Source: Candidatus Enterousia sp.
GTDB taxonomy: Bacteria > Pseudomonadota > Alphaproteobacteria > Rs-D84
Length of the DNA: 64,000 nt
Assembly: GCA_045645725.1 (NCBI GenBank)
Contig: JAZRJG010000021.1
Coordinates: forward strand, 965-64,964
Direction of reading: 5' to 3'
Shown: piece after piece, positions 1 to 64,000 of the stretch
Layout of the letters: each line of letters begins with the position of its first letter
Numbering within the stretch: the first letter of the stretch is position 1
Notes under the pieces: model-generated
The model's input: only the letters and a program-made list of their open reading frames with translations
The model's database searches: none
What the model was told of the DNA's origin: nothing
Position numbers and translations under genes: made by a program

Positions 1-3
1 ACT

Positions 4-696
4 ATGGTTCAACATTTTTCCGAATTACGTCGTCGTGTATTGTGGGTGGGACTGATTTTTTTGCTTGCGTTTATTGGTGGGTGGTATGTGGCGCCAATGT
101 TACAGGTTTTGTTAACGCGTCCTTTGATGCAGGTTTGGGCGGATGGTGTATTGCTGTATTCGGGGTTAACAGATGGATTGATGATTCATTTTTCTTTGGC
201 GGCACTGTTTGCGATTGTGGTTATTATCCCTGTGGCGTTGTGGCATGTGTGGTGTTTTGTGGCCCCGGGGTTAAAGGTGGGGGAACGTAATTTTATTTGG
301 CCTGTGTTGGTTGCGTCGCCCGTATTATTTATTGTTGGTGCGGTGTTTGCGTTTTATTTCTTGTTTCCGATGACATTTCGATTTTTCTTAGAGTTAAATC
401 AGAGTGCGATGGTGCCAAGTGTTTTGTTGCCTGTGGCGCGTGACTATTTGTCATTTGCGATTGGTATGATGAAGGTTTTTGGTGTTGCATTTCAATTGCC
501 TTTGGTGATGGTTTTGTTAAATCGTATTGGGATTTTGCACAGAAGTCGTGCAATTAAAATGCGCAGATATGCGGTTGTGTTAATTGCGGTTGTGGCCGCA
601 GTATTAACACCACCGGATGTCGTTTCCCAGATTTTGTTGGCGGTGCCGATGTGGTTGTTGTTTGAAATCAGTATTTTATTCATGCGTCGTGACTGA
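4..696 (+). CDS. tatC: Sec-independent protein translocase TatC. The true N-terminus may lie just upstream of the window.
   Basis: The 230-aa ORF is polytopic. Its N-terminal ...SELRRRVLW... resembles the TatC consensus. Six hydrophobic segments are present. Confidence 0.85.
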   Translation: MVQHFSELRRRVLWVGLIFLLAFIGGWYVAPMLQVLLTRPLMQVWADGVLLYSGLTDGLMIHFSLAALFAIVVIIPVALWHVWCFVAPGLKVGERNFIWPVLVASPVLFIVGAVFAFYFLFPMTFRFFLELNQSAMVPSVLLPVARDYLSFAIGMMKVFGVAFQLPLVMVLLNRIGILHRSRAIKMRRYAVVLIAVVAAVLTPPDVVSQILLAVPMWLLFEISILFMRRD

Positions 697-710
697 TTTT
701 ATGATATAAT

Positions 711-1946
711 TTGTGTGTGAAAAAAATCTGGATGATTTTTATCGGGGTGTTGTGCACGCAAAGCGCGTGTGATTTGCAACCGAAAATTGTATCTTTGCCG
801 GACAGTGTTGGCGAATTTATTTCTGCGCGATATCCTGCTTTGTTGGCCGACCCAAATACTAATCCGGAAATTTATAATTCGGCGGCGACGGACTATGGTG
901 TATATGCATCGCCCGAATTGTATGGTTCAGATGCATCGGCCATAAATGACGATTATGTTATGTATGCCTCTGTTGATGATTACGTTGTTCCGCCACAGAT
1001 TGAAAATGTTGATGGGACAGGGGATGTGACAGAGGCCGATACCACAGAAGCCGTATCAGATGATAATAAAAGTCAGACGGATGATGTTTTAAGTGTACCT
1101 GTTTATGGTGGTGGTTTTGTTGAAACGGTTAATGTTGTAAAAGAACAACCGCTGAAGCAGGTTGATGTATTGCATGCAAAAAAGCCAACCGCCGGTGTTC
1201 GCAGTGCGGTAAAAGTTCCAATGAAAACCGTGACTGTTGCGACGGGTGATACATTGTATTCTGTGTCGCGCAAGTATTCTGTGCCGGTTAATGATTTGGC
1301 GGTTATGAATAATTTGTCTGCGCCGTTTAATTTGACGGTTGGTCAGAAATTACGTGTACCGGATTTGAAAACAGAGCAACAAAAAGTTGCAGTGGAAAAT
1401 GCGAAAAAAGACCAGAAACCCAGCGTGCAGACCAAAAAAACATCGCCGGAAAACGTTGCAAAGCATAATACAACAATAACCAAGCAAATGGGCACTGTTG
1501 CCAAGAAGGAGGTTAAGAAGATTTCTTCTAATCCAAAGAAAAAGTTGCCAACGATTGCGGCGCGTTCTTCGTCTAAATTTGAATGGCCGGTTCGTGGTCA
1601 GATATTGTCGCACTATGGGGCAAAGTCAAGTGGACTGTTTAATGATGGTATAAATATTGGTGCGGCGGTGGGTAAAAATGTTGTGGCGGCGGACAATGGT
1701 GTTGTCGCATATGCAGGTAATGAGGTTAAGGGTATGGGTAATTTGGTTATTATCCAACATTCGGGTGGTTGGATGACGGTTTATGCGCATATGGATTCTA
1801 TGGTGGTTCGTCGTGGAATGCGTGTAGGTGTTGGACAAAAAATAGGAACTGTTGGTAAAACAGGCAAAGTTGATGTGCCACAGTTACACTTTGAAATCAG
1901 AAAGGGTACAAAGGCATATAACCCTGCAAATTATTTAAAAAAGTAA
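711..1946 (+). CDS. LysM-domain M23 family metallopeptidase (NlpD-like murein hydrolase activator/peptidase)
   Basis: A LysM motif (TGDTLYSVSRKYSVPVNDLAVMNNL...GQKLRVP) is present. The C-terminal M23 region reads ...GINIGAAVGKNVVAADNGVV.YAG....GMGNLVIIQHSGGWMTVYAHM...QLHFEIRKG. The start is uncertain: TTG at 711 or ATG at 732. This gene immediately follows tatC. Confidence 0.85.
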   Translation: MCVKKIWMIFIGVLCTQSACDLQPKIVSLPDSVGEFISARYPALLADPNTNPEIYNSAATDYGVYASPELYGSDASAINDDYVMYASVDDYVVPPQIENVDGTGDVTEADTTEAVSDDNKSQTDDVLSVPVYGGGFVETVNVVKEQPLKQVDVLHAKKPTAGVRSAVKVPMKTVTVATGDTLYSVSRKYSVPVNDLAVMNNLSAPFNLTVGQKLRVPDLKTEQQKVAVENAKKDQKPSVQTKKTSPENVAKHNTTITKQMGTVAKKEVKKISSNPKKKLPTIAARSSSKFEWPVRGQILSHYGAKSSGLFNDGINIGAAVGKNVVAADNGVVAYAGNEVKGMGNLVIIQHSGGWMTVYAHMDSMVVRRGMRVGVGQKIGTVGKTGKVDVPQLHFEIRKGTKAYNPANYLKK

Positions 1947-1957
1947 AGGAGAAAGAA

Positions 1958-2119
1958 ATGATTCAAACGATTGTACGTGTGTTTATCTTGATTTGCGCGA
2001 TTGCGATGATGATTGTCGCGTTCCGTGAATTTAATATTTATGATAATGTATTGGATTTAATTAACTATATTGCCGATTGGTTCCATGGATTATTTAATCA
2101 CATAAAGTCATGGTTTTAA
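1958..2119 (+). CDS. small hydrophobic peptide (53 aa), hypothetical
   Basis: A strong RBS (AAGGAGAAAG) lies 7 nt upstream of ATG at 1958. The ORF MIQTIVRVFILICAIAMMIVAFREF... has one predicted TM helix. It is below the ORF-track size cutoff. Confidence 0.45.
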   Translation: MIQTIVRVFILICAIAMMIVAFREFNIYDNVLDLINYIADWFHGLFNHIKSWF

Positions 2120-2207
2120 TGCGGCAAATGCCGGATGATGGATTAAACTTGCTTTTTTTATAAAAAGGGATATAATTATGCCCGCTGATTAAATAAAAAG
2201 GGCTTTT

Positions 2208-2283
2208 GGATGCGTAGCTCAGTTGGTAGAGCAACTGACTCTTAATCAGTGGGTCCAGGGTTCGAGTCCCTGCGCGTCCACCA
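2208..2283 (+). tRNA. tRNA-Lys (anticodon CTT)
   Basis: The cloverleaf was read by eye. The acceptor stem is GGATGCG/CGCGTCC. The D-arm is TAGCTCAGTTGGTAGAGC. The anticodon stem is ACTGA/TCAGT with loop CTCTTAA. The T-arm is GGGTTCGAGTCCC. A terminal CCA is encoded. Confidence 0.85.
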
Positions 2284-2288
2284 GAAAT

Positions 2289-2317
2289 AAACGGTCAAAT
2301 TTTTGACCGTTTTTTTA
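2289..2317 (+). terminator. rho-independent terminator after tRNA-Lys
   Basis: An 11-bp stem (aaacggtcaaa/tttgaccgttt) is followed by a T7 run. Confidence 0.7.
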
Positions 2318-2463
2318 TTGCTTTCATATGAATAAAATCCCAGATTCTATGCGTATAGCACAGGTATTCATACCTATGTAAAATGGGTTGTTGTGTTGAT
2401 AGAATAGTAATGTAGGCATGAAACTTTTCATTCAAACAAAATGTATACAAAAAAGGAGAAAAA

Positions 2464-3078
2464 ATGAAAAAGTTAGTAGTATCGGCTTTGGCGGTTTTGG
2501 TTGCGTGTCCGGCATTTGCAGGCATCAATCATCCAAGTGAAGGCAGCAGCTGGCAAATGTGGGGATTGGACCCATATGTCGGTATGAGAGGTGGTATGAG
2601 CTATTCCAACCTGAACTATAAATACAATGGTCACAGAGAATCTATGACGGACTTTGTATTCCAAGGTCGTGCAGCGTTGGGGTTGGAAATGTGTGATACT
2701 GCACGTTCAGAAGTAGAATGGTCGTATTTTGGCAAAATGTCCGATTCTAAGGGCTTTGGTACGGGGGGAAATGTCGATGTAGAGGCAAAAATGCAGACCC
2801 TGTTGTGGAATAGTTATATGGAATTTGGTGACTATAAAATGATTCGCCCATTCGTCGGTGTTGGTGCGGGTATTGCCATGACAGAGGTTGAACGTCATGG
2901 ATATGAAACACCACGTCATCGCAAAGAAGAAACACGTTTTTCGGCCATGGGGACATTGGGTATGACCTTTGATATGGAAAGCTTTGCGGTTGATGTCGCA
3001 GCACGTTATACATATGTCGATATTAATTCCGGAATGCATAATTTTGCAGGTGATATCGGTGTCAGATTTATGTTCTAA
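2464..3078 (+). CDS. outer membrane beta-barrel protein (OmpA-like/Opa-like small porin family)
   Basis: The RBS is AAGGAGAAAAAATG. The signal peptide is MKKLVVSALAVLVACPAFA. Amphipathic beta strands alternate through the protein. The C-terminal ...DIGVRFMF ends in Phe. Confidence 0.7.
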   Translation: MKKLVVSALAVLVACPAFAGINHPSEGSSWQMWGLDPYVGMRGGMSYSNLNYKYNGHRESMTDFVFQGRAALGLEMCDTARSEVEWSYFGKMSDSKGFGTGGNVDVEAKMQTLLWNSYMEFGDYKMIRPFVGVGAGIAMTEVERHGYETPRHRKEETRFSAMGTLGMTFDMESFAVDVAARYTYVDINSGMHNFAGDIGVRFMF

Positions 3079-3083
3079 ACATA

Positions 3084-3111
3084 AAAAATCCCCCAAATGG
3101 GGGATTTTTTT
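3084..3111. terminator. bidirectional rho-independent terminator
   Basis: The stem is aaaaatccccc/gggggattttt, followed by a T-run. It sits between the convergent OMP gene and the minus-strand hypothetical gene. Confidence 0.75.
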
Positions 3112-3464
3112 CAGGTTAAATTTGCAAGTGCAAGTTTATTTAAAAATCCATCTTCAATTGAACTTAATAATGAATTAATGCCTTCGCTGTATTCATTGGT
3201 TTGTAATTCTTCCAGTAAGGATATAATGTTTGAACACATTTTTGGTAAATCATATTGGATTAATTTGCTGTTTAATACGTCTGATTTGAAAACAGATTTG
3301 TTGTTATTGGCCATAAAGTAATTTTCTGAAATTGCATCGACCCAATCATCTATTTCTTCGGTAAGACGATCATATAGCAAATGTTCGGCATAATTGTTTG
3401 TAGACCAATGTTTTATTTTGCATGCATATTTAAATGCAATTAAATGCTGTATCAGTTTGTACAT
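3111..3464 (-). CDS. hypothetical protein (117 aa)
   Basis: The ORF track gives 3111..3617. The plausible start is the internal ATG at 3464, which is preceded by AAGGAGAAAAAAAA. There is no signal peptide. Function unknown. Confidence 0.45.
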   Translation of the reverse strand: MYKLIQHLIAFKYACKIKHWSTNNYAEHLLYDRLTEEIDDWVDAISENYFMANNNKSVFKSDVLNSKLIQYDLPKMCSNIISLLEELQTNEYSEGINSLLSSIEDGFLNKLALANLT

Positions 3465-3658
3465 TTTTTTTCTCCTTTTGTTTATTTGGTTGTGTGTAAA
3501 TAAAATATCATAAATTATATTGCACCTATATAGGGATGAATTCATTGTCTGTACGCATTGTTTCTGGGGAAAATGGGTAAACATACCTGCGGTATTTGGT
3601 GTGGTTTTTTTGTACAATATTTGTATGGTTATCCAAGATACAATAAAGGAGAAATTAA

Positions 3659-4219
3659 ATGAAAAATATGTTCAAGAAAACTTTTTGTGCTGCATCTGTT
3701 TTTGCAATCGCTGGTGTGTTGGGTGGGTGTACAGTTGAATGTCCAAAAAAACGTGGCGTAATGCATCAGCCAAGACATCCGGAATATGTTCAACCGGTGG
3801 AAGTGATGGAATCTGATACAATTATTGTGTATCAAACATATGAAGATGCAGATGTTAATCATTTGTATGCAAAAATGTATACCCATAGTAGTCATGGTGG
3901 TGAATCAAAAATGGGTTATATTAAATTCCGTGAAACAGAAGATGGTTTAAAAATGATGGTTGATTTAAAGGATATGAGACCAAATGTTCCATATTCTGTA
4001 CGTTTGTATAAATGTGGGTCCTGTCATAATGATGTCAGATGTTGTAATGCGAACAAAGCAATGAATATAAAATTGCCAATCTTGAAAACGGGGGCAAGTG
4101 GTCATTTGAAGGAAACTTATATGATTCACGGGTTGGACGCATCAAGATTAGATGGTGCAAATGTATATCTGGAACGTGATGGTGGATATAAGGCGGGTTG
4201 GGGTAAATTAGAAAAATAA
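3659..4219 (+). CDS. lipoprotein with a Cu/Zn superoxide dismutase (SodC)-like fold that lacks the metal-ligand histidines
   Basis: The RBS is AAAGGAGAAATTAAATG. The lipobox is VLGGC. The segment GYIKFRETEDGLKMMVDLKDMRPNVPYSVRLYKCGSC aligns to SodC ...ITETDKGLEFSPDLKALPPGEHGFHIHAKGSC. The HGFHIH ligands are replaced. The alignment was done from memory. Confidence 0.5.
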   Translation: MKNMFKKTFCAASVFAIAGVLGGCTVECPKKRGVMHQPRHPEYVQPVEVMESDTIIVYQTYEDADVNHLYAKMYTHSSHGGESKMGYIKFRETEDGLKMMVDLKDMRPNVPYSVRLYKCGSCHNDVRCCNANKAMNIKLPILKTGASGHLKETYMIHGLDASRLDGANVYLERDGGYKAGWGKLEK

Positions 4220-4242
4220 TTCATTGTTTGTTTTTATATGTC

Positions 4243-4268
4243 GCCCCCAAAATTGGGGGCTTACTTTG
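4243..4268 (+). terminator. putative terminator
   Basis: The stem is gccccc/gggggc with loop aaaatt. The downstream T-run is weak. Confidence 0.45.
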
Positions 4269-4326
4269 TATTTGATATTGGTGTTTTGTTGCGTATAATT
4301 TAACGTATATTGAAAGGTTAGATTAT

Positions 4327-5868
4327 ATGAAGTTCTTTGTCACTGTATTATCTGTTTTGTTTTTTGGATGCGGGCCGGTATTGGGGATGGTTATTGATAA
4401 TGATATTGTGGGCGCGGCAAAAACATTTGATTCGGATGTTGTTGTTAATTCAGGTGTTACGATTAATGCTGAATATATAAAAGTGGCGGATTCTATGCGT
4501 ATAGATAATTTTGGTGTTATTAATTCCGATGTGTATTTGTGTGACAGGTGTGAATTAAGAATTACTAATTATGGGGTGGTTAATTCAGGATTTGTGTTGG
4601 GCGATGGGGCAAAAATTATTCAATATGTTGATGCAAATGACAGTATGAAACGAATCGATTTTAATGTGGATTATGATGTTGTTTTAGAATCGTCAGATGT
4701 AATGAATTTTGATGAAGTTATTGATTTTTCAAATGGTGCAAATACTTTATTTGTTCGTAATACTGTATTGAATTTGGATGAATTGCCGAATGATGTTGGA
4801 CGTTCTGTTCATTTTGGTACGGGGGTTGTTATTAATATTGGGGATTTAGACGTTGTTGGAAATGTTTTGGTCTTGGATAATGTTGTGACCGATAATGGAT
4901 TGCGATTTTATGGTGCAGGCGACAATCCTATGTATGTCAATCGTGGATATGTTCACGATGGTGGGCTGTATATAGAACGTGTACGTGAGACAGATTATGA
5001 TAAGGTTTTGGGCGGGAAGGTCGGTGCGTATATAAATTCGTTGCGTCGTGACAGTGCTGCGGCAGAGTTGATGGGGATGCTGGATTCTGCCACAGATATG
5101 GATGGAATTCATAAAATTATTGGCAAAACAGTTCGTATGAATCCGAATTTGTTAATGAATAAGATTGAAACATTGCATATGGCAGATATTTTGAATATGG
5201 ATATAGAAAATTATGGGGCGGGGTTGTCTTTGTTTGGCGCGGGTGATGCGGATATGATGGTTGTTGGCATTGGCGCAGGGTATAAGCATACGTATAATAA
5301 TAATTTGAAATTTGGAGTGGATTTACGTGTTGGAAAAATGCTGTATGCGTCGGATATAGATGAATTTGATGCAAATTTGTATATGGGGACTGTGATGGCG
5401 GAATATATGCCAATCGAAGATTTATTTGTGCGTGCGGGGATGGGGATTGTACGTTCGGATTTTGATATAGGGACCGTATTTTATGATAATCACGAGTTTG
5501 ATAATCCGACATCTGTGTCGGGGTATGCCGATATAGATGTCGGGTATAAATTTAATTTGAATAAATCTGTGTATGTTGCGCCAATTGTCGGTACAAATGC
5601 GCATTTTTATGAAATTGAAAACTATGCCGTGTCAGATGTTTTTCTGCATGCGGGTGGCGATGTTGGGTATTTGTTTGAATCTAATTCTGTTAAATATAAA
5701 TATTTAATCAGAGGGTATGTTAACAACGATGGGGTGCCATCTGTTATGGGGCGTGTCGGATTCTGGTCGGAAATGGATGGAATAGGTGGGCATTTACAGT
5801 TTGGTGGAATTCATATGTATGATACGACCAGTTATAACTTTACAATAAATGCCCAGATGGCATTCTGA
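4327..5868 (+). CDS. autotransporter-like outer membrane protein (type Va secretion). A short passenger is followed by a C-terminal beta-barrel.
   Basis: A signal peptide is present. The N-terminal region has Val/Asn/Asp-rich short repeats (VVNSG, VINSD, VVNSG). The C-terminal ~270 aa have alternating aromatic beta strands. The protein ends ...FTINAQMAF. Confidence 0.55.
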   Translation: MKFFVTVLSVLFFGCGPVLGMVIDNDIVGAAKTFDSDVVVNSGVTINAEYIKVADSMRIDNFGVINSDVYLCDRCELRITNYGVVNSGFVLGDGAKIIQYVDANDSMKRIDFNVDYDVVLESSDVMNFDEVIDFSNGANTLFVRNTVLNLDELPNDVGRSVHFGTGVVINIGDLDVVGNVLVLDNVVTDNGLRFYGAGDNPMYVNRGYVHDGGLYIERVRETDYDKVLGGKVGAYINSLRRDSAAAELMGMLDSATDMDGIHKIIGKTVRMNPNLLMNKIETLHMADILNMDIENYGAGLSLFGAGDADMMVVGIGAGYKHTYNNNLKFGVDLRVGKMLYASDIDEFDANLYMGTVMAEYMPIEDLFVRAGMGIVRSDFDIGTVFYDNHEFDNPTSVSGYADIDVGYKFNLNKSVYVAPIVGTNAHFYEIENYAVSDVFLHAGGDVGYLFESNSVKYKYLIRGYVNNDGVPSVMGRVGFWSEMDGIGGHLQFGGIHMYDTTSYNFTINAQMAF

Positions 5869-5870
5869 AC

Positions 5871-7181
5871 TTAATCAGAAAATTTACCGCGTAAAGATGC
5901 TTTGTTGGCATCAGAAATTTCGATATTTGCCAATTCGGGTGCGTTGTCACGGTATTCAACAATACATTGTTGCATAAAAGGTGTACGATATACCAAATGA
6001 CGTCCGGTTTTATCGGGGCCTTCTAAGAGACAGGATAATGTTTTGCCAATGCATCCCAAATTGAATTCGCGTTGAATTTCATTTAACAAAGAATCAAGTT
6101 TTGCCAAGCGTTCTGCTTTGATGTTTTCGGGTATTTGATTTGGCATTAATGCCGCCGCTGTATGTGGGCGTGGTGAATATTTGAACGAATATGAATTGAT
6201 ATAGCCGACTTGACGTGCGATGTTCATTGTTTCTTCAAAGTCGGAATCCGATTCGTCTGGGAACCCAACAATAAAGTCCGATGATATTTGTATGTCGGGA
6301 CGCGCGTTTCGCAGTTTGCGGATAATGTCATTGTATAATTCCAAACTGTACGGACGGTTCATTCGTTTTAATACGTTTTGAGAACCACTTTGGATTGGCA
6401 TATTTAAGAATGGCAATAATTTTGGTTCGGTTCTAAACATATCAATTAAGTCGTCGGTCATTTCGGTTGGGTAACTGGATGTAAAGCGTATACGCATGAT
6501 TTCTGGGATTTTTGCGGTTTCGCGTATTAAATCAGACAGACGATATTCTGTGCCATTTTCATCGGTGTATTTGTAACCGTTTACATTTTGACCCAAGAAA
6601 CATATTTCAATTGCGCCTGTTTTTGCGGCGTGAATTGTGTCGTGCATTACCGATTCGAATGAACGTGATAATTCACGGCCACGTGTGTATGGAACAATAC
6701 AGTATGTGCAGACATGGTTGCAACCTTCTTGGATTGGTATGTATGCAACACGTGGTGATTTTTCCATTTGTGGCAATTCATCGAATTTTTCCAGACCGCC
6801 TAAATCAATGTTCAATAATCGTGCGTCTGGATTTTCCAAAATTTGTGGTAATTTATGATATGATTGTGGACCCAATACAAAGTTCAGATCTGGGATGCGA
6901 CGAAATGCGGTTGCGCCGGCTTCACGTGCAACGCAACCAACAATGCCAAACAGGGCGGTTGGCTTTTTTGCACGACGAATGCGCCCCAATGCAGAAAATA
7001 CTTTATCGGTTGCTTTGGCGCGAACCGCACATGTGTTTAATATGATTATGTCGGCGTCGGATACTTGATCTGTTTGCGTTAAACCGTGATGCGTTAACAT
7101 CGCGGCAATGCGCCAGCCGTCGTAAACATTCATTTGGCATCCAAAGGTTTGGATAAAGAATTTTTTCTGTTTTGGTTGCAT
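5871..7181 (-). CDS. miaB: tRNA-i6A37 methylthiotransferase MiaB
   Basis: The N-terminal FFIQTFGCQMNVYDG is the MTTase domain. The radical-SAM motif is CNHVCTYCIVP. A C-terminal TRAM-like region is present. The protein is 436 aa. Confidence 0.9.
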   Translation of the reverse strand: MQPKQKKFFIQTFGCQMNVYDGWRIAAMLTHHGLTQTDQVSDADIIILNTCAVRAKATDKVFSALGRIRRAKKPTALFGIVGCVAREAGATAFRRIPDLNFVLGPQSYHKLPQILENPDARLLNIDLGGLEKFDELPQMEKSPRVAYIPIQEGCNHVCTYCIVPYTRGRELSRSFESVMHDTIHAAKTGAIEICFLGQNVNGYKYTDENGTEYRLSDLIRETAKIPEIMRIRFTSSYPTEMTDDLIDMFRTEPKLLPFLNMPIQSGSQNVLKRMNRPYSLELYNDIIRKLRNARPDIQISSDFIVGFPDESDSDFEETMNIARQVGYINSYSFKYSPRPHTAAALMPNQIPENIKAERLAKLDSLLNEIQREFNLGCIGKTLSCLLEGPDKTGRHLVYRTPFMQQCIVEYRDNAPELANIEISDANKASLRGKFSD

Positions 7182-7182
7182 T

Positions 7183-7389
7183 TTATTTGTTCTTGGTGTT
7201 TTGTGATTGTATGCGCAATTTTGTTTGCGCTTGTTTAATTCTGTATGCTTTGTGATATTGACGTATACGGTAGGATAATTGACGTTTGTCGATTTGACTG
7301 CGTGCTTCTGATACAGATATTTCGCGTAAGATTCTTTTTATATCTTCAAACATTTTATCTTGTCCGTTATGTGCAATTTCGTTAATCAT
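7183..7389 (-). CDS. small basic hypothetical protein (68 aa)
   Basis: The ORF lies between gatB and miaB on the same strand. It is Lys/Arg/Gln-rich. No recognised motif. Confidence 0.4.
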   Translation of the reverse strand: MINEIAHNGQDKMFEDIKRILREISVSEARSQIDKRQLSYRIRQYHKAYRIKQAQTKLRIQSQNTKNK

Positions 7390-7391
7390 AA

Positions 7392-7562
7392 TTATTTCTT
7401 TTTTGTTCTTTCACCACGAACTTTGGCGGTGTGTGCACGTTGTGCTTTTTTAAATGTGTCGTGCGCACGTTTTATTTCGATTGGTGTTTCAGGCATTTCA
7501 ACAGTTCCGTATTTTACGCCTGTGATAGAATTATCTTCAACTATTTTTATTACTTTTACCAT
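7392..7562 (-). CDS. small basic hypothetical protein (56 aa)
   Basis: The ORF is not in the track. A strong RBS (AAGGAGACAAAAT) precedes the ATG (minus strand, at 7562). The product is MVKVIKIVEDNSITGVKYGTVEMPETPIEIKRAHDTFKKAQRAHTAKVRGERTKKK. The stop abuts the next small ORF. Confidence 0.5.
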   Translation of the reverse strand: MVKVIKIVEDNSITGVKYGTVEMPETPIEIKRAHDTFKKAQRAHTAKVRGERTKKK

Positions 7563-7580
7563 TTTGTCTCCTTTTTTGTT

Positions 7581-9101
7581 TTATGCCAGTTTGTTTCTTA
7601 AAATTTCATTTACAACAGCCGGATTTGCGGTGCCACCGGTTTTTTTCATTACGTTGCCGACAAAGAAACCCAATAAACCCGTTTTGCCAGATTTGTATTG
7701 TTCGACTTGGGATGGATTTGCATTGATGACTTCGTCAACGATGGCTTCGATTGCGCCGGTGTCGGTCATTTGTTTCATGCCAAATTTGTCGGCGATGTCA
7801 CGTGGTGTGCCCGATTCGCCATCCAACATTTTGATAAATATTTCTTTGGCCTGTTTGCTGTTAATTGTGTTGTCGGAAATCATATCAACCAATTCGGCCA
7901 AATCTGATGGAGTGATGATGCGCATTTCATCAACGATGCCGGATTTTTCATTTAATACGTCCCAGTTTTCAGGATGGGCGAATAATTCTGATATCATCCA
8001 GTTTGCAACCGCTTTGGCACGTTTTGTGTCGCCGGCAACCGCTGTGTCATACCAATGGGATATGTCGGTTGTTTCGGTTAAACGTGCCGCGTCATAGTCA
8101 GACAGCCCGAATTCATGCGTATAGCGCGCGCGTGTCGCAGATGGTAATTCCGGCATTGTTTCACGGATGCGTTCTATTTGTTCGTCTGTTATTTCCAATG
8201 GTAACAAGTCCGGATCTGGGAAATAACGGTAATCCAATGCATCTTCTTTGCTGCGCATAACGGTTGTTGTGCCATCGCCTTGGTTAAAGTGCATTGTGTC
8301 TTGGGAAACGGTGCCACCGTTTTCATAGATTTCGATTTGACGACGTGCTTCAAATTCAATTGCAGTTTTAATAAATTTGAATGACACCATATTTTTTGTT
8401 TCTGTGCGTGTGCGGAATTTTGTGTCGCCAACCGGACGAACCGATACATTAACGTCGGCACGCATTGAACCTTCTTCCATGTTTGCTTTGGAAACGCCCA
8501 ATGCACGTGCGATTTCGCGAATTTCGCGCAGGTAACGTTCGGCTTCATCGGGTGATGAAATGTACGAACGGTTTTCAGGATCTTTGGTGTCCAAATATGT
8601 TACAATTTCCAACAATCCGACACTGGTTCGATTATAATCTGCAAAGGATTTTGTTGGATGTACATCGTGTTTTAATTTGCCGGCGTCTTGTTCCAAGTGT
8701 GCGCGTTCAATTAAGATTTTCTTTGGTTTGCCGTCATCGCCCATAATTTCAACCCAACCACGTCCAACAATTGGTGGTTCGTCGGCCGGTTGTGAAATTT
8801 GATAACCTTGGGGCAGGTCAGGGTATGAATATTGTTTACGGGCAAAACGACTGATGCGGGAAATTTCTGCGTTCAGCCCCAGACCCATTTTTATGGCTTG
8901 GTCAACGCAAAAATTGTTTAATACCGGTAACATACCAGGCATTGCAACGTCAACCATAGATACTTGGGTGTTGGGGGATACCGATGGGTTGTAATCTGCG
9001 GATGCGCCACTGAAAACTTTGGATTTAGACAGGACTTGGATATGTGTTTCCAAACCAATTACCAATTCCCAATCACATGTTTTGCCTTTTATCGTAAACA
9101 T
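7581..9101 (-). CDS. gatB: Asp-tRNA(Asn)/Glu-tRNA(Gln) amidotransferase subunit B
   Basis: The 506-aa product has the N-terminal WELVIGLETHIQVLSKSKVFSGASADY...PGMLPVLN. The C-terminal YqeY-like tail ...GKTGLLGFFVGNVMKKTGG is present. Confidence 0.95.
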   Translation of the reverse strand: MFTIKGKTCDWELVIGLETHIQVLSKSKVFSGASADYNPSVSPNTQVSMVDVAMPGMLPVLNNFCVDQAIKMGLGLNAEISRISRFARKQYSYPDLPQGYQISQPADEPPIVGRGWVEIMGDDGKPKKILIERAHLEQDAGKLKHDVHPTKSFADYNRTSVGLLEIVTYLDTKDPENRSYISSPDEAERYLREIREIARALGVSKANMEEGSMRADVNVSVRPVGDTKFRTRTETKNMVSFKFIKTAIEFEARRQIEIYENGGTVSQDTMHFNQGDGTTTVMRSKEDALDYRYFPDPDLLPLEITDEQIERIRETMPELPSATRARYTHEFGLSDYDAARLTETTDISHWYDTAVAGDTKRAKAVANWMISELFAHPENWDVLNEKSGIVDEMRIITPSDLAELVDMISDNTINSKQAKEIFIKMLDGESGTPRDIADKFGMKQMTDTGAIEAIVDEVINANPSQVEQYKSGKTGLLGFFVGNVMKKTGGTANPAVVNEILRNKLA

Positions 9102-9156
9102 TTTTTCTTTTTCCCTTGCTTTTTTGTTTTTTGTATCTTATTATTGCTTTCGCGTT

Positions 9157-9232
9157 GGCTAGGTAGCTCAGTTGGTAGAGCAAGGGACTGAAAATCCCTG
9201 TGTCGGCGGTTCGATTCCGTCCCTAGCCACCA
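9157..9232 (+). tRNA. tRNA-Phe (anticodon GAA), antisense to and between gatB and gatA
   Basis: The acceptor stem is GGCTAGG/CCTAGCC. The D-arm is TAGCTCAGTTGGTAGAGC. The anticodon stem is AGGGA/TCCCT with loop CTGAAAA. The T-arm is GGTTCGATTCC. A terminal CCA is encoded. Confidence 0.85.
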
Positions 9233-9246
9233 TCTCCTTTCTGATT

Positions 9247-9269
9247 GCGACCGTTGTGGTCGTTTTTTT
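9247..9269 (+). terminator. rho-independent terminator after tRNA-Phe
   Basis: The stem is gcgacc/ggtcgt with loop gttgt, followed by a T7 run. Confidence 0.6.
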
Positions 9270-9300
9270 ATTGTCAAAGGAGATGGTGCGGTTATTCATT

Positions 9301-10776
9301 TTATTTCCCCATAATTACTGTTGGGCGGTTATTAATGCCGGCGGCCGATTCGATATGTTTGGCCAATTGCAGAACACGCATGTCTGAAAAACGTGGACCA
9401 ACAACTTGCATTCCCAATGGCAGACCGTTTGTTGCCAAGCCGCATGGTACGCTGCATGCAGGTACACCCGCCAAGTTCATTGCAACGGTGAATAAATCCA
9501 ATGCATAATATTCCAATGGTGTTAAACCCGCATCCAATGGCATTGCCGTTCCCGCAGATGCAGGGCATACAATTAAATCGCATTTTTCAAATGCGGCATT
9601 GAAACTGTCGGCAATCATGCGACGAACGCGTGCGGCCTGCATGAAATATACGTCATAGGATTCGCTGCTTAATACCGCGGTGCCGATAATCATACGGCGT
9701 TTGACTTCGTCGCCAAAGCCGGCGGCGCGTGTTTTCTTGAATGTGTCGTATATATCTGTGCCTTCTATACGCAATCCATAGCGCATACCGTCATAGCGTG
9801 CCAAGTTCGATGATGCTTCGGCCGGTGCAATGATATAGTATGCCGCCAATGCATCCAATATATTTGGTATGGACACTTCGACAATTTCCGCACCCATAGA
9901 TTTTAAGTCGGCAATTCTTTTTTCAAATAAATTTTTCATATCATCGGAAATTGCGACATCTGCAAATTCTTTGATTACGCCGACACGCAGTGTTTTGCCA
10001 TCGCCCAATACGGGTGTTAATGGTGCATCGCATTTGAAATCACCGTGCGCACTGGTTGAATCTTTTTCGTCGTGTCCGGCCATTGCAGACAATAATAATG
10101 CGGTGTCATCGACGGTACGTGCAATTGGGCCGGGGGTATCCAAAGAAGATGCAAATGCAACGCATCCCCAACGTGAACACAAACCATATGTTGGCTTCAT
10201 GCCAACCAATCCTGTAATCGCCGCAGGAAAGCGTATAGAGCCACCTGTGTCTGTGCCGGTTGCGCCCAATGCCAATCCAGAAGCCACCGCCGATGTTGAG
10301 CCGCCCGAAGAACCGCCGGCGGTTAATTTGTTTTCCATTTGCCATGGATTAATCGGGGCGCCAAAGTAACTTGTTTTGCTGAAAGTGCCCATCGCAAATT
10401 CGTCCAGATTTGCTTTGCCCAACATAACTGTACCGGCATCAATAAATTTTTGTGATACGGTCGATTCGTATTCAGGCACAAAGTTTTCCAACATACGTGA
10501 TGCCGCAGTTGTGCGAATGCCACGTGTTGCGAACAAATCCTTCATCGCAATTGGAATACCGTCCAAGGGCAGGGCGTTGCCGGCACTGCGTCTGGCGTCA
10601 GATGCAGCAGCGTCAGCGAGTGCGCGTTCCGGTGTCACAGTGATATAGCAATTCAAATCTGTGCCATATTTTTCAATGCGGTCCAGATATGCGCGTGTCA
10701 ATTCAACAGCAGAAGTTTCGCCGCTGTTCAGTTTTGCCAATGCTTCGGTCAATGTTAAGTTTATCATTTTGCTCAC
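9301..10776 (-). CDS. gatA: Glu-tRNA(Gln) amidotransferase subunit A
   Basis: The 491-aa product has the amidase signature. The N-terminal LTEALAKLNSGETSAVELTRAYLDRIE is present. A Ser-cisSer-Lys region with GGSSGGS is present. Confidence 0.95.
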   Translation of the reverse strand: MSKMINLTLTEALAKLNSGETSAVELTRAYLDRIEKYGTDLNCYITVTPERALADAAASDARRSAGNALPLDGIPIAMKDLFATRGIRTTAASRMLENFVPEYESTVSQKFIDAGTVMLGKANLDEFAMGTFSKTSYFGAPINPWQMENKLTAGGSSGGSTSAVASGLALGATGTDTGGSIRFPAAITGLVGMKPTYGLCSRWGCVAFASSLDTPGPIARTVDDTALLLSAMAGHDEKDSTSAHGDFKCDAPLTPVLGDGKTLRVGVIKEFADVAISDDMKNLFEKRIADLKSMGAEIVEVSIPNILDALAAYYIIAPAEASSNLARYDGMRYGLRIEGTDIYDTFKKTRAAGFGDEVKRRMIIGTAVLSSESYDVYFMQAARVRRMIADSFNAAFEKCDLIVCPASAGTAMPLDAGLTPLEYYALDLFTVAMNLAGVPACSVPCGLATNGLPLGMQVVGPRFSDMRVLQLAKHIESAAGINNRPTVIMGK

Positions 10777-10796
10777 TTTCCGTTTTTTGTTGTTTT

Positions 10797-11075
10797 TTAC
10801 CTGCTGTGTTTTAAGTAATTTTTTAAGAACTTTGTCCGTACTATATTTGTTAAATAGCGACCACGATTTATAATAATTTTTGGTGTGACTGGGACTTGGT
10901 TGCCCGGGGAATATGTATAGCGACCCGTTGATGGTCCAATAACGCCAATTTTTGTACGTGGTGCCTCGATAGAATAATATACTTCTAACTGTAATGTGGC
11001 ATTTTGAATGTCACACACGTTTAACTGGGGATCCAGTGGCACTATGCTGCTGCATTTTGATATTGTGTACTTCAT
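10797..11075 (-). CDS. hypothetical small basic protein P4 (92 aa), embedded in the gatC-gatA operon
   Basis: The start is the internal ATG. It forms an ATGA start/stop overlap with upstream P3. The stop lies 20 nt before the gatA start. There is no signal peptide. Function unknown. Confidence 0.5.
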   Translation of the reverse strand: MKYTISKCSSIVPLDPQLNVCDIQNATLQLEVYYSIEAPRTKIGVIGPSTGRYTYSPGNQVPVTPKIIINRGRYLTNIVRTKFLKNYLKHSR

Positions 11076-11497
11076 TTGGTTCGTTCCTGTTTTATCTGTG
11101 ATGTGCGTATTTGTTTGCTGTATGCGTTTGCAAAAATTACAGACCACACGTTTGTGCGCATGAATTCGTCTGCGCATTTTCCGGCCGATGCACGTTTAAT
11201 ACATTCTTGTATTTTTTTTGATGTTGGTAATGCACGGATTGCATTTAATCCAATGTATTTGCATGGCATTTTGGTGTTGCAATCAATATCGCAAATTATT
11301 TCAAATGTGACGTGCGTTTTGCCGGTTACGACATCATAGCCAAAATACACATCTGGGAAATTCATGCAATGACATTGTAGGTGTGTTGTAGATAGGTTGT
11401 TTAACACTTGGATCGCAGCAGATGCGGGTATAGGTGTGCCAACCGGTGTGTTCGCACCAAATGGTTTTGTTCCAAAAAATGTTTGTACTGTCTTCAT
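11072..11497 (-). CDS. hypothetical Cys-containing protein P3 (141 aa), a paralog of P1
   Basis: It shares an N[FW]P...GY.VT block with P1. It shares the C-terminal KIQECIKRASAGKCADEF...AYSKQ module with P1 and P2. Confidence 0.55.
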   Translation of the reverse strand: MKTVQTFFGTKPFGANTPVGTPIPASAAIQVLNNLSTTHLQCHCMNFPDVYFGYDVVTGKTHVTFEIICDIDCNTKMPCKYIGLNAIRALPTSKKIQECIKRASAGKCADEFMRTNVWSVIFANAYSKQIRTSQIKQERTK

Positions 11498-11499
11498 TT

Positions 11500-11877
11500 T
11501 TATCGTTGTTTGTTATAACTTTCGGGCCAAAATACCATGGCGATATTTTTGATTGCTATTGGGTCTTGGCACAGGCCACGTGACATGCGGCCCAGACATG
11601 CACGCATTTTGTCCGTTGGACGTAATGCGTTAATGTTGCCGCCCGTTGCGTGGTTGCATGGTGCGCATAATGTTTTGCCAAATGAACCGATAACAGCGGC
11701 GTTTGTGTCACTTAACATATGTATGTATATTTCCTGTAAACATGGCGCCTTGGTGTCTTGGGTGGATTTTATAAATCTGGACATTTGACGTGTTTTTGTA
11801 ATAGATATCTTTTGACTGATGTTGTATGTAACATCTGTATCTGTATCGTAAAAAGTTACCGTTATATTATTTGCCAT
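11500..11877 (-). CDS. hypothetical Cys-containing protein P2 (125 aa)
   Basis: The C-terminal ...CLGRMSRGLCQDPIAIKNIAMVFWPESYNKQR matches the P1/P3 C-terminal module. The gap to P3 is 2 nt. Confidence 0.5.
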   Translation of the reverse strand: MANNITVTFYDTDTDVTYNISQKISITKTRQMSRFIKSTQDTKAPCLQEIYIHMLSDTNAAVIGSFGKTLCAPCNHATGGNINALRPTDKMRACLGRMSRGLCQDPIAIKNIAMVFWPESYNKQR

Positions 11878-11888
11878 ATATAAATCTT

Positions 11889-12314
11889 TTATTTTTGTTT
11901 TGTATAGTGTTCTGGGAATAAAACCATCCCCAGGGTTTTTTGTATAAATTCATCACAACATTTGCCGTTACGCAAATTTTTGGCACAGCGTTTAATTTTT
12001 TGTGCGTCGGTTTGATTCTTTTTTTGTGCGCAGCACTTTGGGTATCTGTCGGGATAGAACATTCCGTCCAAATCCAATTGTGGTGTGCGTGCGCCGGCGT
12101 CATATGTTCGGCCGAAACGGACGCGATCCGTATATTGTAAACCCATTGATAGAATGCATGCGTTTTTGTCCGGTGTGGCGGACGCAAAGACATTCATCAA
12201 ATTTTCTATTGTGTTATGCGTGACATAGCCCAAAAGAGAAATGTGGGTTGGCCAGTTTTCATATGGATCATATGCGACCATATTCACGGGAATGTTTCGT
12301 TTTGTGTCGGACAT
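11889..12314 (-). CDS. hypothetical Cys-containing protein P1 (141 aa)
   Basis: The start lies 3 nt after the gatC stop. The C-terminal reads ...KIKRCAKNLRNGKCCDEFIQKTLGMVLFPEHYTKQK. Confidence 0.55.
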   Translation of the reverse strand: MSDTKRNIPVNMVAYDPYENWPTHISLLGYVTHNTIENLMNVFASATPDKNACILSMGLQYTDRVRFGRTYDAGARTPQLDLDGMFYPDRYPKCCAQKKNQTDAQKIKRCAKNLRNGKCCDEFIQKTLGMVLFPEHYTKQK

Positions 12315-12317
12315 TAC

Positions 12318-12620
12318 TTAATCCCCATCCATAACCTTTGGTACCGCAAAGTATCCACGTGATGTGCCGGCGTTGTCGGGTGCGTTTGCCAAAACCAAAT
12401 CGCGAATATTACCGTCGGTTACAACGTCTTGGCGTGTTGGTAATTTGTGTTCAGATGGGTTTAACAATGGTTCAACGCCCGTTGTGTCAATTTTCTGTAA
12501 TTTATCCAACCATTCAACGACCGAATCAATGTTCATTTCGGCCAATTTTTCATCCGATATTTCAATCTTAATCAGGTCTGCGAATTTTTGTAATTGTTGC
12601 TTGCTAAATGCCATTTTCAA
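12318..12620 (-). CDS. gatC: Glu-tRNA(Gln) amidotransferase subunit C
   Basis: The product is 100 aa. It has ...IEISDEKLAEMNIDSVVEWLDKLQKIDTTGVEPLLNP...GYFAVPKVMD, which matches the GatC pattern. Confidence 0.85.
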   Translation of the reverse strand: MKMAFSKQQLQKFADLIKIEISDEKLAEMNIDSVVEWLDKLQKIDTTGVEPLLNPSEHKLPTRQDVVTDGNIRDLVLANAPDNAGTSRGYFAVPKVMDGD

Positions 12621-12652
12621 TCCTATTATTTATAGAGTAAAGGGATTATACA

Positions 12653-13105
12653 ATGATTTTGCCAGATTTCAAGGGTTTTCCACGTTCGGGACGTATATTG
12701 GGAATTGATTGGGGATTACGCAGAATTGGTGTTGCGATATCTGATCCGTCGCATGAATTTGTTTTTGTGCGACCGGTGATAAATATTGTGCGTGGTGCAA
12801 ATAATCATGCGGCGGTTGTTGCGCGTCTTGCCCAAGAAGAGGGGGCGGTTGGTATTGTTGTTGGGTTGCCGGTTCGTGGTGATGGATCGGAATCAGATAC
12901 GACACGTTTGGTAAAGCAATTTGTTACAGAATTATCCAGTGTGACCGATTTGCCGATTTGTACAATAGAAGAAAATTTGACGTCGGCCACCGCACAAGAT
13001 GAAATGGGCCGCGTGCGTGTTCGTGATTTAAAAGAACGGTTGGATTCTGAATCTGCACGTGTGATTTTAGAAAATGCAATTGCAATGATAAAACGGGCTT
13101 TGTAA
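12653..13105 (+). CDS. ruvX: Holliday-junction resolvase-like / pre-16S rRNA nuclease YqgF (RuvX)
   Basis: The product is 150 aa. The N-terminal RILGIDWGLRRIGVAISDP matches the RNase H-like YqgF N-terminal motif. It is divergent from gatC. Confidence 0.8.
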   Translation: MILPDFKGFPRSGRILGIDWGLRRIGVAISDPSHEFVFVRPVINIVRGANNHAAVVARLAQEEGAVGIVVGLPVRGDGSESDTTRLVKQFVTELSSVTDLPICTIEENLTSATAQDEMGRVRVRDLKERLDSESARVILENAIAMIKRAL

Positions 13106-13121
13106 TAAAAAGCCCGTTTTT
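13091..13121. terminator. bidirectional rho-independent terminator between ruvX and the AI-2E transporter gene
   Basis: The stem is aaacgggctt/aagcccgttt, flanked by T-runs on both sides. Confidence 0.7.
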
Positions 13122-13140
13122 AATGCGTATAGCGTGTTTT

Positions 13141-14172
13141 TTATTCATCGCTTTTGTCGGGGATGTTGCCATCTGCGGACAGTAATACCGCAATCCAACG
13201 TGTAGAATCAAATTGTGCGCATGTGATATAAACGGCAACCAACATAGGGACACTGAAAAACATACCGGCAATGCCCCAAACCATACCCCAGAATACCAAG
13301 TTGATTAATATTGCCAATGTAGACAGGTTTAAGGTTTTGCCCGTTAATTTGGGTTCTATAATATTTCCAAATAATATTTGCAGACCGATTAACCCGACCG
13401 CTGTTAATAAAGGTTGTTGTAATGAAGGGGCGGTGACCAATGAATATAAAATTGGTAATCCGCATGCAACAAATGCGCCGATTGTTGGAATATAACTGGT
13501 GATAAATACGATAAATGCCCAGACGCCTGCAAATTCAACACCGATTATCTGCAACCATATGTATGAAACAATGCCGGTTATTGCAGAGATAGCGGTTTTT
13601 ACAAACAGATACTTTTTCATGTTTGTATCAATGCTGTCCAGTATATAGCGTAATTTTTTTGATTGACGACGGGACGGAAACATTGATGCAAATTTTTGAT
13701 TAAATGTGCTTTGTTCGACAAACATAAATATCAGATATATTATAACCATGCCCATGGATGTGGCGATGCCGGCAATCGACGACCCTATGTTTGATGCCAT
13801 TTGGGTAATGTTGGGTAACATTGATGTGTCAAATTTGATGTCCAATGCTTCAGACATGTATTCGCCCAATGCAATCAATTTTGATTGTAGTGCAGGCAGT
13901 GCAGCAACCAATTCAGAGAACATGGGGCGGATTTGAGTCACAAAGAAATATATGGTTAATGCCAATGTGGTAAATGATGACAGATTGGCCAGCCAATCAA
14001 ATGCGCGCGACCAAAAGCGTGAGTTTTCTTTGCGTGGCAAGGCCCGACGATAGTAATCGGAAATTGCGTTTAACAGGTACCATAAAAATGCCGCGATTAA
14101 TAATGGTATCAAAATTGAACGCCCCAACCACAGTAGTAACAGCAGGGCCAAGAATGTAAATATTCCACGCAT
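13141..14172 (-). CDS. AI-2E family transporter (PerM/TqsA-like permease)
   Basis: The 343-aa product is polytopic. The C-terminal region ...FGNIIEPKLTGKTLNLSTLAILINLVFWGMVWGIAGMFFSVP is typical of the AI-2E family. Confidence 0.8.
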   Translation of the reverse strand: MRGIFTFLALLLLLWLGRSILIPLLIAAFLWYLLNAISDYYRRALPRKENSRFWSRAFDWLANLSSFTTLALTIYFFVTQIRPMFSELVAALPALQSKLIALGEYMSEALDIKFDTSMLPNITQMASNIGSSIAGIATSMGMVIIYLIFMFVEQSTFNQKFASMFPSRRQSKKLRYILDSIDTNMKKYLFVKTAISAITGIVSYIWLQIIGVEFAGVWAFIVFITSYIPTIGAFVACGLPILYSLVTAPSLQQPLLTAVGLIGLQILFGNIIEPKLTGKTLNLSTLAILINLVFWGMVWGIAGMFFSVPMLVAVYITCAQFDSTRWIAVLLSADGNIPDKSDE

Positions 14173-14190
14173 GATTTGTCCTTTGTGTGA

Positions 14191-15081
14191 TTACATATTT
14201 TGTTCAACGGCAGGTACTGTGTCGTTTATGTTTATTGTAACTGGGTCTGTTATTGCAGGGACCAGTGTAAAGAACAATGATGTTGCGATAATGACAACTA
14301 AATTCATTATCACGCATACGGTTGCGTATTTGCCACCCATGTCTTTGATAAAGTTCTTTTGACCGACGTTAACAACGGTTAATGCCATAATTAATATCGC
14401 CGTCAGGTTTAATAGTAACGCGATAAAACCACTGGTGAACATACTGGTGGCCAGAAATACAAAAGTATACAGGATTATTGCGTTGCGTGGGCGCGCCATT
14501 GTCCAATCGGTTAATTTATTTAATGTCTTTGAATTCGATTCAATACAAGGACTGTTTTTATCGTTTGTGTCTAATATGTATGCCATTGTCGTCAAAGCCG
14601 ATACGCCAACAGGGTATCCCAATATAATTTTCCAAAAAGGGACTTTTAATGTGCGCAGACGACGGTATGTTAAATAAATGGCGACTATGGTCAGCCCCAG
14701 TGCGTAAACCCCCAACATAACCATTGCGATTAATTCCAGTGTTGGTAAAAACCAATTGGTTGCTATGGGTGTGTCAGGTGCATTGTATTTCGCGATAATT
14801 GGGGCGATTATTGCGATGGCCAATGTGCTGATTATCCATATGGTATTGGTGGTTAATATGAAGCTGCGACGATTGATGTATGTTGTGCTGGGTAACATGC
14901 GTACCAGCAGCAGTATGCCCAATATCACTGTGATGATTGGTGTGGCGATTTGTAATGCGTGTATTTTGGTGCCAAATAATATTGTCGAACATGCGATTGT
15001 TAAAGCCACGAACAGGGCCGAAAACTGTAATGGTTTCCATAAAACCCAAGATATTAATTTTGTGGTTTTGTTCTCTCTCAT
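14191..15081 (-). CDS. hypothetical polytopic membrane protein (296 aa)
   Basis: It has about 8 hydrophobic helices. It lies downstream of sufC where sufD would be expected. No recognisable motif. Confidence 0.5.
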   Translation of the reverse strand: MRENKTTKLISWVLWKPLQFSALFVALTIACSTILFGTKIHALQIATPIITVILGILLLVRMLPSTTYINRRSFILTTNTIWIISTLAIAIIAPIIAKYNAPDTPIATNWFLPTLELIAMVMLGVYALGLTIVAIYLTYRRLRTLKVPFWKIILGYPVGVSALTTMAYILDTNDKNSPCIESNSKTLNKLTDWTMARPRNAIILYTFVFLATSMFTSGFIALLLNLTAILIMALTVVNVGQKNFIKDMGGKYATVCVIMNLVVIIATSLFFTLVPAITDPVTININDTVPAVEQNM

Positions 15082-15113
15082 TTTTGTTGTCCCCTTGGTT
15101 TTGTTTGGATTAA

Positions 15114-15788
15114 TTATATCATAATTTTACCGTTCGATAAAGTAGTTGTGCCGGTTACAGGTATTAATTCTGTAAAGGATTTTTGATGGCTGATTATCAA
15201 AAAAGTGGTGTCGGTCATTGATGCAATTGTTTCGGCAATTGTGCGCTGGGTTTCTTGGTCGGCGCCAGAATCAGGTTCGTCCAATATTGCCAGTTTTGGT
15301 TTTGTTAACAGCAGGCGTAACAGCATTAATTTTTTGCGTTCGCCACCGGAAAATCCGACGTTAATACTGCGGTTCAGCCATTCGCGCGGGATATTTAATT
15401 TTGTGCGTGCGGTTTCCAGATTTTCTAAAAATTCTGCCATAGATAAATCGTGGCCTGTTTGAAAATGTGTGTGGGCCGCACAAGAGTGTTTTAAAAAACT
15501 GATTACCGTCAGACCGGGGATTTCGGGAACGTGTTGTGATGCCAAAAATATTCCCATTAATGCGCGCGTTGTAGTGTTTTCGTTTGTAATGTCGCGGTCG
15601 TCAAATTTGATTGTGCCGGATTTGATTGTGAATTCGGGGTTGCCGGCAATGGTGTTTGCCAATGTGGATTTGCCACAGCCGTTATGTCCCGCCAACAGAT
15701 GACGTTCGCCCGGGTTAACGGTTAAGTTTATGTTTGATAGTAATTGGCGTTCGCCCAGAAATACGTCTAAGTTCTTGATTTCTAACAT
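15114..15788 (-). CDS. sufC: Fe-S cluster assembly ATPase SufC
   Basis: The Walker A is GHNGCGKSTL. The ABC signature is FSGGERKK. The Walker B is LAILDEPDSG. The product is 224 aa and lies directly downstream of sufB. Confidence 0.9.
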   Translation of the reverse strand: MLEIKNLDVFLGERQLLSNINLTVNPGERHLLAGHNGCGKSTLANTIAGNPEFTIKSGTIKFDDRDITNENTTTRALMGIFLASQHVPEIPGLTVISFLKHSCAAHTHFQTGHDLSMAEFLENLETARTKLNIPREWLNRSINVGFSGGERKKLMLLRLLLTKPKLAILDEPDSGADQETQRTIAETIASMTDTTFLIISHQKSFTELIPVTGTTTLSNGKIMI

Positions 15789-15792
15789 TGTA

Positions 15793-17121
15793 TCAATCCT
15801 TGGATAATGCCATTTGTATTAATTGTTTTGATTCAACCAAAAATTCCATCGGCAGACGTGAAATAACCGGTGCGGCCGTTGCGCCAATAATTAATGCGGT
15901 GGCTGCGTCGGTGTCAATGCCCGCCATATTCAAATATGTTAATGTTGCGGCGTCTATTTTTCCGGTTGTTGCTTCGTGTGATATGTCGTTGTTTGTGCCG
16001 CCGTGGATAATTCGGGGCAGGGTATTCGCAGTCGCGTGGTTGCCAATTAAACGTGTGTCGCATTTTGATGCGTTTGTACAGTTGTTGCCAGAAAAAGAAA
16101 CCAAACTGCGAAATGTTTGGGTCGAAGAATCCAATGCAACGCCGTATGACACAATGTTTGAGGTTGTGTTATTGCCAATGTGTATCATTTTTGTGCCTGT
16201 GTCGGCCATTTGGGCGCCGCGTGTGATAGATAAAGAATAAAAGTCGCTGGACGCATTGTTTCCGGATAAAATTGTGGATGGATATTTCCACGTCAGGGCG
16301 GATCCAATCTCCATTTGTGTCCATAGCAGTTTTGCGTTGTTTGCGCATTTGCCACGTTTTGTTACAAAGTTTAATATGCCGCCGATATTTTTGGTTCCGT
16401 CAAAGTCGCCCGCGAACCAGTTTTGTACAGTTGCATATTTTACAGTTGCGTTGTCCAATACGACGATTTCAACGACGCCACTGTGCAGTTGGTGGTTTGG
16501 ACGGCGGGGGGCGCTGCAACCTTCCATATAGGTTAATTCGGCGCCGGTGTCGGCAATGATTAATGTGCGTTCAAATTGTCCAATTTTTGCGGTTTCTATT
16601 CTGAAAAAACTGGCCAAATCGATTGGGCATTTTGTGTTTGGTGGAATGTAAACAAAAGTGCCGTCGGAAAATACCGCCGCATTTAATGCCGCAAAGAAGT
16701 TGTCGGTTTTTGGTACGACGGTGCCTAAATATTTTTTTACCAGTTCGGGGTGCTGTATGACCGCATCAGACATTGGCATAAATATAATTCCCAAACGTTG
16801 TAATTCGGCTGTGTATGATGTATGTACGGAACGGCTGTCTATGACCGTGTCTGTGGCCATACCCATTAATGCGCGCTTTTCATTTTCGGGTAATCCCATT
16901 TTGTCGTATATTGCACCAAGGTCTGAATTGTCCACCGGTGCGGGTTCGTTATAATAATTTAGTGCGTCATAATCAATTGGCGCATAATCAATTATCCCCC
17001 AATGTGGTTCGGACATTTGGCGCCATGCCTTATACGCGTCCAGACGCCATTGTAACAACCAATCGGGCTCTTGACGTTTGGCGGATATTTCGCGGATAAG
17101 TTTGGGCGACAGTTTTGACAT
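15793..17121 (-). CDS. sufB: Fe-S cluster assembly protein SufB (short form, 442 aa)
   Basis: SufB-like blocks are present: ...GIIFMPMSDAVIQHPELVKKYLGTVVP, GTFVYIPPNTKCP, HSGVVEIVVLDNATVKYATVQNW and TWKYP. No separate sufD is present in the window. Confidence 0.8.
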   Translation of the reverse strand: MSKLSPKLIREISAKRQEPDWLLQWRLDAYKAWRQMSEPHWGIIDYAPIDYDALNYYNEPAPVDNSDLGAIYDKMGLPENEKRALMGMATDTVIDSRSVHTSYTAELQRLGIIFMPMSDAVIQHPELVKKYLGTVVPKTDNFFAALNAAVFSDGTFVYIPPNTKCPIDLASFFRIETAKIGQFERTLIIADTGAELTYMEGCSAPRRPNHQLHSGVVEIVVLDNATVKYATVQNWFAGDFDGTKNIGGILNFVTKRGKCANNAKLLWTQMEIGSALTWKYPSTILSGNNASSDFYSLSITRGAQMADTGTKMIHIGNNTTSNIVSYGVALDSSTQTFRSLVSFSGNNCTNASKCDTRLIGNHATANTLPRIIHGGTNNDISHEATTGKIDAATLTYLNMAGIDTDAATALIIGATAAPVISRLPMEFLVESKQLIQMALSKD

Positions 17122-17127
17122 TTATTT

Positions 17128-17670
17128 CTATGATCCTTGGGTGGCCAATTGTTTGGCTTGGGCAAAGAAGGTTAATGATTGCCCCAACAGGCCGTCTGTA
17201 AATGTGTTGGACAGTAAACCATCCGGTTCCGTTGTTGTCAAATGGTGCAAGAAATTATCTGCGCGACGCATATAGTTATCGACAACACGTGCAATTTCAG
17301 AGTCCAATTTAATCGCGCGACGTAATTTTTCCAGCGCGAATGGATTTTTTGCGTATTCGTCCATTATGCCACCCAGTGCGCGCCACAGTGGGTGTTCGGG
17401 GGTGTTGCGTGGCATTACGTCGATTGCCGCCATAATCGGAATCAGATTTTGCAGTAAATCTTGGTAAATCATTTCGGCGTTTTCGGCAATGGCATTTGTC
17501 GCGTATTTGTTTTTTAATACCGATTGCATTTTTACAATCAGGTTATATTGGTGTTCCAATGTCTTGTTAATGTCTGTGATTTGGGTGTGTGTGCGATGTA
17601 TATAAAACGCAATCGTAAAGCATGTGATTGTTATCAGACCAAAAAATATATACATTATGATGTTTTGCAT
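17128..17670 (-). CDS. hypothetical membrane-anchored protein (180 aa)
   Basis: There is one N-terminal TM helix. It sits immediately upstream of sufB on the same strand. No motif recognised. Confidence 0.45.
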   Translation of the reverse strand: MQNIIMYIFFGLITITCFTIAFYIHRTHTQITDINKTLEHQYNLIVKMQSVLKNKYATNAIAENAEMIYQDLLQNLIPIMAAIDVMPRNTPEHPLWRALGGIMDEYAKNPFALEKLRRAIKLDSEIARVVDNYMRRADNFLHHLTTTEPDGLLSNTFTDGLLGQSLTFFAQAKQLATQGS

Positions 17671-17786
17671 TTCTGTGCCCCCATGGATTTAGTTTGTTTG
17701 TCGGTGTTAGTATAACATACTTTTTTCGATTCGTTTGAATTTATCTGTGGTTAAAAATTAAGGTTGTTTTATGTGTGTTTTAGGTC

Positions 17787-17815
17787 TTGCACAGATTCGG
17801 TCAAATTGTTATAAT
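17787..17815 (+). promoter_or_regulatory. sigma70-like promoter upstream of the TcpQ-like/secretin genes
   Basis: The -35 is TTGCAC, the spacer is 17 bp and the -10 is TATAAT. It lies about 45 nt upstream of the RBS. Confidence 0.5.
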
Positions 17816-17858
17816 AATACATAAGATAGGAATAATATTAGGAAAAGGAAGTTAAATT

Positions 17859-19157
17859 ATGTTCCGCAAATTTTTGATTGCTGCGATGTTCGCAACCGCT
17901 GCTGGGTACTGTTTTGCATCGGATGATGCACCTCAGGCCGTTACGTCACAGGTTTATTATGATCAAGAAAAATACATTGATGAAATCGTAGATGTTCAAA
18001 CGGAACCTATTAACCGTGCGTCGTTCAAAATGGCGCGTGATATACCGGCGTGGCCATTGGTTGGTTCGGATGCCGATGTAGAGGTTGGCTGTAAAGATGG
18101 TTTGTGTTCAAAAAAATCAATGGATGATTCTGTGCGTGTTGTGACAAAAGTTGGTCCGGATTTGGTCGTTGAAAATAATTTTAATTTGGGTACACGTGGT
18201 CAATTCTTGGGCTGGTCGGGTGGTGCAAATATGTTACACGGAAATCAGATTCCGGTTGGTTTTGATGATGAGTGTGCCAATAATTCTGAAATGCCATTGT
18301 TGCATCGTGAAGTTTTGGAAGACGATGGGGGCAGTGTTTTGGCCGTTTCGCGTGGTGGACGTAAAAACTGTGGTCGCTATGCCGATACGTACGAAGGTTT
18401 TGCCGCCAGAAATAATATGAAGGTTTCTGGTGTTACAGCCGATGGTAAAAATGTTACAACCGTTGCAAAAGTGTCGGTTGGTTCGTTGCAACAGGATATG
18501 GGTGGTAACAAGGTCGTTGCATTGGATGCGGGTATGGGTGATATGTTTGTTGTAGCCGAAAATGCTGGTCGTGTTGTCGAAGATGAAAATGGTAATCGTG
18601 CGGTTGCGGTGCGTGATCAAAACGGTGAAATGATGGTTGTGCCATCTGATGTTGGTCAGGTAATAGAAGACGCAATGGGTGAAACAATGGTGGCGATTTC
18701 GGACAAAAATGGTCAAACCGTCGTTGTGTCTGAAAAAAGCGGTATGATTGTAGAGGATATGGCCGGAAATCGTGCGGTTGCGTTCCGTGCAGATAATGGT
18801 GATGTTGTGGTTGTGACCGAAGAAACGGTTGTTACAACCGAAGAAACAATGGTTGCGGTTAATGAATCTGCAGATGCCGAAGCGCCGGTTAAGGCGGTTG
18901 ACCAAGTTCGTTCTTGGGTGGTTGCAAATGGTCAAACATTGCGTGAAGTATTGCAATCTTGGTGTGATAAAGAAGGTTGGGATTTGGTTTGGACAACTGC
19001 ACGTGAATATCCAATAGAAGCCAGTGCTGTTTTCAAAGGTCGTTTTGTTGATGTTGCGTCGGCTTTGGTTCGTAACTTTGGTCGTGCGACACCAATCCCA
19101 TATGCAAAATTCTATAAAGGTAATAGAGTATTGGTGATTTCAACCACAGAAGAATAA
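17859..19157 (+). CDS. secreted protein with a TcpQ-like C-terminal domain (PilL/TcpQ family, type IVb pilus secretin partner)
   Basis: A signal peptide is present. The central ~40-aa repeats read VVEDENGNRAVAVRDQNGEMMVV / VIEDAMGETMVAISDKNGQTVVV / IVEDMAGNRAVAFRADNGDVVVV. The C-terminal ...GQTLREVLQSWCDKEGWDLVW...YPIEASAVFKGRFVDVASALVRNF resembles the TcpQ C-terminal domain. Confidence 0.6.
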   Translation: MFRKFLIAAMFATAAGYCFASDDAPQAVTSQVYYDQEKYIDEIVDVQTEPINRASFKMARDIPAWPLVGSDADVEVGCKDGLCSKKSMDDSVRVVTKVGPDLVVENNFNLGTRGQFLGWSGGANMLHGNQIPVGFDDECANNSEMPLLHREVLEDDGGSVLAVSRGGRKNCGRYADTYEGFAARNNMKVSGVTADGKNVTTVAKVSVGSLQQDMGGNKVVALDAGMGDMFVVAENAGRVVEDENGNRAVAVRDQNGEMMVVPSDVGQVIEDAMGETMVAISDKNGQTVVVSEKSGMIVEDMAGNRAVAFRADNGDVVVVTEETVVTTEETMVAVNESADAEAPVKAVDQVRSWVVANGQTLREVLQSWCDKEGWDLVWTTAREYPIEASAVFKGRFVDVASALVRNFGRATPIPYAKFYKGNRVLVISTTEE

Positions 19158-19188
19158 TTCGTTGTTCAGATGCCGTAGGAGAAAATAG

Positions 19189-20817
19189 ATGAAAAAAATG
19201 TTGAAACGTGTTGTTATGGGTGCTTTGGTCGTGGCGTGCGTTGCAGGTTGTGCAAAGCGTGAATCGGCCCAAGTGGCGGCATCTGTTGACCAAGATTTTA
19301 TTAATGCATATGATGCATTTGAAATGGCGAAAAATCCGCGCGCCAAAGTGGCCAGTGGTGATACCGTTTCTATGTCCGAAGGTGTGTGGTTGGGAAATAA
19401 ATCTGTTGTTTTGGAACACAGAAATAATTTGCCGGCAAAATTTGAATCCGATACGGGTGTTACTATCTTGTTGAACGAACCGGTTTCTTTACAGGTTTTG
19501 GCAAATGATATTTATTCTATTACCGGTATCCCCGTTAAAATAGACAGTCAAGTTGCTGCAGATAAATTAAGAAAGTTGGTTAATGTTGCATATACGGGTA
19601 AGTTGTCCGGATTGTTATCTCAGGTTGCGACGGATTTAGATTTGTTGTGGTATTATGATAAAAATTCAATTGTATTCTATGAAACAGAGACGCGTACATT
19701 TACATTGTATGCATTGGGGACCGAAGTGGCATATCAGACGTCGGTTTCAACAGACGATGCAAATGAAGTATCGTTGGCGTCTACTTTGAAAGAATGGGAT
19801 GAAGTAGAAAGCGCAATTTCATCTATTATTGGTAACAGCAGTAATGCGGACTTTACCGTTTCGCGCAGTTTGGGGACGATTACTGTTACAGCATCGCCTT
19901 CGATTTTGTCGCGTGTTGGGGAATATATTGAACGTCAAAATAAACGTTTAAGTCAATTGATTACAATTGATGTAAAGGTTTTACAGGTAACTATTTCAAA
20001 TGATTCTGCGTTTGGTTTGAATTTGGCGGCGGCAATTAATTCAACGTCTGGTTTGAATATTGTTGCGAATCCAAAAAATAATTTGGCATCAACCGAAGCC
20101 AGTTCTATGAATATTGCGGTGTTGTCTAATACTGTTTCGGCATTGACGGGTGCAACACATATGGAAAATGGCAGTTTGGCCGAAGGCGCATATACAAACG
20201 ATCAGATTATGAACGGTTCCTTGGCGGGTGCCGCGGGCAGTAATGCTTTGATAGAAGCATTGGCAAAGCAGGGTAAAGTATCTTTGGTTACAAATGTTGG
20301 TGTAACAACGCGTTCAAATCGTGTTGCACCAGTTAGCAATACGCGTACAACGGGGTATATCAAACGCTTTGAATCACGTAACTTTACAACGGTTGAATCC
20401 AGTACGGTTGACCAAGATGATTTGGAAACGGGCTTTACAATGCAGTTGTTGCCAAATGTCTTGGACAACGGTAAGATTTTATTGTTGTTCCGTATGTCGG
20501 TGCGTGAATTGTTGCGTATGTCGACCCAGACAATTGGTGAAGTAACATTGCAATTGCCCGAAGTAGAAGAACGCAGTTTCATGCAAGAAGTTATTATGGA
20601 ATCGGGACAAATGTTGGTCGTTTCCGGCTTTGAAAAACAGACCAGTGAAGATACACGTTATGGTTTGGGTGATCCGGACTTTATGGCATTGTCTGGTTCA
20701 CGTGAAACATCGGCCACCCGTGAAGTATTGGTTGTTATTTTGACGCCACAGGTATTGGTAAGTCCGATGGATGTTGAACGTAGTATTCAGCAGCACTGGG
20801 GTGCACCACTAAATTAA
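19189..20817 (+). CDS. lipoprotein secretin of the BfpB/TcpC/PilN (type IVb pilus/T2SS-like) family
   Basis: The RBS is GTAGGAGAAAATAGATG. The lipobox is VAGC. A secretin-type block reads ...QLITIDVKVLQVTISNDSAFGLNL... The C-terminal ...TREVLVVILTPQVLVSP is present. The product is 542 aa. Confidence 0.65.
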   Translation: MKKMLKRVVMGALVVACVAGCAKRESAQVAASVDQDFINAYDAFEMAKNPRAKVASGDTVSMSEGVWLGNKSVVLEHRNNLPAKFESDTGVTILLNEPVSLQVLANDIYSITGIPVKIDSQVAADKLRKLVNVAYTGKLSGLLSQVATDLDLLWYYDKNSIVFYETETRTFTLYALGTEVAYQTSVSTDDANEVSLASTLKEWDEVESAISSIIGNSSNADFTVSRSLGTITVTASPSILSRVGEYIERQNKRLSQLITIDVKVLQVTISNDSAFGLNLAAAINSTSGLNIVANPKNNLASTEASSMNIAVLSNTVSALTGATHMENGSLAEGAYTNDQIMNGSLAGAAGSNALIEALAKQGKVSLVTNVGVTTRSNRVAPVSNTRTTGYIKRFESRNFTTVESSTVDQDDLETGFTMQLLPNVLDNGKILLLFRMSVRELLRMSTQTIGEVTLQLPEVEERSFMQEVIMESGQMLVVSGFEKQTSEDTRYGLGDPDFMALSGSRETSATREVLVVILTPQVLVSPMDVERSIQQHWGAPLN

Positions 20818-20845
20818 ATCTAATAATTTATCTAAAAGCGAAAAC

Positions 20846-20935
20846 ACCGGCTCATGTAACTTCTGTACACTACGCCGGTGTTTTCACTTTTATCTAAATC
20901 ATTATCTTTAATTTATTACCCCACTAGGGGGGCGT
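20846..20935. repeat. REP-like intergenic hairpin element (copy X) at the secretin 3' end
   Basis: An 11-bp stem (aaaacaccggc/gccggtgtttt) encloses the conserved core gtaacttctgtacactacg. About 25 nt downstream lies the conserved ccattatctttaatttatta plus ccccactagggggg. The same cores recur at 35921-36100. Confidence 0.7.
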
Positions 20936-21045
20936 ATGGCGGTGGCGCGGTTGCGACAGGTGGTTTGTTTGGTACGGGCAAAGGTACAAATGGTGGTGCC
21001 GTTAACAGCAGTAGTGTTAGTTATATAAAAATTTACAGATTTGAA

Positions 21046-21075
21046 TAAAAAAATCCCCGTTTTGGGGATTTTTTA
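21046..21075. terminator. rho-independent terminator for parE, bidirectional
   Basis: The stem is aaatcccc/ggggattt with loop gtttt and flanking A/T runs. Confidence 0.7.
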
Positions 21076-23052
21076 TACGAATAAATCTTTTACAAATTGG
21101 GCGTGTTCCGTTATAAATTTGAAACGGAATTCAGGTTTTTTACCCATTAATTCGGAAACGATTGTACGTGTTTTTTCTGTGTCTTCGGCACCTTCTTCGG
21201 TGCGTGGTGGCAGGTCAACGCGTATCAAGCGGCGTGTCTTTGGTGACATTGTTGTTTCTTTTAATTGGTTTGGCATCATTTCGCCCAAACCTTTGAATCG
21301 TGAGATTTCGACACGTTTGTTTTTATATTTTGTTGCTTTCAGATTTTCCAATTCTTCATCTGTATCAACATAAATTGATTCTGTGCCGCATGTCAATTTG
21401 TATAATGGGGGGCATGATAAATATAAATGACCGCCGTAAATTAATTGTGGCATATATTGGTAAAAGAACGCCATTAATAATGATGCGATGTGACTGCCGT
21501 CTACGTCGGCATCGGTCATGATAATGATTTTTTCATAGCGTAATTTATCTTCGTTCCAATCTTTTGCGGTACCTGCACCAATGATATCGATTAAGTCGTT
21601 TAATTCTTTATTTGCGCCAAAACGTTCGTCGGAATTTGATATAACATTCAAAACTTTACCGCGCAGGGGCATAATCGCTTGGGTTGCACGATCGCGCGCC
21701 TGTTTTGCGGTACCGCCCGCCGATTCACCTTCGACGATAAATAATTCTGTACCTGCAATGCCGTGTTTTGAACAGTCCGCCAATTTTGCCGGCATACGAA
21801 TGCGTTTGGTTGGGGTTTTACGTGCAACGTCTTTGACCGCTTTGGTTTTTATGCGTGCATTTGCCAAATTGATTACAAATTCCAATAACGCGTTTGCGGT
21901 TTTTGGGTCGGATGCCAAAAACATTTCCCATGGGTCACGTAATGCGTTTTCTGTGAAACGGGCAACTTCGGGGTTGGATAATTTTTCTTTGGTTTGTCCC
22001 AAGAATTGCGGAGTTTTATAAAAAACAGATACAATCGCAGCAACAGAATCAAAAACGTCTTCGCCGATAATTGTTGCGGCGGCTTTATTATTTACTTTTT
22101 CGCCATATGCTTTGATGCCTTTGGTAATTGCGGATTTGAATCCGGTTTCGTGTGTGCCACCGTCAATCGTTGCAATTGTATTACAATAAGATGAGAAGAA
22201 TCCGTCGTCCGATGCCGCGCCGTTTTCGTCGGTTAAAAATGTTAATGCCCATTCTATGCGACCACAATCGTCGGGAAAATCGACCGAGCCACTGAAAATA
22301 CGTGGCAAAATGCGCGGTTTGGTATCCGTTTTTTCGGCCAGAAAGTCCGCAACACCATTTGGATAAAAGAATGTTGTCGTGGCCGGTATATTCATATCTT
22401 CGGTTAATAAATCCGGATTGCAATGCCAATCAATTTTTACACCACGTGATAAAAATGCTTTGGCGCGTGCCATACGATAAATTTTTATTGGCTTAAATGT
22501 TGCGTTTGCACCAAAAATATTGTCGTCAATTGTAAAACGGATTTTTGTACCGTGGGCTTTGGTTGCGTCACCGCGTGTCATAGGTGATGTTGTTATCCCA
22601 CGTGAAAAGGTTTGATGCCAATTGTATCCGTCGCGTGCAATATCTACAATCATTTCCGATGATAATGCGTTTACAACCGCCGAGCCAACACCATGCAGAC
22701 CACCACTGGTTTTATAAACGTTATTGTTAAATTTACCGCCCGAATGCAGTGTTGTTAATATGACCTCTAATGCGGATTTGCCGGGGTACTTTGGGTGTTC
22801 GTCAACCGGAATTCCGCGGCCGTCGTCGGTAATTTCAATTGTTTTAGAATCAATTAAGCGAACCGTAATTTTTTTTGCAAAACCTGCAACCGCTTCGTCA
22901 ATTGAATTGTCCATAATTTCAATTGGCAAATGGTGCCATGCTTTTTCATCTGTGCCGCCAATGTACATGCCGGGGCGCAGGCGAACCGGTTCCAGACCTT
23001 CTAAGACCTGAATATCTGATGCGTCGTATGTTTGTGTCTTTTTCTCTGTCAT
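21073..23052 (-). CDS. parE: type IIA topoisomerase B subunit, most consistent with topoisomerase IV subunit B (ParE) by length
   Basis: The 659-aa product has the GHKL ATPase N-terminal (LEGLEPVRLRPGMYIGGT...HHLPIEIMDNSIDEA). The Toprim region reads ...ELFIVEGESAGG...IIMTDADVDGSHI. It lacks the ~170-aa GyrB insertion. Confidence 0.75.
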   Translation of the reverse strand: MTEKKTQTYDASDIQVLEGLEPVRLRPGMYIGGTDEKAWHHLPIEIMDNSIDEAVAGFAKKITVRLIDSKTIEITDDGRGIPVDEHPKYPGKSALEVILTTLHSGGKFNNNVYKTSGGLHGVGSAVVNALSSEMIVDIARDGYNWHQTFSRGITTSPMTRGDATKAHGTKIRFTIDDNIFGANATFKPIKIYRMARAKAFLSRGVKIDWHCNPDLLTEDMNIPATTTFFYPNGVADFLAEKTDTKPRILPRIFSGSVDFPDDCGRIEWALTFLTDENGAASDDGFFSSYCNTIATIDGGTHETGFKSAITKGIKAYGEKVNNKAAATIIGEDVFDSVAAIVSVFYKTPQFLGQTKEKLSNPEVARFTENALRDPWEMFLASDPKTANALLEFVINLANARIKTKAVKDVARKTPTKRIRMPAKLADCSKHGIAGTELFIVEGESAGGTAKQARDRATQAIMPLRGKVLNVISNSDERFGANKELNDLIDIIGAGTAKDWNEDKLRYEKIIIMTDADVDGSHIASLLMAFFYQYMPQLIYGGHLYLSCPPLYKLTCGTESIYVDTDEELENLKATKYKNKRVEISRFKGLGEMMPNQLKETTMSPKTRRLIRVDLPPRTEEGAEDTEKTRTIVSELMGKKPEFRFKFITEHAQFVKDLFV

Positions 23053-23185
23053 AATGCCATATTATTAAAACATTTTTCAATTTTTGGCAAGTATAAAGAA
23101 TTTTGGCCTAATTTTAATTTTGGGGTTGAATTTTTTTGGGGGCTTATTTATATATCAATTAACCGAAAACAGATGGAAGAATAAA

Positions 23186-24316
23186 ATGAATAAAAATCCG
23201 TATGAAGTGCTGGGGGTTGCACGCGATGCATCCGATGCAGATATTAAAAAAGCATATCATAAATTGGTGATGAAATATCATCCGGAGAGAAATCCGGATA
23301 ATAAAGATGCAGAAGAAAAGTTCAAAGAAGTTAATAATGCATTTGATATCTTAAAGGACCCACAAAAACGCGCTGCATATGATCGTTTTGGTGATGCTGC
23401 GTTTGCCGGTGGTAATGGGGCCGGTGCGGGTTTTGGTGGAAATCCATTTGGTGATGGTGCGTTCCACTTTAATATGGGTGGCGGCGGCGGTATGGAAGAT
23501 ATTCTGCGTGAGGCAATGCGTGGATTTGGCTTTGGTGATTTTGGCGGTGGGGCCGGTGGGCGCGGTGCATCACAGCGTGGCGGACGTGATTTGTTGGACG
23601 AAGTTGTGATTGATTTGAAAGACGCTTATTTCGGTAAAACACATACGGTTAAATTTTCCAGTAATGTCGCATGCGAAAAATGTCACGGATATGGTACGGC
23701 GGATGGCAAACCGGCACCGGTTTGTGAACGTTGTCGTGGAACGGGCTTTGTGCATGCGCGCCAAGGTTTCTTTGCGATGGAACAACCTTGTCCGGAATGT
23801 AATGGTTTGGGACATAAGATTTCAAATAAATGTAAAGATTGTGACGGGACGGGTACAATCAATAAACAACGTACATTAGAGGTAAAAATTCCCGCCGGTA
23901 TAGAAGATGGTGCACGTTTGCGTTTGGCCGGTCAAGGCGAAGCAGGTGCAAATGGTGGGCCTGCGGGTGATTTCTATGTTGATGTGCATGTTCGTCCCGA
24001 TAACAGGTTTGAGCGTCGTGGTAATGATTTGGTGATGCGTGTAGATGTGCCGTTTACAACATTGGCGTTGGGTGGTGAAATAGAAATTGAAACAATTGAT
24101 GATAAAAAATTGGATGTAAAAGTTCCGGCCGGAACCCAAGTTGGTGAAAAACTGCGTGTGCGTGGGCACGGTATGCCATCGGTTCGTCGCAGTGGTACGT
24201 TTGGCGATTTGTATATAGACGTTGCAATACAGATTCCAACCAAATTGACCGATAAACAAAAGAAGTTATTAAACGAATTTGCAGAAACCAAAAAAGAGAA
24301 AAAAGGTTGGTTCTGA
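23186..24316 (+). CDS. dnaJ: chaperone DnaJ
   Basis: The J-domain is [35 protein letters not shown] Gly/Phe-rich linker is present. Four CxxCxGxG zinc-finger repeats are present. The internal ATG at 23186 is chosen with RBS GGAAGA. No adjacent dnaK. Confidence 0.9.
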
Positions 24317-24324
24317 TAAATATA

Positions 24325-24349
24325 AAAACCGGCAAATATGCCGGTTTTT
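24325..24349. terminator. rho-independent terminator after dnaJ
   Basis: The stem is aaaaccggc/gccggtttt with loop aaatat, followed by a T5 run. Confidence 0.7.
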
Positions 24350-24366
24350 ATGCGTATAGAGCATTT

Positions 24367-24966
24367 TTACTTTATCTTTTTTAAGTGGCCCAAAAATGTC
24401 ATTGTGTATTGTGCCGCAGACCATATTGATGCAATCAATGCCAACCATAATCCCCATATACCAATATTTGGTAAAATGTAAATCATTACCATTAAAAATT
24501 GGCTGTCACTTGTTGGGGTGATTAATGTTGCAATTGCAAAAATTAACAACAGTGCGCCAATCGCAATCATTTGTAATGTGGTTTTAATTTTACCCATAGA
24601 AAAGCGGGCTTTTGGAACAGGCATTTCTATTTTTTGTGTGCCCAGAAATTCGCGTAATCCGGAAATATATAATTCGCGTGCAATCATAATGATGATTGGA
24701 ATGATTATGAACCAAGTGGGCATTAAAATCGCCAACATAATCATAGTATTAACGACCAATAGTTTATCGCCAATATGGTCCATAACACCGCCAATTTTGC
24801 TGCATACATTGTATTTGCGTGCCAGATAGCCGTCAAACCAATCGGATGCCGCCGCCAAGGCGTATAGAATAAATGTAGTCCATGGCATGTGTAGCATCAG
24901 TGTTGGGATAATCGCAAAAGCCGCTGCAATGCGAAATGCGGATAAAAAGTTTACAAAGAATTTCAT
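24367..24966 (-). CDS. pgsA: CDP-diacylglycerol--glycerol-3-phosphate 3-phosphatidyltransferase (CDP-alcohol phosphatidyltransferase family)
   Basis: The CDP-OH transferase motif is ...ASDWFDGYLARKYNVCSKIGGVMDHIGDKLLV. The start is the internal ATG at 24966, preceded by AAGGAGAAACA. The product is 199 aa. Confidence 0.8.
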   Translation of the reverse strand: MKFFVNFLSAFRIAAAFAIIPTLMLHMPWTTFILYALAAASDWFDGYLARKYNVCSKIGGVMDHIGDKLLVVNTMIMLAILMPTWFIIIPIIIMIARELYISGLREFLGTQKIEMPVPKARFSMGKIKTTLQMIAIGALLLIFAIATLITPTSDSQFLMVMIYILPNIGIWGLWLALIASIWSAAQYTMTFLGHLKKIK

Positions 24967-24997
24967 TGTTTCTCCTTTTGTTGTTTTGATGGTGTAA

Positions 24998-26425
24998 TTA
25001 TACCATTTCTGAATGAAAATGGGCATATATTTTTTCTGCGGCATTTTTCCCAAGACCAGGAACGTGTTTTAATGCGTTTATGTCGGCATCTATAATTGCG
25101 CGAACGGAACCAAAGTGTTGTAACAGGGCGCGTTTGCGTGTCGGGCCAATGCCGTCTATTTCGTCCAGAACGGATGCGGTCATTTGTTTTGCGCGTACAT
25201 TGCGGTGGTATGTGATTACGAATCTGTGTGCTTCATCACGTACAGTGCGCAGCATTAAAAACAGCGGGCTGTCCTTTGGCAGGTCGTGTGAGATTTTTCC
25301 ATCGGGTAATATAAAATGTTCATCGCCGTCGCGTACTTCGCCTTTGGTTACGCCCATAACCGGAATTCCATTTGCAGCACGATTTGCGATGTTCCATTGC
25401 GCAGGTCCGCCATCGACAATTATTAAGTCGGGGGTGGGGGTGTGTTCAATTGCACGGCGTACAAATTCGGACATCATTGCAATGTCGTTTCCGGTGCGTG
25501 ATTTATCGCGCAGTTTGAAATGTCTGTAGCCCGATTTATCAAAGCCGTTATGGCCAAAGGTTATCATTGCGCCGACGGGCTGTTTGCCGAACAGATGTGA
25601 ATTATCAAAAACGGCCGCGGTATTTATTTTTATGCCCAGCCAATTTTCCAATTCTGATACGTTTTTATCCCAATTCAAATTTGGTGTATACGTTGATTTC
25701 CGCTGTATACCACGATTTGATGTGTGTGTTAATGCGGCGATTTTGTCGCGAATAATTGCGGCGGATTCAAAGTCCATTTTTGCAGAAAATGTTTTCATTT
25801 GTTGTGTTAAATCTGCGATAATAGGTGCGCTGTCTCCGGTTAATATTTTTCGCGCTGTACGCACGTTTTCTGCGTATTTTTCATTGTTTGGAAAACAGCA
25901 TGGTGCGCAGCATCGGCCAATTTGATGTAATAAGCATGGGCGTGCGCGGTTGCGCATTTGCGTGTCTGTGCATGTGCGGATTTGGCATACGCGTTGAATT
26001 GTTTTGATTGTTTCGTTTAATGCAGAAACAGATGGGTAGGGACCGTATACGTCGCGACGCTGTGATATTTTTCCGCGAAATTTTAACAGACGTGGAAAGT
26101 CGCCGGTTGTTAAGGCCAGCATAGGGTACATTTTCCCGTCGGTCAGCATTATATTGTATTTTGGTTTTTGCGTTTTGATTAATTCTTGTTCGCGCAGTAA
26201 TGCGTCCGATTCGGTTGCAACGGTTTCCCATTCAACGCGCGTGACCAAAGAACGCATAACTTGTTTGTGCAATTCTAATTTTGATATGTCTGTATATTGG
26301 CGCAGACGATTGGATAAATTTTTTGCTTTGCCCACGTACAGCAGGTTGCCGTCGGTGTCGTACATTTTATAGACCCCAGGGGCGGCAGGTGCGTTTTCTA
26401 TTAAATCAGAAAATTGAAAATTCAT
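24998..26425 (-). CDS. uvrC: excinuclease ABC subunit C (short UvrC)
   Basis: The GIY-YIG N-terminal is PGVYKMYDTDGNLLYVGKAKNLSNRLRQY. A UvrB-interacting region is present. An RNaseH-like endonuclease domain is present. The C-terminal HhH is GIGPTRKRALLQHFGSVRAIIDA...VPGLG. The internal ATG at 26425 is chosen. Confidence 0.8.
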   Translation of the reverse strand: MNFQFSDLIENAPAAPGVYKMYDTDGNLLYVGKAKNLSNRLRQYTDISKLELHKQVMRSLVTRVEWETVATESDALLREQELIKTQKPKYNIMLTDGKMYPMLALTTGDFPRLLKFRGKISQRRDVYGPYPSVSALNETIKTIQRVCQIRTCTDTQMRNRARPCLLHQIGRCCAPCCFPNNEKYAENVRTARKILTGDSAPIIADLTQQMKTFSAKMDFESAAIIRDKIAALTHTSNRGIQRKSTYTPNLNWDKNVSELENWLGIKINTAAVFDNSHLFGKQPVGAMITFGHNGFDKSGYRHFKLRDKSRTGNDIAMMSEFVRRAIEHTPTPDLIIVDGGPAQWNIANRAANGIPVMGVTKGEVRDGDEHFILPDGKISHDLPKDSPLFLMLRTVRDEAHRFVITYHRNVRAKQMTASVLDEIDGIGPTRKRALLQHFGSVRAIIDADINALKHVPGLGKNAAEKIYAHFHSEMV

Positions 26426-26483
26426 AATTGTTATGGTATAATAATAAATATCAAATAGCAAATAATAGCAAGTGAGGATGCAA

Positions 26484-26948
26484 ATGACACATGAATCAGG
26501 ACGTTCTATGATAGAAATGTTGGGTGTGTTGGCCATTATGGGGGTCATCACTGTGGGGGCAATTGGTATGATTTCGGCGGCAATGAGAACACAAAAATTG
26601 ACCGCAATTAATGATGAAGTTGTTCAGATGGTGACTATGGTACGTAATCTGCACGGCGAATATGATGATTTTTCAAATATGGATGGAAATACAATATTTA
26701 ATGCAATTGGTATGTCGAATAAGCATCCATATGGCGGTACGTATGAATTGTATGTCAATCCCGCAAATTCGCGTCAGTTTATTGTTGGTATTAATGGGCT
26801 GGATCGTTCGGAATGCGAAGCTTTGGTGGCCAAAGCGTGGTCTGATTCTGTGGGCTATATTGAATCCGAAGGTAAAAATGGTGGCGCAACCGGTAATTGT
26901 GTCGGGGTAAATGGGACTAATTCGGTTCAGATTATTTATGGCGAATAG
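26484..26948 (+). CDS. type IV pilin-like protein with an N-terminal prepilin cleavage/methylation domain
   Basis: The leader is MTHESG. The mature N-terminus RSMIEMLGVLAIMGVITVGAIGMI has Glu at +5. A C-terminal Cys pair (ECEALVAK...GNCVG) could form a D-region disulfide. The RBS is GAGG. It is divergent from uvrC. Confidence 0.65.
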   Translation: MTHESGRSMIEMLGVLAIMGVITVGAIGMISAAMRTQKLTAINDEVVQMVTMVRNLHGEYDDFSNMDGNTIFNAIGMSNKHPYGGTYELYVNPANSRQFIVGINGLDRSECEALVAKAWSDSVGYIESEGKNGGATGNCVGVNGTNSVQIIYGE

Positions 26949-26982
26949 TCGTTTAAACTGATGGGCCAAGTGGGGGTTCGCT

Positions 26983-27954
26983 ATGGCAGATTTTGTTGAA
27001 GTTTCCAAGGTTGATGACGGTACGCGTTTGTTGCGTTGGTTTTTACGTATGTACCCATCTATGCCCCAGCGTGAGTTTTATAAATTATGTCGTGGCGGTC
27101 AGATACGCGTGAATTCTAAGCGTGTTCGGGGGACCGAAATTTTGCGTGATGGTGACGCAATACGTATTCCGCCAACAATTGCGCAATATGCAAATGTGCG
27201 GGTAAAGAAAACCGAAGACGGAAATGCATTTTCTTTGTCGGATTTAGAGAGTTTAAGAAAGTGTATTATCTATAATGATGAAGATGTTGTTGTTTTTAAC
27301 AAACCGGCGGGTTTGGCGGTTCAGGGCGGCACGGGTATCAGAAAGTCCGTAGATAAAATGGCGGCCGCTATGTTTCCGTATGATAAAATTGCATTGGTGC
27401 ATCGCTTGGACAGGGAAACCAGTGGATTGTTGGTTGTTGCAAAAAATCATAAAGCAGCACAATCTTTGACCGCGCAATTCCAAGCAAAGACCGCACACAA
27501 AGAATATTTGGCTTTGTTACATGGTGATGTCAGTCCGCGTCACGGTGTAATTGATAACTTTGTCATAAAGGGTCAGGTGATGGATGCGCCAACCCGATTG
27601 AATGATGGGACGGGACCCAGACCGCAACGTGCGATAACAGAATATTCTGTGTTGGCCAATGCGGCGGGGTGTGTGTCATGGGTTCAGTTTTCGCCAAAAA
27701 CGGGTCGTACACATCAATTGCGTTTACATAGTGCGTTTTCATTAAATGCGCCGATTGTTGGTGATGCGTTGTATGGTGGTCGTGTGCCTGCGGATGGGCC
27801 GATGGGCGCGATGTTAGAAACGAATAATTTATTTTTGTTTGCGTATAAATTAACTTTTCAGCACCCGTCCAATGGACGTATGTTGACTTTGCGTGCGACT
27901 GTGCCGGATTTTATGGTGCCGGTTATGCGGTTGTTGGAATTTAATTTGCCATGA
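26983..27954 (+). CDS. rluC: RluA-family 23S rRNA pseudouridine synthase (RluC/RluD-like)
   Basis: An N-terminal S4-like domain is present. The catalytic block reads ...FNKPAGLAVQGG...HRLDRETSGLLVVAKNHKAAQSL...EYLALLHG. The product is 323 aa. Confidence 0.8.
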   Translation: MADFVEVSKVDDGTRLLRWFLRMYPSMPQREFYKLCRGGQIRVNSKRVRGTEILRDGDAIRIPPTIAQYANVRVKKTEDGNAFSLSDLESLRKCIIYNDEDVVVFNKPAGLAVQGGTGIRKSVDKMAAAMFPYDKIALVHRLDRETSGLLVVAKNHKAAQSLTAQFQAKTAHKEYLALLHGDVSPRHGVIDNFVIKGQVMDAPTRLNDGTGPRPQRAITEYSVLANAAGCVSWVQFSPKTGRTHQLRLHSAFSLNAPIVGDALYGGRVPADGPMGAMLETNNLFLFAYKLTFQHPSNGRMLTLRATVPDFMVPVMRLLEFNLP

Positions 27955-30014
27955 GATTAAAGAAAAAAAATATATTTTTTTCGTCGGTGCGAATTTTATC
28001 ACTGTTTGTGATGGGGTTGGTGGTTGCAGTTGTTGTCGCGTTTACCCAAATTGATTTAGAAAGTGTGCGTGGAAATGTTGTTGCGGTATTGCGTGACGCG
28101 ACGGGGTTGCCGGTTGAAATTGATGGGCCGGTATCGTGGAAGTTGTCTTTGCGGCCGCGTATAGAATTAAATCAGGTGCGGGTCGCAAATCCGGATTGGG
28201 CAAAGCAAAAATATGCTTTTGTGGCAGATAAAGTTGATGTGCGGTTGAATTTGATTTCTTTGTTTCGAAATCGCCCAACAATTCAGAATGTTCGTGTGTA
28301 TGATGCGGAATTGAATGTTGAACGTAGGGGTGATGGTACGCTGTCGTGGCCGGTTGAAAAGTCAGATGTGGTTGATGCGGGTGTGACGCCAAAAAAATAT
28401 CCTGTTAATGATACGGGGTTGGGTGGGGTCGAGATTAAAAAAATCAAGGCGAATTTGTTTGGTGAAAAATATGATTTGGCCGGATTTAATATTCGCCAGA
28501 ATCATCGGGCCGATGGGCGAGAGTACACCGGATGGGTTAAAATTGAAAAAGAGGTAATGCCTTTTATCGTTGAGATGGGCGAATATAATACCGAACGCAA
28601 GGTTTATCCTGTGCGTGTTGCGCTGTCAACCGGTGGTGATGCATTAATCGCAAATGTGGCCTTAGAAGGCACCAGCAAGATGCCTATTGATTTTATTATC
28701 AAAGGTGATTTGCCGGATGTTGCATTGTTGGGGCGTGTGGCGAATTGGAATTTGAACGGTGTGCCGCATGTGCATTTGGATATTGCCGGTGGTATGGACA
28801 GGCAAAAAGTTACAATTCGAAAATCAAAAATTGTTTTGCGTGAAACGGAATTTACGGTGTCGGGTGAATATGATTGGGGTAAAAAAAATAATCTGATACG
28901 GTTGGATTTGTATTCGGGTAATGTTCGGTTGGATAAACTGTTTCCGGGTATTTATGGTGGTGTGCGCGTGCGACCCGAACGTGAATTGAATGTCTTTCAT
29001 GATGTTCCGTTGTTTGGTAAATTTTTTCGTGACAAGAAAGTGACCGTGGATGTGCGGTTGGATAACTTTGTGGTTTATAAAGAGTTAAATTTGAAAAAAA
29101 CAAAAGTTATTGCAAATATTGAAAACGCACGTGGACGTATTGATGTACAGTCGGTTGTTGCAAATGGTGATGTGCATGTTGGAATTGATTTGGATATAGA
29201 TGAAGTGGGGCGTATATGGTTACAGTCCGCATCCCGTGCACGTGGGGTGTTGGTGGGGCAATTGTTGCATGAAATAGGTCGTGATAATTTATTGGCGGAA
29301 TTGCCAATGGGGTTTGATTTTTATGTTCATGCCAATGGGATGGATTTAAGTCAAATTATGCAAACGATGACGGGACCGATACAGGTTTATTCTATGGGTG
29401 CCGGATATGCGTATCCTGCGGTTGTTGCGTATATGTATGGAACGGATTTTTTGACTTCGTTGCGTCATTCAATTCAAGATTTGTTTACGTCGGATAAAAA
29501 ACATAATCAGATTAAGATTTCGTGTGTTGCTTTGAATGCAAAGTTGCGTGATGGGGCTTTCTTTACACAAAATGGTTTTGCCGTAGAAACAAATGCGATA
29601 AATATTCGCTTGGCGGGATTGTTGGATTTGGGGGGCGAAGAAATTCGGTTGGCATTGACGACTGTGCCGGTTCGTGGGTTGAAATTATCTTTGACGGGTA
29701 ATGTTGTTAATTCTATTGAATTGACGGGTAGTTTGGCCGAACCGGAAATAAAAATCAGTGGCGCGGCCGTCGCCGGTAAAGTTGCGTCTGCGACCGGATT
29801 GGGTTTATTGTTGGCGCCATTTACGGGTGGTATTGGCTTGGTCGCGGGGGCCGGTGTTGGATTGTTGGCGGGAGATTTGTTGGAAAATTGGTTGGCCGAT
29901 GCGCATCCGTGTGAAACGGCGATGAAACGTGGTGCGCCATTGGCGGATGGTGATCCCGAATGGATGGGCGATGATGTAAAGCAGTTGGCTGTGTCCGTGT
30001 TGGGTAAAGAATAA
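27951..30014 (+). CDS. AsmA-family outer-membrane assembly protein
   Basis: The ATGA overlaps the rluC stop. There is an N-terminal TM anchor. The protein is long, beta-rich and periplasmic (687 aa). A C-terminal Gly-rich amphipathic segment is present. This architecture is typical of AsmA/TamB-like proteins. Confidence 0.6.
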   Translation: MRLKKKNIFFSSVRILSLFVMGLVVAVVVAFTQIDLESVRGNVVAVLRDATGLPVEIDGPVSWKLSLRPRIELNQVRVANPDWAKQKYAFVADKVDVRLNLISLFRNRPTIQNVRVYDAELNVERRGDGTLSWPVEKSDVVDAGVTPKKYPVNDTGLGGVEIKKIKANLFGEKYDLAGFNIRQNHRADGREYTGWVKIEKEVMPFIVEMGEYNTERKVYPVRVALSTGGDALIANVALEGTSKMPIDFIIKGDLPDVALLGRVANWNLNGVPHVHLDIAGGMDRQKVTIRKSKIVLRETEFTVSGEYDWGKKNNLIRLDLYSGNVRLDKLFPGIYGGVRVRPERELNVFHDVPLFGKFFRDKKVTVDVRLDNFVVYKELNLKKTKVIANIENARGRIDVQSVVANGDVHVGIDLDIDEVGRIWLQSASRARGVLVGQLLHEIGRDNLLAELPMGFDFYVHANGMDLSQIMQTMTGPIQVYSMGAGYAYPAVVAYMYGTDFLTSLRHSIQDLFTSDKKHNQIKISCVALNAKLRDGAFFTQNGFAVETNAINIRLAGLLDLGGEEIRLALTTVPVRGLKLSLTGNVVNSIELTGSLAEPEIKISGAAVAGKVASATGLGLLLAPFTGGIGLVAGAGVGLLAGDLLENWLADAHPCETAMKRGAPLADGDPEWMGDDVKQLAVSVLGKE

Positions 30015-30026
30015 AGGGGTGTTGAT

Positions 30027-30788
30027 ATGTTTAGTTGGATCGGTTTGATTCAGGTTGGAATTGTTGCGGCGATAATGTGGGTGTTTTATAAAAGTTTTAT
30101 CCAAAATACTCAATCGGAAAAGTTGGTGCGTGGCTTGTTTGGGTTGGCGTTGCTGTGGGTGCTTAGTTTTGCGCTGTCTTGGACGGGGTTGGATATTTTG
30201 GCGGCCTTTTTGCATTGGGTTGCGTTGTTTTTGTCAATCAGTTTGATTGTTGTTTTTCAACCGGAATTGCGGAAATTTATGGCTTTGTTGGGGAATATTG
30301 ATGGATGGCGACGTGTGTTAAGAAATGGTGGTGTTAAACGCAAAGACACAAAAGCGTTGGATGCGATTGTGTCGGCAGTAGAATTTATGTCGGAAAAGCA
30401 TACGGGGGCTTTGATTGTGTTCCCAAGTATGTTGGATGAAAGCGCGATTGATAAAAAAGGTGTTGCGATTGATGCAAAAATATCAATGGAATTGTTGTTG
30501 ACGATTTTTTTTGATAAGACGCCTTTGCATGATGGTGCGATGATAATTGAACGTGACAGAATTGCATATGCCGGTGCGATTTTGCCTTTGTCGCAAAATA
30601 ATTTGAATTGGAAATATGGAACGCGTCATCGTGCGGCTTTGGGGTTAAGTGAGGTTTCGCGCGCAATTGTTTTGGTTGTATCCGAAGAAAGTGGTGATGT
30701 GTCGATTGCCGAAAAGGGTAAGTTCACCAAATATGATGATATGAAAAAACTGCGTTCAAAATTAGAAAAAGTTATGATGAAAAATTAA
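30027..30788 (+). CDS. cdaA: diadenylate cyclase CdaA (DAC domain, c-di-AMP synthase)
   Basis: Three N-terminal TM helices are present. The DAC motifs are ...HTGALIVF...DGAMIIERDRIAYAGAILPLS...GTRHRAALGLSEVSRAIVLVVSEESGDVSIAEKG. The product is 253 aa. Confidence 0.8.
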   Translation: MFSWIGLIQVGIVAAIMWVFYKSFIQNTQSEKLVRGLFGLALLWVLSFALSWTGLDILAAFLHWVALFLSISLIVVFQPELRKFMALLGNIDGWRRVLRNGGVKRKDTKALDAIVSAVEFMSEKHTGALIVFPSMLDESAIDKKGVAIDAKISMELLLTIFFDKTPLHDGAMIIERDRIAYAGAILPLSQNNLNWKYGTRHRAALGLSEVSRAIVLVVSEESGDVSIAEKGKFTKYDDMKKLRSKLEKVMMKN

Positions 30789-30797
30789 TGGGTCGTT

Positions 30798-31742
30798 TTA
30801 TGCGCGATGCGCAGAGCCCATTATGTTTTCTATTTCTGATATGCATATATCTGTCATGGTTTTTCGCGCAGCGGATAAGAAGTCGCGTGGATTGAATTTA
30901 TCAGGATTGGTGGCCAAAAATTCACGGACTGCGGCGGTGAATCCGATGCGTAAATCGCTGTCTACATTGATTTTGCAGATGTTCATTTGTGTTGCGTGAC
31001 GCAGTTGTTGTGTATCGATACCGCGTGCGTTTTTCATGTTGCCACCATATTCGTTTATTTTGGTAACCAGATTTTGCGGTATGTTTGATGCGCCGTGTAA
31101 AACCAATGGGAAATTTGGCATACGTGATGCGATATCTGCCAAAATATCAAAGCGCAGTTCTGTGTCATCGGTGGCGCGTTTGTATGCGCCGTGGCTGGTG
31201 CCGATGGCGATGGCCAAAGAGTCGGTGTTTGTTTCGGATACGAATTTTTCAACGTCTGATGGGTTGGTGTAACTGGAATTCGTGCCAAATGTGTTTTCGT
31301 CTTCGATGCCGGCCAATGTTCCCAATTCGGATTCTACCGATACATTAAATTGGTGTGCGTATTCTGTGACGCGTTTTGTGATTTCTGCGTTTTCGGTAAA
31401 TGGATGTTTGCTGGCGTCTATCATTACAGATGAAAACCCAAGGTCTATTGCATGTTTGCATGCGTCAAAGGTTGCGCCGTGGTCCAAGTGCAGGGCGATT
31501 TGTTCGTTTGGGGAAATTTTTGCGCCCGATATTAATGCCATTAACATATCGTCGCCCATGTATTTTAATGCGGATTCCGATACGGCCAGTATAACGGGGC
31601 TGTGTGTTGTGCGTGCTGCGTCCATTATTGATGATAATGTTTCCATATTATAGAAATTAAATGCAGGTATCGCATAACCGTTGCGCAATGCGTCTGCAAA
31701 CATTTGATTTGTATTTACTAATCCGAATTTTGAATATTTCAT
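30798..31742 (-). CDS. fba: class II fructose-bisphosphate aldolase
   Basis: The 314-aa product has ...PVILAVSESALKYMG...LHLDHGATFDACKHAIDLGFSSVMIDASKHP...GASNIPQ, which are class II FBA/tagatose-bisphosphate aldolase family blocks. Confidence 0.85.
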   Translation of the reverse strand: MKYSKFGLVNTNQMFADALRNGYAIPAFNFYNMETLSSIMDAARTTHSPVILAVSESALKYMGDDMLMALISGAKISPNEQIALHLDHGATFDACKHAIDLGFSSVMIDASKHPFTENAEITKRVTEYAHQFNVSVESELGTLAGIEDENTFGTNSSYTNPSDVEKFVSETNTDSLAIAIGTSHGAYKRATDDTELRFDILADIASRMPNFPLVLHGASNIPQNLVTKINEYGGNMKNARGIDTQQLRHATQMNICKINVDSDLRIGFTAAVREFLATNPDKFNPRDFLSAARKTMTDICISEIENIMGSAHRA

Positions 31743-31893
31743 ATTTTTACCCCAGTTTTTTGTGATTATAGCATATATTATGGGTTTTGTGGTGAAAAAA
31801 TTTCTTTGATTCTTGACAGGGGGTGGATTTGTGCCACAATGGTTACGGTCGGGGGTGTGACAGAGATTAAACTTTAACGATAAGGTGTCGGAT

Positions 31894-32232
31894 ATGAAAA
31901 AAGTATTTTTATCTGTTTTGTCTTTGGTTTTGTTGGCGGGGTGTTCTGCTTACTATGATTATTACAAAGGCGGTGTGCGTTATACCCAAGATGGTGATGA
32001 TTGTATATTTTATTCTGTGGAACGCGGTCGTCATTATTCTGAAGATGTTCGTTCGTTGGATTTGGACAAGAAAATTGTTTATCGCAATACGCGTTGTGCG
32101 GATTTGTATGCGCGTGATAATGCAGCACAGGGGGCGCGTGTTGAACGTTTGGTTGTGACGCCGGTTGCAGATAAAAAAACATGTGACACATGTAATAAAT
32201 GTAAAAAAAGAAAATATGTGTTTGTAAAATAA
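31894..32232 (+). CDS. small lipoprotein (112 aa), hypothetical
   Basis: The RBS is AAGGTG. The signal peptide plus lipobox is MKKVFLSVLSLVLLAGCS. A Cys-rich tail CDTCNKCKKRK is present. Confidence 0.55.
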   Translation: MKKVFLSVLSLVLLAGCSAYYDYYKGGVRYTQDGDDCIFYSVERGRHYSEDVRSLDLDKKIVYRNTRCADLYARDNAAQGARVERLVVTPVADKKTCDTCNKCKKRKYVFVK

Positions 32233-32237
32233 TTAAT

Positions 32238-32265
32238 ATACGCCGAAATGGCGTATGTTTTTTAT
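32238..32265 (+). terminator. rho-independent terminator
   Basis: The stem is atacgcc/ggcgtat with loop gaaat, followed by a T6 run. Confidence 0.7.
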
Positions 32266-32332
32266 GTAAAAATTGTTTGAATGTACGTCTGTTCTGTGTT
32301 ATAATTTGCGTATGAAAGTAAGGAGTTTACAT

Positions 32333-32719
32333 ATGAAAAAGTTATTTGATAAAGTTCGTTTTTATTCAATGTTGGCTGTGATGGTGATGGCGTCGTCATT
32401 CGCGTTTGCGGCCGAAAGTGATGCGGAATCGGCAATTTGCAATTTGTTGACCAAATTGGCACCTTTGTTCAAAGTGTTAAGTATTCTGGCATTCGTTGGT
32501 GCGGGATTTATTATCGCAGGTTGGGCATGGGGCTTTATTTCGGCCGGTAAAGTAACGATTGATGATATTAAGGGTAAGGGAATTGGTATGTTGGTCGGCT
32601 TTGTGCTGTTGTTCGCGATTGGCGCGTTGTTGCAATTTTTGATGACTTCGACTGGTGGCAGTGGGTTTTTAAATTGTGAGAATTTGGGTGGTTTGTTCCC
32701 AGGGTTTGAGGCGAATTAA
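32333..32719 (+). CDS. VirB2/TrbC-like type IV secretion pilin (orphan)
   Basis: The RBS is AAGGAG. A signal peptide is present. Two hydrophobic helices are separated by a short loop. AICNLLTKLAPLFKVLSILAFVGAGFIIAGWAWG resembles VirB2 NICTFILGPFGQSLAVLGIVAIGISWMFG. The C-terminal TGG...G is present. The product is 128 aa. Confidence 0.5.
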   Translation: MKKLFDKVRFYSMLAVMVMASSFAFAAESDAESAICNLLTKLAPLFKVLSILAFVGAGFIIAGWAWGFISAGKVTIDDIKGKGIGMLVGFVLLFAIGALLQFLMTSTGGSGFLNCENLGGLFPGFEAN

Positions 32720-32747
32720 AAAATGTGGCGAAAGCCACATTTTTTAT
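32718..32747. terminator. bidirectional rho-independent terminator
   Basis: The stem is aaaatgtggc/gccacatttt with loop gaaa. It sits between convergent genes. Confidence 0.7.
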
Positions 32748-33670
32748 TTCAGTTTAATGTTGTGGAATTTGCGGATGAATTCTTGTTCGGTTTGAAATAA
32801 TTGGTTTTGTATTTTTGATATATGCGTTTGATATATGTCCTGTTCCGGTCTGTGGCCGGTTGATTTGATTGTTTGTACGCGTGCGTTGGATAATTCTTCG
32901 TACATAATCATTTTAAATGGTTCTAATTGTGGGTGGTGTAATTTTTCAAATCGGTTTAATGCTTTTATTATTGCGCACGTTTTGGCGTACAGTGATGCCG
33001 GCCCCAGGTAGTTGGCCAATGGGTCGTTTGGTTTGACTTCAATCTGGTGTGCGTTTTTTATGTCTTCGGAATTGTATCCATAGAAAAATGCACGTTGAAC
33101 GGTTTGGTGATTGAATTGTTGAAAATTTGCGTGCAGTTGTTTTAATACGCCGGCCAGATTTCTTTCCCATATTGCCAATTCGTTGCGCAGGTGTACGCGT
33201 GCAAATTGGTATGATGCGTTGTATGTGTCGGTAAATGATGTGCCGTGTGGTAATATAAAATATGTGCGTGAAAAAATCATAGCGGGATTTTGTCGTACGG
33301 CGCACCAACATGCATATCGTGATAATGCGACATCGGTCGTTGTGGTGTTTGTGTGTAATTCGTTGGCCGGTATTATGTGTTCGTTACAGAATTCAGCCCA
33401 AGGTACAGTCAGGTGTATTTTATGTGATTTGTTTGTTGGGATTGCGGGTTGAACAAGTTGTGAACGTGCGTATGTTGCCCAATCGGTTTGTATGGGAAAA
33501 TATGGTTCGGCATACAGATTGTGTAAATCAGAATACAGCCAATATTCGGCGTGTATATTTTTTGTTGGTTGTCGCAGTTCGGGGAATAAACTGTTCTGTC
33601 CGGCCCAATCAATAACGTGTCTTTTGTTGTTCAGTGTTTCGTATATTGTTTGTTTGTTGGGCAGAGACAT
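32744..33670 (-). CDS. DinD-like protein (DNA-damage-inducible protein D family), hypothetical function
   Basis: The 308-aa product has ...ALSRYACWCAVRQNPAMIFSRTYFILPHGTSF. This resembles the E. coli DinD LSRYACYLVVQNGDP...AQAYFALQTR block, recalled from memory. Confidence 0.4.
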   Translation of the reverse strand: MSLPNKQTIYETLNNKRHVIDWAGQNSLFPELRQPTKNIHAEYWLYSDLHNLYAEPYFPIQTDWATYARSQLVQPAIPTNKSHKIHLTVPWAEFCNEHIIPANELHTNTTTTDVALSRYACWCAVRQNPAMIFSRTYFILPHGTSFTDTYNASYQFARVHLRNELAIWERNLAGVLKQLHANFQQFNHQTVQRAFFYGYNSEDIKNAHQIEVKPNDPLANYLGPASLYAKTCAIIKALNRFEKLHHPQLEPFKMIMYEELSNARVQTIKSTGHRPEQDIYQTHISKIQNQLFQTEQEFIRKFHNIKLK

Positions 33671-33700
33671 TTTTAATCCTTGGTTGTATTTGTTTTGGAT

Positions 33701-33925
33701 TTATTTTGAATCTTCGATATTGGCCAATGAGAATAATACAGATGATATCAGAGATTGGTATGGCACGTGCTGTTGCTCTGCCAGTTCTTTTATTTTATCC
33801 AGAACAGGGCGGGGGATACGCATATTAATTACGCAGTCGGATTTATTGAATGCTTTGTATGCGGCATATTCGCGCAACAAACTTTCCATATTCATAACAA
33901 ATAATTGCTGCATTACGTTTGGCAT
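33701..33925 (-). CDS. BrnA/CopG-family antitoxin-like small protein
   Basis: The 74-aa product has the C-terminal ...RIPRPVLDKIKELAEQQHVPYQSLISSVL. This matches the RHH antitoxin motif (..GVPYQTLI..). The RBS is GAGG. No adjacent BrnT-like toxin ORF was found. Confidence 0.5.
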   Translation of the reverse strand: MPNVMQQLFVMNMESLLREYAAYKAFNKSDCVINMRIPRPVLDKIKELAEQQHVPYQSLISSVLFSLANIEDSK

Positions 33926-34141
33926 ATACGAACCTCTATACTTGTTACAATACCGCAGTACTTACAGGCAACTATACCATTGTATTTACAATTGTCAATA
34001 CAAATATATTTACGTCTGTAATCACGGCTGTGATGGCGTTTGTGTTGTTGGTTGTGATGACGCGGTTGTGTATATAAAAATTGATTTTTGATATTTATAA
34101 GTATAAAATTGCCGTATCTATTAAATGGAAGGGATTCAGAT

Positions 34142-35458
34142 ATGTTAAAAAAAATTATATTGATGTTATGTGTTGCAATGGCTTGGGCCGGTGCAGGGCA
34201 TGCGGAATTAAAGGTTGATATTGTTGCCGGTGCGGCCGACCCTATATCAATTGCGGTGCAAAAGTTTGAAGTTGCAGATGGGGTTCGTTCTTCGGATGCG
34301 GCAACTATGCGTGAAGTTGTTGAAGCGGATTTGAAACGTACGGGACTGTTCCGTATTGTTAATCATGATGCATTTCCCGAATATGTAAAAATGCACGGTT
34401 TGCCAAACTTTAAAAGTTGGCAGGCGATTAAAACCCAAGTGTTGGTTCAAGCCAAAGTTTTCCGTGATGATGATAAATATCGATTGGAATTTTTTGTTTG
34501 GGATGTAAATGGTCGCGAACAGATAGAGGCGCAATCTTTGGTCGCATCCCGTAAATCGGTACGTCGTTTGGGACATATTATGGCCGATGCTATATACGAA
34601 AGATTGACCGGTGAAATTGGATATTTTGATACTCAGATTGTGTTTATTGCAGAAACGGGTCCAATTCATCACCGTTCAAAACGTTTGGCGATAATGGATC
34701 AAGATGGCTTTGGTATGCGTTATTTGTCGGATAAAGATACTATGGTTATGTCGCCACACTTTTCGCCAAATATGCAATCTATTGTTTTCTTGTCTTATTA
34801 TAATGATGACCCAATGGTTTGGAGTTTGGATTTAGAAACGGGCGAACAACGTCGTTTGGGTATGTTCGGTGGTATGAATTTTGCACCACGTTTTTCGCCA
34901 GACGGAAAACGTGTCGCGATTTCTTTGGTTAAAAATGGTATTACGCATATTTATGAATATGATATGGATGCCAAAGAATTACGTCAATTGACCTTTGGAC
35001 ATTCGATTAATACCAGTCCGTCTTATTCCCCAGATGGTAAAAAGATTGCGTTTAATTCGGATCGTTCGGGACGTCAACAGATACATGTTTTGGATTTGGA
35101 AACGGGTGAAGTTGAACGTTTGACATATGGTTCGGGACGTTATGCGACACCGGCGTGGTCACCAGATGGGCAATTGATTGCCTTTACCAAAATTGCCGAT
35201 GATACATTTTATGTTGGTGTTATGGATACGCGTGGGCGTAATGAAAAGATTTTGGCCGGTGGTTGGTTTATGGAGGCGCCTTCGTGGGCCCCGGGGTCGC
35301 GCAGAATTGTGTATTATGAAACAGAACGCGCAATAGATGGTATTGAACGTATCAGTCATATTCGCAGTGTTGATATTACAGGCCAGAATATTTATGAGAT
35401 AGAATTACCCGAAGGGGTCAATGGGTTAGAGCCGACTTGGTCGCCCAGATTACAATAA
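34142..35458 (+). CDS. tolB: Tol-Pal system periplasmic protein TolB
   Basis: A signal peptide is present. The N-terminal TolB domain is followed by six WD-like beta-propeller repeats (...YSPDGKKIAFNSDRSG..., ...WSPDGQLIAFTK...). The start at ATG 34142 is chosen with RBS GGAAGG. Confidence 0.9.
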   Translation: MLKKIILMLCVAMAWAGAGHAELKVDIVAGAADPISIAVQKFEVADGVRSSDAATMREVVEADLKRTGLFRIVNHDAFPEYVKMHGLPNFKSWQAIKTQVLVQAKVFRDDDKYRLEFFVWDVNGREQIEAQSLVASRKSVRRLGHIMADAIYERLTGEIGYFDTQIVFIAETGPIHHRSKRLAIMDQDGFGMRYLSDKDTMVMSPHFSPNMQSIVFLSYYNDDPMVWSLDLETGEQRRLGMFGGMNFAPRFSPDGKRVAISLVKNGITHIYEYDMDAKELRQLTFGHSINTSPSYSPDGKKIAFNSDRSGRQQIHVLDLETGEVERLTYGSGRYATPAWSPDGQLIAFTKIADDTFYVGVMDTRGRNEKILAGGWFMEAPSWAPGSRRIVYYETERAIDGIERISHIRSVDITGQNIYEIELPEGVNGLEPTWSPRLQ

Positions 35459-35461
35459 AAA

Positions 35462-35489
35462 AACCGCCCGTTGGGCGGATTGTTTTATA
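35462..35489 (+). terminator. rho-independent terminator after tolB
   Basis: The stem is ccgccc/gggcgg with loop gtt, followed by attgtttt. Confidence 0.55.
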
Positions 35490-35490
35490 A

Positions 35491-35904
35491 ATGAATAAAA
35501 TATTGGTTGCGATTTTTGGGGTATTGATGTCTGTGGCGGCGCATGCGGTGCCGGCGGTGGTTGACTATGTTTTGGATGGTGATACTTTTTCGGCGGCTGT
35601 AAATATTGCGCCGGATATCGCCATTACGGTTCGTGTCCGATTGATAAATGTAGATACGCCTGAAATGAATGGGGCATGTGACGATGAAATTCGTCGGGCG
35701 AATATTGCCAAAGATCGTCTTGCGGAATTGTTGCCCGTTGGCACAGTTGTTGATTTGCAAAATATCAAAGATGATAAATATCTGGGGCGGATTGATGCGA
35801 ACGTAATTATGGCAGATGGTCGTGACGTCGGCAAAGTTTTGGTTTCCGAAGGTTTGGCGCGGGTGTATAGTGGTGGCAAACGTATGTCTTGGTGTAAAAG
35901 TTAA
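35491..35904 (+). CDS. secreted thermonuclease (staphylococcal nuclease/SNase-like)
   Basis: A signal peptide is present. The SNase blocks are VDGDTF...VRLINVDTPEM...YLGRIDANV...DVGKVLVSEGLARVY. The product is 137 aa. Confidence 0.7.
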   Translation: MNKILVAIFGVLMSVAAHAVPAVVDYVLDGDTFSAAVNIAPDIAITVRVRLINVDTPEMNGACDDEIRRANIAKDRLAELLPVGTVVDLQNIKDDKYLGRIDANVIMADGRDVGKVLVSEGLARVYSGGKRMSWCKS

Positions 35905-35920
35905 ATCTAATGGCATATCT

Positions 35921-36100
35921 AAAGCGGATTGGGGGTGTCTTATGTAGCGTTATGTACACTACGACACCCAAATCCGTTTATCTATACCATTATCTTTAAT
36001 TTTTTCACCGCTAGGGGGTGAGGTGCTGGCTCAGTAACTTCTGTACACTACGACACCTCAATCATTTTATCAATACCATTATCTTTAATTTATTAATCGT
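35921..36100. repeat. two tandem copies (Y1, Y2) of the REP-like hairpin element family
   Basis: In Y1 the stem gggtgtc/gacaccc encloses ...tgtacactacg. In Y2 the stem gaggtg/cacctc encloses gtaacttctgtacactacg. Each is followed after ~24 nt by ccattatctttaatt(t/a)tt. A cacc gctagggggtg hairpin is also present. The pair sits between the convergent SNase and plsC genes. Confidence 0.7.
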
Positions 36101-36105
36101 TGTGT

Positions 36106-36813
36106 TTATGCGCTGTGGCGGTTGATGGCTTCGGATATTTCGTCCAATGATGCGTTGCATGGCAACAGTGGTTCAAACCATACATTTGCCGTGCCAGATT
36201 GCATGCGACCGCGCTTTGGCCAATATACGCCTGCATCTGTGCCGACCGGCAAAATCGGTAATTTTAATGTGTGGGCCAATAACAGCAGGCCGCGTTTTAA
36301 TGGTATGCGTTGGCCGGGTTTTACACGTGTGCCTTCGGGGAATATTACCAATGTATATCCGTCCAAGATACGTTTTTCTACTGCGTCTGCCAATTGTTTC
36401 AGGTTTGTTTTACCGCGTGCGCGATTTACCCCCAACATACCGCAACGCCAAAATGCCCATCCATAGATTGGTATCCACAGCAGTTCGCGCTTTAATATAA
36501 AAAATGATTTTGGAACAACGCGTGATATAATTGCGATTTCCAAAATAGACATGTGTTTGGCGGCGATTACGGCTTTGCCATCACTGCGTTTGTTTCCGTT
36601 TGGCATGGCGGGAATGCCGTTCTCTTCGTTTGTTGGATAATGTACGTCGTATTTTATGCCACAAATCCAACGCGCCAAGACCAATACGCCGGCCGCGTCT
36701 GTGAATACCAATTTTCGGCAAAGTTTTTTGGATATCATACCGACCAATAAAAATGGTGCCCATAATGTAAAATATATCGCCAGTGTTGTTTTGAATAATA
36801 TTGTTCTGAACAT
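36106..36813 (-). CDS. plsC: 1-acyl-sn-glycerol-3-phosphate acyltransferase (PlsC family)
   Basis: An N-terminal TM helix is present. The acyltransferase blocks are ...HMSILE... and ...LVIFPEGTRVKPGQ. The internal ATG at 36813 is chosen with RBS AAGGAAAACAT. Confidence 0.75.
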   Translation of the reverse strand: MFRTILFKTTLAIYFTLWAPFLLVGMISKKLCRKLVFTDAAGVLVLARWICGIKYDVHYPTNEENGIPAMPNGNKRSDGKAVIAAKHMSILEIAIISRVVPKSFFILKRELLWIPIYGWAFWRCGMLGVNRARGKTNLKQLADAVEKRILDGYTLVIFPEGTRVKPGQRIPLKRGLLLLAHTLKLPILPVGTDAGVYWPKRGRMQSGTANVWFEPLLPCNASLDEISEAINRHSA

Positions 36814-36827
36814 ATGTTTTCCTTTTT

Positions 36828-37343
36828 TTAACTTTCTTTTATTCCAATTAATGTGACGATGTATTTTATATATTCGGTCGTCCATCGTTCTAATCTTTTA
36901 CCGACCGGCATTCCCGCCAAGATTGCCGGACATGCGATTATGTTTACGTCGGGTAATTCGTGCTTTATCAAATACTTTGCGCGATTTATGTGGTCTTCGG
37001 TTGTGATTATTACCAAACGTTTCAATTTGTTTCGTGTGGCGATTTCTTTTATTGCCAATGCGTTTTGATATGTAGATTTTGATTTAGATTCAATTATTGC
37101 GGGGCGTGTATCAATCGTGTGACCCGAAAATCCGGCGCCAATTATATACAGGTTTGCGTTTGGGAATTCTTGGGTCTTTTTCATGGCGAACGGTATGCGA
37201 CGTTCGTCGCCGGTTAATACGAATATGTTGTCGTTTGGCGATATTTCGCCACATCGAATTGGGGCAGCGGCTTTGAATATCATGCCGCCCAAAATAAAGC
37301 AGCCAAGCAATAACAATGATGGTGTCAGTATTCGGGCCTGCAT
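36828..37343 (-). CDS. DUF218 (YdcF/ElyC/SanA-like) family protein
   Basis: A signal/TM N-terminus is present. The block ...IFVLTGDERRIPFAMKK...ANLYIIGAGFSGH...LVIITTEDHINRAKYL resembles the DUF218 Rossmann-like pattern. Confidence 0.55.
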   Translation of the reverse strand: MQARILTPSLLLLGCFILGGMIFKAAAPIRCGEISPNDNIFVLTGDERRIPFAMKKTQEFPNANLYIIGAGFSGHTIDTRPAIIESKSKSTYQNALAIKEIATRNKLKRLVIITTEDHINRAKYLIKHELPDVNIIACPAILAGMPVGKRLERWTTEYIKYIVTLIGIKES

Positions 37344-37344
37344 T

Positions 37345-38178
37345 TTAATCTTTTAATATTTTGATAGTTGTACGACGTGTTACCCATATCGCGAACAGAA
37401 TGATTGCAATGGGTAACAGTGCCAATGTTAACCAGCCACAACCCGACAGTCCCATCATCGCCATTAAGCCGACGCGGGTGCTGTGTGCCGCAGACAGCAT
37501 TAATAACAGTATGGGGGTGGCACAAACAAAGCCCAAACCACACGCGACAACGCATATGCGACCAACGATAATTTGCATTTGACGGGCGACAAAATTATCG
37601 GATGCGCCGATTTGGTTCAGTATTTCCAGTTCGCGACGGTGTAACATAGCGGTGTTTTTGGCGATATATGATATGCATATGCCGATAACAGACATTGTCA
37701 TTGCCAATATTAATGCGGTCATTAAAATCATATACCATCCCGCGTCAGTTGACGGTTTTAACGCGGCTGCATGTGTTAAAAATTTGGCGTTTTTGGATAT
37801 TTCGTTGCCGATTGTTTCCATGTCATCTTTGTTTTTGAACTTTAATTCCCACATTTTGGGCAGATAGTTTTTCAAAACATTGCCACCGGAAACCCAAGGC
37901 GCCATTAATTCGTTCATTTGGGTGTCAGATATTTCGGTTACTGTGTCGATTTTGTCGGCATTTGTTACCAGTATTTTTTTTATGGTGTCTTGTTTGTCTG
38001 TGTTGGTGACTTGGACCGTGGCGAACAGTTCCCATTGATTATTCCAACGCATTACGCCTGTGCCAATTGACAGGCATATGCCCAACGCCAATACGGACAG
38101 AAAGGTCAGCAGCGACATAATAATTGTCATGAATACAGATTGTTCATGTACCAAAGAAAATACGATTGGTTTTTTCAT
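37345..38178 (-). CDS. ftsX: cell division ABC transporter permease FtsX-like
   Basis: The 277-aa product has TM1, a ~90-aa periplasmic loop and three C-terminal TM helices. The coding region overlaps the upstream ABC ATPase gene by 4 nt. Confidence 0.75.
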   Translation of the reverse strand: MKKPIVFSLVHEQSVFMTIIMSLLTFLSVLALGICLSIGTGVMRWNNQWELFATVQVTNTDKQDTIKKILVTNADKIDTVTEISDTQMNELMAPWVSGGNVLKNYLPKMWELKFKNKDDMETIGNEISKNAKFLTHAAALKPSTDAGWYMILMTALILAMTMSVIGICISYIAKNTAMLHRRELEILNQIGASDNFVARQMQIIVGRICVVACGLGFVCATPILLLMLSAAHSTRVGLMAMMGLSGCGWLTLALLPIAIILFAIWVTRRTTIKILKD

Positions 38179-38969
38179 TGTGCGTTTCCAATATCGTCAA
38201 ATTGTTTTGAAAGTTCAGTGAAATAGTTTTTTGGACGTGGGCCTTTCCACATCTTTTTTGTTTCGGCATCTGGGCCGGTTTGTGTGTTTTGTGTGCCGGT
38301 AAAGGTTACGTGATGGTTTTCCACGCGGATTACCGGAAATTTATAAGTTTCCATAATATCGCGACTGTGTGTGGCCAAGATAATTGTTGTGCCAAACATT
38401 TTATTCATTTGGATAAACAGTTCCATTAATCGTTTGGCATTTTCGTCGTCCAAGTTTCCTGTTGGTTCGTCGGCCAATAAAATAGATGGTTGTGTAATAA
38501 TTGCGCGTGCAACGGATACGCGTTGTTGTTGGCCGCCGGCCAAAGTTTTTGGATTTGCGTCTGCGAATTTTCCCAATCCGACCCAATCCAATACTTTGGT
38601 TACCAATTTTTTTATTTTGTCTTCGGATACACCGCGCACGCGCAGGGGCAGGGCAACATTGTCAAAAACACTTAAATGGGACAGCAATGAATATTCTTGG
38701 AATACAATTGCCATTTTTTGGCGCAGTTGTGTGATTTCGTCGCGTGTCATATCGTTTGTGACGCGTCCGAATAACTTTATTTGCCCACGTGAAGGTTTGC
38801 GCAATTGATATATTAATCGCAGCAATGTTGTTTTGCCGGCGCCCGATACGCCCGACAGGAAATAAAATGCACCATTGCTGATGTTAAAAGAAACGTCCGT
38901 CAAAATTTCCGGTGTTCCGTCATATTTTGCGGCGACGTTTGCAAATGATATAGCTGTCTTTTCTTCCAT
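38175..38969 (-). CDS. ftsE: cell division ABC transporter ATP-binding protein FtsE-like
   Basis: The Walker A is GVSGAGKTT. The signature is LAGGQQQRVSVARAI. The Walker B is ILLADEPTGNLD. A ~40-aa C-terminal extension is present. Confidence 0.75.
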   Translation of the reverse strand: MEEKTAISFANVAAKYDGTPEILTDVSFNISNGAFYFLSGVSGAGKTTLLRLIYQLRKPSRGQIKLFGRVTNDMTRDEITQLRQKMAIVFQEYSLLSHLSVFDNVALPLRVRGVSEDKIKKLVTKVLDWVGLGKFADANPKTLAGGQQQRVSVARAIITQPSILLADEPTGNLDDENAKRLMELFIQMNKMFGTTIILATHSRDIMETYKFPVIRVENHHVTFTGTQNTQTGPDAETKKMWKGPRPKNYFTELSKQFDDIGNAQ

Positions 38970-39032
38970 GTTTGGAATATAGTAAATTTTTTTTATATGG
39001 TCAAATAAAAATGCCCCGTTTGGGGCATATTT

Positions 39033-39446
39033 TTATTCGGCTTTTTTCATTTGGCGCACACGTGTGGTTGTGTTACGATTTTTTTGCCAAACTTCTTCGC
39101 CGGTGCCCACATAGATTGGGTTTTCTTTACCAAAAGATATTGTTTTTACGCGTTCTGATTCAACGCCGTTTTGTGTGATAACGTGTGCGGCGTTACCGGC
39201 ACGCAATGCGCCCAGTGCCATGTTGTATTCAGACGAACCGCGTTCGTCACAGCGACCTTCTAAGACAATATATGTGTCTGGGTTTTTCTTTAAGAATAAT
39301 GCTTGGGATTCTAATTCTTTGCGTGCATCTTTAGAGATTTCTGCGGAATTATATGCGAAAAACGCGTGATTTCCTTCGATTTCGTTTGGTGTGTATGTAC
39401 ATGCCGATATTGCCAAAGCAGACACGCAAATTAATAATTTTTTCAT
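39033..39446 (-). CDS. pal: peptidoglycan-associated lipoprotein Pal (OmpA-family C-terminal domain)
   Basis: The RBS is AGGAAAGGA. The lipobox is LAISAC. The OmpA_C blocks are ...YIVLEGRCDERGSSEYNMALGALRAGNAAHVITQNGVESERVKTISFGKENP. The internal ATG at 39446 is chosen. Confidence 0.8.
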   Translation of the reverse strand: MKKLLICVSALAISACTYTPNEIEGNHAFFAYNSAEISKDARKELESQALFLKKNPDTYIVLEGRCDERGSSEYNMALGALRAGNAAHVITQNGVESERVKTISFGKENPIYVGTGEEVWQKNRNTTTRVRQMKKAE

Positions 39447-39587
39447 ATGGTTATCCTTTCCTGATTGTTGTTCGAACATAGGATAAGAATACCAAAAATT
39501 ACAAAAAGTTGTCAATAATCAATTTTTGTTTTTGGAATAGGGTGCGATTTGTGATATACTGTGACACAAATGGAAAGGAGTTTTGTT

Positions 39588-40328
39588 ATGAAAAAGATTG
39601 TGTCAGTTGCGGTTTTGGCTGCGTTGGTTTCGGGTATGGCGGATGCGGCGCCACGTCAATTGGAGCGCAACAATGACGGTGGTTACAAAGTTACATATGA
39701 TTATACAGATCGTTCCGAAGTGGGGCGTTGGTATTTGGGTGGCCGTTTGGATATGAATTTGTTAAGTTGGACAAACGAAAATTCGGTTGATGCGGCGGCG
39801 TCTGATGCGCATTTGTTGTCTGATGATTCTTTTACCGAAGTTTTGTTGGGTGGTAATATTTTTGTTGGTCACACATTTGAATATTTTTGGCGCGCAGAAT
39901 TAGAAGCCGGTGTTATTTCGGAATTCGAAGAAGAAGATTCTGGTACTTCGTTCAAAATGACGGTTCCATATTTGATGGCCAATGGTTATTACGATTTTGC
40001 AAATGATTTTTATGTTGGTATGGGGTTGGGTATGGCAATGCCAAAGGTTCGTTTGCAAGGTGTTCATTTTGTAAGTGGTGACAGTTCAAAACGCAGTGTT
40101 TCGCCAATGTTGGGCTTTATGGGCGGTTGGTCATATCATTTGGATTATAACCTGTTGTTAGATTTGCGTTATCGTTTGGGTGTGTTCTGGGGCCCAAAGA
40201 TTGAGCGCCAATTCCGTCATAATGTTGACACTGGTGCCGACGGTAATTTTGCGATTTATGATATCAGTGCCGATACCGGTATGGTGTTTGACAATTCGAT
40301 ATCTGTGGGCATCAGATACGAATTTTAA
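39588..40328 (+). CDS. outer membrane beta-barrel protein (porin-like, OMP beta-barrel family)
   Basis: The RBS is AAAGGAG. The signal peptide is MKKIVSVAVLAALVSGMADA. Aromatic-rich amphipathic strands are present. The C-terminal is ...ISVGIRYEF. Confidence 0.7.
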   Translation: MKKIVSVAVLAALVSGMADAAPRQLERNNDGGYKVTYDYTDRSEVGRWYLGGRLDMNLLSWTNENSVDAAASDAHLLSDDSFTEVLLGGNIFVGHTFEYFWRAELEAGVISEFEEEDSGTSFKMTVPYLMANGYYDFANDFYVGMGLGMAMPKVRLQGVHFVSGDSSKRSVSPMLGFMGGWSYHLDYNLLLDLRYRLGVFWGPKIERQFRHNVDTGADGNFAIYDISADTGMVFDNSISVGIRYEF

Positions 40329-40407
40329 AAAAAAATAGGAAATAATAAAAAAAGTGCTTTGTGGCGATTCGCAAATGTGATATTATATAAAGCATCAGAG
40401 AGAGAAC

Positions 40408-42609
40408 ATGAAATACGAATTTAAAATATCTACTTTATCGATTGTTTGCGTGTTGTGTGCGGCGATGTCTGCGCCTGCGTTTGGTGCGCCGGCGGTTCGT
40501 TCGTTGGGTGGTGCGGGTACGTACGTTGGTTCAACGGGTGCGACGGCGGCCAAAGCAACGGGTACGTCTAAACCGGCAACAGCAACGGTGAAATCGGTTC
40601 GTGGTGGATCGATGCGTGTGAATCCGGCGGCGACATCTGGCACCACGTCAACACGTGCGTCATCAACCCGTGCGTCGTCAACACCGCGTTTGTCAATTGG
40701 TAAATACCTGTCGGGCAGCAGCACCGCCGTCAGTGGTACTGTAAAACCGGTTGATCCGGAATTGTCTGCGGGTAATTTGCAAGATCGTATTGAAGTTTTG
40801 GAAGATTATTTGGGCTATACCGAAGGTGATGCGCCATTGAAGGCCGGTGTTGCCGCAATGGAATTGGATGTTCAGAAATTAAAGCAAGATTTGTCCGAAA
40901 TGCTGGGGACGCAAATTGACGTTGTTTATGGCACAGATGGGGTTTTGACGATTAAACGTGGTTCGGATACGATTGTTTCGGAAAAGTTTGTAACCGCGGC
41001 GGATTTGCAAAATGCGATTAATGATGCGGTTGATGGTGTTGTGACATCTGATATGTTGGATGTTGTTGAACAAGATATTGCAGGTATCAAATCCGAAGTT
41101 TCTACATTGACCGAAGCGGATAAAGCGTTACAAGATGCGATTGATGCGTTGGAATCGGCACAGGGTGGCACGGATTCAACAACAGCCGAATTGTCGAACC
41201 AGATTGAAGATTTGCAAGCCGCCCAAGAATCATTGCAGACCGTGGTTGATGGTTTGGCGTCCAAAAATTTCGTAGAAGACACGTATGTTGATTCTGCGGT
41301 TGCGGGCGCGGTTGAGAATTTGACGGCTGCGGACGATTTGATTAAACAAATGATTGCGGATTTACAGGGTGGAAACACAACGTCTTTGTCCGAATTGGCG
41401 ACGGCAATCGAAGCATTGAAATCGGCCGATACGGGTATTAATACCGCGGTTGAAGCGATTGTGGCGGATGTTGCGGCATTGGAAACAGCAATGGCGGATG
41501 TTGAAAAGGCATTGGAAACATTTACAACCACCGAAATCACAAACAATTTGACGCAACGTGTTGTTGAATTGGAAACAAAATTGGCGGGTGTTGATTTGTC
41601 TTCGTTCGCGACAATCGCTGATTTGAATTTGGCCAAGGATGAATTATCAGATGCGTTTTCAGAATTACTGACGACCGTTACCAACAAACATAACGCGGAT
41701 ATCGAATCATTACAGGGTGCATTGGAAGCACTGAAATCTGCCGGTATTGTGACGGATGCTACATTTGCGGAGTTACAGGATAAAGTTTCGGAAATCGCGG
41801 CGGACTATGCCACAGACGGTGAAGTGTCCGATGCGGTTGCGGCGGCGCGCAATGCATTACAAGATTTAATCGATGCAAATGCGATTGCGATTGCGGCAAA
41901 TACATCTGCGATTGCGAAAAATGCAGCGGATATTGCGACAAACACGTCTGCGATTGCGTCGGTACAAACAACGGCGGAATCGGCGTTGGATTTGGCGAAT
42001 TCAAATGCGGCCGAATTGGTTACGGTTAATGAAACGTTACCAACATTGGTGACCAAAGGTGAATTGGCCGAATTGCAGGATGATTTGAATGGTTTGATTG
42101 CCGAAGAAATTAAGAATGGTAATTTTGCGGCGGCGGCGGATTTGGCTGCGGCACAAAATGAAATTGGTAATTTGAAAACCGGTGCGATTAAAACAGCGGA
42201 ATCAATTGCTGAATTGCAGTCCAAGATGGAAGACATCTATAAAAAATATGCAACCAAGGAAGAATTATCGGCTGCGGAATTGCGTTTGACCACAACGATG
42301 GAAAGTTTGGGTAAACGTGTTTCGGTAAATGAAGCGGCAATTGAAGAATTGCGTACGGCCGTTGCCGGCAAAGTTGACAGTACGACATTGGCAACCACGG
42401 TTCAAGAATTGGTTGAACAAAACAAAATTACTATACCAATTGCCGACGGGTCGATTACAACCGCAAAGTTGGCAGATGGTGCGGTTACGTCGGGTAAAAT
42501 GAGCGTTAACGGTTTTGAACCGGGCCAAATGGCGATGTTCATGAACTATGGCGGTGTTGGTGAATGGGTATTGGTGAACGTTGCGACGGCCCAAAACGTT
42601 TCCGAATAA
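40408..42609 (+). CDS. secreted Ala/Thr-rich coiled-coil surface protein S1 (733 aa)
   Basis: The signal peptide is MKYEFKISTLSIVCVLCAAMSAPAFG. An N-terminal Ser/Thr/Arg-rich low-complexity region is present. A long heptad-like alpha-helical region follows. The C-terminal has ...[23 protein letters not shown]... decapeptide repeats. The terminal ...GEWVLVNVATAQNVSE ends in an aromatic motif. Confidence 0.6.
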   Translation: MKYEFKISTLSIVCVLCAAMSAPAFGAPAVRSLGGAGTYVGSTGATAAKATGTSKPATATVKSVRGGSMRVNPAATSGTTSTRASSTRASSTPRLSIGKYLSGSSTAVSGTVKPVDPELSAGNLQDRIEVLEDYLGYTEGDAPLKAGVAAMELDVQKLKQDLSEMLGTQIDVVYGTDGVLTIKRGSDTIVSEKFVTAADLQNAINDAVDGVVTSDMLDVVEQDIAGIKSEVSTLTEADKALQDAIDALESAQGGTDSTTAELSNQIEDLQAAQESLQTVVDGLASKNFVEDTYVDSAVAGAVENLTAADDLIKQMIADLQGGNTTSLSELATAIEALKSADTGINTAVEAIVADVAALETAMADVEKALETFTTTEITNNLTQRVVELETKLAGVDLSSFATIADLNLAKDELSDAFSELLTTVTNKHNADIESLQGALEALKSAGIVTDATFAELQDKVSEIAADYATDGEVSDAVAAARNALQDLIDANAIAIAANTSAIAKNAADIATNTSAIASVQTTAESALDLANSNAAELVTVNETLPTLVTKGELAELQDDLNGLIAEEIKNGNFAAAADLAAAQNEIGNLKTGAIKTAESIAELQSKMEDIYKKYATKEELSAAELRLTTTMESLGKRVSVNEAAIEELRTAVAGKVDSTTLATTVQELVEQNKITIPIADGSITTAKLADGAVTSGKMSVNGFEPGQMAMFMNYGGVGEWVLVNVATAQNVSE

Positions 42610-42699
42610 CACGTACACACAGGAATTGGAAAGTAAAAACGACCCGCATGGGTCACAACAAAAAAACAAAACAAAACAAAAAAAGAAAGGAAGGAAACC

Positions 42700-43869
42700 A
42701 TGAAAGTAAAAAACATTATGTTCTCAGGATTTGCAGCAGCAATCTTGATGGGCGTTGGCGCAGCAAACGCTGTCACCGGTCCTGTAACCTTGGCGGATAA
42801 GGGCTACGTTGATGAGAAAGTTAATTTGGTCGCTGGTCAAAAAGAAGCGGTTGCAAATAAAATGAATGCAACAACAGCGAAAGCGGCGAATTTGGATACT
42901 TTGGCGGCTGATGAAGCGAATTATCCATCTGTTGCAGCGGCTGTTGAAATTGCTGATAAAAAAGCATCATCTGTTTTGGAAAAAGTAAATGCCAATGCGG
43001 GTAATTTGAATACTTTGATTTCTGATGTTGCTACTTTAAAGGGGGATGCTGAAGAAGAGGGGTCTGTTGCTCATTCTATCGCAGCAGCTTTGAAAACTGC
43101 AGAAGATGATGCGACAACAAAAGCTGATAAGGCATTGGCGGATGCAAAAGATTATACGAATACAAAAGTTGGCGAATTGGGCACAGCTGAAAGCGTAGTA
43201 GCGTATGTTGATGCGAAAGCGGCTGAAGCACAGCAGGCAGCGGTTGATGCGGCGGATGCTGCGGCAGCACTTGCTATTGAAAATTCTGGTCACGCAAAGG
43301 CGACAGAAGTTGCAGCAACATATGAAACAAAAGACGATGCATCATCTAAATTGGCTGAAGCAAAGAAATATACTGATGATGAAATTGCAGAGTTAAATGT
43401 TTCTCAGTATGCAACAAAAGCTGAAATAACCCAGGCTGACTATGCATCTAAAACAGAAGCAGAGGGTTATGCAACGGCAGCTGTAAATGCATTGAATATC
43501 GGTGATTATGCAAAAACAGCAGATGTTCAAGCGACATATGCAACAAAAACTGAAATAAGCAATGCTAACTATGCATCTAAAACAGAAGCAGAAGGTTATG
43601 CAACGGCAGCTGTAAATGCATTGAATATCGGTGATTATGCAAAAACAGCAGATGTTGCAGCGACATATGAAACAAAAGAAAGTGCAGCAGCATATGCAAA
43701 AACAGCAGATGTTAATGCAGAATTGGCCAAGAAATTGAACAAAACTGCAATTGACAATGCGGCTGGTACATACATGGTAACAAGCGACGGTGCAGGTAAC
43801 TTTACTTATACCAAAGTATTGGTTGCAACTGGTGTTGATGGCGAAGGTAACGCAGAGATTACTGAATAA
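42700..43869 (+). CDS. secreted Ala-rich coiled-coil surface protein S2 (389 aa), paralog of S3
   Basis: The RBS is AGGAAGGAAACC. The signal peptide is MKVKNIMFSGFAAAILMGVGAANA. The mature N-terminus has ADKGYVDEKV. Repeats of K.YTD/YA.K are present. An internal 43-aa near-perfect tandem duplication is present. The C-terminal is ...GNFTYTKVLVATGVDGEGNAEITE. Confidence 0.6.
   Translation: MKVKNIMFSGFAAAILMGVGAANAVTGPVTLADKGYVDEKVNLVAGQKEAVANKMNATTAKAANLDTLAADEANYPSVAAAVEIADKKASSVLEKVNANAGNLNTLISDVATLKGDAEEEGSVAHSIAAALKTAEDDATTKADKALADAKDYTNTKVGELGTAESVVAYVDAKAAEAQQAAVDAADAAAALAIENSGHAKATEVAATYETKDDASSKLAEAKKYTDDEIAELNVSQYATKAEITQADYASKTEAEGYATAAVNALNIGDYAKTADVQATYATKTEISNANYASKTEAEGYATAAVNALNIGDYAKTADVAATYETKESAAAYAKTADVNAELAKKLNKTAIDNAAGTYMVTSDGAGNFTYTKVLVATGVDGEGNAEITE
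43439..43656 (+). repeat. intragenic tandem repeat (2 x ~129 bp) inside S2
   Basis: The unit ctatgcatctaaaacagaagcaga(g/a)ggttatgcaacggcagctgtaaatgcattgaatatcggtgattatgcaaaaacagcagatgtt occurs at about 43439-43527 and 43568-43656. Both copies encode DYASKTEAEGYATAAVNALNIGDYAKTADV. Confidence 0.8.
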
Positions 43870-43931
43870 TAAAAATAACGGACAAGACCCCGTCGTAATG
43901 GCGGGGCATGATGGAAAGAAAGGATATTAAC

Positions 43932-45398
43932 ATGAAAGTTAAAAATATTATGTTCTCGGGCTTTATGGCGATGGTCTTGGCCGGTGCGTGTGGTGCGGCA
44001 AATGCACAAATTGTTGTTGCGTCACAAAAATATGTTGACGATAAGGTCACAACTTTGAATTCCAAAGATACCGAATTGTCTGTAAAAATTACGGCTTTGG
44101 AAGATGCAAATAAAACAGGTGGTGCGGTTGCAGACGCAATTGCCGCCGCCCAAGGTGCCGCAGATGCCGCCCAATCAGATGTTGATACTTTGGCCGGTAA
44201 AATGAATTTGGACAGCGCGGACAGCGATTTGTCACAGGCGTTGGCACTAAAAGAAGATGCAGCAAATAAATTAGATTCTAGCCAAATCGATTTGTTAAAC
44301 ACAGATGGTACGGTTAATAAAGATGCAGTGAATACTTTGGTTGGTAATGATACAAAATTCCCAACGGTTGGTGCGGCGGTTGAAATCGCAAATGCAAAAG
44401 CACAACAGGTTTTGGAAAATGTTAATTCTGTTTCCGCTAATTTGGGTACATTGACATCAAAGGTTGATGAACATACAGCTTCTATTGAAATATTAGAAGG
44501 CGGTGAAGGTGTAACTGGTTCGGTTGCAAATCAAGTAAAAGCCGAAGCAGACCGCGCAACACAAGCAGAAGCGGGTTTAGCCCAAGCAATTGCAGATGAA
44601 AAATCCCGCGCAGAAGCAGCAGAACAAGGTCTGCAAACTGCAATTAATGCGATTAATAACGGTGAAACGGGTGCTTTGGCGACGGCAAAAGGTTATGCAG
44701 ATGAAAAAGTTGCGGCAGAAAAAGAACGTGCCGAAGCAGCAGAACAAGCAAATGCACAGGCGATTTTAGATGCAAAAACAGAATTGAAAGGTTATGCGGA
44801 TGCCGCAGAATCAGATGCAGTGACCACTGCAAACGCTTATACAGATTCTCAGGTTTCGACCTTGACGAGCCAGACAGCCAATAATACGGGTGCGATTGCT
44901 CAATTGCGTACAGATGTAAATGCTGCTGGGGTGGCAATTGATGATATTGCAAAAGAAGGTGGTACGATTGATCAGAAAGTTTCTGCTTTGGAAACAAAAT
45001 TAATGGATGATACAAATGGTACGGTTACTGCGGCAGTGGCGGCGGAAAAAACACGTGCCGAAGGTAAAGAAGCCGAATTGGCGACTGCGATTTCAAATGA
45101 AAAAACACGTGCCGAAGGTGAAGAAACCAGAATTGAGGGTTTGGTAACTGCGGAGAAAGAACGTGCAATGGGTGTAGAAGAAGGTCTGCAAAATTCAATT
45201 AATGCGATTAATAACGACACCAATGGTATTTATGCTAAGGCAAAACAATATACAGATGCAGGGTTGAATACAATTTATAGCAATGCAAGTGAATGTATTG
45301 CGGATTCTGACTCAAATAATTGTATTTTGTCGGCACGTACCGGAACAGACGGAAACCCAATGTATGTCTGGATTTCTTTGACTGCACCGGCAGAATAA
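43932..45398 (+). CDS. secreted Ala-rich coiled-coil surface protein S3 (488 aa)
   Basis: The RBS is AAAGGA. The signal peptide is MKVKNIMFSGFMAMVLAGACGAANA, nearly identical to S2. The mature N-terminus has ASQKYVDDKV. The repeats read ...KGYADEKVAAEKERAEAAEQ... and ...EKTRAEGKEAEL.../...EKTRAEGEETRI... The C-terminal is ...NPMYVWISLTAPAE. Confidence 0.6.
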   Translation: MKVKNIMFSGFMAMVLAGACGAANAQIVVASQKYVDDKVTTLNSKDTELSVKITALEDANKTGGAVADAIAAAQGAADAAQSDVDTLAGKMNLDSADSDLSQALALKEDAANKLDSSQIDLLNTDGTVNKDAVNTLVGNDTKFPTVGAAVEIANAKAQQVLENVNSVSANLGTLTSKVDEHTASIEILEGGEGVTGSVANQVKAEADRATQAEAGLAQAIADEKSRAEAAEQGLQTAINAINNGETGALATAKGYADEKVAAEKERAEAAEQANAQAILDAKTELKGYADAAESDAVTTANAYTDSQVSTLTSQTANNTGAIAQLRTDVNAAGVAIDDIAKEGGTIDQKVSALETKLMDDTNGTVTAAVAAEKTRAEGKEAELATAISNEKTRAEGEETRIEGLVTAEKERAMGVEEGLQNSINAINNDTNGIYAKAKQYTDAGLNTIYSNASECIADSDSNNCILSARTGTDGNPMYVWISLTAPAE

Positions 45399-45511
45399 TT
45401 ATTTCCTAAAAAATATTTTTAAAAAAAAAGTGTGTAAAGTGTAATTTTGCACTTTACACACTTGGTCAAAAAATGATATTATAGAATCATCGAAAGGAAG
45501 GATGGGATTTT

Positions 45512-46711
45512 ATGAAACGTTTAACAGCAGGTATCTTTGCGGTTTTAATGGGTTTGGTATCCGTTAATGGTGCAGATGCTGCCGTTACGTCCGAAGCATG
45601 GGTTAGACAAGAATTGGCTAAAAAACAAGATTTGTTGGACAATGATAATGCCGGAACAAACGTAACTATTTCATCAGATCATAAAATTAATGTTCAAACA
45701 ACCGATACTGCGGCCGCGAACAGTGTTGTGCCTGCGTCGGCGGGTTTGGTGCATACGGTTATGACCGATGCTGCGACGGCGCGTTCGGGTTTGGATACGC
45801 GTATCACCGCAAATGAAACAGCAGTTTCGAATTTGCAATCGGGTAAAGCGGATAAAGGTACAAAATTATCCGATTATGGTATTACAGATGCGTATACCAA
45901 AGGCGAAACCGATACGAAAATTGCCGATGCTGTGAAAGATACAATGGAAGGTGATGTTTCTGCGGCATTGGGTGATTATTTGTTGAAAACAGAAGCAGAA
46001 GCACTGTATGAAACAATTGCTGCGGCCCAGGCGACAAATAGTGCCCAGACAACAAAAATTGATGCGAATACTGCGGCGGTTGCCACGTTAAATGGTAATG
46101 AATCTGTTGAGGGTTCGGTCGCGAAAAAGATTGCTGATTCTATTCAGGCAATGTCTTTGGTCGATGTTGCCAAGGATCGTGAATTTGTGACATTGGTTTC
46201 ACAAACAAATGGTAAGATTTCGGTTGAACGTCGTGCATTGAAACAGTCCGATATCCCAACAATTACACTTAGTCAGGTTGGTATCGATAATGGTACAGAT
46301 TGGCGCACGTTGATGCAGATGTTGGCGGATACCGAAGGTTCGATTCAATTGGTTGCAACAAAAAGTGGTTTGCAAAATTTGGTAATCCGTAATGGTGCAA
46401 TCACATCCAGTATGATTGCCAATGGTGCGGTTACGACAGATAAATTGGCCGACGGTGCGGTTACGGGCAATAAATTGAGTGATGGTGCGGTTACCGGAAA
46501 AAAATTGGGTGACGGTTCGGTAACAAAAGATAAGATTGGTGCGGGTGCCGTTGATGCCACCAAGTTGGCCGAGGCGGTTCAGAATCAATTAAATGGTGCT
46601 TTACAGGCGCCGGAATCATATGCGGCGACATCGACGGGTACTTTGGTATTGACGGCGACGCCACAGGGTGATGGATCATATGCTTATTCGTGGGAAGATA
46701 TTTCACGTTAA
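45512..46711 (+). CDS. secreted surface protein S4 (399 aa) with tail-fibre-like decapeptide repeats
   Basis: The RBS is GAAAGGAAGGA. The signal peptide is ...[12 protein letters not shown]. The N-terminus is [13 protein letters not shown]. The block [25 protein letters not shown] is present. Six consecutive decapeptides AVTxxKLxDG are present ([54 protein letters not shown]). The C-terminal is ...[12 protein letters not shown]. Confidence 0.6.
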
Positions 46712-46828
46712 GTATGTCAGTTTGAAAACAGTCATAATCGATTTGGATTCGGTTTTGGCGAAACAAAATGTCACGGTGCGGTTTTCCAATCTGTGGCGAA
46801 ATAAAACCAAGAAAGAAAGGAAAGAAAA

Positions 46829-47932
46829 ATGAAAAAATTATTAACAGTATCGTTGGTTGCGGTTATGGCTGTATCCGCTGCTCACGCGGAAATCGCATCT
46901 ACAAATTATGTAGGAAAACAAATTGCAGCTTTTAATACTGAAACAATAGTCCCATTGGATGCCAAAGTTGGTAATGCTCAATTTGCAAATGGTGTAGCTG
47001 CCTCTCATAAAGGTAATGTGACTGATGCTATCGATGCAGTTGCAGGTGTTGTTGCGGGATTGAGTGGTGATGGTGACGGTTCTGTTGCAAAGCAGATTGC
47101 AGCTGCCAAGGAGGAATTGGAAGGATATGCAGATGAAGCTGCTGGTAAAGCATTGGATGATGCAAAAGCAGATGCGGCAAAATATATTGATGAAGATGAA
47201 TTGACAGCATCTCAAGAAGCGCAAGACGCAGTTTTGAAAGCTTATACTGATACTGCTGCAAAGGCGGATGCTGAAGGTGCATTGGCTAGCGGTTTTGTAA
47301 AAACTTACGTTGATAAATCTGTTGCCACAATCCAAGGAAATTTAGGTGATCAATCTACAACTATTTCTCAAATCGCCACTTTTGATAAAGATGGCAATTT
47401 GACTGGTGGTGCTTTGGGAGCAGTTGCTACTACTTTAGATACAGCGGTTGAGTTGGATGATGCAGGCAATTTGACTGGTGGTGCAACAAAAGCGTATACA
47501 GATGATGAAATTCAGAAATTGGATGGTAAAACAGTTGCTGGTACTGCAGATGGAAGCTATGTCGTTCAAACAACAGAAGAAAGTGGTATCGTAACTGTAT
47601 CCCGTGTGGCATTTGATAAATCGGTTACATCAGCGGGCACAGACAATACTGCACCAACAACCAAAGCGGTATATGCTGCTATTGAAGGCGCAAAATCGGC
47701 GAATACTGATGCTATTAATGATTTGGATGCAAACAAAGCAGTTACTGGTAATAACTTTGTAACTGGCGTGACCCAGGTAGATGGTGTTATAACTGCAATT
47801 TCTGAAAAATCTATCAATGATGCTGTAGTTGCCTTGGCAACTGTTCCAGAAAAATGCGGTGCTAATGGAACTAACAAATGTTCTTTGTCTGTTTCAAAAG
47901 GCACATTTACATGGGAAATTATCGAAGAATAA
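46829..47932 (+). CDS. secreted Ala/Asp-rich surface protein S5 (367 aa)
   Basis: The RBS is GAAAGGAAAGAAAAATG. The signal peptide is MKKLLTVSLVAVMAVSAAHA. The N-terminus is EIASTNYVGKQI. The motif TAPTTKAVYAAIEGAKS is tail-fibre-like. The C-terminal is ...KCSLSVSKGTFTWEIIEE. Confidence 0.6.
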   Translation: MKKLLTVSLVAVMAVSAAHAEIASTNYVGKQIAAFNTETIVPLDAKVGNAQFANGVAASHKGNVTDAIDAVAGVVAGLSGDGDGSVAKQIAAAKEELEGYADEAAGKALDDAKADAAKYIDEDELTASQEAQDAVLKAYTDTAAKADAEGALASGFVKTYVDKSVATIQGNLGDQSTTISQIATFDKDGNLTGGALGAVATTLDTAVELDDAGNLTGGATKAYTDDEIQKLDGKTVAGTADGSYVVQTTEESGIVTVSRVAFDKSVTSAGTDNTAPTTKAVYAAIEGAKSANTDAINDLDANKAVTGNNFVTGVTQVDGVITAISEKSINDAVVALATVPEKCGANGTNKCSLSVSKGTFTWEIIEE

Positions 47933-47954
47933 TTTGATTAATTACCATAAAGTA

Positions 47955-47987
47955 AAAAGGGCGGGGGATACCCCGCCTTTTTTTGCA
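47955..47987 (+). terminator. rho-independent terminator after S5
   Basis: The stem is aaagggcgggg/ccccgccttt with loop gata, followed by a T8 run. Confidence 0.75.
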
Positions 47988-48084
47988 TTGTTTTTGTGGG
48001 GGCAACAGTTCCCCGCCGTTGGAGTGCTGCCCGCAGGGCGGGGTGGTTAGAGTGTCCGAGAAATCGCCGTAAACCCCACATACT

Positions 48085-48752
48085 CCGTCACCCCGATGGC
48101 GATCGGGGTCCATTGCGTTTCTGTGCGAATAAAAAGGAAGACAGACACAATGGATACCGACCTGCGTCGGTATGACGAGTGGTGTGTAATTCCGCGAATA
48201 AAAAAGGAATAGATTACACAATGGGCCCCGATCGCCATCGGGGTGACGGTGTTGGTCTGTGTTGGGTTTGATTACTTTGGTCGTGGTGCGGTTTGGATTA
48301 TTTGCACGATTACACAATGGATACCGACCTGCGTCGGTATGACGTGTACTATATTATGCTGTATCCGGATTCTGTTAGTATGTCGTTATACAGGTCACGC
48401 CATTTTGGATTAAATTCTATTATTAATTTTAATTTCCATGTGCGATGCCAATTTTTTAACTCTCTTTCGCGCATAACCATATTTTTTATACTGTTATGCC
48501 ATTCGTAATATACTAATTTGTCTATGTTGTATTTGGATGTAAACCCCGGTATTTCATGGTGTTTATGTTGCCATATTCGGCCAATCAGATCAGTGGTGGA
48601 CCCAATATACAATGTGCCCATTTGTTTGTTACATAAGATATAGACCCAGCCGCCGGTTTTCATGATGATTTGATTCTATTCGTTTTATTTTTATCTGCAA
48701 GGTAAAAGTTGCGCCATTACACAATGGGCCCCGATCGCCATCGGGGTGACGG
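48085..48752. mobile_element. putative miniature selfish element: a GIY-YIG gene flanked by 31-bp inverted GC-rich palindromic repeats
   Basis: IR-L at 48085-48115 (ccgtcaccccgatggcgatcggggtccattg) is the reverse complement of IR-R at 48722-48752 (caatgggccccgatcgccatcggggtgacgg), with 1 mismatch. An internal copy lies at 48219-48249. A second direct hairpin repeat acacaatggataccgacctgcgtcggtatgacg lies at 48145-48177 and 48312-48343. The region is locally GC-rich relative to its surroundings. Confidence 0.5.
48349..48663 (-). CDS. GIY-YIG nuclease family protein (104 aa)
   Basis: The block GWVYILCNKQMGTLYIGSTTDLIGRIWQHKH...R.ELKNWHRTWKLKLIE matches the short stand-alone GIY-YIG (UPF0213-like) pattern. 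Confidence 0.75.
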   Translation of the reverse strand: MKTGGWVYILCNKQMGTLYIGSTTDLIGRIWQHKHHEIPGFTSKYNIDKLVYYEWHNSIKNMVMRERELKNWHRTWKLKLIIEFNPKWRDLYNDILTESGYSII

Positions 48753-48758
48753 GATTTT

Positions 48759-50348
48759 TTACACAAATTTTTCCGGTACTAAATTACATATGTTTTTCCA
48801 TATACGGCGAAATACGCCGGTGTCGGGGGCGTGTTTGTGAACCCGTGGTTTGGTGTCGCCTGTGCGTGTGCCCGTCCATATCGGGTTGCCATTTGAATCC
48901 AATGTGACATGCCATGATGTTTTGGTGTCTTTGATTATCATGTCGCGTAATTTGTTCGCAAATTCGTGGCTTTCAAATATCGCAACGTTTTCCGTGTTAT
49001 AGTATGCACTGCGTGGGTCCAAATTAAAACTGCCTATCCATGAAATATCGTCGTCGAATACCATGGTTTTGCTGTGCAGGACGGAAAAACTGGATTGCTT
49101 ACGTTCGCGGTCGTGGGTTTTGCCGCGCAGGTTTTCCGCAGATGTCATAAATTCATATACGTCTGCGCCGGATTCGATTAATTTGCGACGGTATTTTTCC
49201 CATTTGGCATATACCGTGGGCGCGTTTGTTGATGATAATGAATTTGTCACAATGGTCATGTGTACGCCGGAATTTTCTTCGCGCAGCATGTGTTCCAAAC
49301 CGACTTGGCCCGGAACAAAATATGCCGCAGACATATATACCGATTTCGTAGTTTCGTTCCACAGGTGTTGCAGTGCACGGACGATTTCGCCACGATATGA
49401 TTCTTTTTTGGCCATGGACATTTCTACTTTCTGGGGTGGGTCGGCCAAGAATTTTCCGTGACCCCATGAAAAATCAAACTTACGCTGCTTGTAATCACGT
49501 TGCGCCATTGATATGACCGTGTTGTATCGGCGGACGTCCGCAGTGCTGTCTAATTCAAGTTTATTAAATGTGCGTTCCAATTTCTTCATCGCGGATTTCG
49601 ATTTTGCTTTTGGAAATACAGATGCGGGTATTGATAAATGATGATTCCAATATTCGTTAAAACTATCCGTGGCATAGTGCGTCATGTCGCCGATGAATAA
49701 TACGTCCGTGTCCGAAAAGTTCGATGCAGTTTCGGGATAGAAATAATTACTGCCTACGTTGCGACCGCCGGTGATGTATGCAATGTTGTCAACAATAAAT
49801 AATTTATTGTGCATGCGTGAGTTTAGCCGGTTAAAGTCCGCCAAAATTTGTGGGTAGTATAATATCTTTGTCCGGTTGGCGACCGTGTTGAAAACTTTGA
49901 CCTCTATATTCGGGTGTTGGTTTAACAGTATGACGTCGGCAATGTCCGATTTTGTGCCGTAATCGTCCAACAGTATGCGGATTTTGACCCCGCGGTCGGC
50001 GGCATTTTTTAATTCGCCAATTAATACGCGGGATGTGAAATCGTTACTGTATATATATGTTTGCAGGTCGATGGTTTTGGTCGCCATGCGCGCAAATGCA
50101 GAACGAATAATAAATGCAGACAGTCCATCTTCGATTAAAGTTGCCCCCGATGCGTCCGGTGACGCGGTTAATTCGTCCAAATAATATGATGCAATCGGTG
50201 TGGAATATGGGTCGTAATTAAAATCAGATTGGGTGACTTTTGGTGAATATTTTTCCAAACGTTCGTCGTGTGTCGATGTCGGCACAGTTGTGCAGCCCAT
50301 TAATGGTAATGTCAATAGCCAAACAGATACTTTGCGCAACAGTGACAC
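48759..50348 (-). CDS. phospholipase D family lipoprotein (two HKD motifs; cardiolipin synthase/PLD-like)
   Basis: The start is GTG, preceded by AGGGA. The lipobox is LPLMGC. HKD1 is HNKLFIVDN. HKD2 is LHSKTMVFDDD. The product is 529 aa. Confidence 0.75.
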   Translation of the reverse strand: MSLLRKVSVWLLTLPLMGCTTVPTSTHDERLEKYSPKVTQSDFNYDPYSTPIASYYLDELTASPDASGATLIEDGLSAFIIRSAFARMATKTIDLQTYIYSNDFTSRVLIGELKNAADRGVKIRILLDDYGTKSDIADVILLNQHPNIEVKVFNTVANRTKILYYPQILADFNRLNSRMHNKLFIVDNIAYITGGRNVGSNYFYPETASNFSDTDVLFIGDMTHYATDSFNEYWNHHLSIPASVFPKAKSKSAMKKLERTFNKLELDSTADVRRYNTVISMAQRDYKQRKFDFSWGHGKFLADPPQKVEMSMAKKESYRGEIVRALQHLWNETTKSVYMSAAYFVPGQVGLEHMLREENSGVHMTIVTNSLSSTNAPTVYAKWEKYRRKLIESGADVYEFMTSAENLRGKTHDRERKQSSFSVLHSKTMVFDDDISWIGSFNLDPRSAYYNTENVAIFESHEFANKLRDMIIKDTKTSWHVTLDSNGNPIWTGTRTGDTKPRVHKHAPDTGVFRRIWKNICNLVPEKFV

Positions 50349-50521
50349 TTTTTATGTTCCCTTTGATTTTTTACGTGTGCAATTATAGGCCCATGATATC
50401 ACATGTGCAATAAAAAATCATTATATTTTTTAATGAATTAGGAAAACGTACCTGTAAATTAAGCGTATGGGAAAAAATACTTGTAAATCAGGCGTCTGTA
50501 TCGCGGTTGTGTGTTTTTTGT

Positions 50522-50550
50522 TTGATTGAAGTGTTGAAATATGATATTAT
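50522..50550 (+). promoter_or_regulatory. sigma70-like promoter upstream of the Cys-rich secreted protein gene
   Basis: The -35 is TTGATT, the spacer is 17 bp and the -10 is TATTAT. It lies about 27 nt upstream of the ATG at 50577. Confidence 0.45.
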
Positions 50551-50576
50551 GTGCATAATAGAAGGGAAGTTTTGCA

Positions 50577-52679
50577 ATGAAAAGATTTGTCGCAGTATTG
50601 GGTGCAGTGTTGGCTTTGCCCGCGTTTGCCGAGGTAATGCCTGTTTTCTACGAAGAAGAAATCGTAGAAGTAGAAGCACCAGAGACCGCAGAAGATGTTG
50701 TCGCAGATGAAAAAAATCAACCCGTTGTTCCGGTAACCCAACCGTCGCGTGTGAATCCGCGTTCGGGTAATGTTGCGCAACGTGTGGCGGGGCGTACATC
50801 TGGGAATACGCGTGCAACACGTTCAACGACCGGTGCGGGTGTACGTGCGCGTACCGTGGCGCAGCCGGTTGCGACGGAAAGTCGTGGTGTGGCCAAAACA
50901 CGTGCGGCAAGCGTACGTCCATCACGCGCAGCGTCCGGAAAAAATACAAATCAAATTGCAACAACACGTCGCGCTATGCAGGCGGATAATCAAAAAGGTG
51001 TTCAAGCACGTGCGTCAATCGTTACGTCCGATACAGTTAATAAACCATTGTATAATGGTCGTGTCGGTACGCGTGTGTCATCTGTGCGTGCACGTATACC
51101 ATCTGTGACCGGATTGGTGTCGGGTGGGACGGCGACGTCGGCGACCACTGCGGCCGATGCAGTGGCGGAAATGGACGAATTGTCACAAATGACAGATTAT
51201 TGCAAAGCGCAATATACGTCTTGTATGGATAATTTCTGTAATGTGTTGGATGATAACCAAGGACGCTGCAGTTGTTCGAAAAATATTAAAAATTATTTAA
51301 GTGTTGAAAATGCTTTGAAAGAGGCGACCGAAGAATTACAGGATGTCGCACAGCAAATTCAATATATTGGTTTGTCTGCAGATGATATAGAAACACTGTT
51401 CACACAAACAGAAGCAGAATTGAAAATGACCGAAGTTGGGGAAGACAGTACCACTTTGGCAACCGATTTGGATAATATTAAAAAACTGTTGTTAGAACCA
51501 AAAGAAATCAAAGCAAGTGCTGTATTGGATTCTTCAAGTTCGGATGTAATGGGATTGTTGGATATTAATACTATCTTTACCGGAAATACAAATGTTGGTG
51601 CAAATTGGCTGTTCAATTTTGGTTCGGATAATAATGCCGAAGCGTCCAGTATCAATAACCAACGTGGGGAAGCGTTATATAATATCGCGAAAAAACGTTG
51701 TACTGCGGCGGTTTTGGATACTTGCGCAGGTCAAGGTGTAAATACAGCGGTTGTATCAAATGCGTATGATATGGAAATCGATAAACAATGCGTTGCATAT
51801 GAACGTAGCTTGAAAGACGCAAACGATGCAATGAACAACACGGTTCGCAATGCAAAGAACGTTTTGCAACGTGCACGTTTGTTGGTGCGTCAACAGAAAA
51901 ATTCATATGATTTGCGTGGTTGCGTCAGTGCTTTGGATGCATGTATGCAGGATGAATTTGTCTGTGGGGCGGATTATGAAAACTGTTTGGATCCATCCGG
52001 TAAATATATCGTAAATGGTGCAATTGTTGTTGGTTCAACACCGGGGCAGTGGATCGATGGGTCGACCGAAACCGACAAATTGCAACCGGGGTACACATAT
52101 GATACGAATACATTGCATGCGACTTGGAATTATACCGTAGATAATACGGATCATAATGCGTGGATGCCAACTGTGGATACAACAGGTGGGGATAAATATG
52201 TTCCAACATTGGCAAAGTATATAGATGCGACAATGGCTAAGGAAGGCGCGTACCCAGAAAAACCGGGTGATACTATGTCGTCTTATCTGCAATACAGAAT
52301 TGGTTACCACAATAATGAAGATGGACGTAACTATGGTATGTGTATGTCTGTGTTGAACAAGTGTCAGGACGTTACATATACGGGTGATGATGGTGCGTAT
52401 AACCCAGATAATCCGGTTGTGCGTGAATATCTGCAACGTACTTTGACCCAGATTAAGGTGCGTCAGGATGAAATTATGGCAAGTTATGCCGAAAATTGTA
52501 TCCCAGAGGTGTCATCATGTCTGTCCCAGAATAATTACAGCGTGACAGCGAATATCGCAATTAATGCATGCCGTCAACAGATTGTGACATGTATGTCGAT
52601 TAATGGTCATGCGGCAGGAACACCGGCGCCAAAGGCGATTTCAGATTGGGTTGAAAGTATTACAAGTACTGTAAATTAA
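50577..52679 (+). CDS. large secreted Cys-rich protein (700 aa), hypothetical
   Basis: The signal peptide is MKRFVAVLGAVLALPAFA. An acidic EEEIVEVEAPETAEDVV stretch is followed by a ~130-aa Arg/Thr/Ser-rich repeat region (RVAGRTSGNTRATRSTTGAGVRARTVAQPV...). The C-terminal ~450-aa region carries about 24 Cys (CKAQYTSCMDNFC...CSCSKN...). Confidence 0.55.
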   Translation: MKRFVAVLGAVLALPAFAEVMPVFYEEEIVEVEAPETAEDVVADEKNQPVVPVTQPSRVNPRSGNVAQRVAGRTSGNTRATRSTTGAGVRARTVAQPVATESRGVAKTRAASVRPSRAASGKNTNQIATTRRAMQADNQKGVQARASIVTSDTVNKPLYNGRVGTRVSSVRARIPSVTGLVSGGTATSATTAADAVAEMDELSQMTDYCKAQYTSCMDNFCNVLDDNQGRCSCSKNIKNYLSVENALKEATEELQDVAQQIQYIGLSADDIETLFTQTEAELKMTEVGEDSTTLATDLDNIKKLLLEPKEIKASAVLDSSSSDVMGLLDINTIFTGNTNVGANWLFNFGSDNNAEASSINNQRGEALYNIAKKRCTAAVLDTCAGQGVNTAVVSNAYDMEIDKQCVAYERSLKDANDAMNNTVRNAKNVLQRARLLVRQQKNSYDLRGCVSALDACMQDEFVCGADYENCLDPSGKYIVNGAIVVGSTPGQWIDGSTETDKLQPGYTYDTNTLHATWNYTVDNTDHNAWMPTVDTTGGDKYVPTLAKYIDATMAKEGAYPEKPGDTMSSYLQYRIGYHNNEDGRNYGMCMSVLNKCQDVTYTGDDGAYNPDNPVVREYLQRTLTQIKVRQDEIMASYAENCIPEVSSCLSQNNYSVTANIAINACRQQIVTCMSINGHAAGTPAPKAISDWVESITSTVN

Positions 52680-52681
52680 TA

Positions 52682-52708
52682 AAAAAGTCCCCGAACGGGG
52701 ACTTTTTT
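52682..52708 (+). terminator. rho-independent terminator
   Basis: The stem is aaaagtcccc/ggggactttt with loop gaac, followed by a T6 run. Confidence 0.75.
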
Positions 52709-52792
52709 AATAGACATAATTTTTTGTTTTTGTTATCTTTGGCACAAGGAAAGAGGGCAAATTACAGATTTGTAACGGAGATTTCGCGCATT

Positions 52793-53509
52793 ATGCAGGT
52801 TTTCTATAGGTTTGTTTTTATTTCAGGTGTTTTATGCGTAATGATGCGGTCTGCCGTGGCGGGGGTGGTGGAAACACCGACTTTGATGGGTGGAAATTCG
52901 CCTGCAACGATTGCTTCGGTAAAAGCAGGTTCTATTGTAAATGATGGTTCGGGGACTGCGGCGGGTGATGTGTATGATTGGACGATGTGGGAAGGTTATA
53001 AAACGTCCGGTATTGCCAGTGTTGCTTATGTGAACCGTGCGGTTGATGCGGCGGGTAATGCCGCGCAGTGGGCGGAGAATCATGCGGCTTTGGCGGCGGA
53101 TATTGCCACACAGGCCAAAAATGTGGCAAGCAGTGCGCAAAGTGTCGCCAACAGTGCGCAAAATACGGCGTCGGCGGCCAAAGCGGCTGTGGATGCGATT
53201 GTTGTTCCGACGGTTAATAATTCCGTATTAAAAATACAAAAAAATGGCACAACGGTTGCGGAATTTTCTGCGAATTCTGCCAATGCCGTATCGGCGAATA
53301 TTATTTTGGGCGCTTTGGCGGATTTGAATACTGTATCAACGGGTCAGATTGCGGATTCGTCTGTGACGTCGGCCAAGTTGGCCAGTGGTGCGGTTGCAAC
53401 GGCAAATATTGCAAATGGTGCAGTTACGGCGGCAAAAACATCGGGTGTATATGGCTATTTGCCGGCGGGCAGTGATAAGTCCGGTGTGGCAGAAATTTGG
53501 GTTGAATAA
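52793..53509 (+). CDS. secreted surface protein S7 (238 aa), member of the S1-S5 family
   Basis: The signal peptide is MQVFYRFVFISGVLCVMMRSAVAGV. An Ala-rich helical region is present. The decapeptide repeats are QIADSSVTSAKLASGAVATANIANGAVTAAKTSG. The C-terminal is ...GVAEIWVE. Confidence 0.55.
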   Translation: MQVFYRFVFISGVLCVMMRSAVAGVVETPTLMGGNSPATIASVKAGSIVNDGSGTAAGDVYDWTMWEGYKTSGIASVAYVNRAVDAAGNAAQWAENHAALAADIATQAKNVASSAQSVANSAQNTASAAKAAVDAIVVPTVNNSVLKIQKNGTTVAEFSANSANAVSANIILGALADLNTVSTGQIADSSVTSAKLASGAVATANIANGAVTAAKTSGVYGYLPAGSDKSGVAEIWVE

Positions 53510-53515
53510 AAAAAT

Positions 53516-53540
53516 ACCGCCGTTTGGCGGTGTTGTTTAT
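53516..53540. terminator. bidirectional terminator between S7 and the DedA gene
   Basis: The stem is accgcc/ggcggt with loop gttt, followed by gttgtttatt. Confidence 0.55.
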
Positions 53541-54115
53541 TAAAACAATCCAATTAATCCAATTCCCAATCCGGCCGCCACGATTGCGGCAATTGTTAAT
53601 GGCCAGAAATATTTTTTTACAATTGCGTTTGCGCGTTCTTGGAAAAAGTACAGCAGGGCTGCAATGGTTGCAAAGCGACCTGTGCGGAATATGGCCGATA
53701 CCGCCAAGAATAACCATATTGGATATCCGATAAAGCCCAGCCATATTGCCAACAGTTTATATGGTATTGGGGTTACCGCGGTCAGGACAATAATTAATAT
53801 CCCGTATTTTGTAAACATTGGTTCGATTGTGGTTTCAATTAATTCGCGACTGGAAAACGTGTCAATCAACCACAGGCCAACCGAATCGTACAGCCACATA
53901 CCAATCATATATGCAATTGCGCCACCGACGATTGAACCCAATGCGGCGGCAATGGTGATTGGTATGGCACGCTTTTTATTTGCGATAATCGGTGGTGTCA
54001 TAAAAACTTCGGGTGGGATGAATAAAAATATCGATTCGCATATCGTTAATAAAAATACAATCCATGAATATGCACGTGATTCAGATTTGTTAAGAATGTA
54101 TTCAGAAAACTTCAT
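53540..54115 (-). CDS. DedA/VTT-domain family inner membrane protein
   Basis: The 191-aa product is polytopic. The blocks are ...LFIPPEVFMTPP...GSIVGGAIAYMIGMW...YGILIIVLTAVTPIPYKLLAIWLGF... Confidence 0.6.
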   Translation of the reverse strand: MKFSEYILNKSESRAYSWIVFLLTICESIFLFIPPEVFMTPPIIANKKRAIPITIAAALGSIVGGAIAYMIGMWLYDSVGLWLIDTFSSRELIETTIEPMFTKYGILIIVLTAVTPIPYKLLAIWLGFIGYPIWLFLAVSAIFRTGRFATIAALLYFFQERANAIVKKYFWPLTIAAIVAAGLGIGLIGLF

Positions 54116-54199
54116 TTTTCCCCCGTTTTATAAAAAAATTTACTTGATTGTAATTAAATATTTTATATTTTACAATTAGATTAATAAAAAGATTACATA

Positions 54200-54547
54200 A
54201 TGGCAAAAAGACAATTTAATTCAAATCGCGGTGAACGTATCGCATCCAAAGTACAGACATTGGTCGCAGAAATTCTGCGTGATGTGTGGGGTGATGATAA
54301 ATTGGTGTCGGGGGTGTCATTGGTTGGGTCTGTGGCACACGGCGGTTTGCAATTTGTGCGATTGTTCTTTTATTCCAGAAATCCGGATATTGATGCCGTT
54401 CAAAAAAGATTGGATGAAATCACACGTATGGTCCGATTCGAATTGGCGCACAGAATGAATCAAAAATATGTGCCGGATATTAAATTCCAATATGATGATA
54501 CGTTGGAAAAAGCCGAAAAAATCGACGAATTGTTAAGTAATTTATAG
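54200..54547 (+). CDS. rbfA: ribosome-binding factor A
   Basis: The 115-aa product has ...RGERIASKVQTLVAEILRDV... A KH-like core is present. The C-terminal is acidic. Confidence 0.75.
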   Translation: MAKRQFNSNRGERIASKVQTLVAEILRDVWGDDKLVSGVSLVGSVAHGGLQFVRLFFYSRNPDIDAVQKRLDEITRMVRFELAHRMNQKYVPDIKFQYDDTLEKAEKIDELLSNL

Positions 54548-55141
54548 ATGAGACAATTGTATAAATTTTCTGAATCTGAATTGTCTGTGTTAAAAAGGGA
54601 ATTAAAGATATCGGGACAGCCAATTCATAATTTGACAAGAAATTATTATTTCCGTGCGGTTAAATATGCGTTATCTGGGTTTGATGGGACTGTTTTGCGT
54701 CCTGATGTGACGTATGTGAAAAAAATGCAGGGGCAAATGTATCGTAAGGCGCAACGGTATAAATTAAATCCGGATATTTTTATGTCGTATGACGTTTGTG
54801 TCTATAATAAATATACCATAAATTGGGTGGGTGATGCGATTGATAATTTTGGAACTATTAAAAATCCGGACTGTCCAATAGAATTTCAAAAATGGTATGG
54901 TGAATATGCCTATAATGGTGGTCATCCGTTTGAAATTTATCCGTATATCTGCCTGTATGTGCGGCGGCAAAAGGATGGTTTTTATTTGGAATTAGCGAAT
55001 ATGGGTGTTGATAGTGTTTATTATTTAGAAAAAATGTTGAAAATGTTCATTGCGTTACGACATGCACATATTCCTGTTGAGTTGCAAAACAGGGGTTCTT
55101 TTTTGAAATATTGGCAGAATTACAACTTGAAAAATCGTTAA
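54548..55141 (+). CDS. hypothetical protein (197 aa) between rbfA and lepA
   Basis: The ATG lies immediately after the rbfA stop. The protein is Tyr/Trp-rich. It has no TM helix and no motif recognised. truB would be expected at this position but is absent. Confidence 0.45.
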   Translation: MRQLYKFSESELSVLKRELKISGQPIHNLTRNYYFRAVKYALSGFDGTVLRPDVTYVKKMQGQMYRKAQRYKLNPDIFMSYDVCVYNKYTINWVGDAIDNFGTIKNPDCPIEFQKWYGEYAYNGGHPFEIYPYICLYVRRQKDGFYLELANMGVDSVYYLEKMLKMFIALRHAHIPVELQNRGSFLKYWQNYNLKNR

Positions 55142-55180
55142 TACTGGTATATCATTGCCGCATAAACATAGGTGGTTTTG

Positions 55181-56974
55181 ATGAAGCAGTCCAATATCCG
55201 AAATTTTTCAATCGTTGCACATATTGATCATGGTAAATCTACATTATCCGATAGATTGATTGAATATACGGGTGGATTACAATCACGTGAAATGAAGGCG
55301 CAGGTCTTGGATTCCATGGATATTGAACGTGAACGTGGTATCACAATTAAGGCACAAACCGTACGTTTGAATTATACCGCCAAAAATGGTGAAACATATC
55401 AATTGAATTTGATGGATACGCCGGGACATGTGGATTTTTCGTACGAAGTGTCACGTTCGTTGGCGGCGTGTGAAGGTGCGTTGGTGTTGGTTGATGCAAC
55501 CCAAGGTGTTCAGGCACAAACATTGGCAAATGCATATTTGGCATTGGATAATGATTTGGAAATGTTGCCGGTGTTAAACAAGATTGATTTGCCGTCCAGT
55601 GATGTTGCCGCGACCCGTGAACAGATTGCAGATGTTATTGGTTTGGATGCAAATGAAGCGTTGGCTGTATCGGGTAAAACGGGCGATGGTGTGCCGGAAT
55701 TGTTGGAAGAAATTGTAAATAAATTGCCCGCGCCACATGGTGATGAAAATGCGTCAACACGTGCGTTGTTGGTGGATTCTTGGTATGATTCATATTTGGG
55801 CGTTGTGATTTTGGTGCGTGTGGTTGATGGTGCTTTGTCACGTGGTCAGAAAATTAAATTTATGGCGACGGGCGCGGAATATGTTGTGGATAAAATTGGA
55901 TACTTTACGCCAAAGATGGTCAATGTTGATAAATTACATACCGGTGAAATTGGATTTATTATCACGGGTATGAAAACAATACATGACTGTAAAGTTGGGG
56001 ATACAATCATTGATGCCAAATGTGATAATGCGCAAATGTTGCCGGGGTTCAAACCGTCTGTGCCGGTGGTGTTTTCATCATTCTTTCCGGTCGAAGCAGA
56101 TGATTATCCGACATTCCGTGAAAGTGCAGAAAAGTTGGCATTAAATGATGCGTCGTTTATGTTTACGGTTGAAAAATCATCTGCGCTGGGGTTTGGTTTA
56201 AGATGCGGATTTTTGGGATTGCTGCATATGGAAATTATCAGTGAAAGATTAAGTCGTGAATTTAATTTGAATCTGATTAACACGGTGCCAAGTGTGCTGT
56301 ATAAAATTCATCTGCGTGATGGTTCGGTGATTGATTTGGAAAATCCGGCAGATATGCCCGAGCCAACACGAATCGCCGCCATAGAAGAACCGTGGGTGCG
56401 CGCAACAATTATGATGCCCGACAAGTATATGGGGGGTATTATGTCGCTGTGTGCGGAACGTCGTGGCGTACAGGAAAATATTTCATATGTCGGAAATCGT
56501 GCGGTATTGGTGTATCAATTGCCTTTGGCAGAAATTGTGTTTGATTTTTATGACCGTGTGAAATCTATATCGTCGGGATATGCGTCATTTGACTATGTGG
56601 TTTATGGGTATCAAGCGTCCGATTTGGTCAAAGTAAATATATTGGTTAATGAAGAAAATGTAGAGCCGTTGTCATTTATGTGTCATCGTTCGTTCGCAGA
56701 AAAGCGTGGCCGTCAGATTGTAGAAAAATTAAAAGATTTAATCCCACGTCATCAATTCAAAATACCATTACAGGCCGCAATCGGTGGCAAGATTATTGCA
56801 AGAGAGACAATTGCTGCGTATAGAAAAGACGTTACGGCAAAATGCTATGGTGGGGATATTACACGTAAACGTAAATTGTTGGAAAAACAGAAAGAGGGTA
56901 AAAAACGTTTGCGTTCGTTCGGTAATGTAGAAATACCACAGTCCGCATTTATTAATGCATTAAAGGTGTCGTAA
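55181..56974 (+). CDS. lepA: translation elongation factor 4 (LepA)
   Basis: The G-domain is [21 protein letters not shown], with ...DTPGHVDF and NKIDL. The LepA-specific C-terminal ...[17 protein letters not shown] is present. The start is ATG 55181 with RBS AGGTGG. Confidence 0.95.
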
Positions 56975-56994
56975 CAAAACCAAAGGGGGCCAAT

Positions 56995-58002
56995 ATGGCG
57001 CACCAGTTTTATTTTAATCCGTATATTTTGGATAACTTGCCGGCACCGGCCAAGGGATTCGATGTGGTGCAAGATATTTCCGAACCGCGTTTGCGTATGT
57101 ATGTTACCAGTCGTGGTGTGAAAACTTTTTTTGTGCGTAAGCGTGTGCGTGGTAAAGACAAGCGTATTTTAATTGGCCCATATCCGCATGTTGATATAGA
57201 AGAAGCACGCAGTGCTGTACAAAATATTTTGGATAATGCAATGAAGAAACCGCCTGTGCGCAGAAAGAAAATTTCTTTTAAGCAGTTCTTGGATATGTAT
57301 TTGGAAAACAAAGTGCGACGCGGTGAAGATTCTTATATGAAATTATTGCGTACGGTTAATCGGCATTTGGTTTCTTTGTTTGATAAAAAAATTTGTGAAG
57401 TAACCACCGATGATATTCGTAATTTAATTTCGGGAATTTGTGGTCGGGCAATTGCCGCGCGTATGCAAGAATTGTTGCAGAGTATATTTAATTATGCGAT
57501 TGATATGGGGTATGTAAAATCTAATCCGGTTGTTGGTTTGGAAAAGATAAAACAAAACAGACGTGTGCGTCCGTTGAATCAGGCGGGGTTATTAAGGTTG
57601 ATTGATGCAATTGGCGCGGTTGAAGATATTGTTTTGCGGTCTGCGTTTTATATGCTGATTTATGGTTTTGCGCCACGTTCAAAAGTGTTTGCTATGTCAT
57701 GGGAAGATTTAGATTTTAATCATGATATGTGGAATGGTTGGCCTTTGTCGGACAGGGCGATTGTGTTGTTACAGGATTTGCCACAAGATGGTCAATGGGT
57801 ATTCGCAGGACGTGGTGGTATGCATTTGACCGATCCGCGAACAACGTGGCGACGTGTCGCGGCGGCGGCGGGTATTCCAAATTTGACAATGGATGACGTG
57901 TATAAATTTTTAATGCGTCGTGTTGTGTGGGCGTCTGATCGTGAAGATTTGCGCAATAATTTGAACGATTTATTAGACGATATTTTGTATCAAAATCAGT
58001 AA
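56995..58002 (+). CDS. tyrosine recombinase/phage-type integrase family protein (short, possibly degenerate)
   Basis: The RBS is AAGGGGGCCAAT. The N-terminal DUF4102/arm-binding-like block is ...PAKGFDVVQDISEPRLRMYVTSRGVKTFFVRKRVRGKDKRILIGPYPHVDIEEARSAV. A SAM-like core-binding region is present. The C-terminal has ...APRSKVFAMSWEDLDF, ...MHLTDPRTTWRR and ...MDDVYKFL as weak box I/II equivalents. The product is only 335 aa. Confidence 0.55.
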   Translation: MAHQFYFNPYILDNLPAPAKGFDVVQDISEPRLRMYVTSRGVKTFFVRKRVRGKDKRILIGPYPHVDIEEARSAVQNILDNAMKKPPVRRKKISFKQFLDMYLENKVRRGEDSYMKLLRTVNRHLVSLFDKKICEVTTDDIRNLISGICGRAIAARMQELLQSIFNYAIDMGYVKSNPVVGLEKIKQNRRVRPLNQAGLLRLIDAIGAVEDIVLRSAFYMLIYGFAPRSKVFAMSWEDLDFNHDMWNGWPLSDRAIVLLQDLPQDGQWVFAGRGGMHLTDPRTTWRRVAAAAGIPNLTMDDVYKFLMRRVVWASDREDLRNNLNDLLDDILYQNQ

Positions 58003-58010
58003 GTGACGTT

Positions 58011-58040
58011 TTGTCAAGTTTTGTTATCGTTTGTTATAAT
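58011..58040 (+). promoter_or_regulatory. candidate sigma70 promoter for acpP
   Basis: The -35 is TTGTCA, the spacer is 18 bp and the -10 is TATAAT. It lies about 90 nt upstream of the acpP ATG. Confidence 0.35.
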
Positions 58041-58132
58041 TCCTTGACATGGGGGTTGTAAAATGATAGTTTATCTAACAATGACGGTCATGGTAAGGAC
58101 CAAACAATTTAACAAAAACAAAGGAAAAAAAT

Positions 58133-58369
58133 ATGACAACTTTTGAAAAAGTAAAAAAGATCGTAGCAGAAAAACTGGGTGTGCCAGAAGATAAAGTTAC
58201 AGAATCTGCAGCGTTCGTTAACGATTTGGGCGCAGACAGTTTGGACGTTGTTGAATTCGTTATGGAAGTTGAAAAAGAATTCGATATCACTATTCCAGAT
58301 GATGCAGCGGCTAAATTGGAAAAAGTTGGTGATGCAGTAAAATACATCGAAGAACACAAGAAAAACTAA
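58133..58369 (+). CDS. acpP: acyl carrier protein
   Basis: The 78-aa product has ...[30 protein letters not shown]..., including the phosphopantetheine Ser in DSLD. It is highly similar to housekeeping AcpP. Confidence 0.95.
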
Positions 58370-58493
58370 TTTCTTTTTCGAAAAAGGTTATGAAATCCGT
58401 CGGATGTTTGTTCGGCGGATTTTTCTGTTGTATTTTTGGATGTAAAATGTTTAATATGTACGTGTGTTAAAACATGATAAAGGAATATATAAT

Positions 58494-59741
58494 ATGAAAA
58501 GAGTTGTTATCACCGGTATGGGTATTGTGTCGCCTGTTGGAACGGGAATTGAACACGCATGGAAAAATATATTGGCCGGTAAATCGGGTATTAATAAAAT
58601 AACCGATTTTAATGTCGATGATTTGGCGTCTCAGATTGCGGGTGTGCCACAGGTTGGAACAGATGCAGGGATGTTGAATCCGGATGCGGTTATTGAACCA
58701 CGTGAACAACGTAAATTAGATAAATGTATTATCTATGCTTTGGTTGCTGCAGATGAAGCGTTACGCGATGCGGGGTTGATTGATTATGCGGGTGATAAAA
58801 CCCGTGTTGGTGTGTCGGTCGGCAGTGGTATTGGTGGTCTGAATACAATTTATGATAACTGTATTGAATTGCACGAAGGTGGTCCACGTCGCGTCAGTCC
58901 TTTCTTTATTCCAAAAGGTATTATCAATATGGCGGCGGGAAATATTTCTATTAAATATGGTCTGCGTGGTCCAAATATTTCTGTGGTTACGGCATGTGCA
59001 ACCGGTGCGCATTCAATTGGTGAAGCGGCCCGTATGATAAAATATGGCGATGCAGATATTATGGTTTGTGGTGGTACAGAAAGTGCAGTTGGGCGTATTG
59101 GCTTGGCGGGATTTTCGGCTATGCGTGCGTTAAGTACACGTAATGATGAACCAATGCGCGCATCGCGCCCATGGGATAAAAATCGTGATGGGTTTGTTAT
59201 GGCCGAAGGCGCAGGGATTTTGGTGTTGGAAGAATATGAACATGCCGTTGCGCGTGGTGCAAAAATTTATGCCGAAGTTGCGGGGTATGGTATGTCGGCC
59301 GATGCGTATCATATTACTGCGCCGGCACAAAATGGCGAAGGTGGCAGACGTGCAATGGAATCGGCGTTACAAGATGCGGGGTTGAAACCGGCGGATGTTG
59401 ACTATATCAATGCGCACGGAACATCGACCGGTTTGGGGGACGTTGGTGAATTGGCCGCTGTTCAAGAATTGTTTGCAGGCGTTGATGTATCTATGTCGTC
59501 AACCAAGTCCATGACGGGACACTTGTTGGGTGCCGCCGGTGCAGTAGAAGCGATTTTCTGTACTTTGGCGATGCGTGACGGTATTGTTCCGCCAACCATC
59601 AATTTGGATGATCCAGAAGATGCGGTTAATGGATTGGATTTGGTTCCACATGTCGCAAAAATACGTAAAGTTGATGTTGCGGTAAGTAATTCGTTTGGGT
59701 TTGGTGGTACGAATGCGAGTATTGTACTGAAGAAAATATAA
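58494..59741 (+). CDS. fabF: 3-oxoacyl-ACP synthase II
   Basis: The N-terminal is MKRVVITGMGIVSPVGTG. The active-site Cys lies in ...VTACATGAHSIGEA. The catalytic His residues lie in ...NAHGTSTGLGD and ...TGHLLGAAG. The C-terminal is ...SNSFGFGGTNASIVLKK. Confidence 0.95.
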   Translation: MKRVVITGMGIVSPVGTGIEHAWKNILAGKSGINKITDFNVDDLASQIAGVPQVGTDAGMLNPDAVIEPREQRKLDKCIIYALVAADEALRDAGLIDYAGDKTRVGVSVGSGIGGLNTIYDNCIELHEGGPRRVSPFFIPKGIINMAAGNISIKYGLRGPNISVVTACATGAHSIGEAARMIKYGDADIMVCGGTESAVGRIGLAGFSAMRALSTRNDEPMRASRPWDKNRDGFVMAEGAGILVLEEYEHAVARGAKIYAEVAGYGMSADAYHITAPAQNGEGGRRAMESALQDAGLKPADVDYINAHGTSTGLGDVGELAAVQELFAGVDVSMSSTKSMTGHLLGAAGAVEAIFCTLAMRDGIVPPTINLDDPEDAVNGLDLVPHVAKIRKVDVAVSNSFGFGGTNASIVLKKI

Positions 59742-59746
59742 GAAAT

Positions 59747-59770
59747 AACCGCCCGATTGGGCGGTTTTAA
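59747..59770. terminator. bidirectional rho-independent terminator between fabF and gene A
   Basis: The stem is aaccgccc/gggcggtt with loop gatt, followed by a T-run. Confidence 0.75.
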
Positions 59771-59771
59771 T

Positions 59772-60065
59772 TTAGCGTTGTTTTTGATAGAAATCACACA
59801 ATTTTGAAGCATGATTTGCTAATTTTATAGCGGTGTATTCTGGTTCAATATCATGAATCAGTTTGTATTGGTCAATAATTTTACCACAGTCGATGATGCG
59901 ATTGCCAGTTGTATAAAAATTAGGGATTGCGACATTGTTAATTGCAGGCAATGTGTCCCATAAAGTTTTACCAGATTGGTCTGTGATAAAACCGATGGTA
60001 CATTTTTTCGCGCAGCCTTCGCAGTATTTGGTAGTATTGACTTTGTTTTCCTGTGTGAATGACAT
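59772..60065 (-). CDS. small Cys-rich hypothetical protein A (97 aa); paralog of B and C
   Basis: The internal ATG is chosen with RBS AGGAAACAAT. The N-terminal MSFTQENKVNTTKYCEGCAKKCTIGF has a CxxCxxxC-xxGF motif. The C-terminal is ...IKLANHASKLCDFYQKQR. Confidence 0.55.
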   Translation of the reverse strand: MSFTQENKVNTTKYCEGCAKKCTIGFITDQSGKTLWDTLPAINNVAIPNFYTTGNRIIDCGKIIDQYKLIHDIEPEYTAIKLANHASKLCDFYQKQR

Positions 60066-60173
60066 ATTGTTTCCTTTTTTTTGTCGTAGTATTTTTTTTG
60101 TATTGGGGCACAGGCTATCACAAAAAAAACATGGGTCAAGTTTTTTCGTTTTGGGTGGTTTGTAAAATAGAAA

Positions 60174-60568
60174 AACCGGCACAAGGCCGATTTTAATTTT
60201 ATGCTCTTCGTCTTGGGGATCCCTCAGCATCGGGGTGATGCCTGCGGGGCATTCGTGACGATTTGACTGTGTGTTGCGTGTCAAATCTACTCATTGTCGA
60301 ACCGACATTGTTTCACAATGTGGGGTATTGCCCCCATACCCCCATACATAAAATAAAAACCGGCACAAGGCCGATTTTAATTTTATGGTCTTCGTCTTGG
60401 GGGTCCCTCGGCATCAGGGTGATGCCTGCGGGGCATTCGTGACGATTTGACTGTGCGTTGCGTGTCAAATCTACTCATTGTCGAACCGACATTGTTTCAC
60501 AATGTGGGGTATCGCCCCCGTACCCCATACATAAAACAAAAACCGGCACAAGGCCGATTTTAATTTTA
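60174..60568. repeat. tandem repeat of ~184 bp (2 full copies and a 28-bp partial) abutting the 3' end of tRNA-Pro
   Basis: The copies start at 60174, 60358 and 60541, and are about 93% identical. Each unit begins with the hairpin cggc-acaag-gccg plus a T-run, which acts as the tRNA terminator on the minus strand. Each unit also contains the internal hairpins tgtcg-aac-cgaca, cattg-tttca-caatg and tggggta-N9-tacccca. Confidence 0.85.
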
Positions 60569-60645
60569 TGGTCGGAGTAGCGGGGTTCGAACCCACGACC
60601 TCTACGTCCCGAACGTAGCACTCTACCAGGCTGAGCTATACTCCG
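60569..60645 (-). tRNA. tRNA-Pro (anticodon CGG)
   Basis: The minus-strand read is CGGAGTATAGCTCAGCCTGGTAGAGTGCTACGTTCGGGACGTAGAGGTCGTGGGTTCGAACCCCGCTACTCCGACCA. The anticodon stem is CTACG/CGTAG with loop TTCGGGA. A terminal CCA is encoded. Confidence 0.85.
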
Positions 60646-60694
60646 ATGTTTGTGGCATAGATTATGCGATTTTTGTTTGTTCTTTGCAACCTTT

Positions 60695-60949
60695 TTATCT
60701 TTGTTTGTACGCAGAATGGTTAAAATTATCGCACAGTTTGGAAATTTCGACTGCCAATTTTAATGCTTCGGTTGCGTTTTGGGTGTTAGCGAATATCGTA
60801 TAATCGCCGGGGGCTTTGTAAGATTTGATTACTGTGTCGCCCAGCATTGGATATGTTTTTCCGTTAAAAGTTGTAAAACCGTATTGGCATTTTTTGAAAC
60901 ATCCCAAACAACGGCGTGTATTCGTTCCACGATTTTGTGAAAAAGTCAT
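60695..60949 (-). CDS. small Cys-rich hypothetical protein B (84 aa)
   Basis: The internal ATG is chosen with an SD of GGGGG. The N-terminal is MTFSQNRGTNTRRCLGCFKKCQYGF. The C-terminal is ...LKLAVEISKLCDNFNHSAYKQR. Confidence 0.55.
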   Translation of the reverse strand: MTFSQNRGTNTRRCLGCFKKCQYGFTTFNGKTYPMLGDTVIKSYKAPGDYTIFANTQNATEALKLAVEISKLCDNFNHSAYKQR

Positions 60950-60962
60950 CTGTTGCCCCCAA

Positions 60963-61214
60963 TTAGTGTTGTTTTTCACGGTATTGGTTGCAATGTTTTG
61001 CAACTTCCCGTGCCAGTTCAACTGCTTGTTTTGGGGTGCGGATTTCTTCGGGTCTGATAAATTTATGTTCGCATCTGGATACCCAATAATTTTCAATAAT
61101 CTGACCATTTAATGTTGGATAAATGTTTCCGTTGTGACCGAATTTAAAATAGCCAAATTCACAATGCATGTCACAACCAATGCAATTTGTGTCTGGATTA
61201 ACGTTATTTGACAT
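60963..61214 (-). CDS. small Cys-rich hypothetical protein C (83 aa)
   Basis: The RBS is AAGGAGTAAAA. The N-terminal is MSNNVNPDTNCIGCDMHCEFGYF. The C-terminal is ...AVELAREVAKHCNQYREKQH. Confidence 0.55.
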   Translation of the reverse strand: MSNNVNPDTNCIGCDMHCEFGYFKFGHNGNIYPTLNGQIIENYWVSRCEHKFIRPEEIRTPKQAVELAREVAKHCNQYREKQH

Positions 61215-61346
61215 TTTTACTCCTTCAGGACCAAGATTTTATCATCGTATGGATTTTTGTCAATCTAGATTTTTTTGTTATGGGTACTTGTAATTTATGT
61301 GATTTAGTAGCATATTTTTATGGTATGTATACCAAAGGAAAAATAA

Positions 61347-63029
61347 ATGTTTATTCAGCGTTTTTTGAAAAAATATATATTTGATAATTATGATGATTAC
61401 AAAGAAAATGCGATTGTTGATGTGCCAGAAAACTTTAACTTTGCATATGATGTTGTTGATGCGATTGCATCGGAAAGCCCAGATAAAGTTGCGATTTTAT
61501 GGACAAATGATTCGGGTGAAAAAAAAGAAATTACTTTTCAAATATTGTCCGAAATGTCCAAAGCGACTGCGAATTTTTTGCGTGGGCGTGGCATTGGACG
61601 TGGTGATTTGGTGCTGTTGTTTATGCGTCGCAGATGGGAATATTGGGTTTTGATGATGGCTATGCACAGGTTGTGCGCTATTCCGGTGCCGTCAACCAAT
61701 CAATTAAAGGCAGAAGATATTAAGTATCGTTTGGGTGCCGCCGGTGCCAGAACGGTTATTGCGTATGATGATGGTGTTATTGTTGATGAAATTAAAAAGG
61801 CCATTGGCCAAGATTCTGTTCAGATAATTGATTGTGCAGAAGTGGCGAATGCGTGTGAAAATTGTTCAACCGATTTTGAACGTATTAAAAATGAAAATAC
61901 CGATACAATGGTTGTGTATTTTACCAGTGGTACAACCGATATGCCAAAAATGGTTGCGCATAATTTTGCGTATCCATTGGGACATATTAATACTGCGGTT
62001 TATTGGCAGCAATTAACCGATGGGGATATTCACTTTACTTTATCCGAATCTGGGTGGGCCAAGTGTTCGTGGGGAAAAATGTATGGCCAATGGATGGCGG
62101 GTGCAACCGTTTTTGTTTTTGATTTCAGTCGTGTCTTTACCGCGCGTGATTTGTTAAATGCAATCAGTGAAAATCATGTTACGTCTTTCTGTGCGCCACC
62201 GACGGCATATAAAATGATGTTGGGTGCAAATATGGCAAAATATGATTTGTCGTCTTTGAAAAAAGCGTCCGTTGCGGGTGAAGCATTGAATCCGGAGGTT
62301 TATGAACGTTTTCAAGAAAGAACGGGTGTTATAATGCGTGAAGGTTTTGGTCAAACCGAAACTTGTTTAATGTTATTTAATAATCCGTGGATTAAACCAA
62401 AACCTGGGTCTATGGGTATGCCGGCGGCAGGTTGGGATATTGTGTTGTTGGACGAACGTGCGCGACCAATTGCCGAGCCAAATACGGTTGGTGAAATTTG
62501 TGTCGCCGTTGCGGACAAAAAACCAATGGGGTTATTCCAAGGATATCATAAAAATGAAAAACAAACCGCCATGGTATGTCGTGATGGATATTATCATACA
62601 GGTGATATGGCGTACTTTGATGCGGATGGATATTTCTGGTTTGTGGGTCGAAATGACGATTTGATTAAAACCAGTGGTTATCGCGTCAGCCCATTTGAAG
62701 TTGAATCTGTGTTGTTGGAACATCCTGCGGTGCGTGAAGTTGCGGTTACGGCCGTGCCCGATGCGTCACGTGGCCAAGCGGTCAAAGCAACAATTGTTTT
62801 GAATAAATATTTTCAACCAACAGATGTTTTGGTTCGTCAATTACAGGATTACGTGCGTACGAATACCGCCCATTATAAAAGCCCACGTGTAATTGAATTT
62901 GTTGATATGTTGCCTATGACAATCAGCGGTAAAATCAGACGTGCATTAATTCGTACTTTGGATAGCGCAAAAGAGTCCATTGTTGACCCAATCAAAAATA
63001 CCATTGGTCTTGGGAAAGAAGAAGTTTAA
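61347..63029 (+). CDS. AMP-dependent acyl-CoA synthetase/ligase (medium-chain acyl-CoA/acetyl-CoA synthetase-like)
   Basis: The AMP-binding motif is VVYFTSGTTDMPKMV. The mid region is ...EGFGQTETC... The block ...GDMAYFDADGYFWFVGRNDDLIKTSGYRVSPFEVE is present. The C-terminal is ...ISGKIRR. The product is 560 aa. Confidence 0.8.
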   Translation: MFIQRFLKKYIFDNYDDYKENAIVDVPENFNFAYDVVDAIASESPDKVAILWTNDSGEKKEITFQILSEMSKATANFLRGRGIGRGDLVLLFMRRRWEYWVLMMAMHRLCAIPVPSTNQLKAEDIKYRLGAAGARTVIAYDDGVIVDEIKKAIGQDSVQIIDCAEVANACENCSTDFERIKNENTDTMVVYFTSGTTDMPKMVAHNFAYPLGHINTAVYWQQLTDGDIHFTLSESGWAKCSWGKMYGQWMAGATVFVFDFSRVFTARDLLNAISENHVTSFCAPPTAYKMMLGANMAKYDLSSLKKASVAGEALNPEVYERFQERTGVIMREGFGQTETCLMLFNNPWIKPKPGSMGMPAAGWDIVLLDERARPIAEPNTVGEICVAVADKKPMGLFQGYHKNEKQTAMVCRDGYYHTGDMAYFDADGYFWFVGRNDDLIKTSGYRVSPFEVESVLLEHPAVREVAVTAVPDASRGQAVKATIVLNKYFQPTDVLVRQLQDYVRTNTAHYKSPRVIEFVDMLPMTISGKIRRALIRTLDSAKESIVDPIKNTIGLGKEEV

Positions 63030-63089
63030 ATGGGTAGAATGGTGTTTCGTTATATGATATAATTTGTTGGTGTATAAAGAGGTGTGTAA

Positions 63090-64000
63090 ATGAGTAATGC
63101 TGGTGCCTTTAAGGATGGAATAAAAGTTTTGACGGGAAACGATGTTCAAATGACAGAAGGACAAGAAGTTGAATATATGTCCGATGTTAATAATTGGATA
63201 TTGGTGCATGCAACAAAATATATGCCATTGAAAAATGAAAATGGTCAATTCTATATCCCGACGACCGCAATGGCAACAAAGTTCGAAATACCGCGTTCTA
63301 CCGTTCATTTTACATTAAATCATATTGTTACAAATCATGGGTATGGTTCATGGGATAATGCAGATATTGTGATTATGACGCCGTATAATGATGCAGTAAA
63401 AATGAATGGAAATCCGGCCGAAGTTTCTGTGCATGATACTTATTTTTCGCCCGATGTGACGGGGGGTATGCTGTTGCCGGATGGAACCCATATTGTCCGG
63501 CCGGTATATGATTTGCCGGATGGCCAGTTATTTGAAGTGCGTGGAAATGAAACGGTGTATAAATCTTTAGATTTTACGGATGATGAAATTCAAACACTGT
63601 TGCCGATGTTGGGGTGGGGCGATCGTGATAAGTATGATGCGTTTGCAAATGCCGATTTTAATCCGGATGAGTTGGGGATGATAATAGAATCTTTGGGTGA
63701 TGCGGGTAAAAAGTTTTATGAAAATGCCAAGAATAAAAAAGAATTTTTAGTGGGCGTTTTTGAAAGTGCGCGTCATGCTGTTTTGGGGTTGCGTGTGCGC
63801 GAAATGGCGATGCGTGAAACGATGAAGGTAATGGGACAACATGATGTGCGGTACGCGTCGGATTTAAGTAATGTTGCCCAAAGTGTGGCCAAAGTGGCAC
63901 AGGGAATGGGGTTGCAGGGAAATATCAGTAATAAGGGGCATTCTGGCTCTGTGTATGCCGAAATTGAATTGGTGTGGAAGCAGCATGAAGCAATTATGAA
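63090..64000 (+). CDS. hypothetical protein, 3'-truncated by the window end (more than 303 aa)
   Basis: The RBS is AAGAGGTGTGTAAATG. The frame is open from 63090 to the window end. The N-terminal is MSNAGAFKDGIKVLTGNDVQM... There is no signal peptide and no motif recognised. It was absent from the ORF track because there is no stop codon. Confidence 0.5.
   Translation, partial: MSNAGAFKDGIKVLTGNDVQMTEGQEVEYMSDVNNWILVHATKYMPLKNENGQFYIPTTAMATKFEIPRSTVHFTLNHIVTNHGYGSWDNADIVIMTPYNDAVKMNGNPAEVSVHDTYFSPDVTGGMLLPDGTHIVRPVYDLPDGQLFEVRGNETVYKSLDFTDDEIQTLLPMLGWGDRDKYDAFANADFNPDELGMIIESLGDAGKKFYENAKNKKEFLVGVFESARHAVLGLRVREMAMRETMKVMGQHDVRYASDLSNVAQSVAKVAQGMGLQGNISNKGHSGSVYAEIELVWKQHEAIM

What the first reader, a model, noticed from the sequence alone, without database searches (positions are those of the whole stretch)
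10797..12620. Four small ORFs inserted and translationally packed between gatC and gatA
gatC and gatA are normally adjacent or overlapping. Here four co-directional ORFs (P1 141 aa, P2 125 aa, P3 141 aa, P4 92 aa) sit between them. The spacings are 3 nt after the gatC stop, 11 nt, 2 nt and an ATGA overlap, and then 20 nt before gatA. These gaps imply co-transcription and translational coupling with the amidotransferase operon. P1, P2 and P3 are paralogs sharing a Cys-containing C-terminal module (GKCCDEF/GKCADEF/GLCQDP ... F.PE.Y.KQ[KR]). None has a signal peptide, and no known domain is recognised. This could be a novel accessory module riding on, or functionally coupled to, the tRNA-dependent amidotransferase.
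Basis: seen in the sequence. Interest (0 to 1): 0.72.

Follow-up and report, generated by a model that had tools for sequence, protein, structure and literature searches.

The report
Hypervariable small-gene slot inside gatCAB operon
Four real, tightly packed small genes of unknown families sit between gatC and gatA in a reduced-genome gut alphaproteobacterium (Candidatus Enterousia), and across 78 related species this one junction holds anything from zero to four such genes, making it a fast-evolving accessory-gene hotspot inside an essential operon and probably not a fixed part of the amidotransferase.

The parts
12645..12672 (-). Promoter-like site (TTGAAA, 16-nt spacer, TATAAT) in the ruvX-gatC divergent spacer; the candidate promoter for gatC, P1-P4 and gatA
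   Evidence: 11 of 12 consensus positions, the best match in the region. This is a consensus match only, not evidence of function.
12318..12614 (-). gatC (98 aa from ATG 12614). Its last codons (GAT GGG GAT TAA) supply the SD-like GGGGA for whatever gene follows
   Evidence: Pfam GatC 4.8e-13. Orthologs are 84-100% identical in 80 species.
11889..12314 (-). P1, family A, 141 aa, the commonest slot type. It has a variable N-terminal beta-beta-alpha-beta-beta domain and a conserved C-terminal three-helix module with conserved C53, C94, C110 and C119
11500..11877 (-). P2, family A paralog, 125 aa
   Evidence: Family HMM E = 4e-20. dN/dS 0.35-0.39.
11072..11497 (-). P3, family A paralog, 141 aa, with a 12-residue C-terminal extension. 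Its TGA stop overlaps the P4 ATG
   Evidence: Family HMM E = 3.7e-25.
10797..11075 (-). P4, family B, 92 aa, basic (pI 9.9). The model is a five-strand sheet or barrel plus a C-terminal helix, possibly OB-like. It is unrelated to family A
10768..10796 (-). 29-nt spacer between P4 and gatA carrying the SD-like GGAAAGTGAG for gatA
9301..10767 (-). gatA (488 aa from ATG 10767, the start used by all orthologs)
   Evidence: Pfam Amidase 3.3e-138. Orthologs.
9157..9232 (+). tRNA-Phe(GAA) on the opposite strand in the gatA-gatB spacer. It is context, not part of the slot
   Evidence: Conserved in all 27 related loci checked.
7581..9101 (-). gatB (506 aa)
   Evidence: GatB_N and GatB_Yqey are annotated for the identical gene in L001. 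Orthologs.

Best explanation
The gatC-gatA junction of Candidatus Enterousia is a hypervariable accessory-gene slot, and the window carries its fullest known state, A-A-A-B.

Shown:
- The four genes are real, under purifying but relaxed selection, basic and cytoplasmic.
- They have no promoter or terminator of their own and are packed with start/stop spacings of -4 to 29 nt. They must therefore be transcribed from the gatC promoter and translated by coupling.
- gatC's last codons provide the SD-like sequence for the first cassette, and the 3' end of the last cassette provides the SD-like sequence for gatA. In many species that 3' end supplies an AAATGA stop/start overlap instead.
- Across species the slot is empty or holds one to four genes drawn from four unrelated families, while the adjacent junctions are fixed.
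- Neighbouring cassettes in the same pair of strains differ many-fold in dS. Unrelated cassettes share the same 3' junction sequence. Deletion remnants keep both junctions.

Inferred mechanism of variation: cassettes are gained, swapped and lost by homologous recombination through the conserved gatC and gatA flanks, and through the shared junction sequence and C-terminal module. Tandem duplication and microhomology deletion add to this. Selection tolerates only events that keep gatA translation intact.

Inferred function: family A is a small Cys4 (probably zinc-stapled) protein with a conserved C-terminal helical module and a hypervariable N-terminal recognition domain.
- It works together with B (OB-like), C (RNA-polymerase alpha-CTD-like helix-hairpin-helix plus coiled coil) or D, because A-B and A-C occur as in-frame fusions.
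- The basic charge and the nucleic-acid-binding character of the partners point to nucleic-acid-binding or protein-binding adaptors.
- The pace and pattern of change point to a strain-specific, conflict-type or niche-type role.
- I judge a housekeeping role in Gln/Asn-tRNA amidation unlikely.
For: Reality and expression of the genes:
- Anatomy and packing. Promoter present and only one weak internal terminator-like match.
- The same locus appears in independent assemblies. Diverged four-gene and three-gene versions appear in other lineages.
- dN/dS is 0.15-0.45 for P1-P4, against 0.02-0.11 for gatA.

Variability of the slot:
- The survey covered 80 species loci, all Enterousia or uncultured gut Alphaproteobacteria.
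- The gatC-gatA gap is 2-1550 nt, with quartiles 297, 447 and 853. In contrast ruvX-gatC is 39-55 nt in 79 of 80 loci, and gatA-gatB is 131-317 nt in 73 of 74.
- There are 13 architectures, scattered over the gatA tree.
- Median pairwise identity is 30% for slot A proteins and 88% for GatA. The variability is concentrated in residues 1-110.

Recombination and loss:
- dS is mosaic. Window versus L007: gatC 0.22, P3 0.011. L008 versus L012: P4 0.27, P3 0.012. L008 versus L011: P1 0.34, and P3, P4 and gatC 0.
- Junction re-use and ATGA overlaps with gatA.
- L082 is an in-frame internal-deletion remnant. L028 keeps a 3' A remnant that still overlaps the gatA ATG.
- There are no attC-like or terminal repeats.

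Families and localisation:
- A/B/C/D HMM hits occur only in the slot across about 1 Mb of sampled sequence.
- C53, C110 and C119 are invariant and C94 is nearly invariant.
- Confident models with no PDB match.
- Family C matches RNA_pol_A_CTD above the Pfam threshold, and A-C, A-B and HTH-A fusions exist.
- pI is 9.0-9.9.
- The organism has a reduced genome of 0.75-1.0 Mb (PMC12306168).
Against: - No direct evidence of transcription, protein expression, zinc binding or any binding partner.
- The conflict or niche role is inferred only from evolutionary pattern. dN/dS is below 1 in every well-populated comparison, so positive selection is not demonstrated.
- No hit to known defence systems (PADLOC) or to phage proteins.
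- The strict localisation to this one operon in Enterousia and the stoichiometry-preserving coupling would also fit a GatCAB-related role.
- The gatA tree used to map the architectures may itself be affected by recombination.
- Whole genomes were not scanned, so other copies elsewhere in Enterousia genomes cannot be excluded. Only the 64-kb window and 12-kb flanks were examined.
Confidence: 0.6

Rival explanations
1. P1-P4 are lineage-specific accessory subunits or regulators of the transamidosome. Examples would be tRNA-binding or GatCAB-binding adaptors, analogous in role to Helicobacter Hp0100 or archaeal SepCysE. On this view they sit between gatC and gatA so that they are made stoichiometrically with the enzyme.
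For: - The location is exclusive to the gatCAB operon within Enterousia.
- Translational coupling is tight, including AAATGA overlaps with gatA.
- A is present in 55 of 60 occupied slots.
- The proteins are basic (pI 9-10) while GatC and GatA are acidic.
- P4's weak structural neighbours are OB-folds, including tRNA-binding MetRS C-terminal domains.
- Precedents for extra transamidosome components appear in the literature list. The role of Hp0100 is from my own knowledge and was not read here.
Against: - 18 of 78 species have none of these genes.
- Unrelated families substitute for each other in the slot.
- Identity is 30%, against 88% for the supposed partner.
- Remnants that destroy the protein are tolerated.
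- All six non-Enterousia contexts examined lack gatCAB.
Confidence: 0.15
2. The cassettes are purely selfish hitchhikers, like morons or free-standing homing genes, with no benefit to the host. They persist because the slot guarantees expression and because any imprecise excision would damage gatA translation.
For: - Presence and absence between conserved genes is patchy among close relatives.
- Flanking-marker mosaicism is present.
- Remnants keep only the junctions.
- Family A is fused in frame to different host gene products: ACP, a BirA N-terminal fragment and a PBP fragment.
- One family-A-bearing contig carries genes matching phage families phrog_1909/DUF7192 and phrog_249.
Against: - No nuclease, recombinase or toxin motif is found in any of the four families.
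- There are no boundary repeats.
- dN/dS of 0.2-0.4 and strictly conserved Cys, Gly, Asp and Tyr positions show selection on the proteins themselves.
- These are genomes under 1 Mb that otherwise shed dispensable DNA.
- There are no matches in IMG/VR or GenBank phages.
Confidence: 0.15
3. The ORFs are annotation artefacts in a long non-coding spacer or decayed pseudogenes.
For: There are no database annotations and no known domains.
Against: - The reading frames are conserved across lineages down to 30-55% identity.
- dN/dS is below 1.
- A profile retrieves 117 clusters.
- AlphaFold pLDDT is 91-92.
- Cys positions are invariant.
Confidence: 0.02

Closest known systems
Chromosomal hotspots or accessory-gene islands flanked by core genes, exchanged by homologous recombination through the flanks
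   Same: - The flanks (gatC, gatA) are conserved while the content between them varies among close relatives.
- Divergence is mosaic, indicating recombination.
- No dedicated mobility genes are present.
   Different: - The slot lies inside an essential operon, between two subunits of one enzyme.
- Cassettes have no promoter, terminator or spacer of their own and must preserve translational coupling.
- The cargo is restricted to four small orphan families.
- The host genome is under 1 Mb.
Free-standing homing endonuclease genes and morons of phage genomes
   Same: Small promoter-less genes are wedged between conserved genes, patchily present among relatives, with co-conversion-like mosaic flanks.
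   Different: - No HNH, GIY-YIG, LAGLIDADG or other nuclease signature.
- The context is chromosomal, not phage.
- The proteins carry a conserved Cys4 module.
Integron gene-cassette arrays
   Same: Tandem, co-directional, promoter-less small ORFs are expressed from one upstream promoter, and cassette number and order vary.
   Different: - No attC-like repeats between cassettes.
- The gaps of -4 to 29 nt leave no room for attC sites.
- No integrase is seen in the flanks.
- The array is embedded in gatCAB.
Arrays of orphan immunity genes or small anti-conflict proteins in gut bacteria
   Same: Tandem paralogs of about 90-150 aa that evolve fast, vary in copy number between strains and have no enzymatic motifs.
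   Different: - No cognate toxin or known immunity family is detected.
- The Cys4 module is conserved.
- The genes are located in a housekeeping operon.
Lineage-specific transamidosome accessory proteins (e.g. Helicobacter Hp0100, archaeal SepCysE)
   Same: Extra small proteins are associated with indirect tRNA aminoacylation enzymes.
   Different: - No sequence or fold similarity.
- The proteins here are dispensable in many sister species and are replaced by unrelated families.

Membership tests
GatCAB or transamidosome subunit | Consistent co-occurrence with gatCAB across the lineages that carry the protein family | tested here: not met
   18 of 78 Enterousia-clade species lack all slot genes. 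Family A in other lineages lies next to accC, fabD/queH or gyrA, is fused to ACP, or sits on a contig with phage-family genes, never beside gatCAB.
GatCAB or transamidosome subunit | Physical interaction with GatC, GatA, GatB or tRNA | not testable with these tools
   No multimer prediction or biochemistry was available.
Integron cassette array | attC recombination sites at cassette boundaries and a nearby intI integrase | tested here: not met
   No boundary direct or inverted repeats. Intergenic gaps are -4 to 29 nt. No integrase appears among the flanking genes listed.
Free-standing homing endonuclease gene | A nuclease domain (HNH, GIY-YIG, LAGLIDADG, PD-(D/E)XK or similar) | tested here: not met
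Free-standing homing endonuclease gene | Patchy presence between conserved genes, with recombination of the flanks | tested here: met
Toxin-antitoxin or known anti-phage defence system | Match to known toxin, antitoxin or defence protein models, and an obligate gene pair | tested here: not met
   PADLOC found nothing for P1-P4 and Pfam found nothing. A alone occurs in 23 species and B alone in 4.
Cys4 zinc-binding module (structural zinc site) | Four conserved Cys ligands | tested here: met
Cys4 zinc-binding module (structural zinc site) | Metal actually bound, and the four Cys adjacent in three dimensions | not testable with these tools
OB-fold (for P4, family B) | Five-stranded closed beta-barrel with significant structural similarity to known OB domains | tested here: inconclusive
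Core-gene-flanked recombination hotspot | Conserved flanking genes, variable content among close relatives, invariant neighbouring junctions and signs of recombination | tested here: met

The most novel reading that the evidence does not exclude
Families A and B are a previously unknown, rapidly diversifying guard or adaptor system of the transamidosome. The conserved Cys4 C-terminal module would dock onto GatCAB or its tRNA substrates, and the hypervariable N-terminal domain would recognise and neutralise strain-specific attackers, such as phage factors or interbacterial toxins aimed at tRNA-dependent amidation (the Tse8 type of T6SS toxin). That would explain why the system is wired into the gatCAB operon and why it is polymorphic.
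Probability: 0.12. Interest if true: 0.85.

Novelty: new variant of a known kind. Interest (0 to 1): 0.63.

Why it matters
Essential, translationally coupled operons for multi-subunit enzymes are usually treated as off-limits to gene flux. Here a genus with genomes under 1 Mb keeps a cassette-like, recombining array of orphan genes exactly between two subunits of an essential enzyme. There are 13 architectures in 78 species, and the proteins diverge about five times more (median roughly 70% against 12% amino-acid difference) than their neighbours.

If the reading is right, it matters in three ways:
- Accessory-gene hotspots can exist without any mobility machinery, shaped only by flanking homology and by the need to preserve downstream translation.
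- It defines at least two uncharacterised protein families with confidently predicted folds that have no solved relatives. One is a Cys4 module found in more than 100 sequence clusters.
- It gives a compact marker locus for strain typing and for studying conflict or niche adaptation in an uncultured, host-associated, reduced-genome lineage.

Tried and rejected
Searches that found nothing:
- Pfam, NCBIfam, PHROGs and PADLOC scans of P1-P4 gave no credible hit.
- A profile search against PDB sequences found nothing.
- Foldseek against viral structures found nothing at E <= 0.001.
- The afdb50 library was unavailable.
- Rfam found only tRNAs in the window, with no leader or riboswitch.

Ideas tested and dropped:
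- P4 as a degenerate family A member was rejected by BLASTP and hhalign.
- Integron-like or transposon-like boundaries were rejected. There are no repeats.
- A phage origin remains only a weak lead. IMG/VR gave no relatives and GenBank phages gave no tblastn match. The only support is one 5-kb metagenome contig (L105), where tandem family A genes neighbour genes matching phrog_1909/DUF7192 and phrog_249.

Technical limits:
- P0005 and L006 (87 aa with a different N-terminus, coverage 1.2x) were judged a probable chimeric assembly and ignored.
- The first word-indexed homolog search found only 5 clusters. That understated the family, as the exhaustive profile search later showed.
A narrower one worked.
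Full report
**What is in the window**

The finding lies on the minus strand. The order is gatC, P1, P2, P3, P4, gatA.
- gatC: 12318-12614, 98 aa from the ATG used by its orthologs.
- P1: 11889-12314, 141 aa.
- P2: 11500-11877, 125 aa.
- P3: 11072-11497, 141 aa.
- P4: 10797-11075, 92 aa.
- gatA: 9301-10767.

A tRNA-Phe gene follows on the opposite strand (9157-9232), then gatB (7581-9101). Pfam confirms GatC and the GatA amidase.

The gaps are 3, 11 and 2 nt, then a 4-nt ATGA overlap, then 29 nt. A strong promoter-like site (11 of 12 positions) lies upstream of gatC in the 40-nt ruvX-gatC spacer. The only terminator-like match on the coding strand inside the slot is a weak hairpin within the P3 coding sequence.

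**The genes are real**
- Identical or nearly identical copies of the four-gene block occur in an NCBI metagenome assembly and in several ENA and Logan assemblies.
- A second lineage carries diverged orthologs of all four genes in the same place. There GatC and GatA are 88-90% identical to the window's, but P1 is 35%, P2 30%, P3 54% and P4 74-88%.
- A third lineage has only P2-, P3- and P4-like genes.
- Between close strains, dN/dS is 0.15-0.45 for P1-P4 and 0.02-0.11 for gatA. Selection is purifying but relaxed.

**The protein families**

P1, P2 and P3 are paralogs, which I call family A. BLASTP E-values over the C-terminal 37-52 residues are 2e-8 to 4e-7.
- An exhaustive profile search finds 117 clusters at 50% identity, mostly 120-150 aa.
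- In a 102-sequence alignment C53, C110, G117, C119 and Y137 are invariant, and C94 and D121 nearly so. Four conserved Cys suggest a structural zinc site.
- AlphaFold gives a confident model for P1 (pLDDT 91, pTM 0.84). It has a beta-beta-alpha-beta-beta N-terminal domain and three C-terminal helices.

P4 (family B) is unrelated to A.
- It has about 30 clusters of homologs.
- Its best AlphaFold model has pLDDT 92, although the other four models are poor.

None of the four proteins hits Pfam, NCBIfam, PHROGs or PADLOC. All are basic (pI 9.0-9.9) and lack hydrophobic segments.

**The organism**

A gatC-based scan of one genome per species returned 80 loci. All are MAGs of Candidatus Enterousia or unnamed gut Alphaproteobacteria from ruminants, birds and humans. 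Enterousia belongs to the order Rs-D84, with genomes of 0.75-1.0 Mb that lack the TCA cycle and a respiratory chain (PMC12306168).

**The key result: the slot is hypervariable**
- Among 78 species loci with both flanking genes, the gatC-gatA distance ranges from 2 to 1550 nt, with quartiles 297, 447 and 853.
- By contrast ruvX-gatC is 39-55 nt in 79 of 80 loci, and gatA-gatB is 131-317 nt in 73 of 74.
- Thirteen architectures occur: A alone 23, empty 18, AA 8, AC 7, AD 5, B 4, BA 3, AAB 3, BAC 2, DA 2, BAA 1, C 1, and AAAB 1, which is the window's species.
- Family C is a 133-180-aa protein with an RNA-polymerase alpha-CTD-like domain (Pfam PF03118, 32-37 bits against a cut-off of 23.8) plus a coiled coil. 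Family D is an unrelated protein of about 194-227 aa.
- The states are scattered over a GatA tree, and sister species often differ.
- In about 1 Mb of sampled Enterousia sequence, every A, B, C or D hit lies in this slot, except one B-like gene just upstream of gatC.
- Slot A proteins have a median pairwise identity of 30%, against 88% for GatA in the same genomes. The variability is concentrated in residues 1-110, and the last 30 residues are conserved.

**How the slot changes**
- There are no boundary repeats and no room for recombination sites.
- dS is mosaic from gene to gene within the same pair of strains. Window versus L007: gatC 0.22, P3 0.011. L008 versus L012: P4 0.27, P3 0.012. L008 versus L011: P1 0.34, with P3, P4 and gatC at 0. 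This indicates recombinational exchange of individual cassettes.
- In empty slots gatC's TAA is followed by 3-6 nt and the gatA ATG, and the SD-like sequence lies in gatC's last codons.
- In occupied slots the first cassette starts 0-3 nt after that TAA. In many species the last A gene ends ...GKQK with its TGA overlapping the gatA ATG (AAATGA).
- Unrelated A and D cassettes share the same 3' junction sequence.
- L082 carries a 55-aa in-frame internal-deletion remnant of its sister's A gene. It has lost all Cys but keeps both junctions.
- L028 keeps only the last ~18 codons of an A gene, still overlapping the gatA start.

These remnants show two things. The proteins are dispensable, and what selection insists on is intact translation initiation of gatA.

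**What the proteins might do**

In-frame A-C (L043/P0026) and A-B (P0057) fusions indicate that the families act together. Elsewhere family A has several other contexts:
- fused to a bona fide acyl carrier protein domain (P0124, three independent contigs);
- fused to a BirA-type HTH fragment;
- downstream of accC;
- beside fabD and queH;
- divergent from gyrA;
- in tandem on a 5-kb contig next to genes matching phage families phrog_1909/DUF7192 and phrog_249.

None of these contexts involves gatCAB. No relatives were found in IMG/VR or GenBank phages.

The recurring features are basic charge, a Cys4 module, an OB-like partner and an alpha-CTD-like helix-hairpin-helix partner. These suggest nucleic-acid-binding or protein-binding adaptors. 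This is inference, not demonstration.

**Interpretation**

The most likely explanation (about 0.6) has three parts.
- The junction is a recombination-driven accessory-gene slot whose cargo rides on gatCAB transcription and translational coupling.
- Content turns over through homologous recombination via the conserved flanks and shared junctions, through tandem duplication and through deletion.
- The cargo is a set of small, fast-diversifying binding proteins with a strain-specific role, possibly related to conflict.

The rivals are as follows.
- A dedicated transamidosome accessory role (about 0.15). It is favoured by the exclusive location and the coupling. It is disfavoured by the 18 empty species, family substitution, the 30% identity, the tolerated remnants and the unrelated contexts elsewhere.
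- Purely selfish hitchhiking (about 0.15). It is disfavoured by the absence of any nuclease or recombinase motif, and by clear selection on the proteins in genomes that otherwise shed DNA.
- An annotation artefact, which is excluded.

**Novelty and interest**

Core-gene-flanked hotspots are known. A cassette-like, promoter-less, translationally coupled array between two subunits of an essential enzyme, in a genome under 1 Mb, built from orphan families with new predicted folds, is an unusual variant. I rate it a new variant of a known kind, with interest of about 0.63. The main limits are the unknown biochemical function and the uncultured host.

Noticed in passing
window 9157-9232 (+): A tRNA-Phe(GAA) gene lies on the strand opposite to gatA and gatB, inside their 199-nt spacer. 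The 'gatCAB operon' is therefore interrupted by an antisense tRNA gene. The arrangement is conserved in all 27 related loci checked.
   Followed up: partly
L082 6292-6480 and L028 about 6585-6640: These are deletion remnants of family A genes. L082 is a 55-aa in-frame fusion of the N-terminal 47 residues to the last 5 residues. L028 keeps only the last ~18 codons. Both preserve the junction with gatA.
   Followed up: yes
L023 8965-10245: A 426-aa ORF of unknown family is inserted 4 nt after the gatA stop, before the antisense tRNA-Phe. It is the only locus of 74 with an enlarged gatA-gatB spacer. The ORF ends in ...GTKQK, like many slot proteins.
   Followed up: no
L085 5608-5916: A family-B-like 102-aa ORF lies between ruvX and gatC, upstream of gatC. 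It is the only A/B/C/D hit found outside the gatC-gatA slot, and the only enlarged ruvX-gatC spacer among 80 loci.
   Followed up: partly
L105 (JAEIGA010075081.1) 121-2437: There is an array of small Cys-rich paralogs: three copies of an 'MSFTQE...CDGCDKxCxLG' domain, one of them fused to a family A domain, plus a second family A gene. Next to them are genes matching DUF7192/phrog_1909 and phrog_249. This may be a phage fragment carrying family A.
   Followed up: partly
L096 5644-6288 (P0124); also P0034, P0094, P0111: Family A domains are fused in frame to an N-terminal acyl carrier protein (PP-binding) domain in several clusters. Other members lie next to accC or fabD, or are fused to a BirA N-terminal fragment. 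This is a recurrent but unexplained link to fatty-acid and biotin genes.
   Followed up: partly
window 17859-20817 (+): TcpQ-like and secretin genes (a pilus or secretion outer-membrane channel) lie about 5 kb from the slot in this reduced genome. They are annotated in the identical locus L001.
   Followed up: no
window 12318-12620 and 9301-10776: Mechanical ORF calling extends gatC to a TTG start and gatA to a GTG start. Orthologs show that the true starts are ATG 12614 and ATG 10767.
   Followed up: yes

Follow-up and report, generated by a model that had tools for sequence, protein, structure and literature searches.

A palindromic gene-end repeat family with a fixed tip and covarying stems in 'Candidatus Enterousia'

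REP, ERIC, and Correia elements are intergenic hairpin repeats known for decades, and their origin and function are still debated. With the REP, BIME, and REPIN elements of E. coli and Pseudomonas, the family described here shares that its members are extragenic, palindromic, and multi-copy, that they are found at gene ends and in tandem arrays of variable copy number, and that there are several subfamilies per genome, polymorphic sites, and a conserved stem mismatch. In REP elements GTAG is located next to the palindrome (PMC3333891); here GTAG is present on the antisense strand of the tip. The arrays of REP elements in Pseudomonas are oriented by replichore (PMC3116915), like the polarity found here. 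REP elements are, however, built the other way round, with a conserved stem of 30–40 nt and a variable linker or loop. They occur in hundreds rather than tens of copies per genome, and abutment to stop codons and co-orientation with the gene are far stricter in the present family. Whereas REP elements are associated with a gene for a RAYT (TnpA-REP), which they usually flank (a REPtron), none was found in about 1.5 Mb around the elements described here, searched with approximate queries, and the tip of these elements spans proteobacterial classes. The label "REP-like", under which the element was first noted, is therefore appropriate for the behavior (extragenic, palindromic, arrayed, and polymorphic) but not for the anatomy, since here the tip is fixed and the stem varies.

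ERIC/IRU elements of enterobacteria and Yersinia and Correia elements of Neisseria are likewise imperfect palindromes of about 100–150 nt. They are co-transcribed with their neighbors, form long hairpins, and have an orientation-dependent effect on the upstream mRNA. They differ in having conserved terminal inverted repeats and a conserved body, in being found in either orientation, and in not showing the pattern of fixed tip and variable stem; we know of no restriction of these elements to one replication strand. Integron attC sites resemble the family in that structure is kept over sequence, in that conserved unpaired positions set the active strand, and in their location after a co-oriented stop codon and in arrays. 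Their tip, however, is variable and that of the family conserved. The arrays described here have no integrase beside them and are flanked by core genes; the R''(RYYYAAC) and R'(GTTRRRY) cores of attC are absent, the boxes of the family reading AAATTAAATCTAATGG and CCATTATCTTTAATTT. The origin or nick hairpins of HUH enzymes in rolling-circle plasmids and CRESS-DNA viruses have a conserved hairpin top, a stem that varies between lineages, and a strand-specific function, and ACTACG|A of the tip resembles TACTACG|A, which we take to be the nick sequence of pMV158. These origins are, however, single replicon sites beside a Rep gene, whereas here there are tens of chromosomal copies near housekeeping genes, with no Rep and no plasmid match. 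Rho-independent (bidirectional) terminators, finally, are also found right after stop codons, with flanks rich in A on the 5' side and in T on the 3' side, and at the same sites in relatives, but the element has a stem of about 45 bp that is interrupted by internal loops and capped by a tip of 22 nt, and canonical terminators coexist with it at some sites.

By kind the family, which is uncatalogued, is a palindromic extragenic repeat. What is new is that the tip is fixed and the stem free, which reverses the usual pattern, that the element abuts stop codons, that it is bound to one replication strand, and that the tip is found across classes. It persists in genomes of less than 1 Mb that are shorn of most dispensable DNA. 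Should a conserved factor read the tip, the hairpins would mark a gene-end signal that is absent from current annotation and from Rfam; if the family is selfish, it would be a hairpin element thriving in a reduced genome without a visible transposase. The strand asymmetry described below leads to a testable prediction on the acting strand.

In the window, by which is meant the whole stretch of 64,000 nucleotides that was analyzed, the core TGTACACTACG is found exactly three times (at 20864, 35953, and 36042, all on the plus strand) versus 0.43 times expected from shuffles, and the second box, 25–26 nt 3' of each core, is found three times at up to two mismatches versus 0.04 times expected. A repeat family in the window, as originally predicted, is therefore real. 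Its anatomy was derived by lining up about 140 copies, and in the window the features are:

20811–20914, plus strand: X, a full copy and near-perfect palindrome of about 105 nt
20811–20833, plus strand: left outer box of X, AAATTAAA TC TAATAATTTA TCT
19189–20817: secretin-family gene, its TAA stop codon (20815–20817) within the left box of X, inside AAATTAAA
20834–20851, plus strand: variable left arm of X, AAAAGCGAAAACACCGGC, the complement of 20874–20891
20852–20873, plus strand: conserved tip of X, 22 nt, TCATGTAACTTCTGTACACTAC
20874–20891, plus strand: variable right arm of X, GCCGGTGTTTTCACTTTT
20892–20914, plus strand: right outer box of X, ATCT AAATCATTA TC TTTAATTT, which pairs with the left box
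20915–20932, plus strand: small G+C hairpin trailing X ("C" region), ATTACCCCACTAGGGGGG
35897–36002, plus strand: Y1, a full copy and near-perfect palindrome
35897–35920: left box of Y1, which holds the stop codon (35902–35904) of an SNase-family gene
35921–35939: left arm of Y1
35940–35962: tip of Y1
35963–35979: right arm of Y1
35980–36002: right box of Y1
36003–36030, plus strand: linker between Y1 and Y2, with the small "C" hairpin CACCGCTAGGGGGTG followed by a G/T-rich tract
36031–36091, plus strand: Y2, a partial unit without left arm
36031–36051: tip of Y2, with one base deleted (TCA-GTAAC)
36052–36068: right-arm-type segment of Y2
36069–36091: right box of Y2
36106–36885, minus strand: convergent acyltransferase gene; Y2 ends 14 nt short of its stop codon

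Full copies have a length of about 105–110 nt, a stem of about 45 bp, and the order left box, variable arm, tip, complementary arm, right box. The left half reads AAATTAAA-TC-TAATGG-C-ATA-TC-T and continues with a variable arm of 17–20 nt and the tip TCATGTARCNNYTGTACACTAC; in the right half the complementary arm is followed by A-TC-TAT-A-CCATTA-TC-TTTAATTT. The outer boxes, which were not part of the original prediction, are the inverted repeats AAATTAAATCTAATGG and CCATTATCTTTAATTT, and there is a second subtype, AAATAAATTATAATAAT ... ATCATTCTAATTTATTT, in which both sides are altered in concert. In X the pairing between the left and right boxes is broken only at the conserved TC·TC and C·A-type mismatches. 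A small G+C hairpin of the "C" type trails many copies of the family.

The site of X had been predicted correctly but not its extent, for which 20846–20935 had been given: the palindrome is larger and starts in the region of the upstream stop codon. The arms of X and Y1 are complementary as proposed, and of the three copies counted in the window these two are full, whereas Y2 is not a hairpin copy but consists of tip, right arm, and box 2. Folding energies relative to shuffles correspond to z-scores of −8.1 for X and −4.0 for Y1. A covariance model built from related copies gives X a score of 112 bits (E = 3e-24) and Y1 one of 104 bits (E = 4e-22); X and Y1 are the only full copies that it detects in the window.

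Copies are also found beyond the window. A scan of one genome per species, in which both core and box 2 were required, yielded 102 genomic stretches, nearly all from 'Candidatus Enterousia' or uncultured Alphaproteobacteria bins from ruminant and other guts; two of the 102, one in a Bacilli bin and one in a Gammaproteobacteria bin, are chance matches. Altogether the copies number more than 170, from 37 or more genome bins of 'Candidatus Enterousia'/Rs-D84, with model E-values of 1e-20 or lower. The genomes of Enterousia, a member of the order Rs-D84, measure about 0.75–1.0 Mb (PMC12306168). In Rfam 15, only tRNAs reach the gathering threshold in the window and 15 related loci, and at a permissive E-value there are only weak matches of the microRNA-precursor type, such as long hairpins commonly give. 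A string search of the literature for the core sequence retrieved only unrelated primers and oligonucleotides, and the papers retrieved that mention Enterousia contain no description of repeats.

In an alignment of 72 distinct full copies from at least 37 bins, 95.7% of the cells are standard pairs, compared with 75.6% when the partners are shuffled and 34–42% when the partners are slid by 1–3 columns. Both sides have changed in 24 of the 36 stem pairs (552 cells), and many positions show three or four types of pairs. Because pairing persists through double-sided changes and is far above the controls, the stem is maintained as a structure, and the covariation proposed for the stems around a conserved tip is borne out. 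The arms fall into about 35 sequence types, so that the stem sequence is not conserved within a genome in the manner of REP elements. Fixed in the outer stem are one C·A mismatch and, at two places, a 2x2 mismatch in which TC faces TC. It should be noted that ten core bases are invariant in the 72-copy alignment because the search pattern demanded them; in copies obtained with looser criteria, in which the tip was not forced, it still differs by just 1–2 bases. L031, an Enterousia copy, has a compensated form of the tip, TGTAT..ATACA. One common tip variant has TAGCGT, and an equally common one, GTAACTTC, does not. With its fixed tip and covarying stems the family is more than a duplicated terminator, as had been suspected, and we have hardly any doubt that it is a real repeat family with a selected hairpin.

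In 45 of 116 arrays the element is present in 2–4 units (29 with two, 13 with three, and 3 with four), and the other 71 consist of one unit. The units are 89–104 nt apart without a cassette between them. As is characteristic of REP elements, the arrays are extragenic, multi-copy, and in tandem, and copy number varies among relatives. The extra units are mostly partial, being composed of tip, right-arm-type segment, right box, and small hairpin with a spacing of 88–95 nt; in another kind of array full hairpins follow each other in tandem at a spacing of 103 nt (L029 and L069). In 34 partial units the sequence 5' of the tip has a mean of 6.06 of 12 positions paired with the arm of the same unit and 6.17 of 12 with the arms of other units (permutation p 0.69). 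Since the flanks of partial units thus pair at chance level, gaggtg/cacctc, which had been proposed as a stem of Y2, is unsupported.

In 95 of the 99 arrays with enough flank, a co-oriented open reading frame of at least 80 codons ends 49–62 nt before the core, at or inside the left box. This abutment to the stop codon was not part of the original prediction, in which all copies were placed at the 3' ends of convergent genes. Such neighbors are not the rule, because among 88 scorable cases the downstream gene is convergent in 51 and co-oriented in 37. The upstream genes belong to 23 families, and the same gene bears different stem types in different species. From their C-terminal sequences they putatively include genes for thioredoxin-reductase-like (trxB; 13 species), acyl-CoA-synthetase-like (10 species), FtsK, SNase-family nuclease, YebC-like, secretin, and EF-P proteins, among others; in the window they are a secretin (X) and an SNase-family nuclease (Y).

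The element usually stands where related species have an ordinary terminator. Most orthologous gene ends without the element have a canonical terminator 5–8 nt past the stop codon, and when occupied and empty sites of the acyl-CoA-synthetase-like gene are compared, the element is found between the stop codon and the A-tract of the terminator. A simple hairpin plus T-run within 170 nt downstream is present in only 29 of 113 arrays, and the Y array is the sole structured feature between its two convergent genes. This does not mean that the element is always the terminator, since X is followed after 130 nt by an ordinary one (21050–21078) and several other copies directly precede one. In geometry the element is unlike an intrinsic terminator, which has a G+C-rich stem, a loop of 3–8 nt, and a T-run within 0–2 nt: its tip has 22 nt, its G+C-rich helix is separated from the T-rich tail by about 25 nt (the A+T-rich stem), and G+C-rich tip-bearing families elsewhere are without a T-run. 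A terminator scan called no intrinsic terminator in X or Y.

Other coding or transcription signals were also considered. A promoter scan found none inside the element. An antisense promoter found by hand, CTTGCG-N16-GATAAT, is absent from other subtypes of the trailing region, and in 37 tandem-gene contexts no antisense promoter is evident. A peptide encoded by the tip (ATG-TAA or ATG-TAG) is lost in the GTAC tip variant. A small open reading frame after X (20878–21048, or from 20936 onward) is without Pfam match, and its sequence differs at the corresponding locus of the closest genome (L042).

The copies behave like repeat DNA. The element is present at 120 and missing from 27 of 147 orthologous gene ends, where remnants, such as a lone right box or an internally deleted mini-hairpin, are also found. 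One arm type occurs after different genes, and one gene can have different arm types across species. In JAFXGD01 identical elements are present at three loci after three different genes, and L002 equals L030 minus precisely one unit (a chimera). In L006 and L077 the tip is flipped relative to the boxes. Exchange or mobility of the copies at the DNA level is therefore very probable. Inversions of the tip number only 2–3 among about 120 copies; since inverted arms of 45 bp should flip easily, their rarity suggests selection on tip orientation. There is no convincing match of the 35 arm types outside the elements (about 790 kb) that would point to guides or targets, and TGTACA shows no bias as an avoided restriction site (14 observed versus 17.5 expected).

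The element is located on the G-rich strand in all of 91 loci of at least 4 kb, in which the GC skew, taken in the orientation of the element, ranges from 0.07 to 0.29 with a median of 0.19. The other strand holds 35% of the long complete open reading frames in these loci, and about half of the genes in the window are on the minus strand, ten of them with solid Pfam matches. The G-rich strand is normally the leading strand. The element, being always on the G-rich strand, is thus found after leading-strand genes only, a restriction that the earlier description did not include. Because gene order is common to these species, about 23 gene positions rather than 91 loci count as independent; the probability that all 23 are on the G-rich strand is about 5e-5 if each has a 35% chance of being on the other one.

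The tip is also found outside the lineage, which had likewise not been noticed before. A metagenome scan with the tip alone (CTCATGTA-N4-7-TGTACACTACG) yielded at least 120 stretches; among the matches listed only about one third are of the Enterousia type, and the rest cap unrelated long imperfect hairpins in contigs of 35–66% G+C. In these other families the tip is CTCA-TGTAC-loop-GTACA-CTACG, a mini-helix of 5 bp with a variable loop. For example, in L120 the secretin ortholog of an Rs-D84 relative, the same gene as that upstream of X, is followed by the same tip on a wholly different stem. A family of the Burkholderiales type (including L176), with at least 11 members in several gene contexts, shares the tip; its flanking oligopeptidase A has its nearest named relatives in Burkholderiales. 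Among the matches listed, the hairpin base lies −14 to +20 nt from the stop codon of a co-oriented open reading frame in 36 of 57 cases and at a convergent stop codon in 8. The presence of this tip on unrelated hairpins in distant bacteria suggests an unrecognized gene-end signal.

The two strands of the element do not fold equally well. The hairpin of the antisense strand is more stable in 71 of the 72 Enterousia copies, on average by 11.4 kcal/mol with RNA parameters and 4.1 kcal/mol with DNA parameters, and in 53 of the 76 hairpins of other families among the matches listed. On the sense strand there are 330 pyrimidine-pyrimidine versus 70 purine-purine mismatches. The commonest 2x2 loop of the sense strand, 5'-TC/5'-TC (41 cases), corresponds to tandem 5'-GA/5'-GA on the antisense strand, and the mirror form is not among the 15 commonest types listed. 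A·C mismatches of the sense strand (G·U in the antisense strand) number 112 versus 89 G·U. In the variable helix of Enterousia the wobbles are balanced (34 G·T and 38 A·C), so that it is the conserved mismatches to which the strand asymmetry is due. In folded RNA, non-canonical pairs are usually tandem sheared G·A and G·U, which are stable in DNA too. The antisense tip reads C-GTAG-TGTAC..GTACA-TGA-G, in which GTAG precedes a mini-palindrome of 4–5 bp and not the main stem; as RNA, GUA opposite GA presumably resembles the core of a bulged-G loop.

Our preferred reading, to which we give an even chance, is that of a REP/BIME-like gene-end hairpin family with selected structure, whose function we infer. 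The element would be a hairpin at the gene end, transcribed with or against the adjacent gene, whose stem of about 45 bp would end or block transcription and shield the 3' end. We infer this role because the element replaces terminators and lies in a 3' flank that is transcribed or approached by polymerases. A function of the element in transcription or as RNA at the gene end is, in our estimate, evenly balanced with its opposite. Since the antisense strand folds better, blocking polymerases that arrive from downstream would matter no less than termination of the gene's own mRNA, and whether the antisense strand is the functional fold could go either way. The conserved tip would be the recognition site for a conserved protein or nucleic-acid partner. 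The copies would be homogenized and spread at the DNA level, either through gene conversion, with the conserved boxes as partners, or through an enzyme that works on the hairpin as single-stranded DNA; this would account for the replication-strand polarity. An RNA role alone is not sufficient, because it leaves unexplained why lagging-strand genes are without the element. By analogy with the REP elements in E. coli, the functional and the selfish readings need not be exclusive.

The main rival reading, that the family is purely selfish, is possible, though clearly not the probable case. It would then be a non-autonomous mobile element (MITE/REPIN-like) that moves as a hairpin of single-stranded DNA with the help of an enzyme whose gene is elsewhere in the genome, for example, a Y1 HUH transposase such as RAYT or that of IS200/IS605; this enzyme would recognize or cleave the tip, the stem would merely present the tip, and the position at stop codons would be the only harmless slot in a compact genome. 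This is in line with the variable presence of the element at its sites, the remnants and arrays, the shuffling of stem types, and the identity of copies from different loci. The strict polarity relative to replication is as reported for IS200/IS605 elements, which act on the lagging-strand template (PMC6006769), and that of Pseudomonas REP arrays is similar (PMC3116915). The antisense tip with GTAG and a small palindrome corresponds to the head of a REP, and TnpA-REP depends on a mismatch in the stem and cleaves at C|T, also within CTAC (PMC3333891). However, the strand bearing GTAG is the leading-strand template and not the lagging-strand template of IS608-type elements, and REP palindromes vary by RAYT family, whereas the tip here is identical in Alpha- and Betaproteobacteria. 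The same gene retains the element across genera with entirely different stems (X and L120), the rarity of tip inversions argues for orientation selection, and the genomes are smaller than 1 Mb (PMC12306168). Nor is an enzyme evident: for RAYT and IS608 TnpA there are only chance tblastn matches in about 1.5 Mb around the elements, one of them inside aconitase, in a search that is a weak test because the queries are approximate; in the window there is no transposase, a partial phage-type integrase being the only trace of a mobile element. A MITE is recognized by terminal inverted repeats that match those of an autonomous insertion sequence and by target-site duplications; a comparison of occupied with empty sites revealed no duplication beyond A-runs, and no insertion sequence with the ends of the element is present in the loci or the window.

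A bolder reading, which we regard as rather doubtful, would make the tip an ancient 24-nt module across proteobacterial classes and the family part of an unrecognized class of structured RNA or single-stranded DNA signal at stop codons, which a conserved host factor would read and which would stop polymerases that enter from the 3' end of the gene. The antisense C-GUAG-UGUAC-loop-GUACA-UGA-G may form a bulged-G (GUA/GA) internal loop, and the module would sit atop a long stem with tandem sheared G·A pairs. In Enterousia it would be used by leading-strand genes only, where antisense transcription would be head-on to replication.

It is unlikely that the element acts in cis as a 3'-UTR hairpin of the sense mRNA, its tip binding an RNA-binding protein or another RNA and controlling stability, processing, or localization of the mRNA. 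Kissing via the self-complementary UGUACA would then be possible, and the pyrimidine-pyrimidine loops would be needed flexible sites. As would be expected of such a hairpin, the element directly adjoins the stop codon upstream and has the orientation of that gene (95 of 99 arrays in Enterousia; 36 versus 8 in the other families among the matches listed), tip and internal loops are conserved on a covarying stem, and the position is retained at orthologous genes. But the sense fold is systematically weaker, with C·U, U·C, and C·A mismatches where the antisense strand has G·A and G·U. C·U, U·C, and C·A mismatches are uncommon in structured RNA. Moreover, the absence from lagging-strand genes stays unexplained, and the partial array units show the tip without the stem.

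Very improbable is a replication-linked signal in single-stranded DNA, be it an attC-like recombination site or a hairpin of one template strand that serves priming or is similar to a single-strand origin. The polarity relative to GC skew is absolute, and the hairpin has conserved unpaired positions on a variable stem, as do attC sites and rolling-circle origins. One common tip variant includes TAGCGT, which we take to be the CS-6 hexamer of ssoA origins; the equally common variant GTAACTTC is, however, without it, and an origin of the ssoA type, which has CS-6 in its terminal loop together with an RS-B site and lies on a rolling-circle plasmid, is also at odds with the chromosomal housekeeping context. 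A BLAST search with three element types gave no match in 72,556 plasmids, and the single match in viral contigs has an atypically short spacing and is taken as probable chance. The boxes are unlike the R''/R' consensus of attC, there is no integrase beside the arrays, whose flanks are housekeeping genes, and priming would not require abutment to stop codons.

Ordinary duplicated terminators, to which the gene-end location and the T-rich tails would fit, or a chance similarity without any family, can be dismissed in view of the number of copies and bins, the E-values of the model, the fixed tip, and the covarying stems.

The conserved tip of the palindromic hairpin repeat is found at the 3′ end of the secretin gene in more than one genus: a tip-bearing hairpin is kept there in the window (X, the full copy that follows this gene) and in the related loci L042, L067 and L120, the last of these with the same tip on a wholly different stem. 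This secretin gene is one of the following genes of the window:

17859-20817, TcpQ-like and secretin genes
32273-32719, TrbC/VirB2-type pilin gene

Together they suggest that this reduced genome has a pilus or secretion apparatus.

Related loci from the scans for the repeat or its tip hold the following atypical copies:

L006 5151-5260, inverted-tip copy
L077 6019-6128 (same site: L089 173-281), inverted-tip copy
L075 4370-4485 (same element in L182), conserved-tip hairpin without the usual outer boxes, in an Enterousia-type genome

In the L006 and L077/L089 copies the conserved tip is inverted with respect to the outer boxes, and also with respect to the gene upstream. Such inversions are rare (2-3 cases among about 120 copies), and those in L006 and L077 are what recombination between the two arms would be expected to give. 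The stem of the L075/L182 hairpin is GTTGCGATTTGAACAACC / GGTTGTTCAAATCGCAAC, and near position 1875 of L094 there is a chimera, in which a normal left half is joined to the right half of a hairpin of the L075 type.

Downstream of X, and at other gene ends of the window, lie:

20919-21048, G/T-rich stretch between X and a canonical terminator
3083, 21048, 35458 and 52681, ordinary bidirectional terminators at gene ends

These terminators share a single layout, with an A-run, a CCCC/GGGG-type stem and a T-run, and recur at gene ends in the window; the genome therefore uses canonical terminators as well as the hairpin repeats. Within the G/T-rich stretch are a glycine-rich ORF of 56 codons and, after an AGGGGGG motif, an ATG ORF of 30 codons; these small ORFs have no Pfam match, and the stretch shows no conservation at the orthologous locus in the closest genome.

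A second hairpin repeat, GTCACCCCGATGGCGATCGGGGCCCATTGTGTAAT, which differs from the X/Y family, occurs at 48080-48752, where five copies (four in one orientation, one inverted) bracket a small ORF that directly follows the 3′ end of a PLD-family gene:

about 48661-48350, minus strand, small GIY-YIG-like ORF (assignment read from the translation, not from Pfam)

The arrangement resembles that of a nuclease gene with REP-like hairpins of its own on either side. The large ORFs running through 40408-47932 and 50577-53509 are without Pfam match and hold periodic coding repeats of 30 nt and 129 nt (GGTGCGGTTAC...); they probably encode repetitive surface or fibre proteins.

Towards the end of the window are found:

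56995-58002, partial integrase of phage type, in which only the arm-binding and central domains are present
60156-60588, three tandem units, each about 184 nt, abutting a tRNA gene
60572-60645, minus strand, this tRNA gene

The tandem units are 82-95% identical, and the partial integrase lies 2.5 kb away; units, tRNA gene and integrase may together be the scar that an integrated element left behind.
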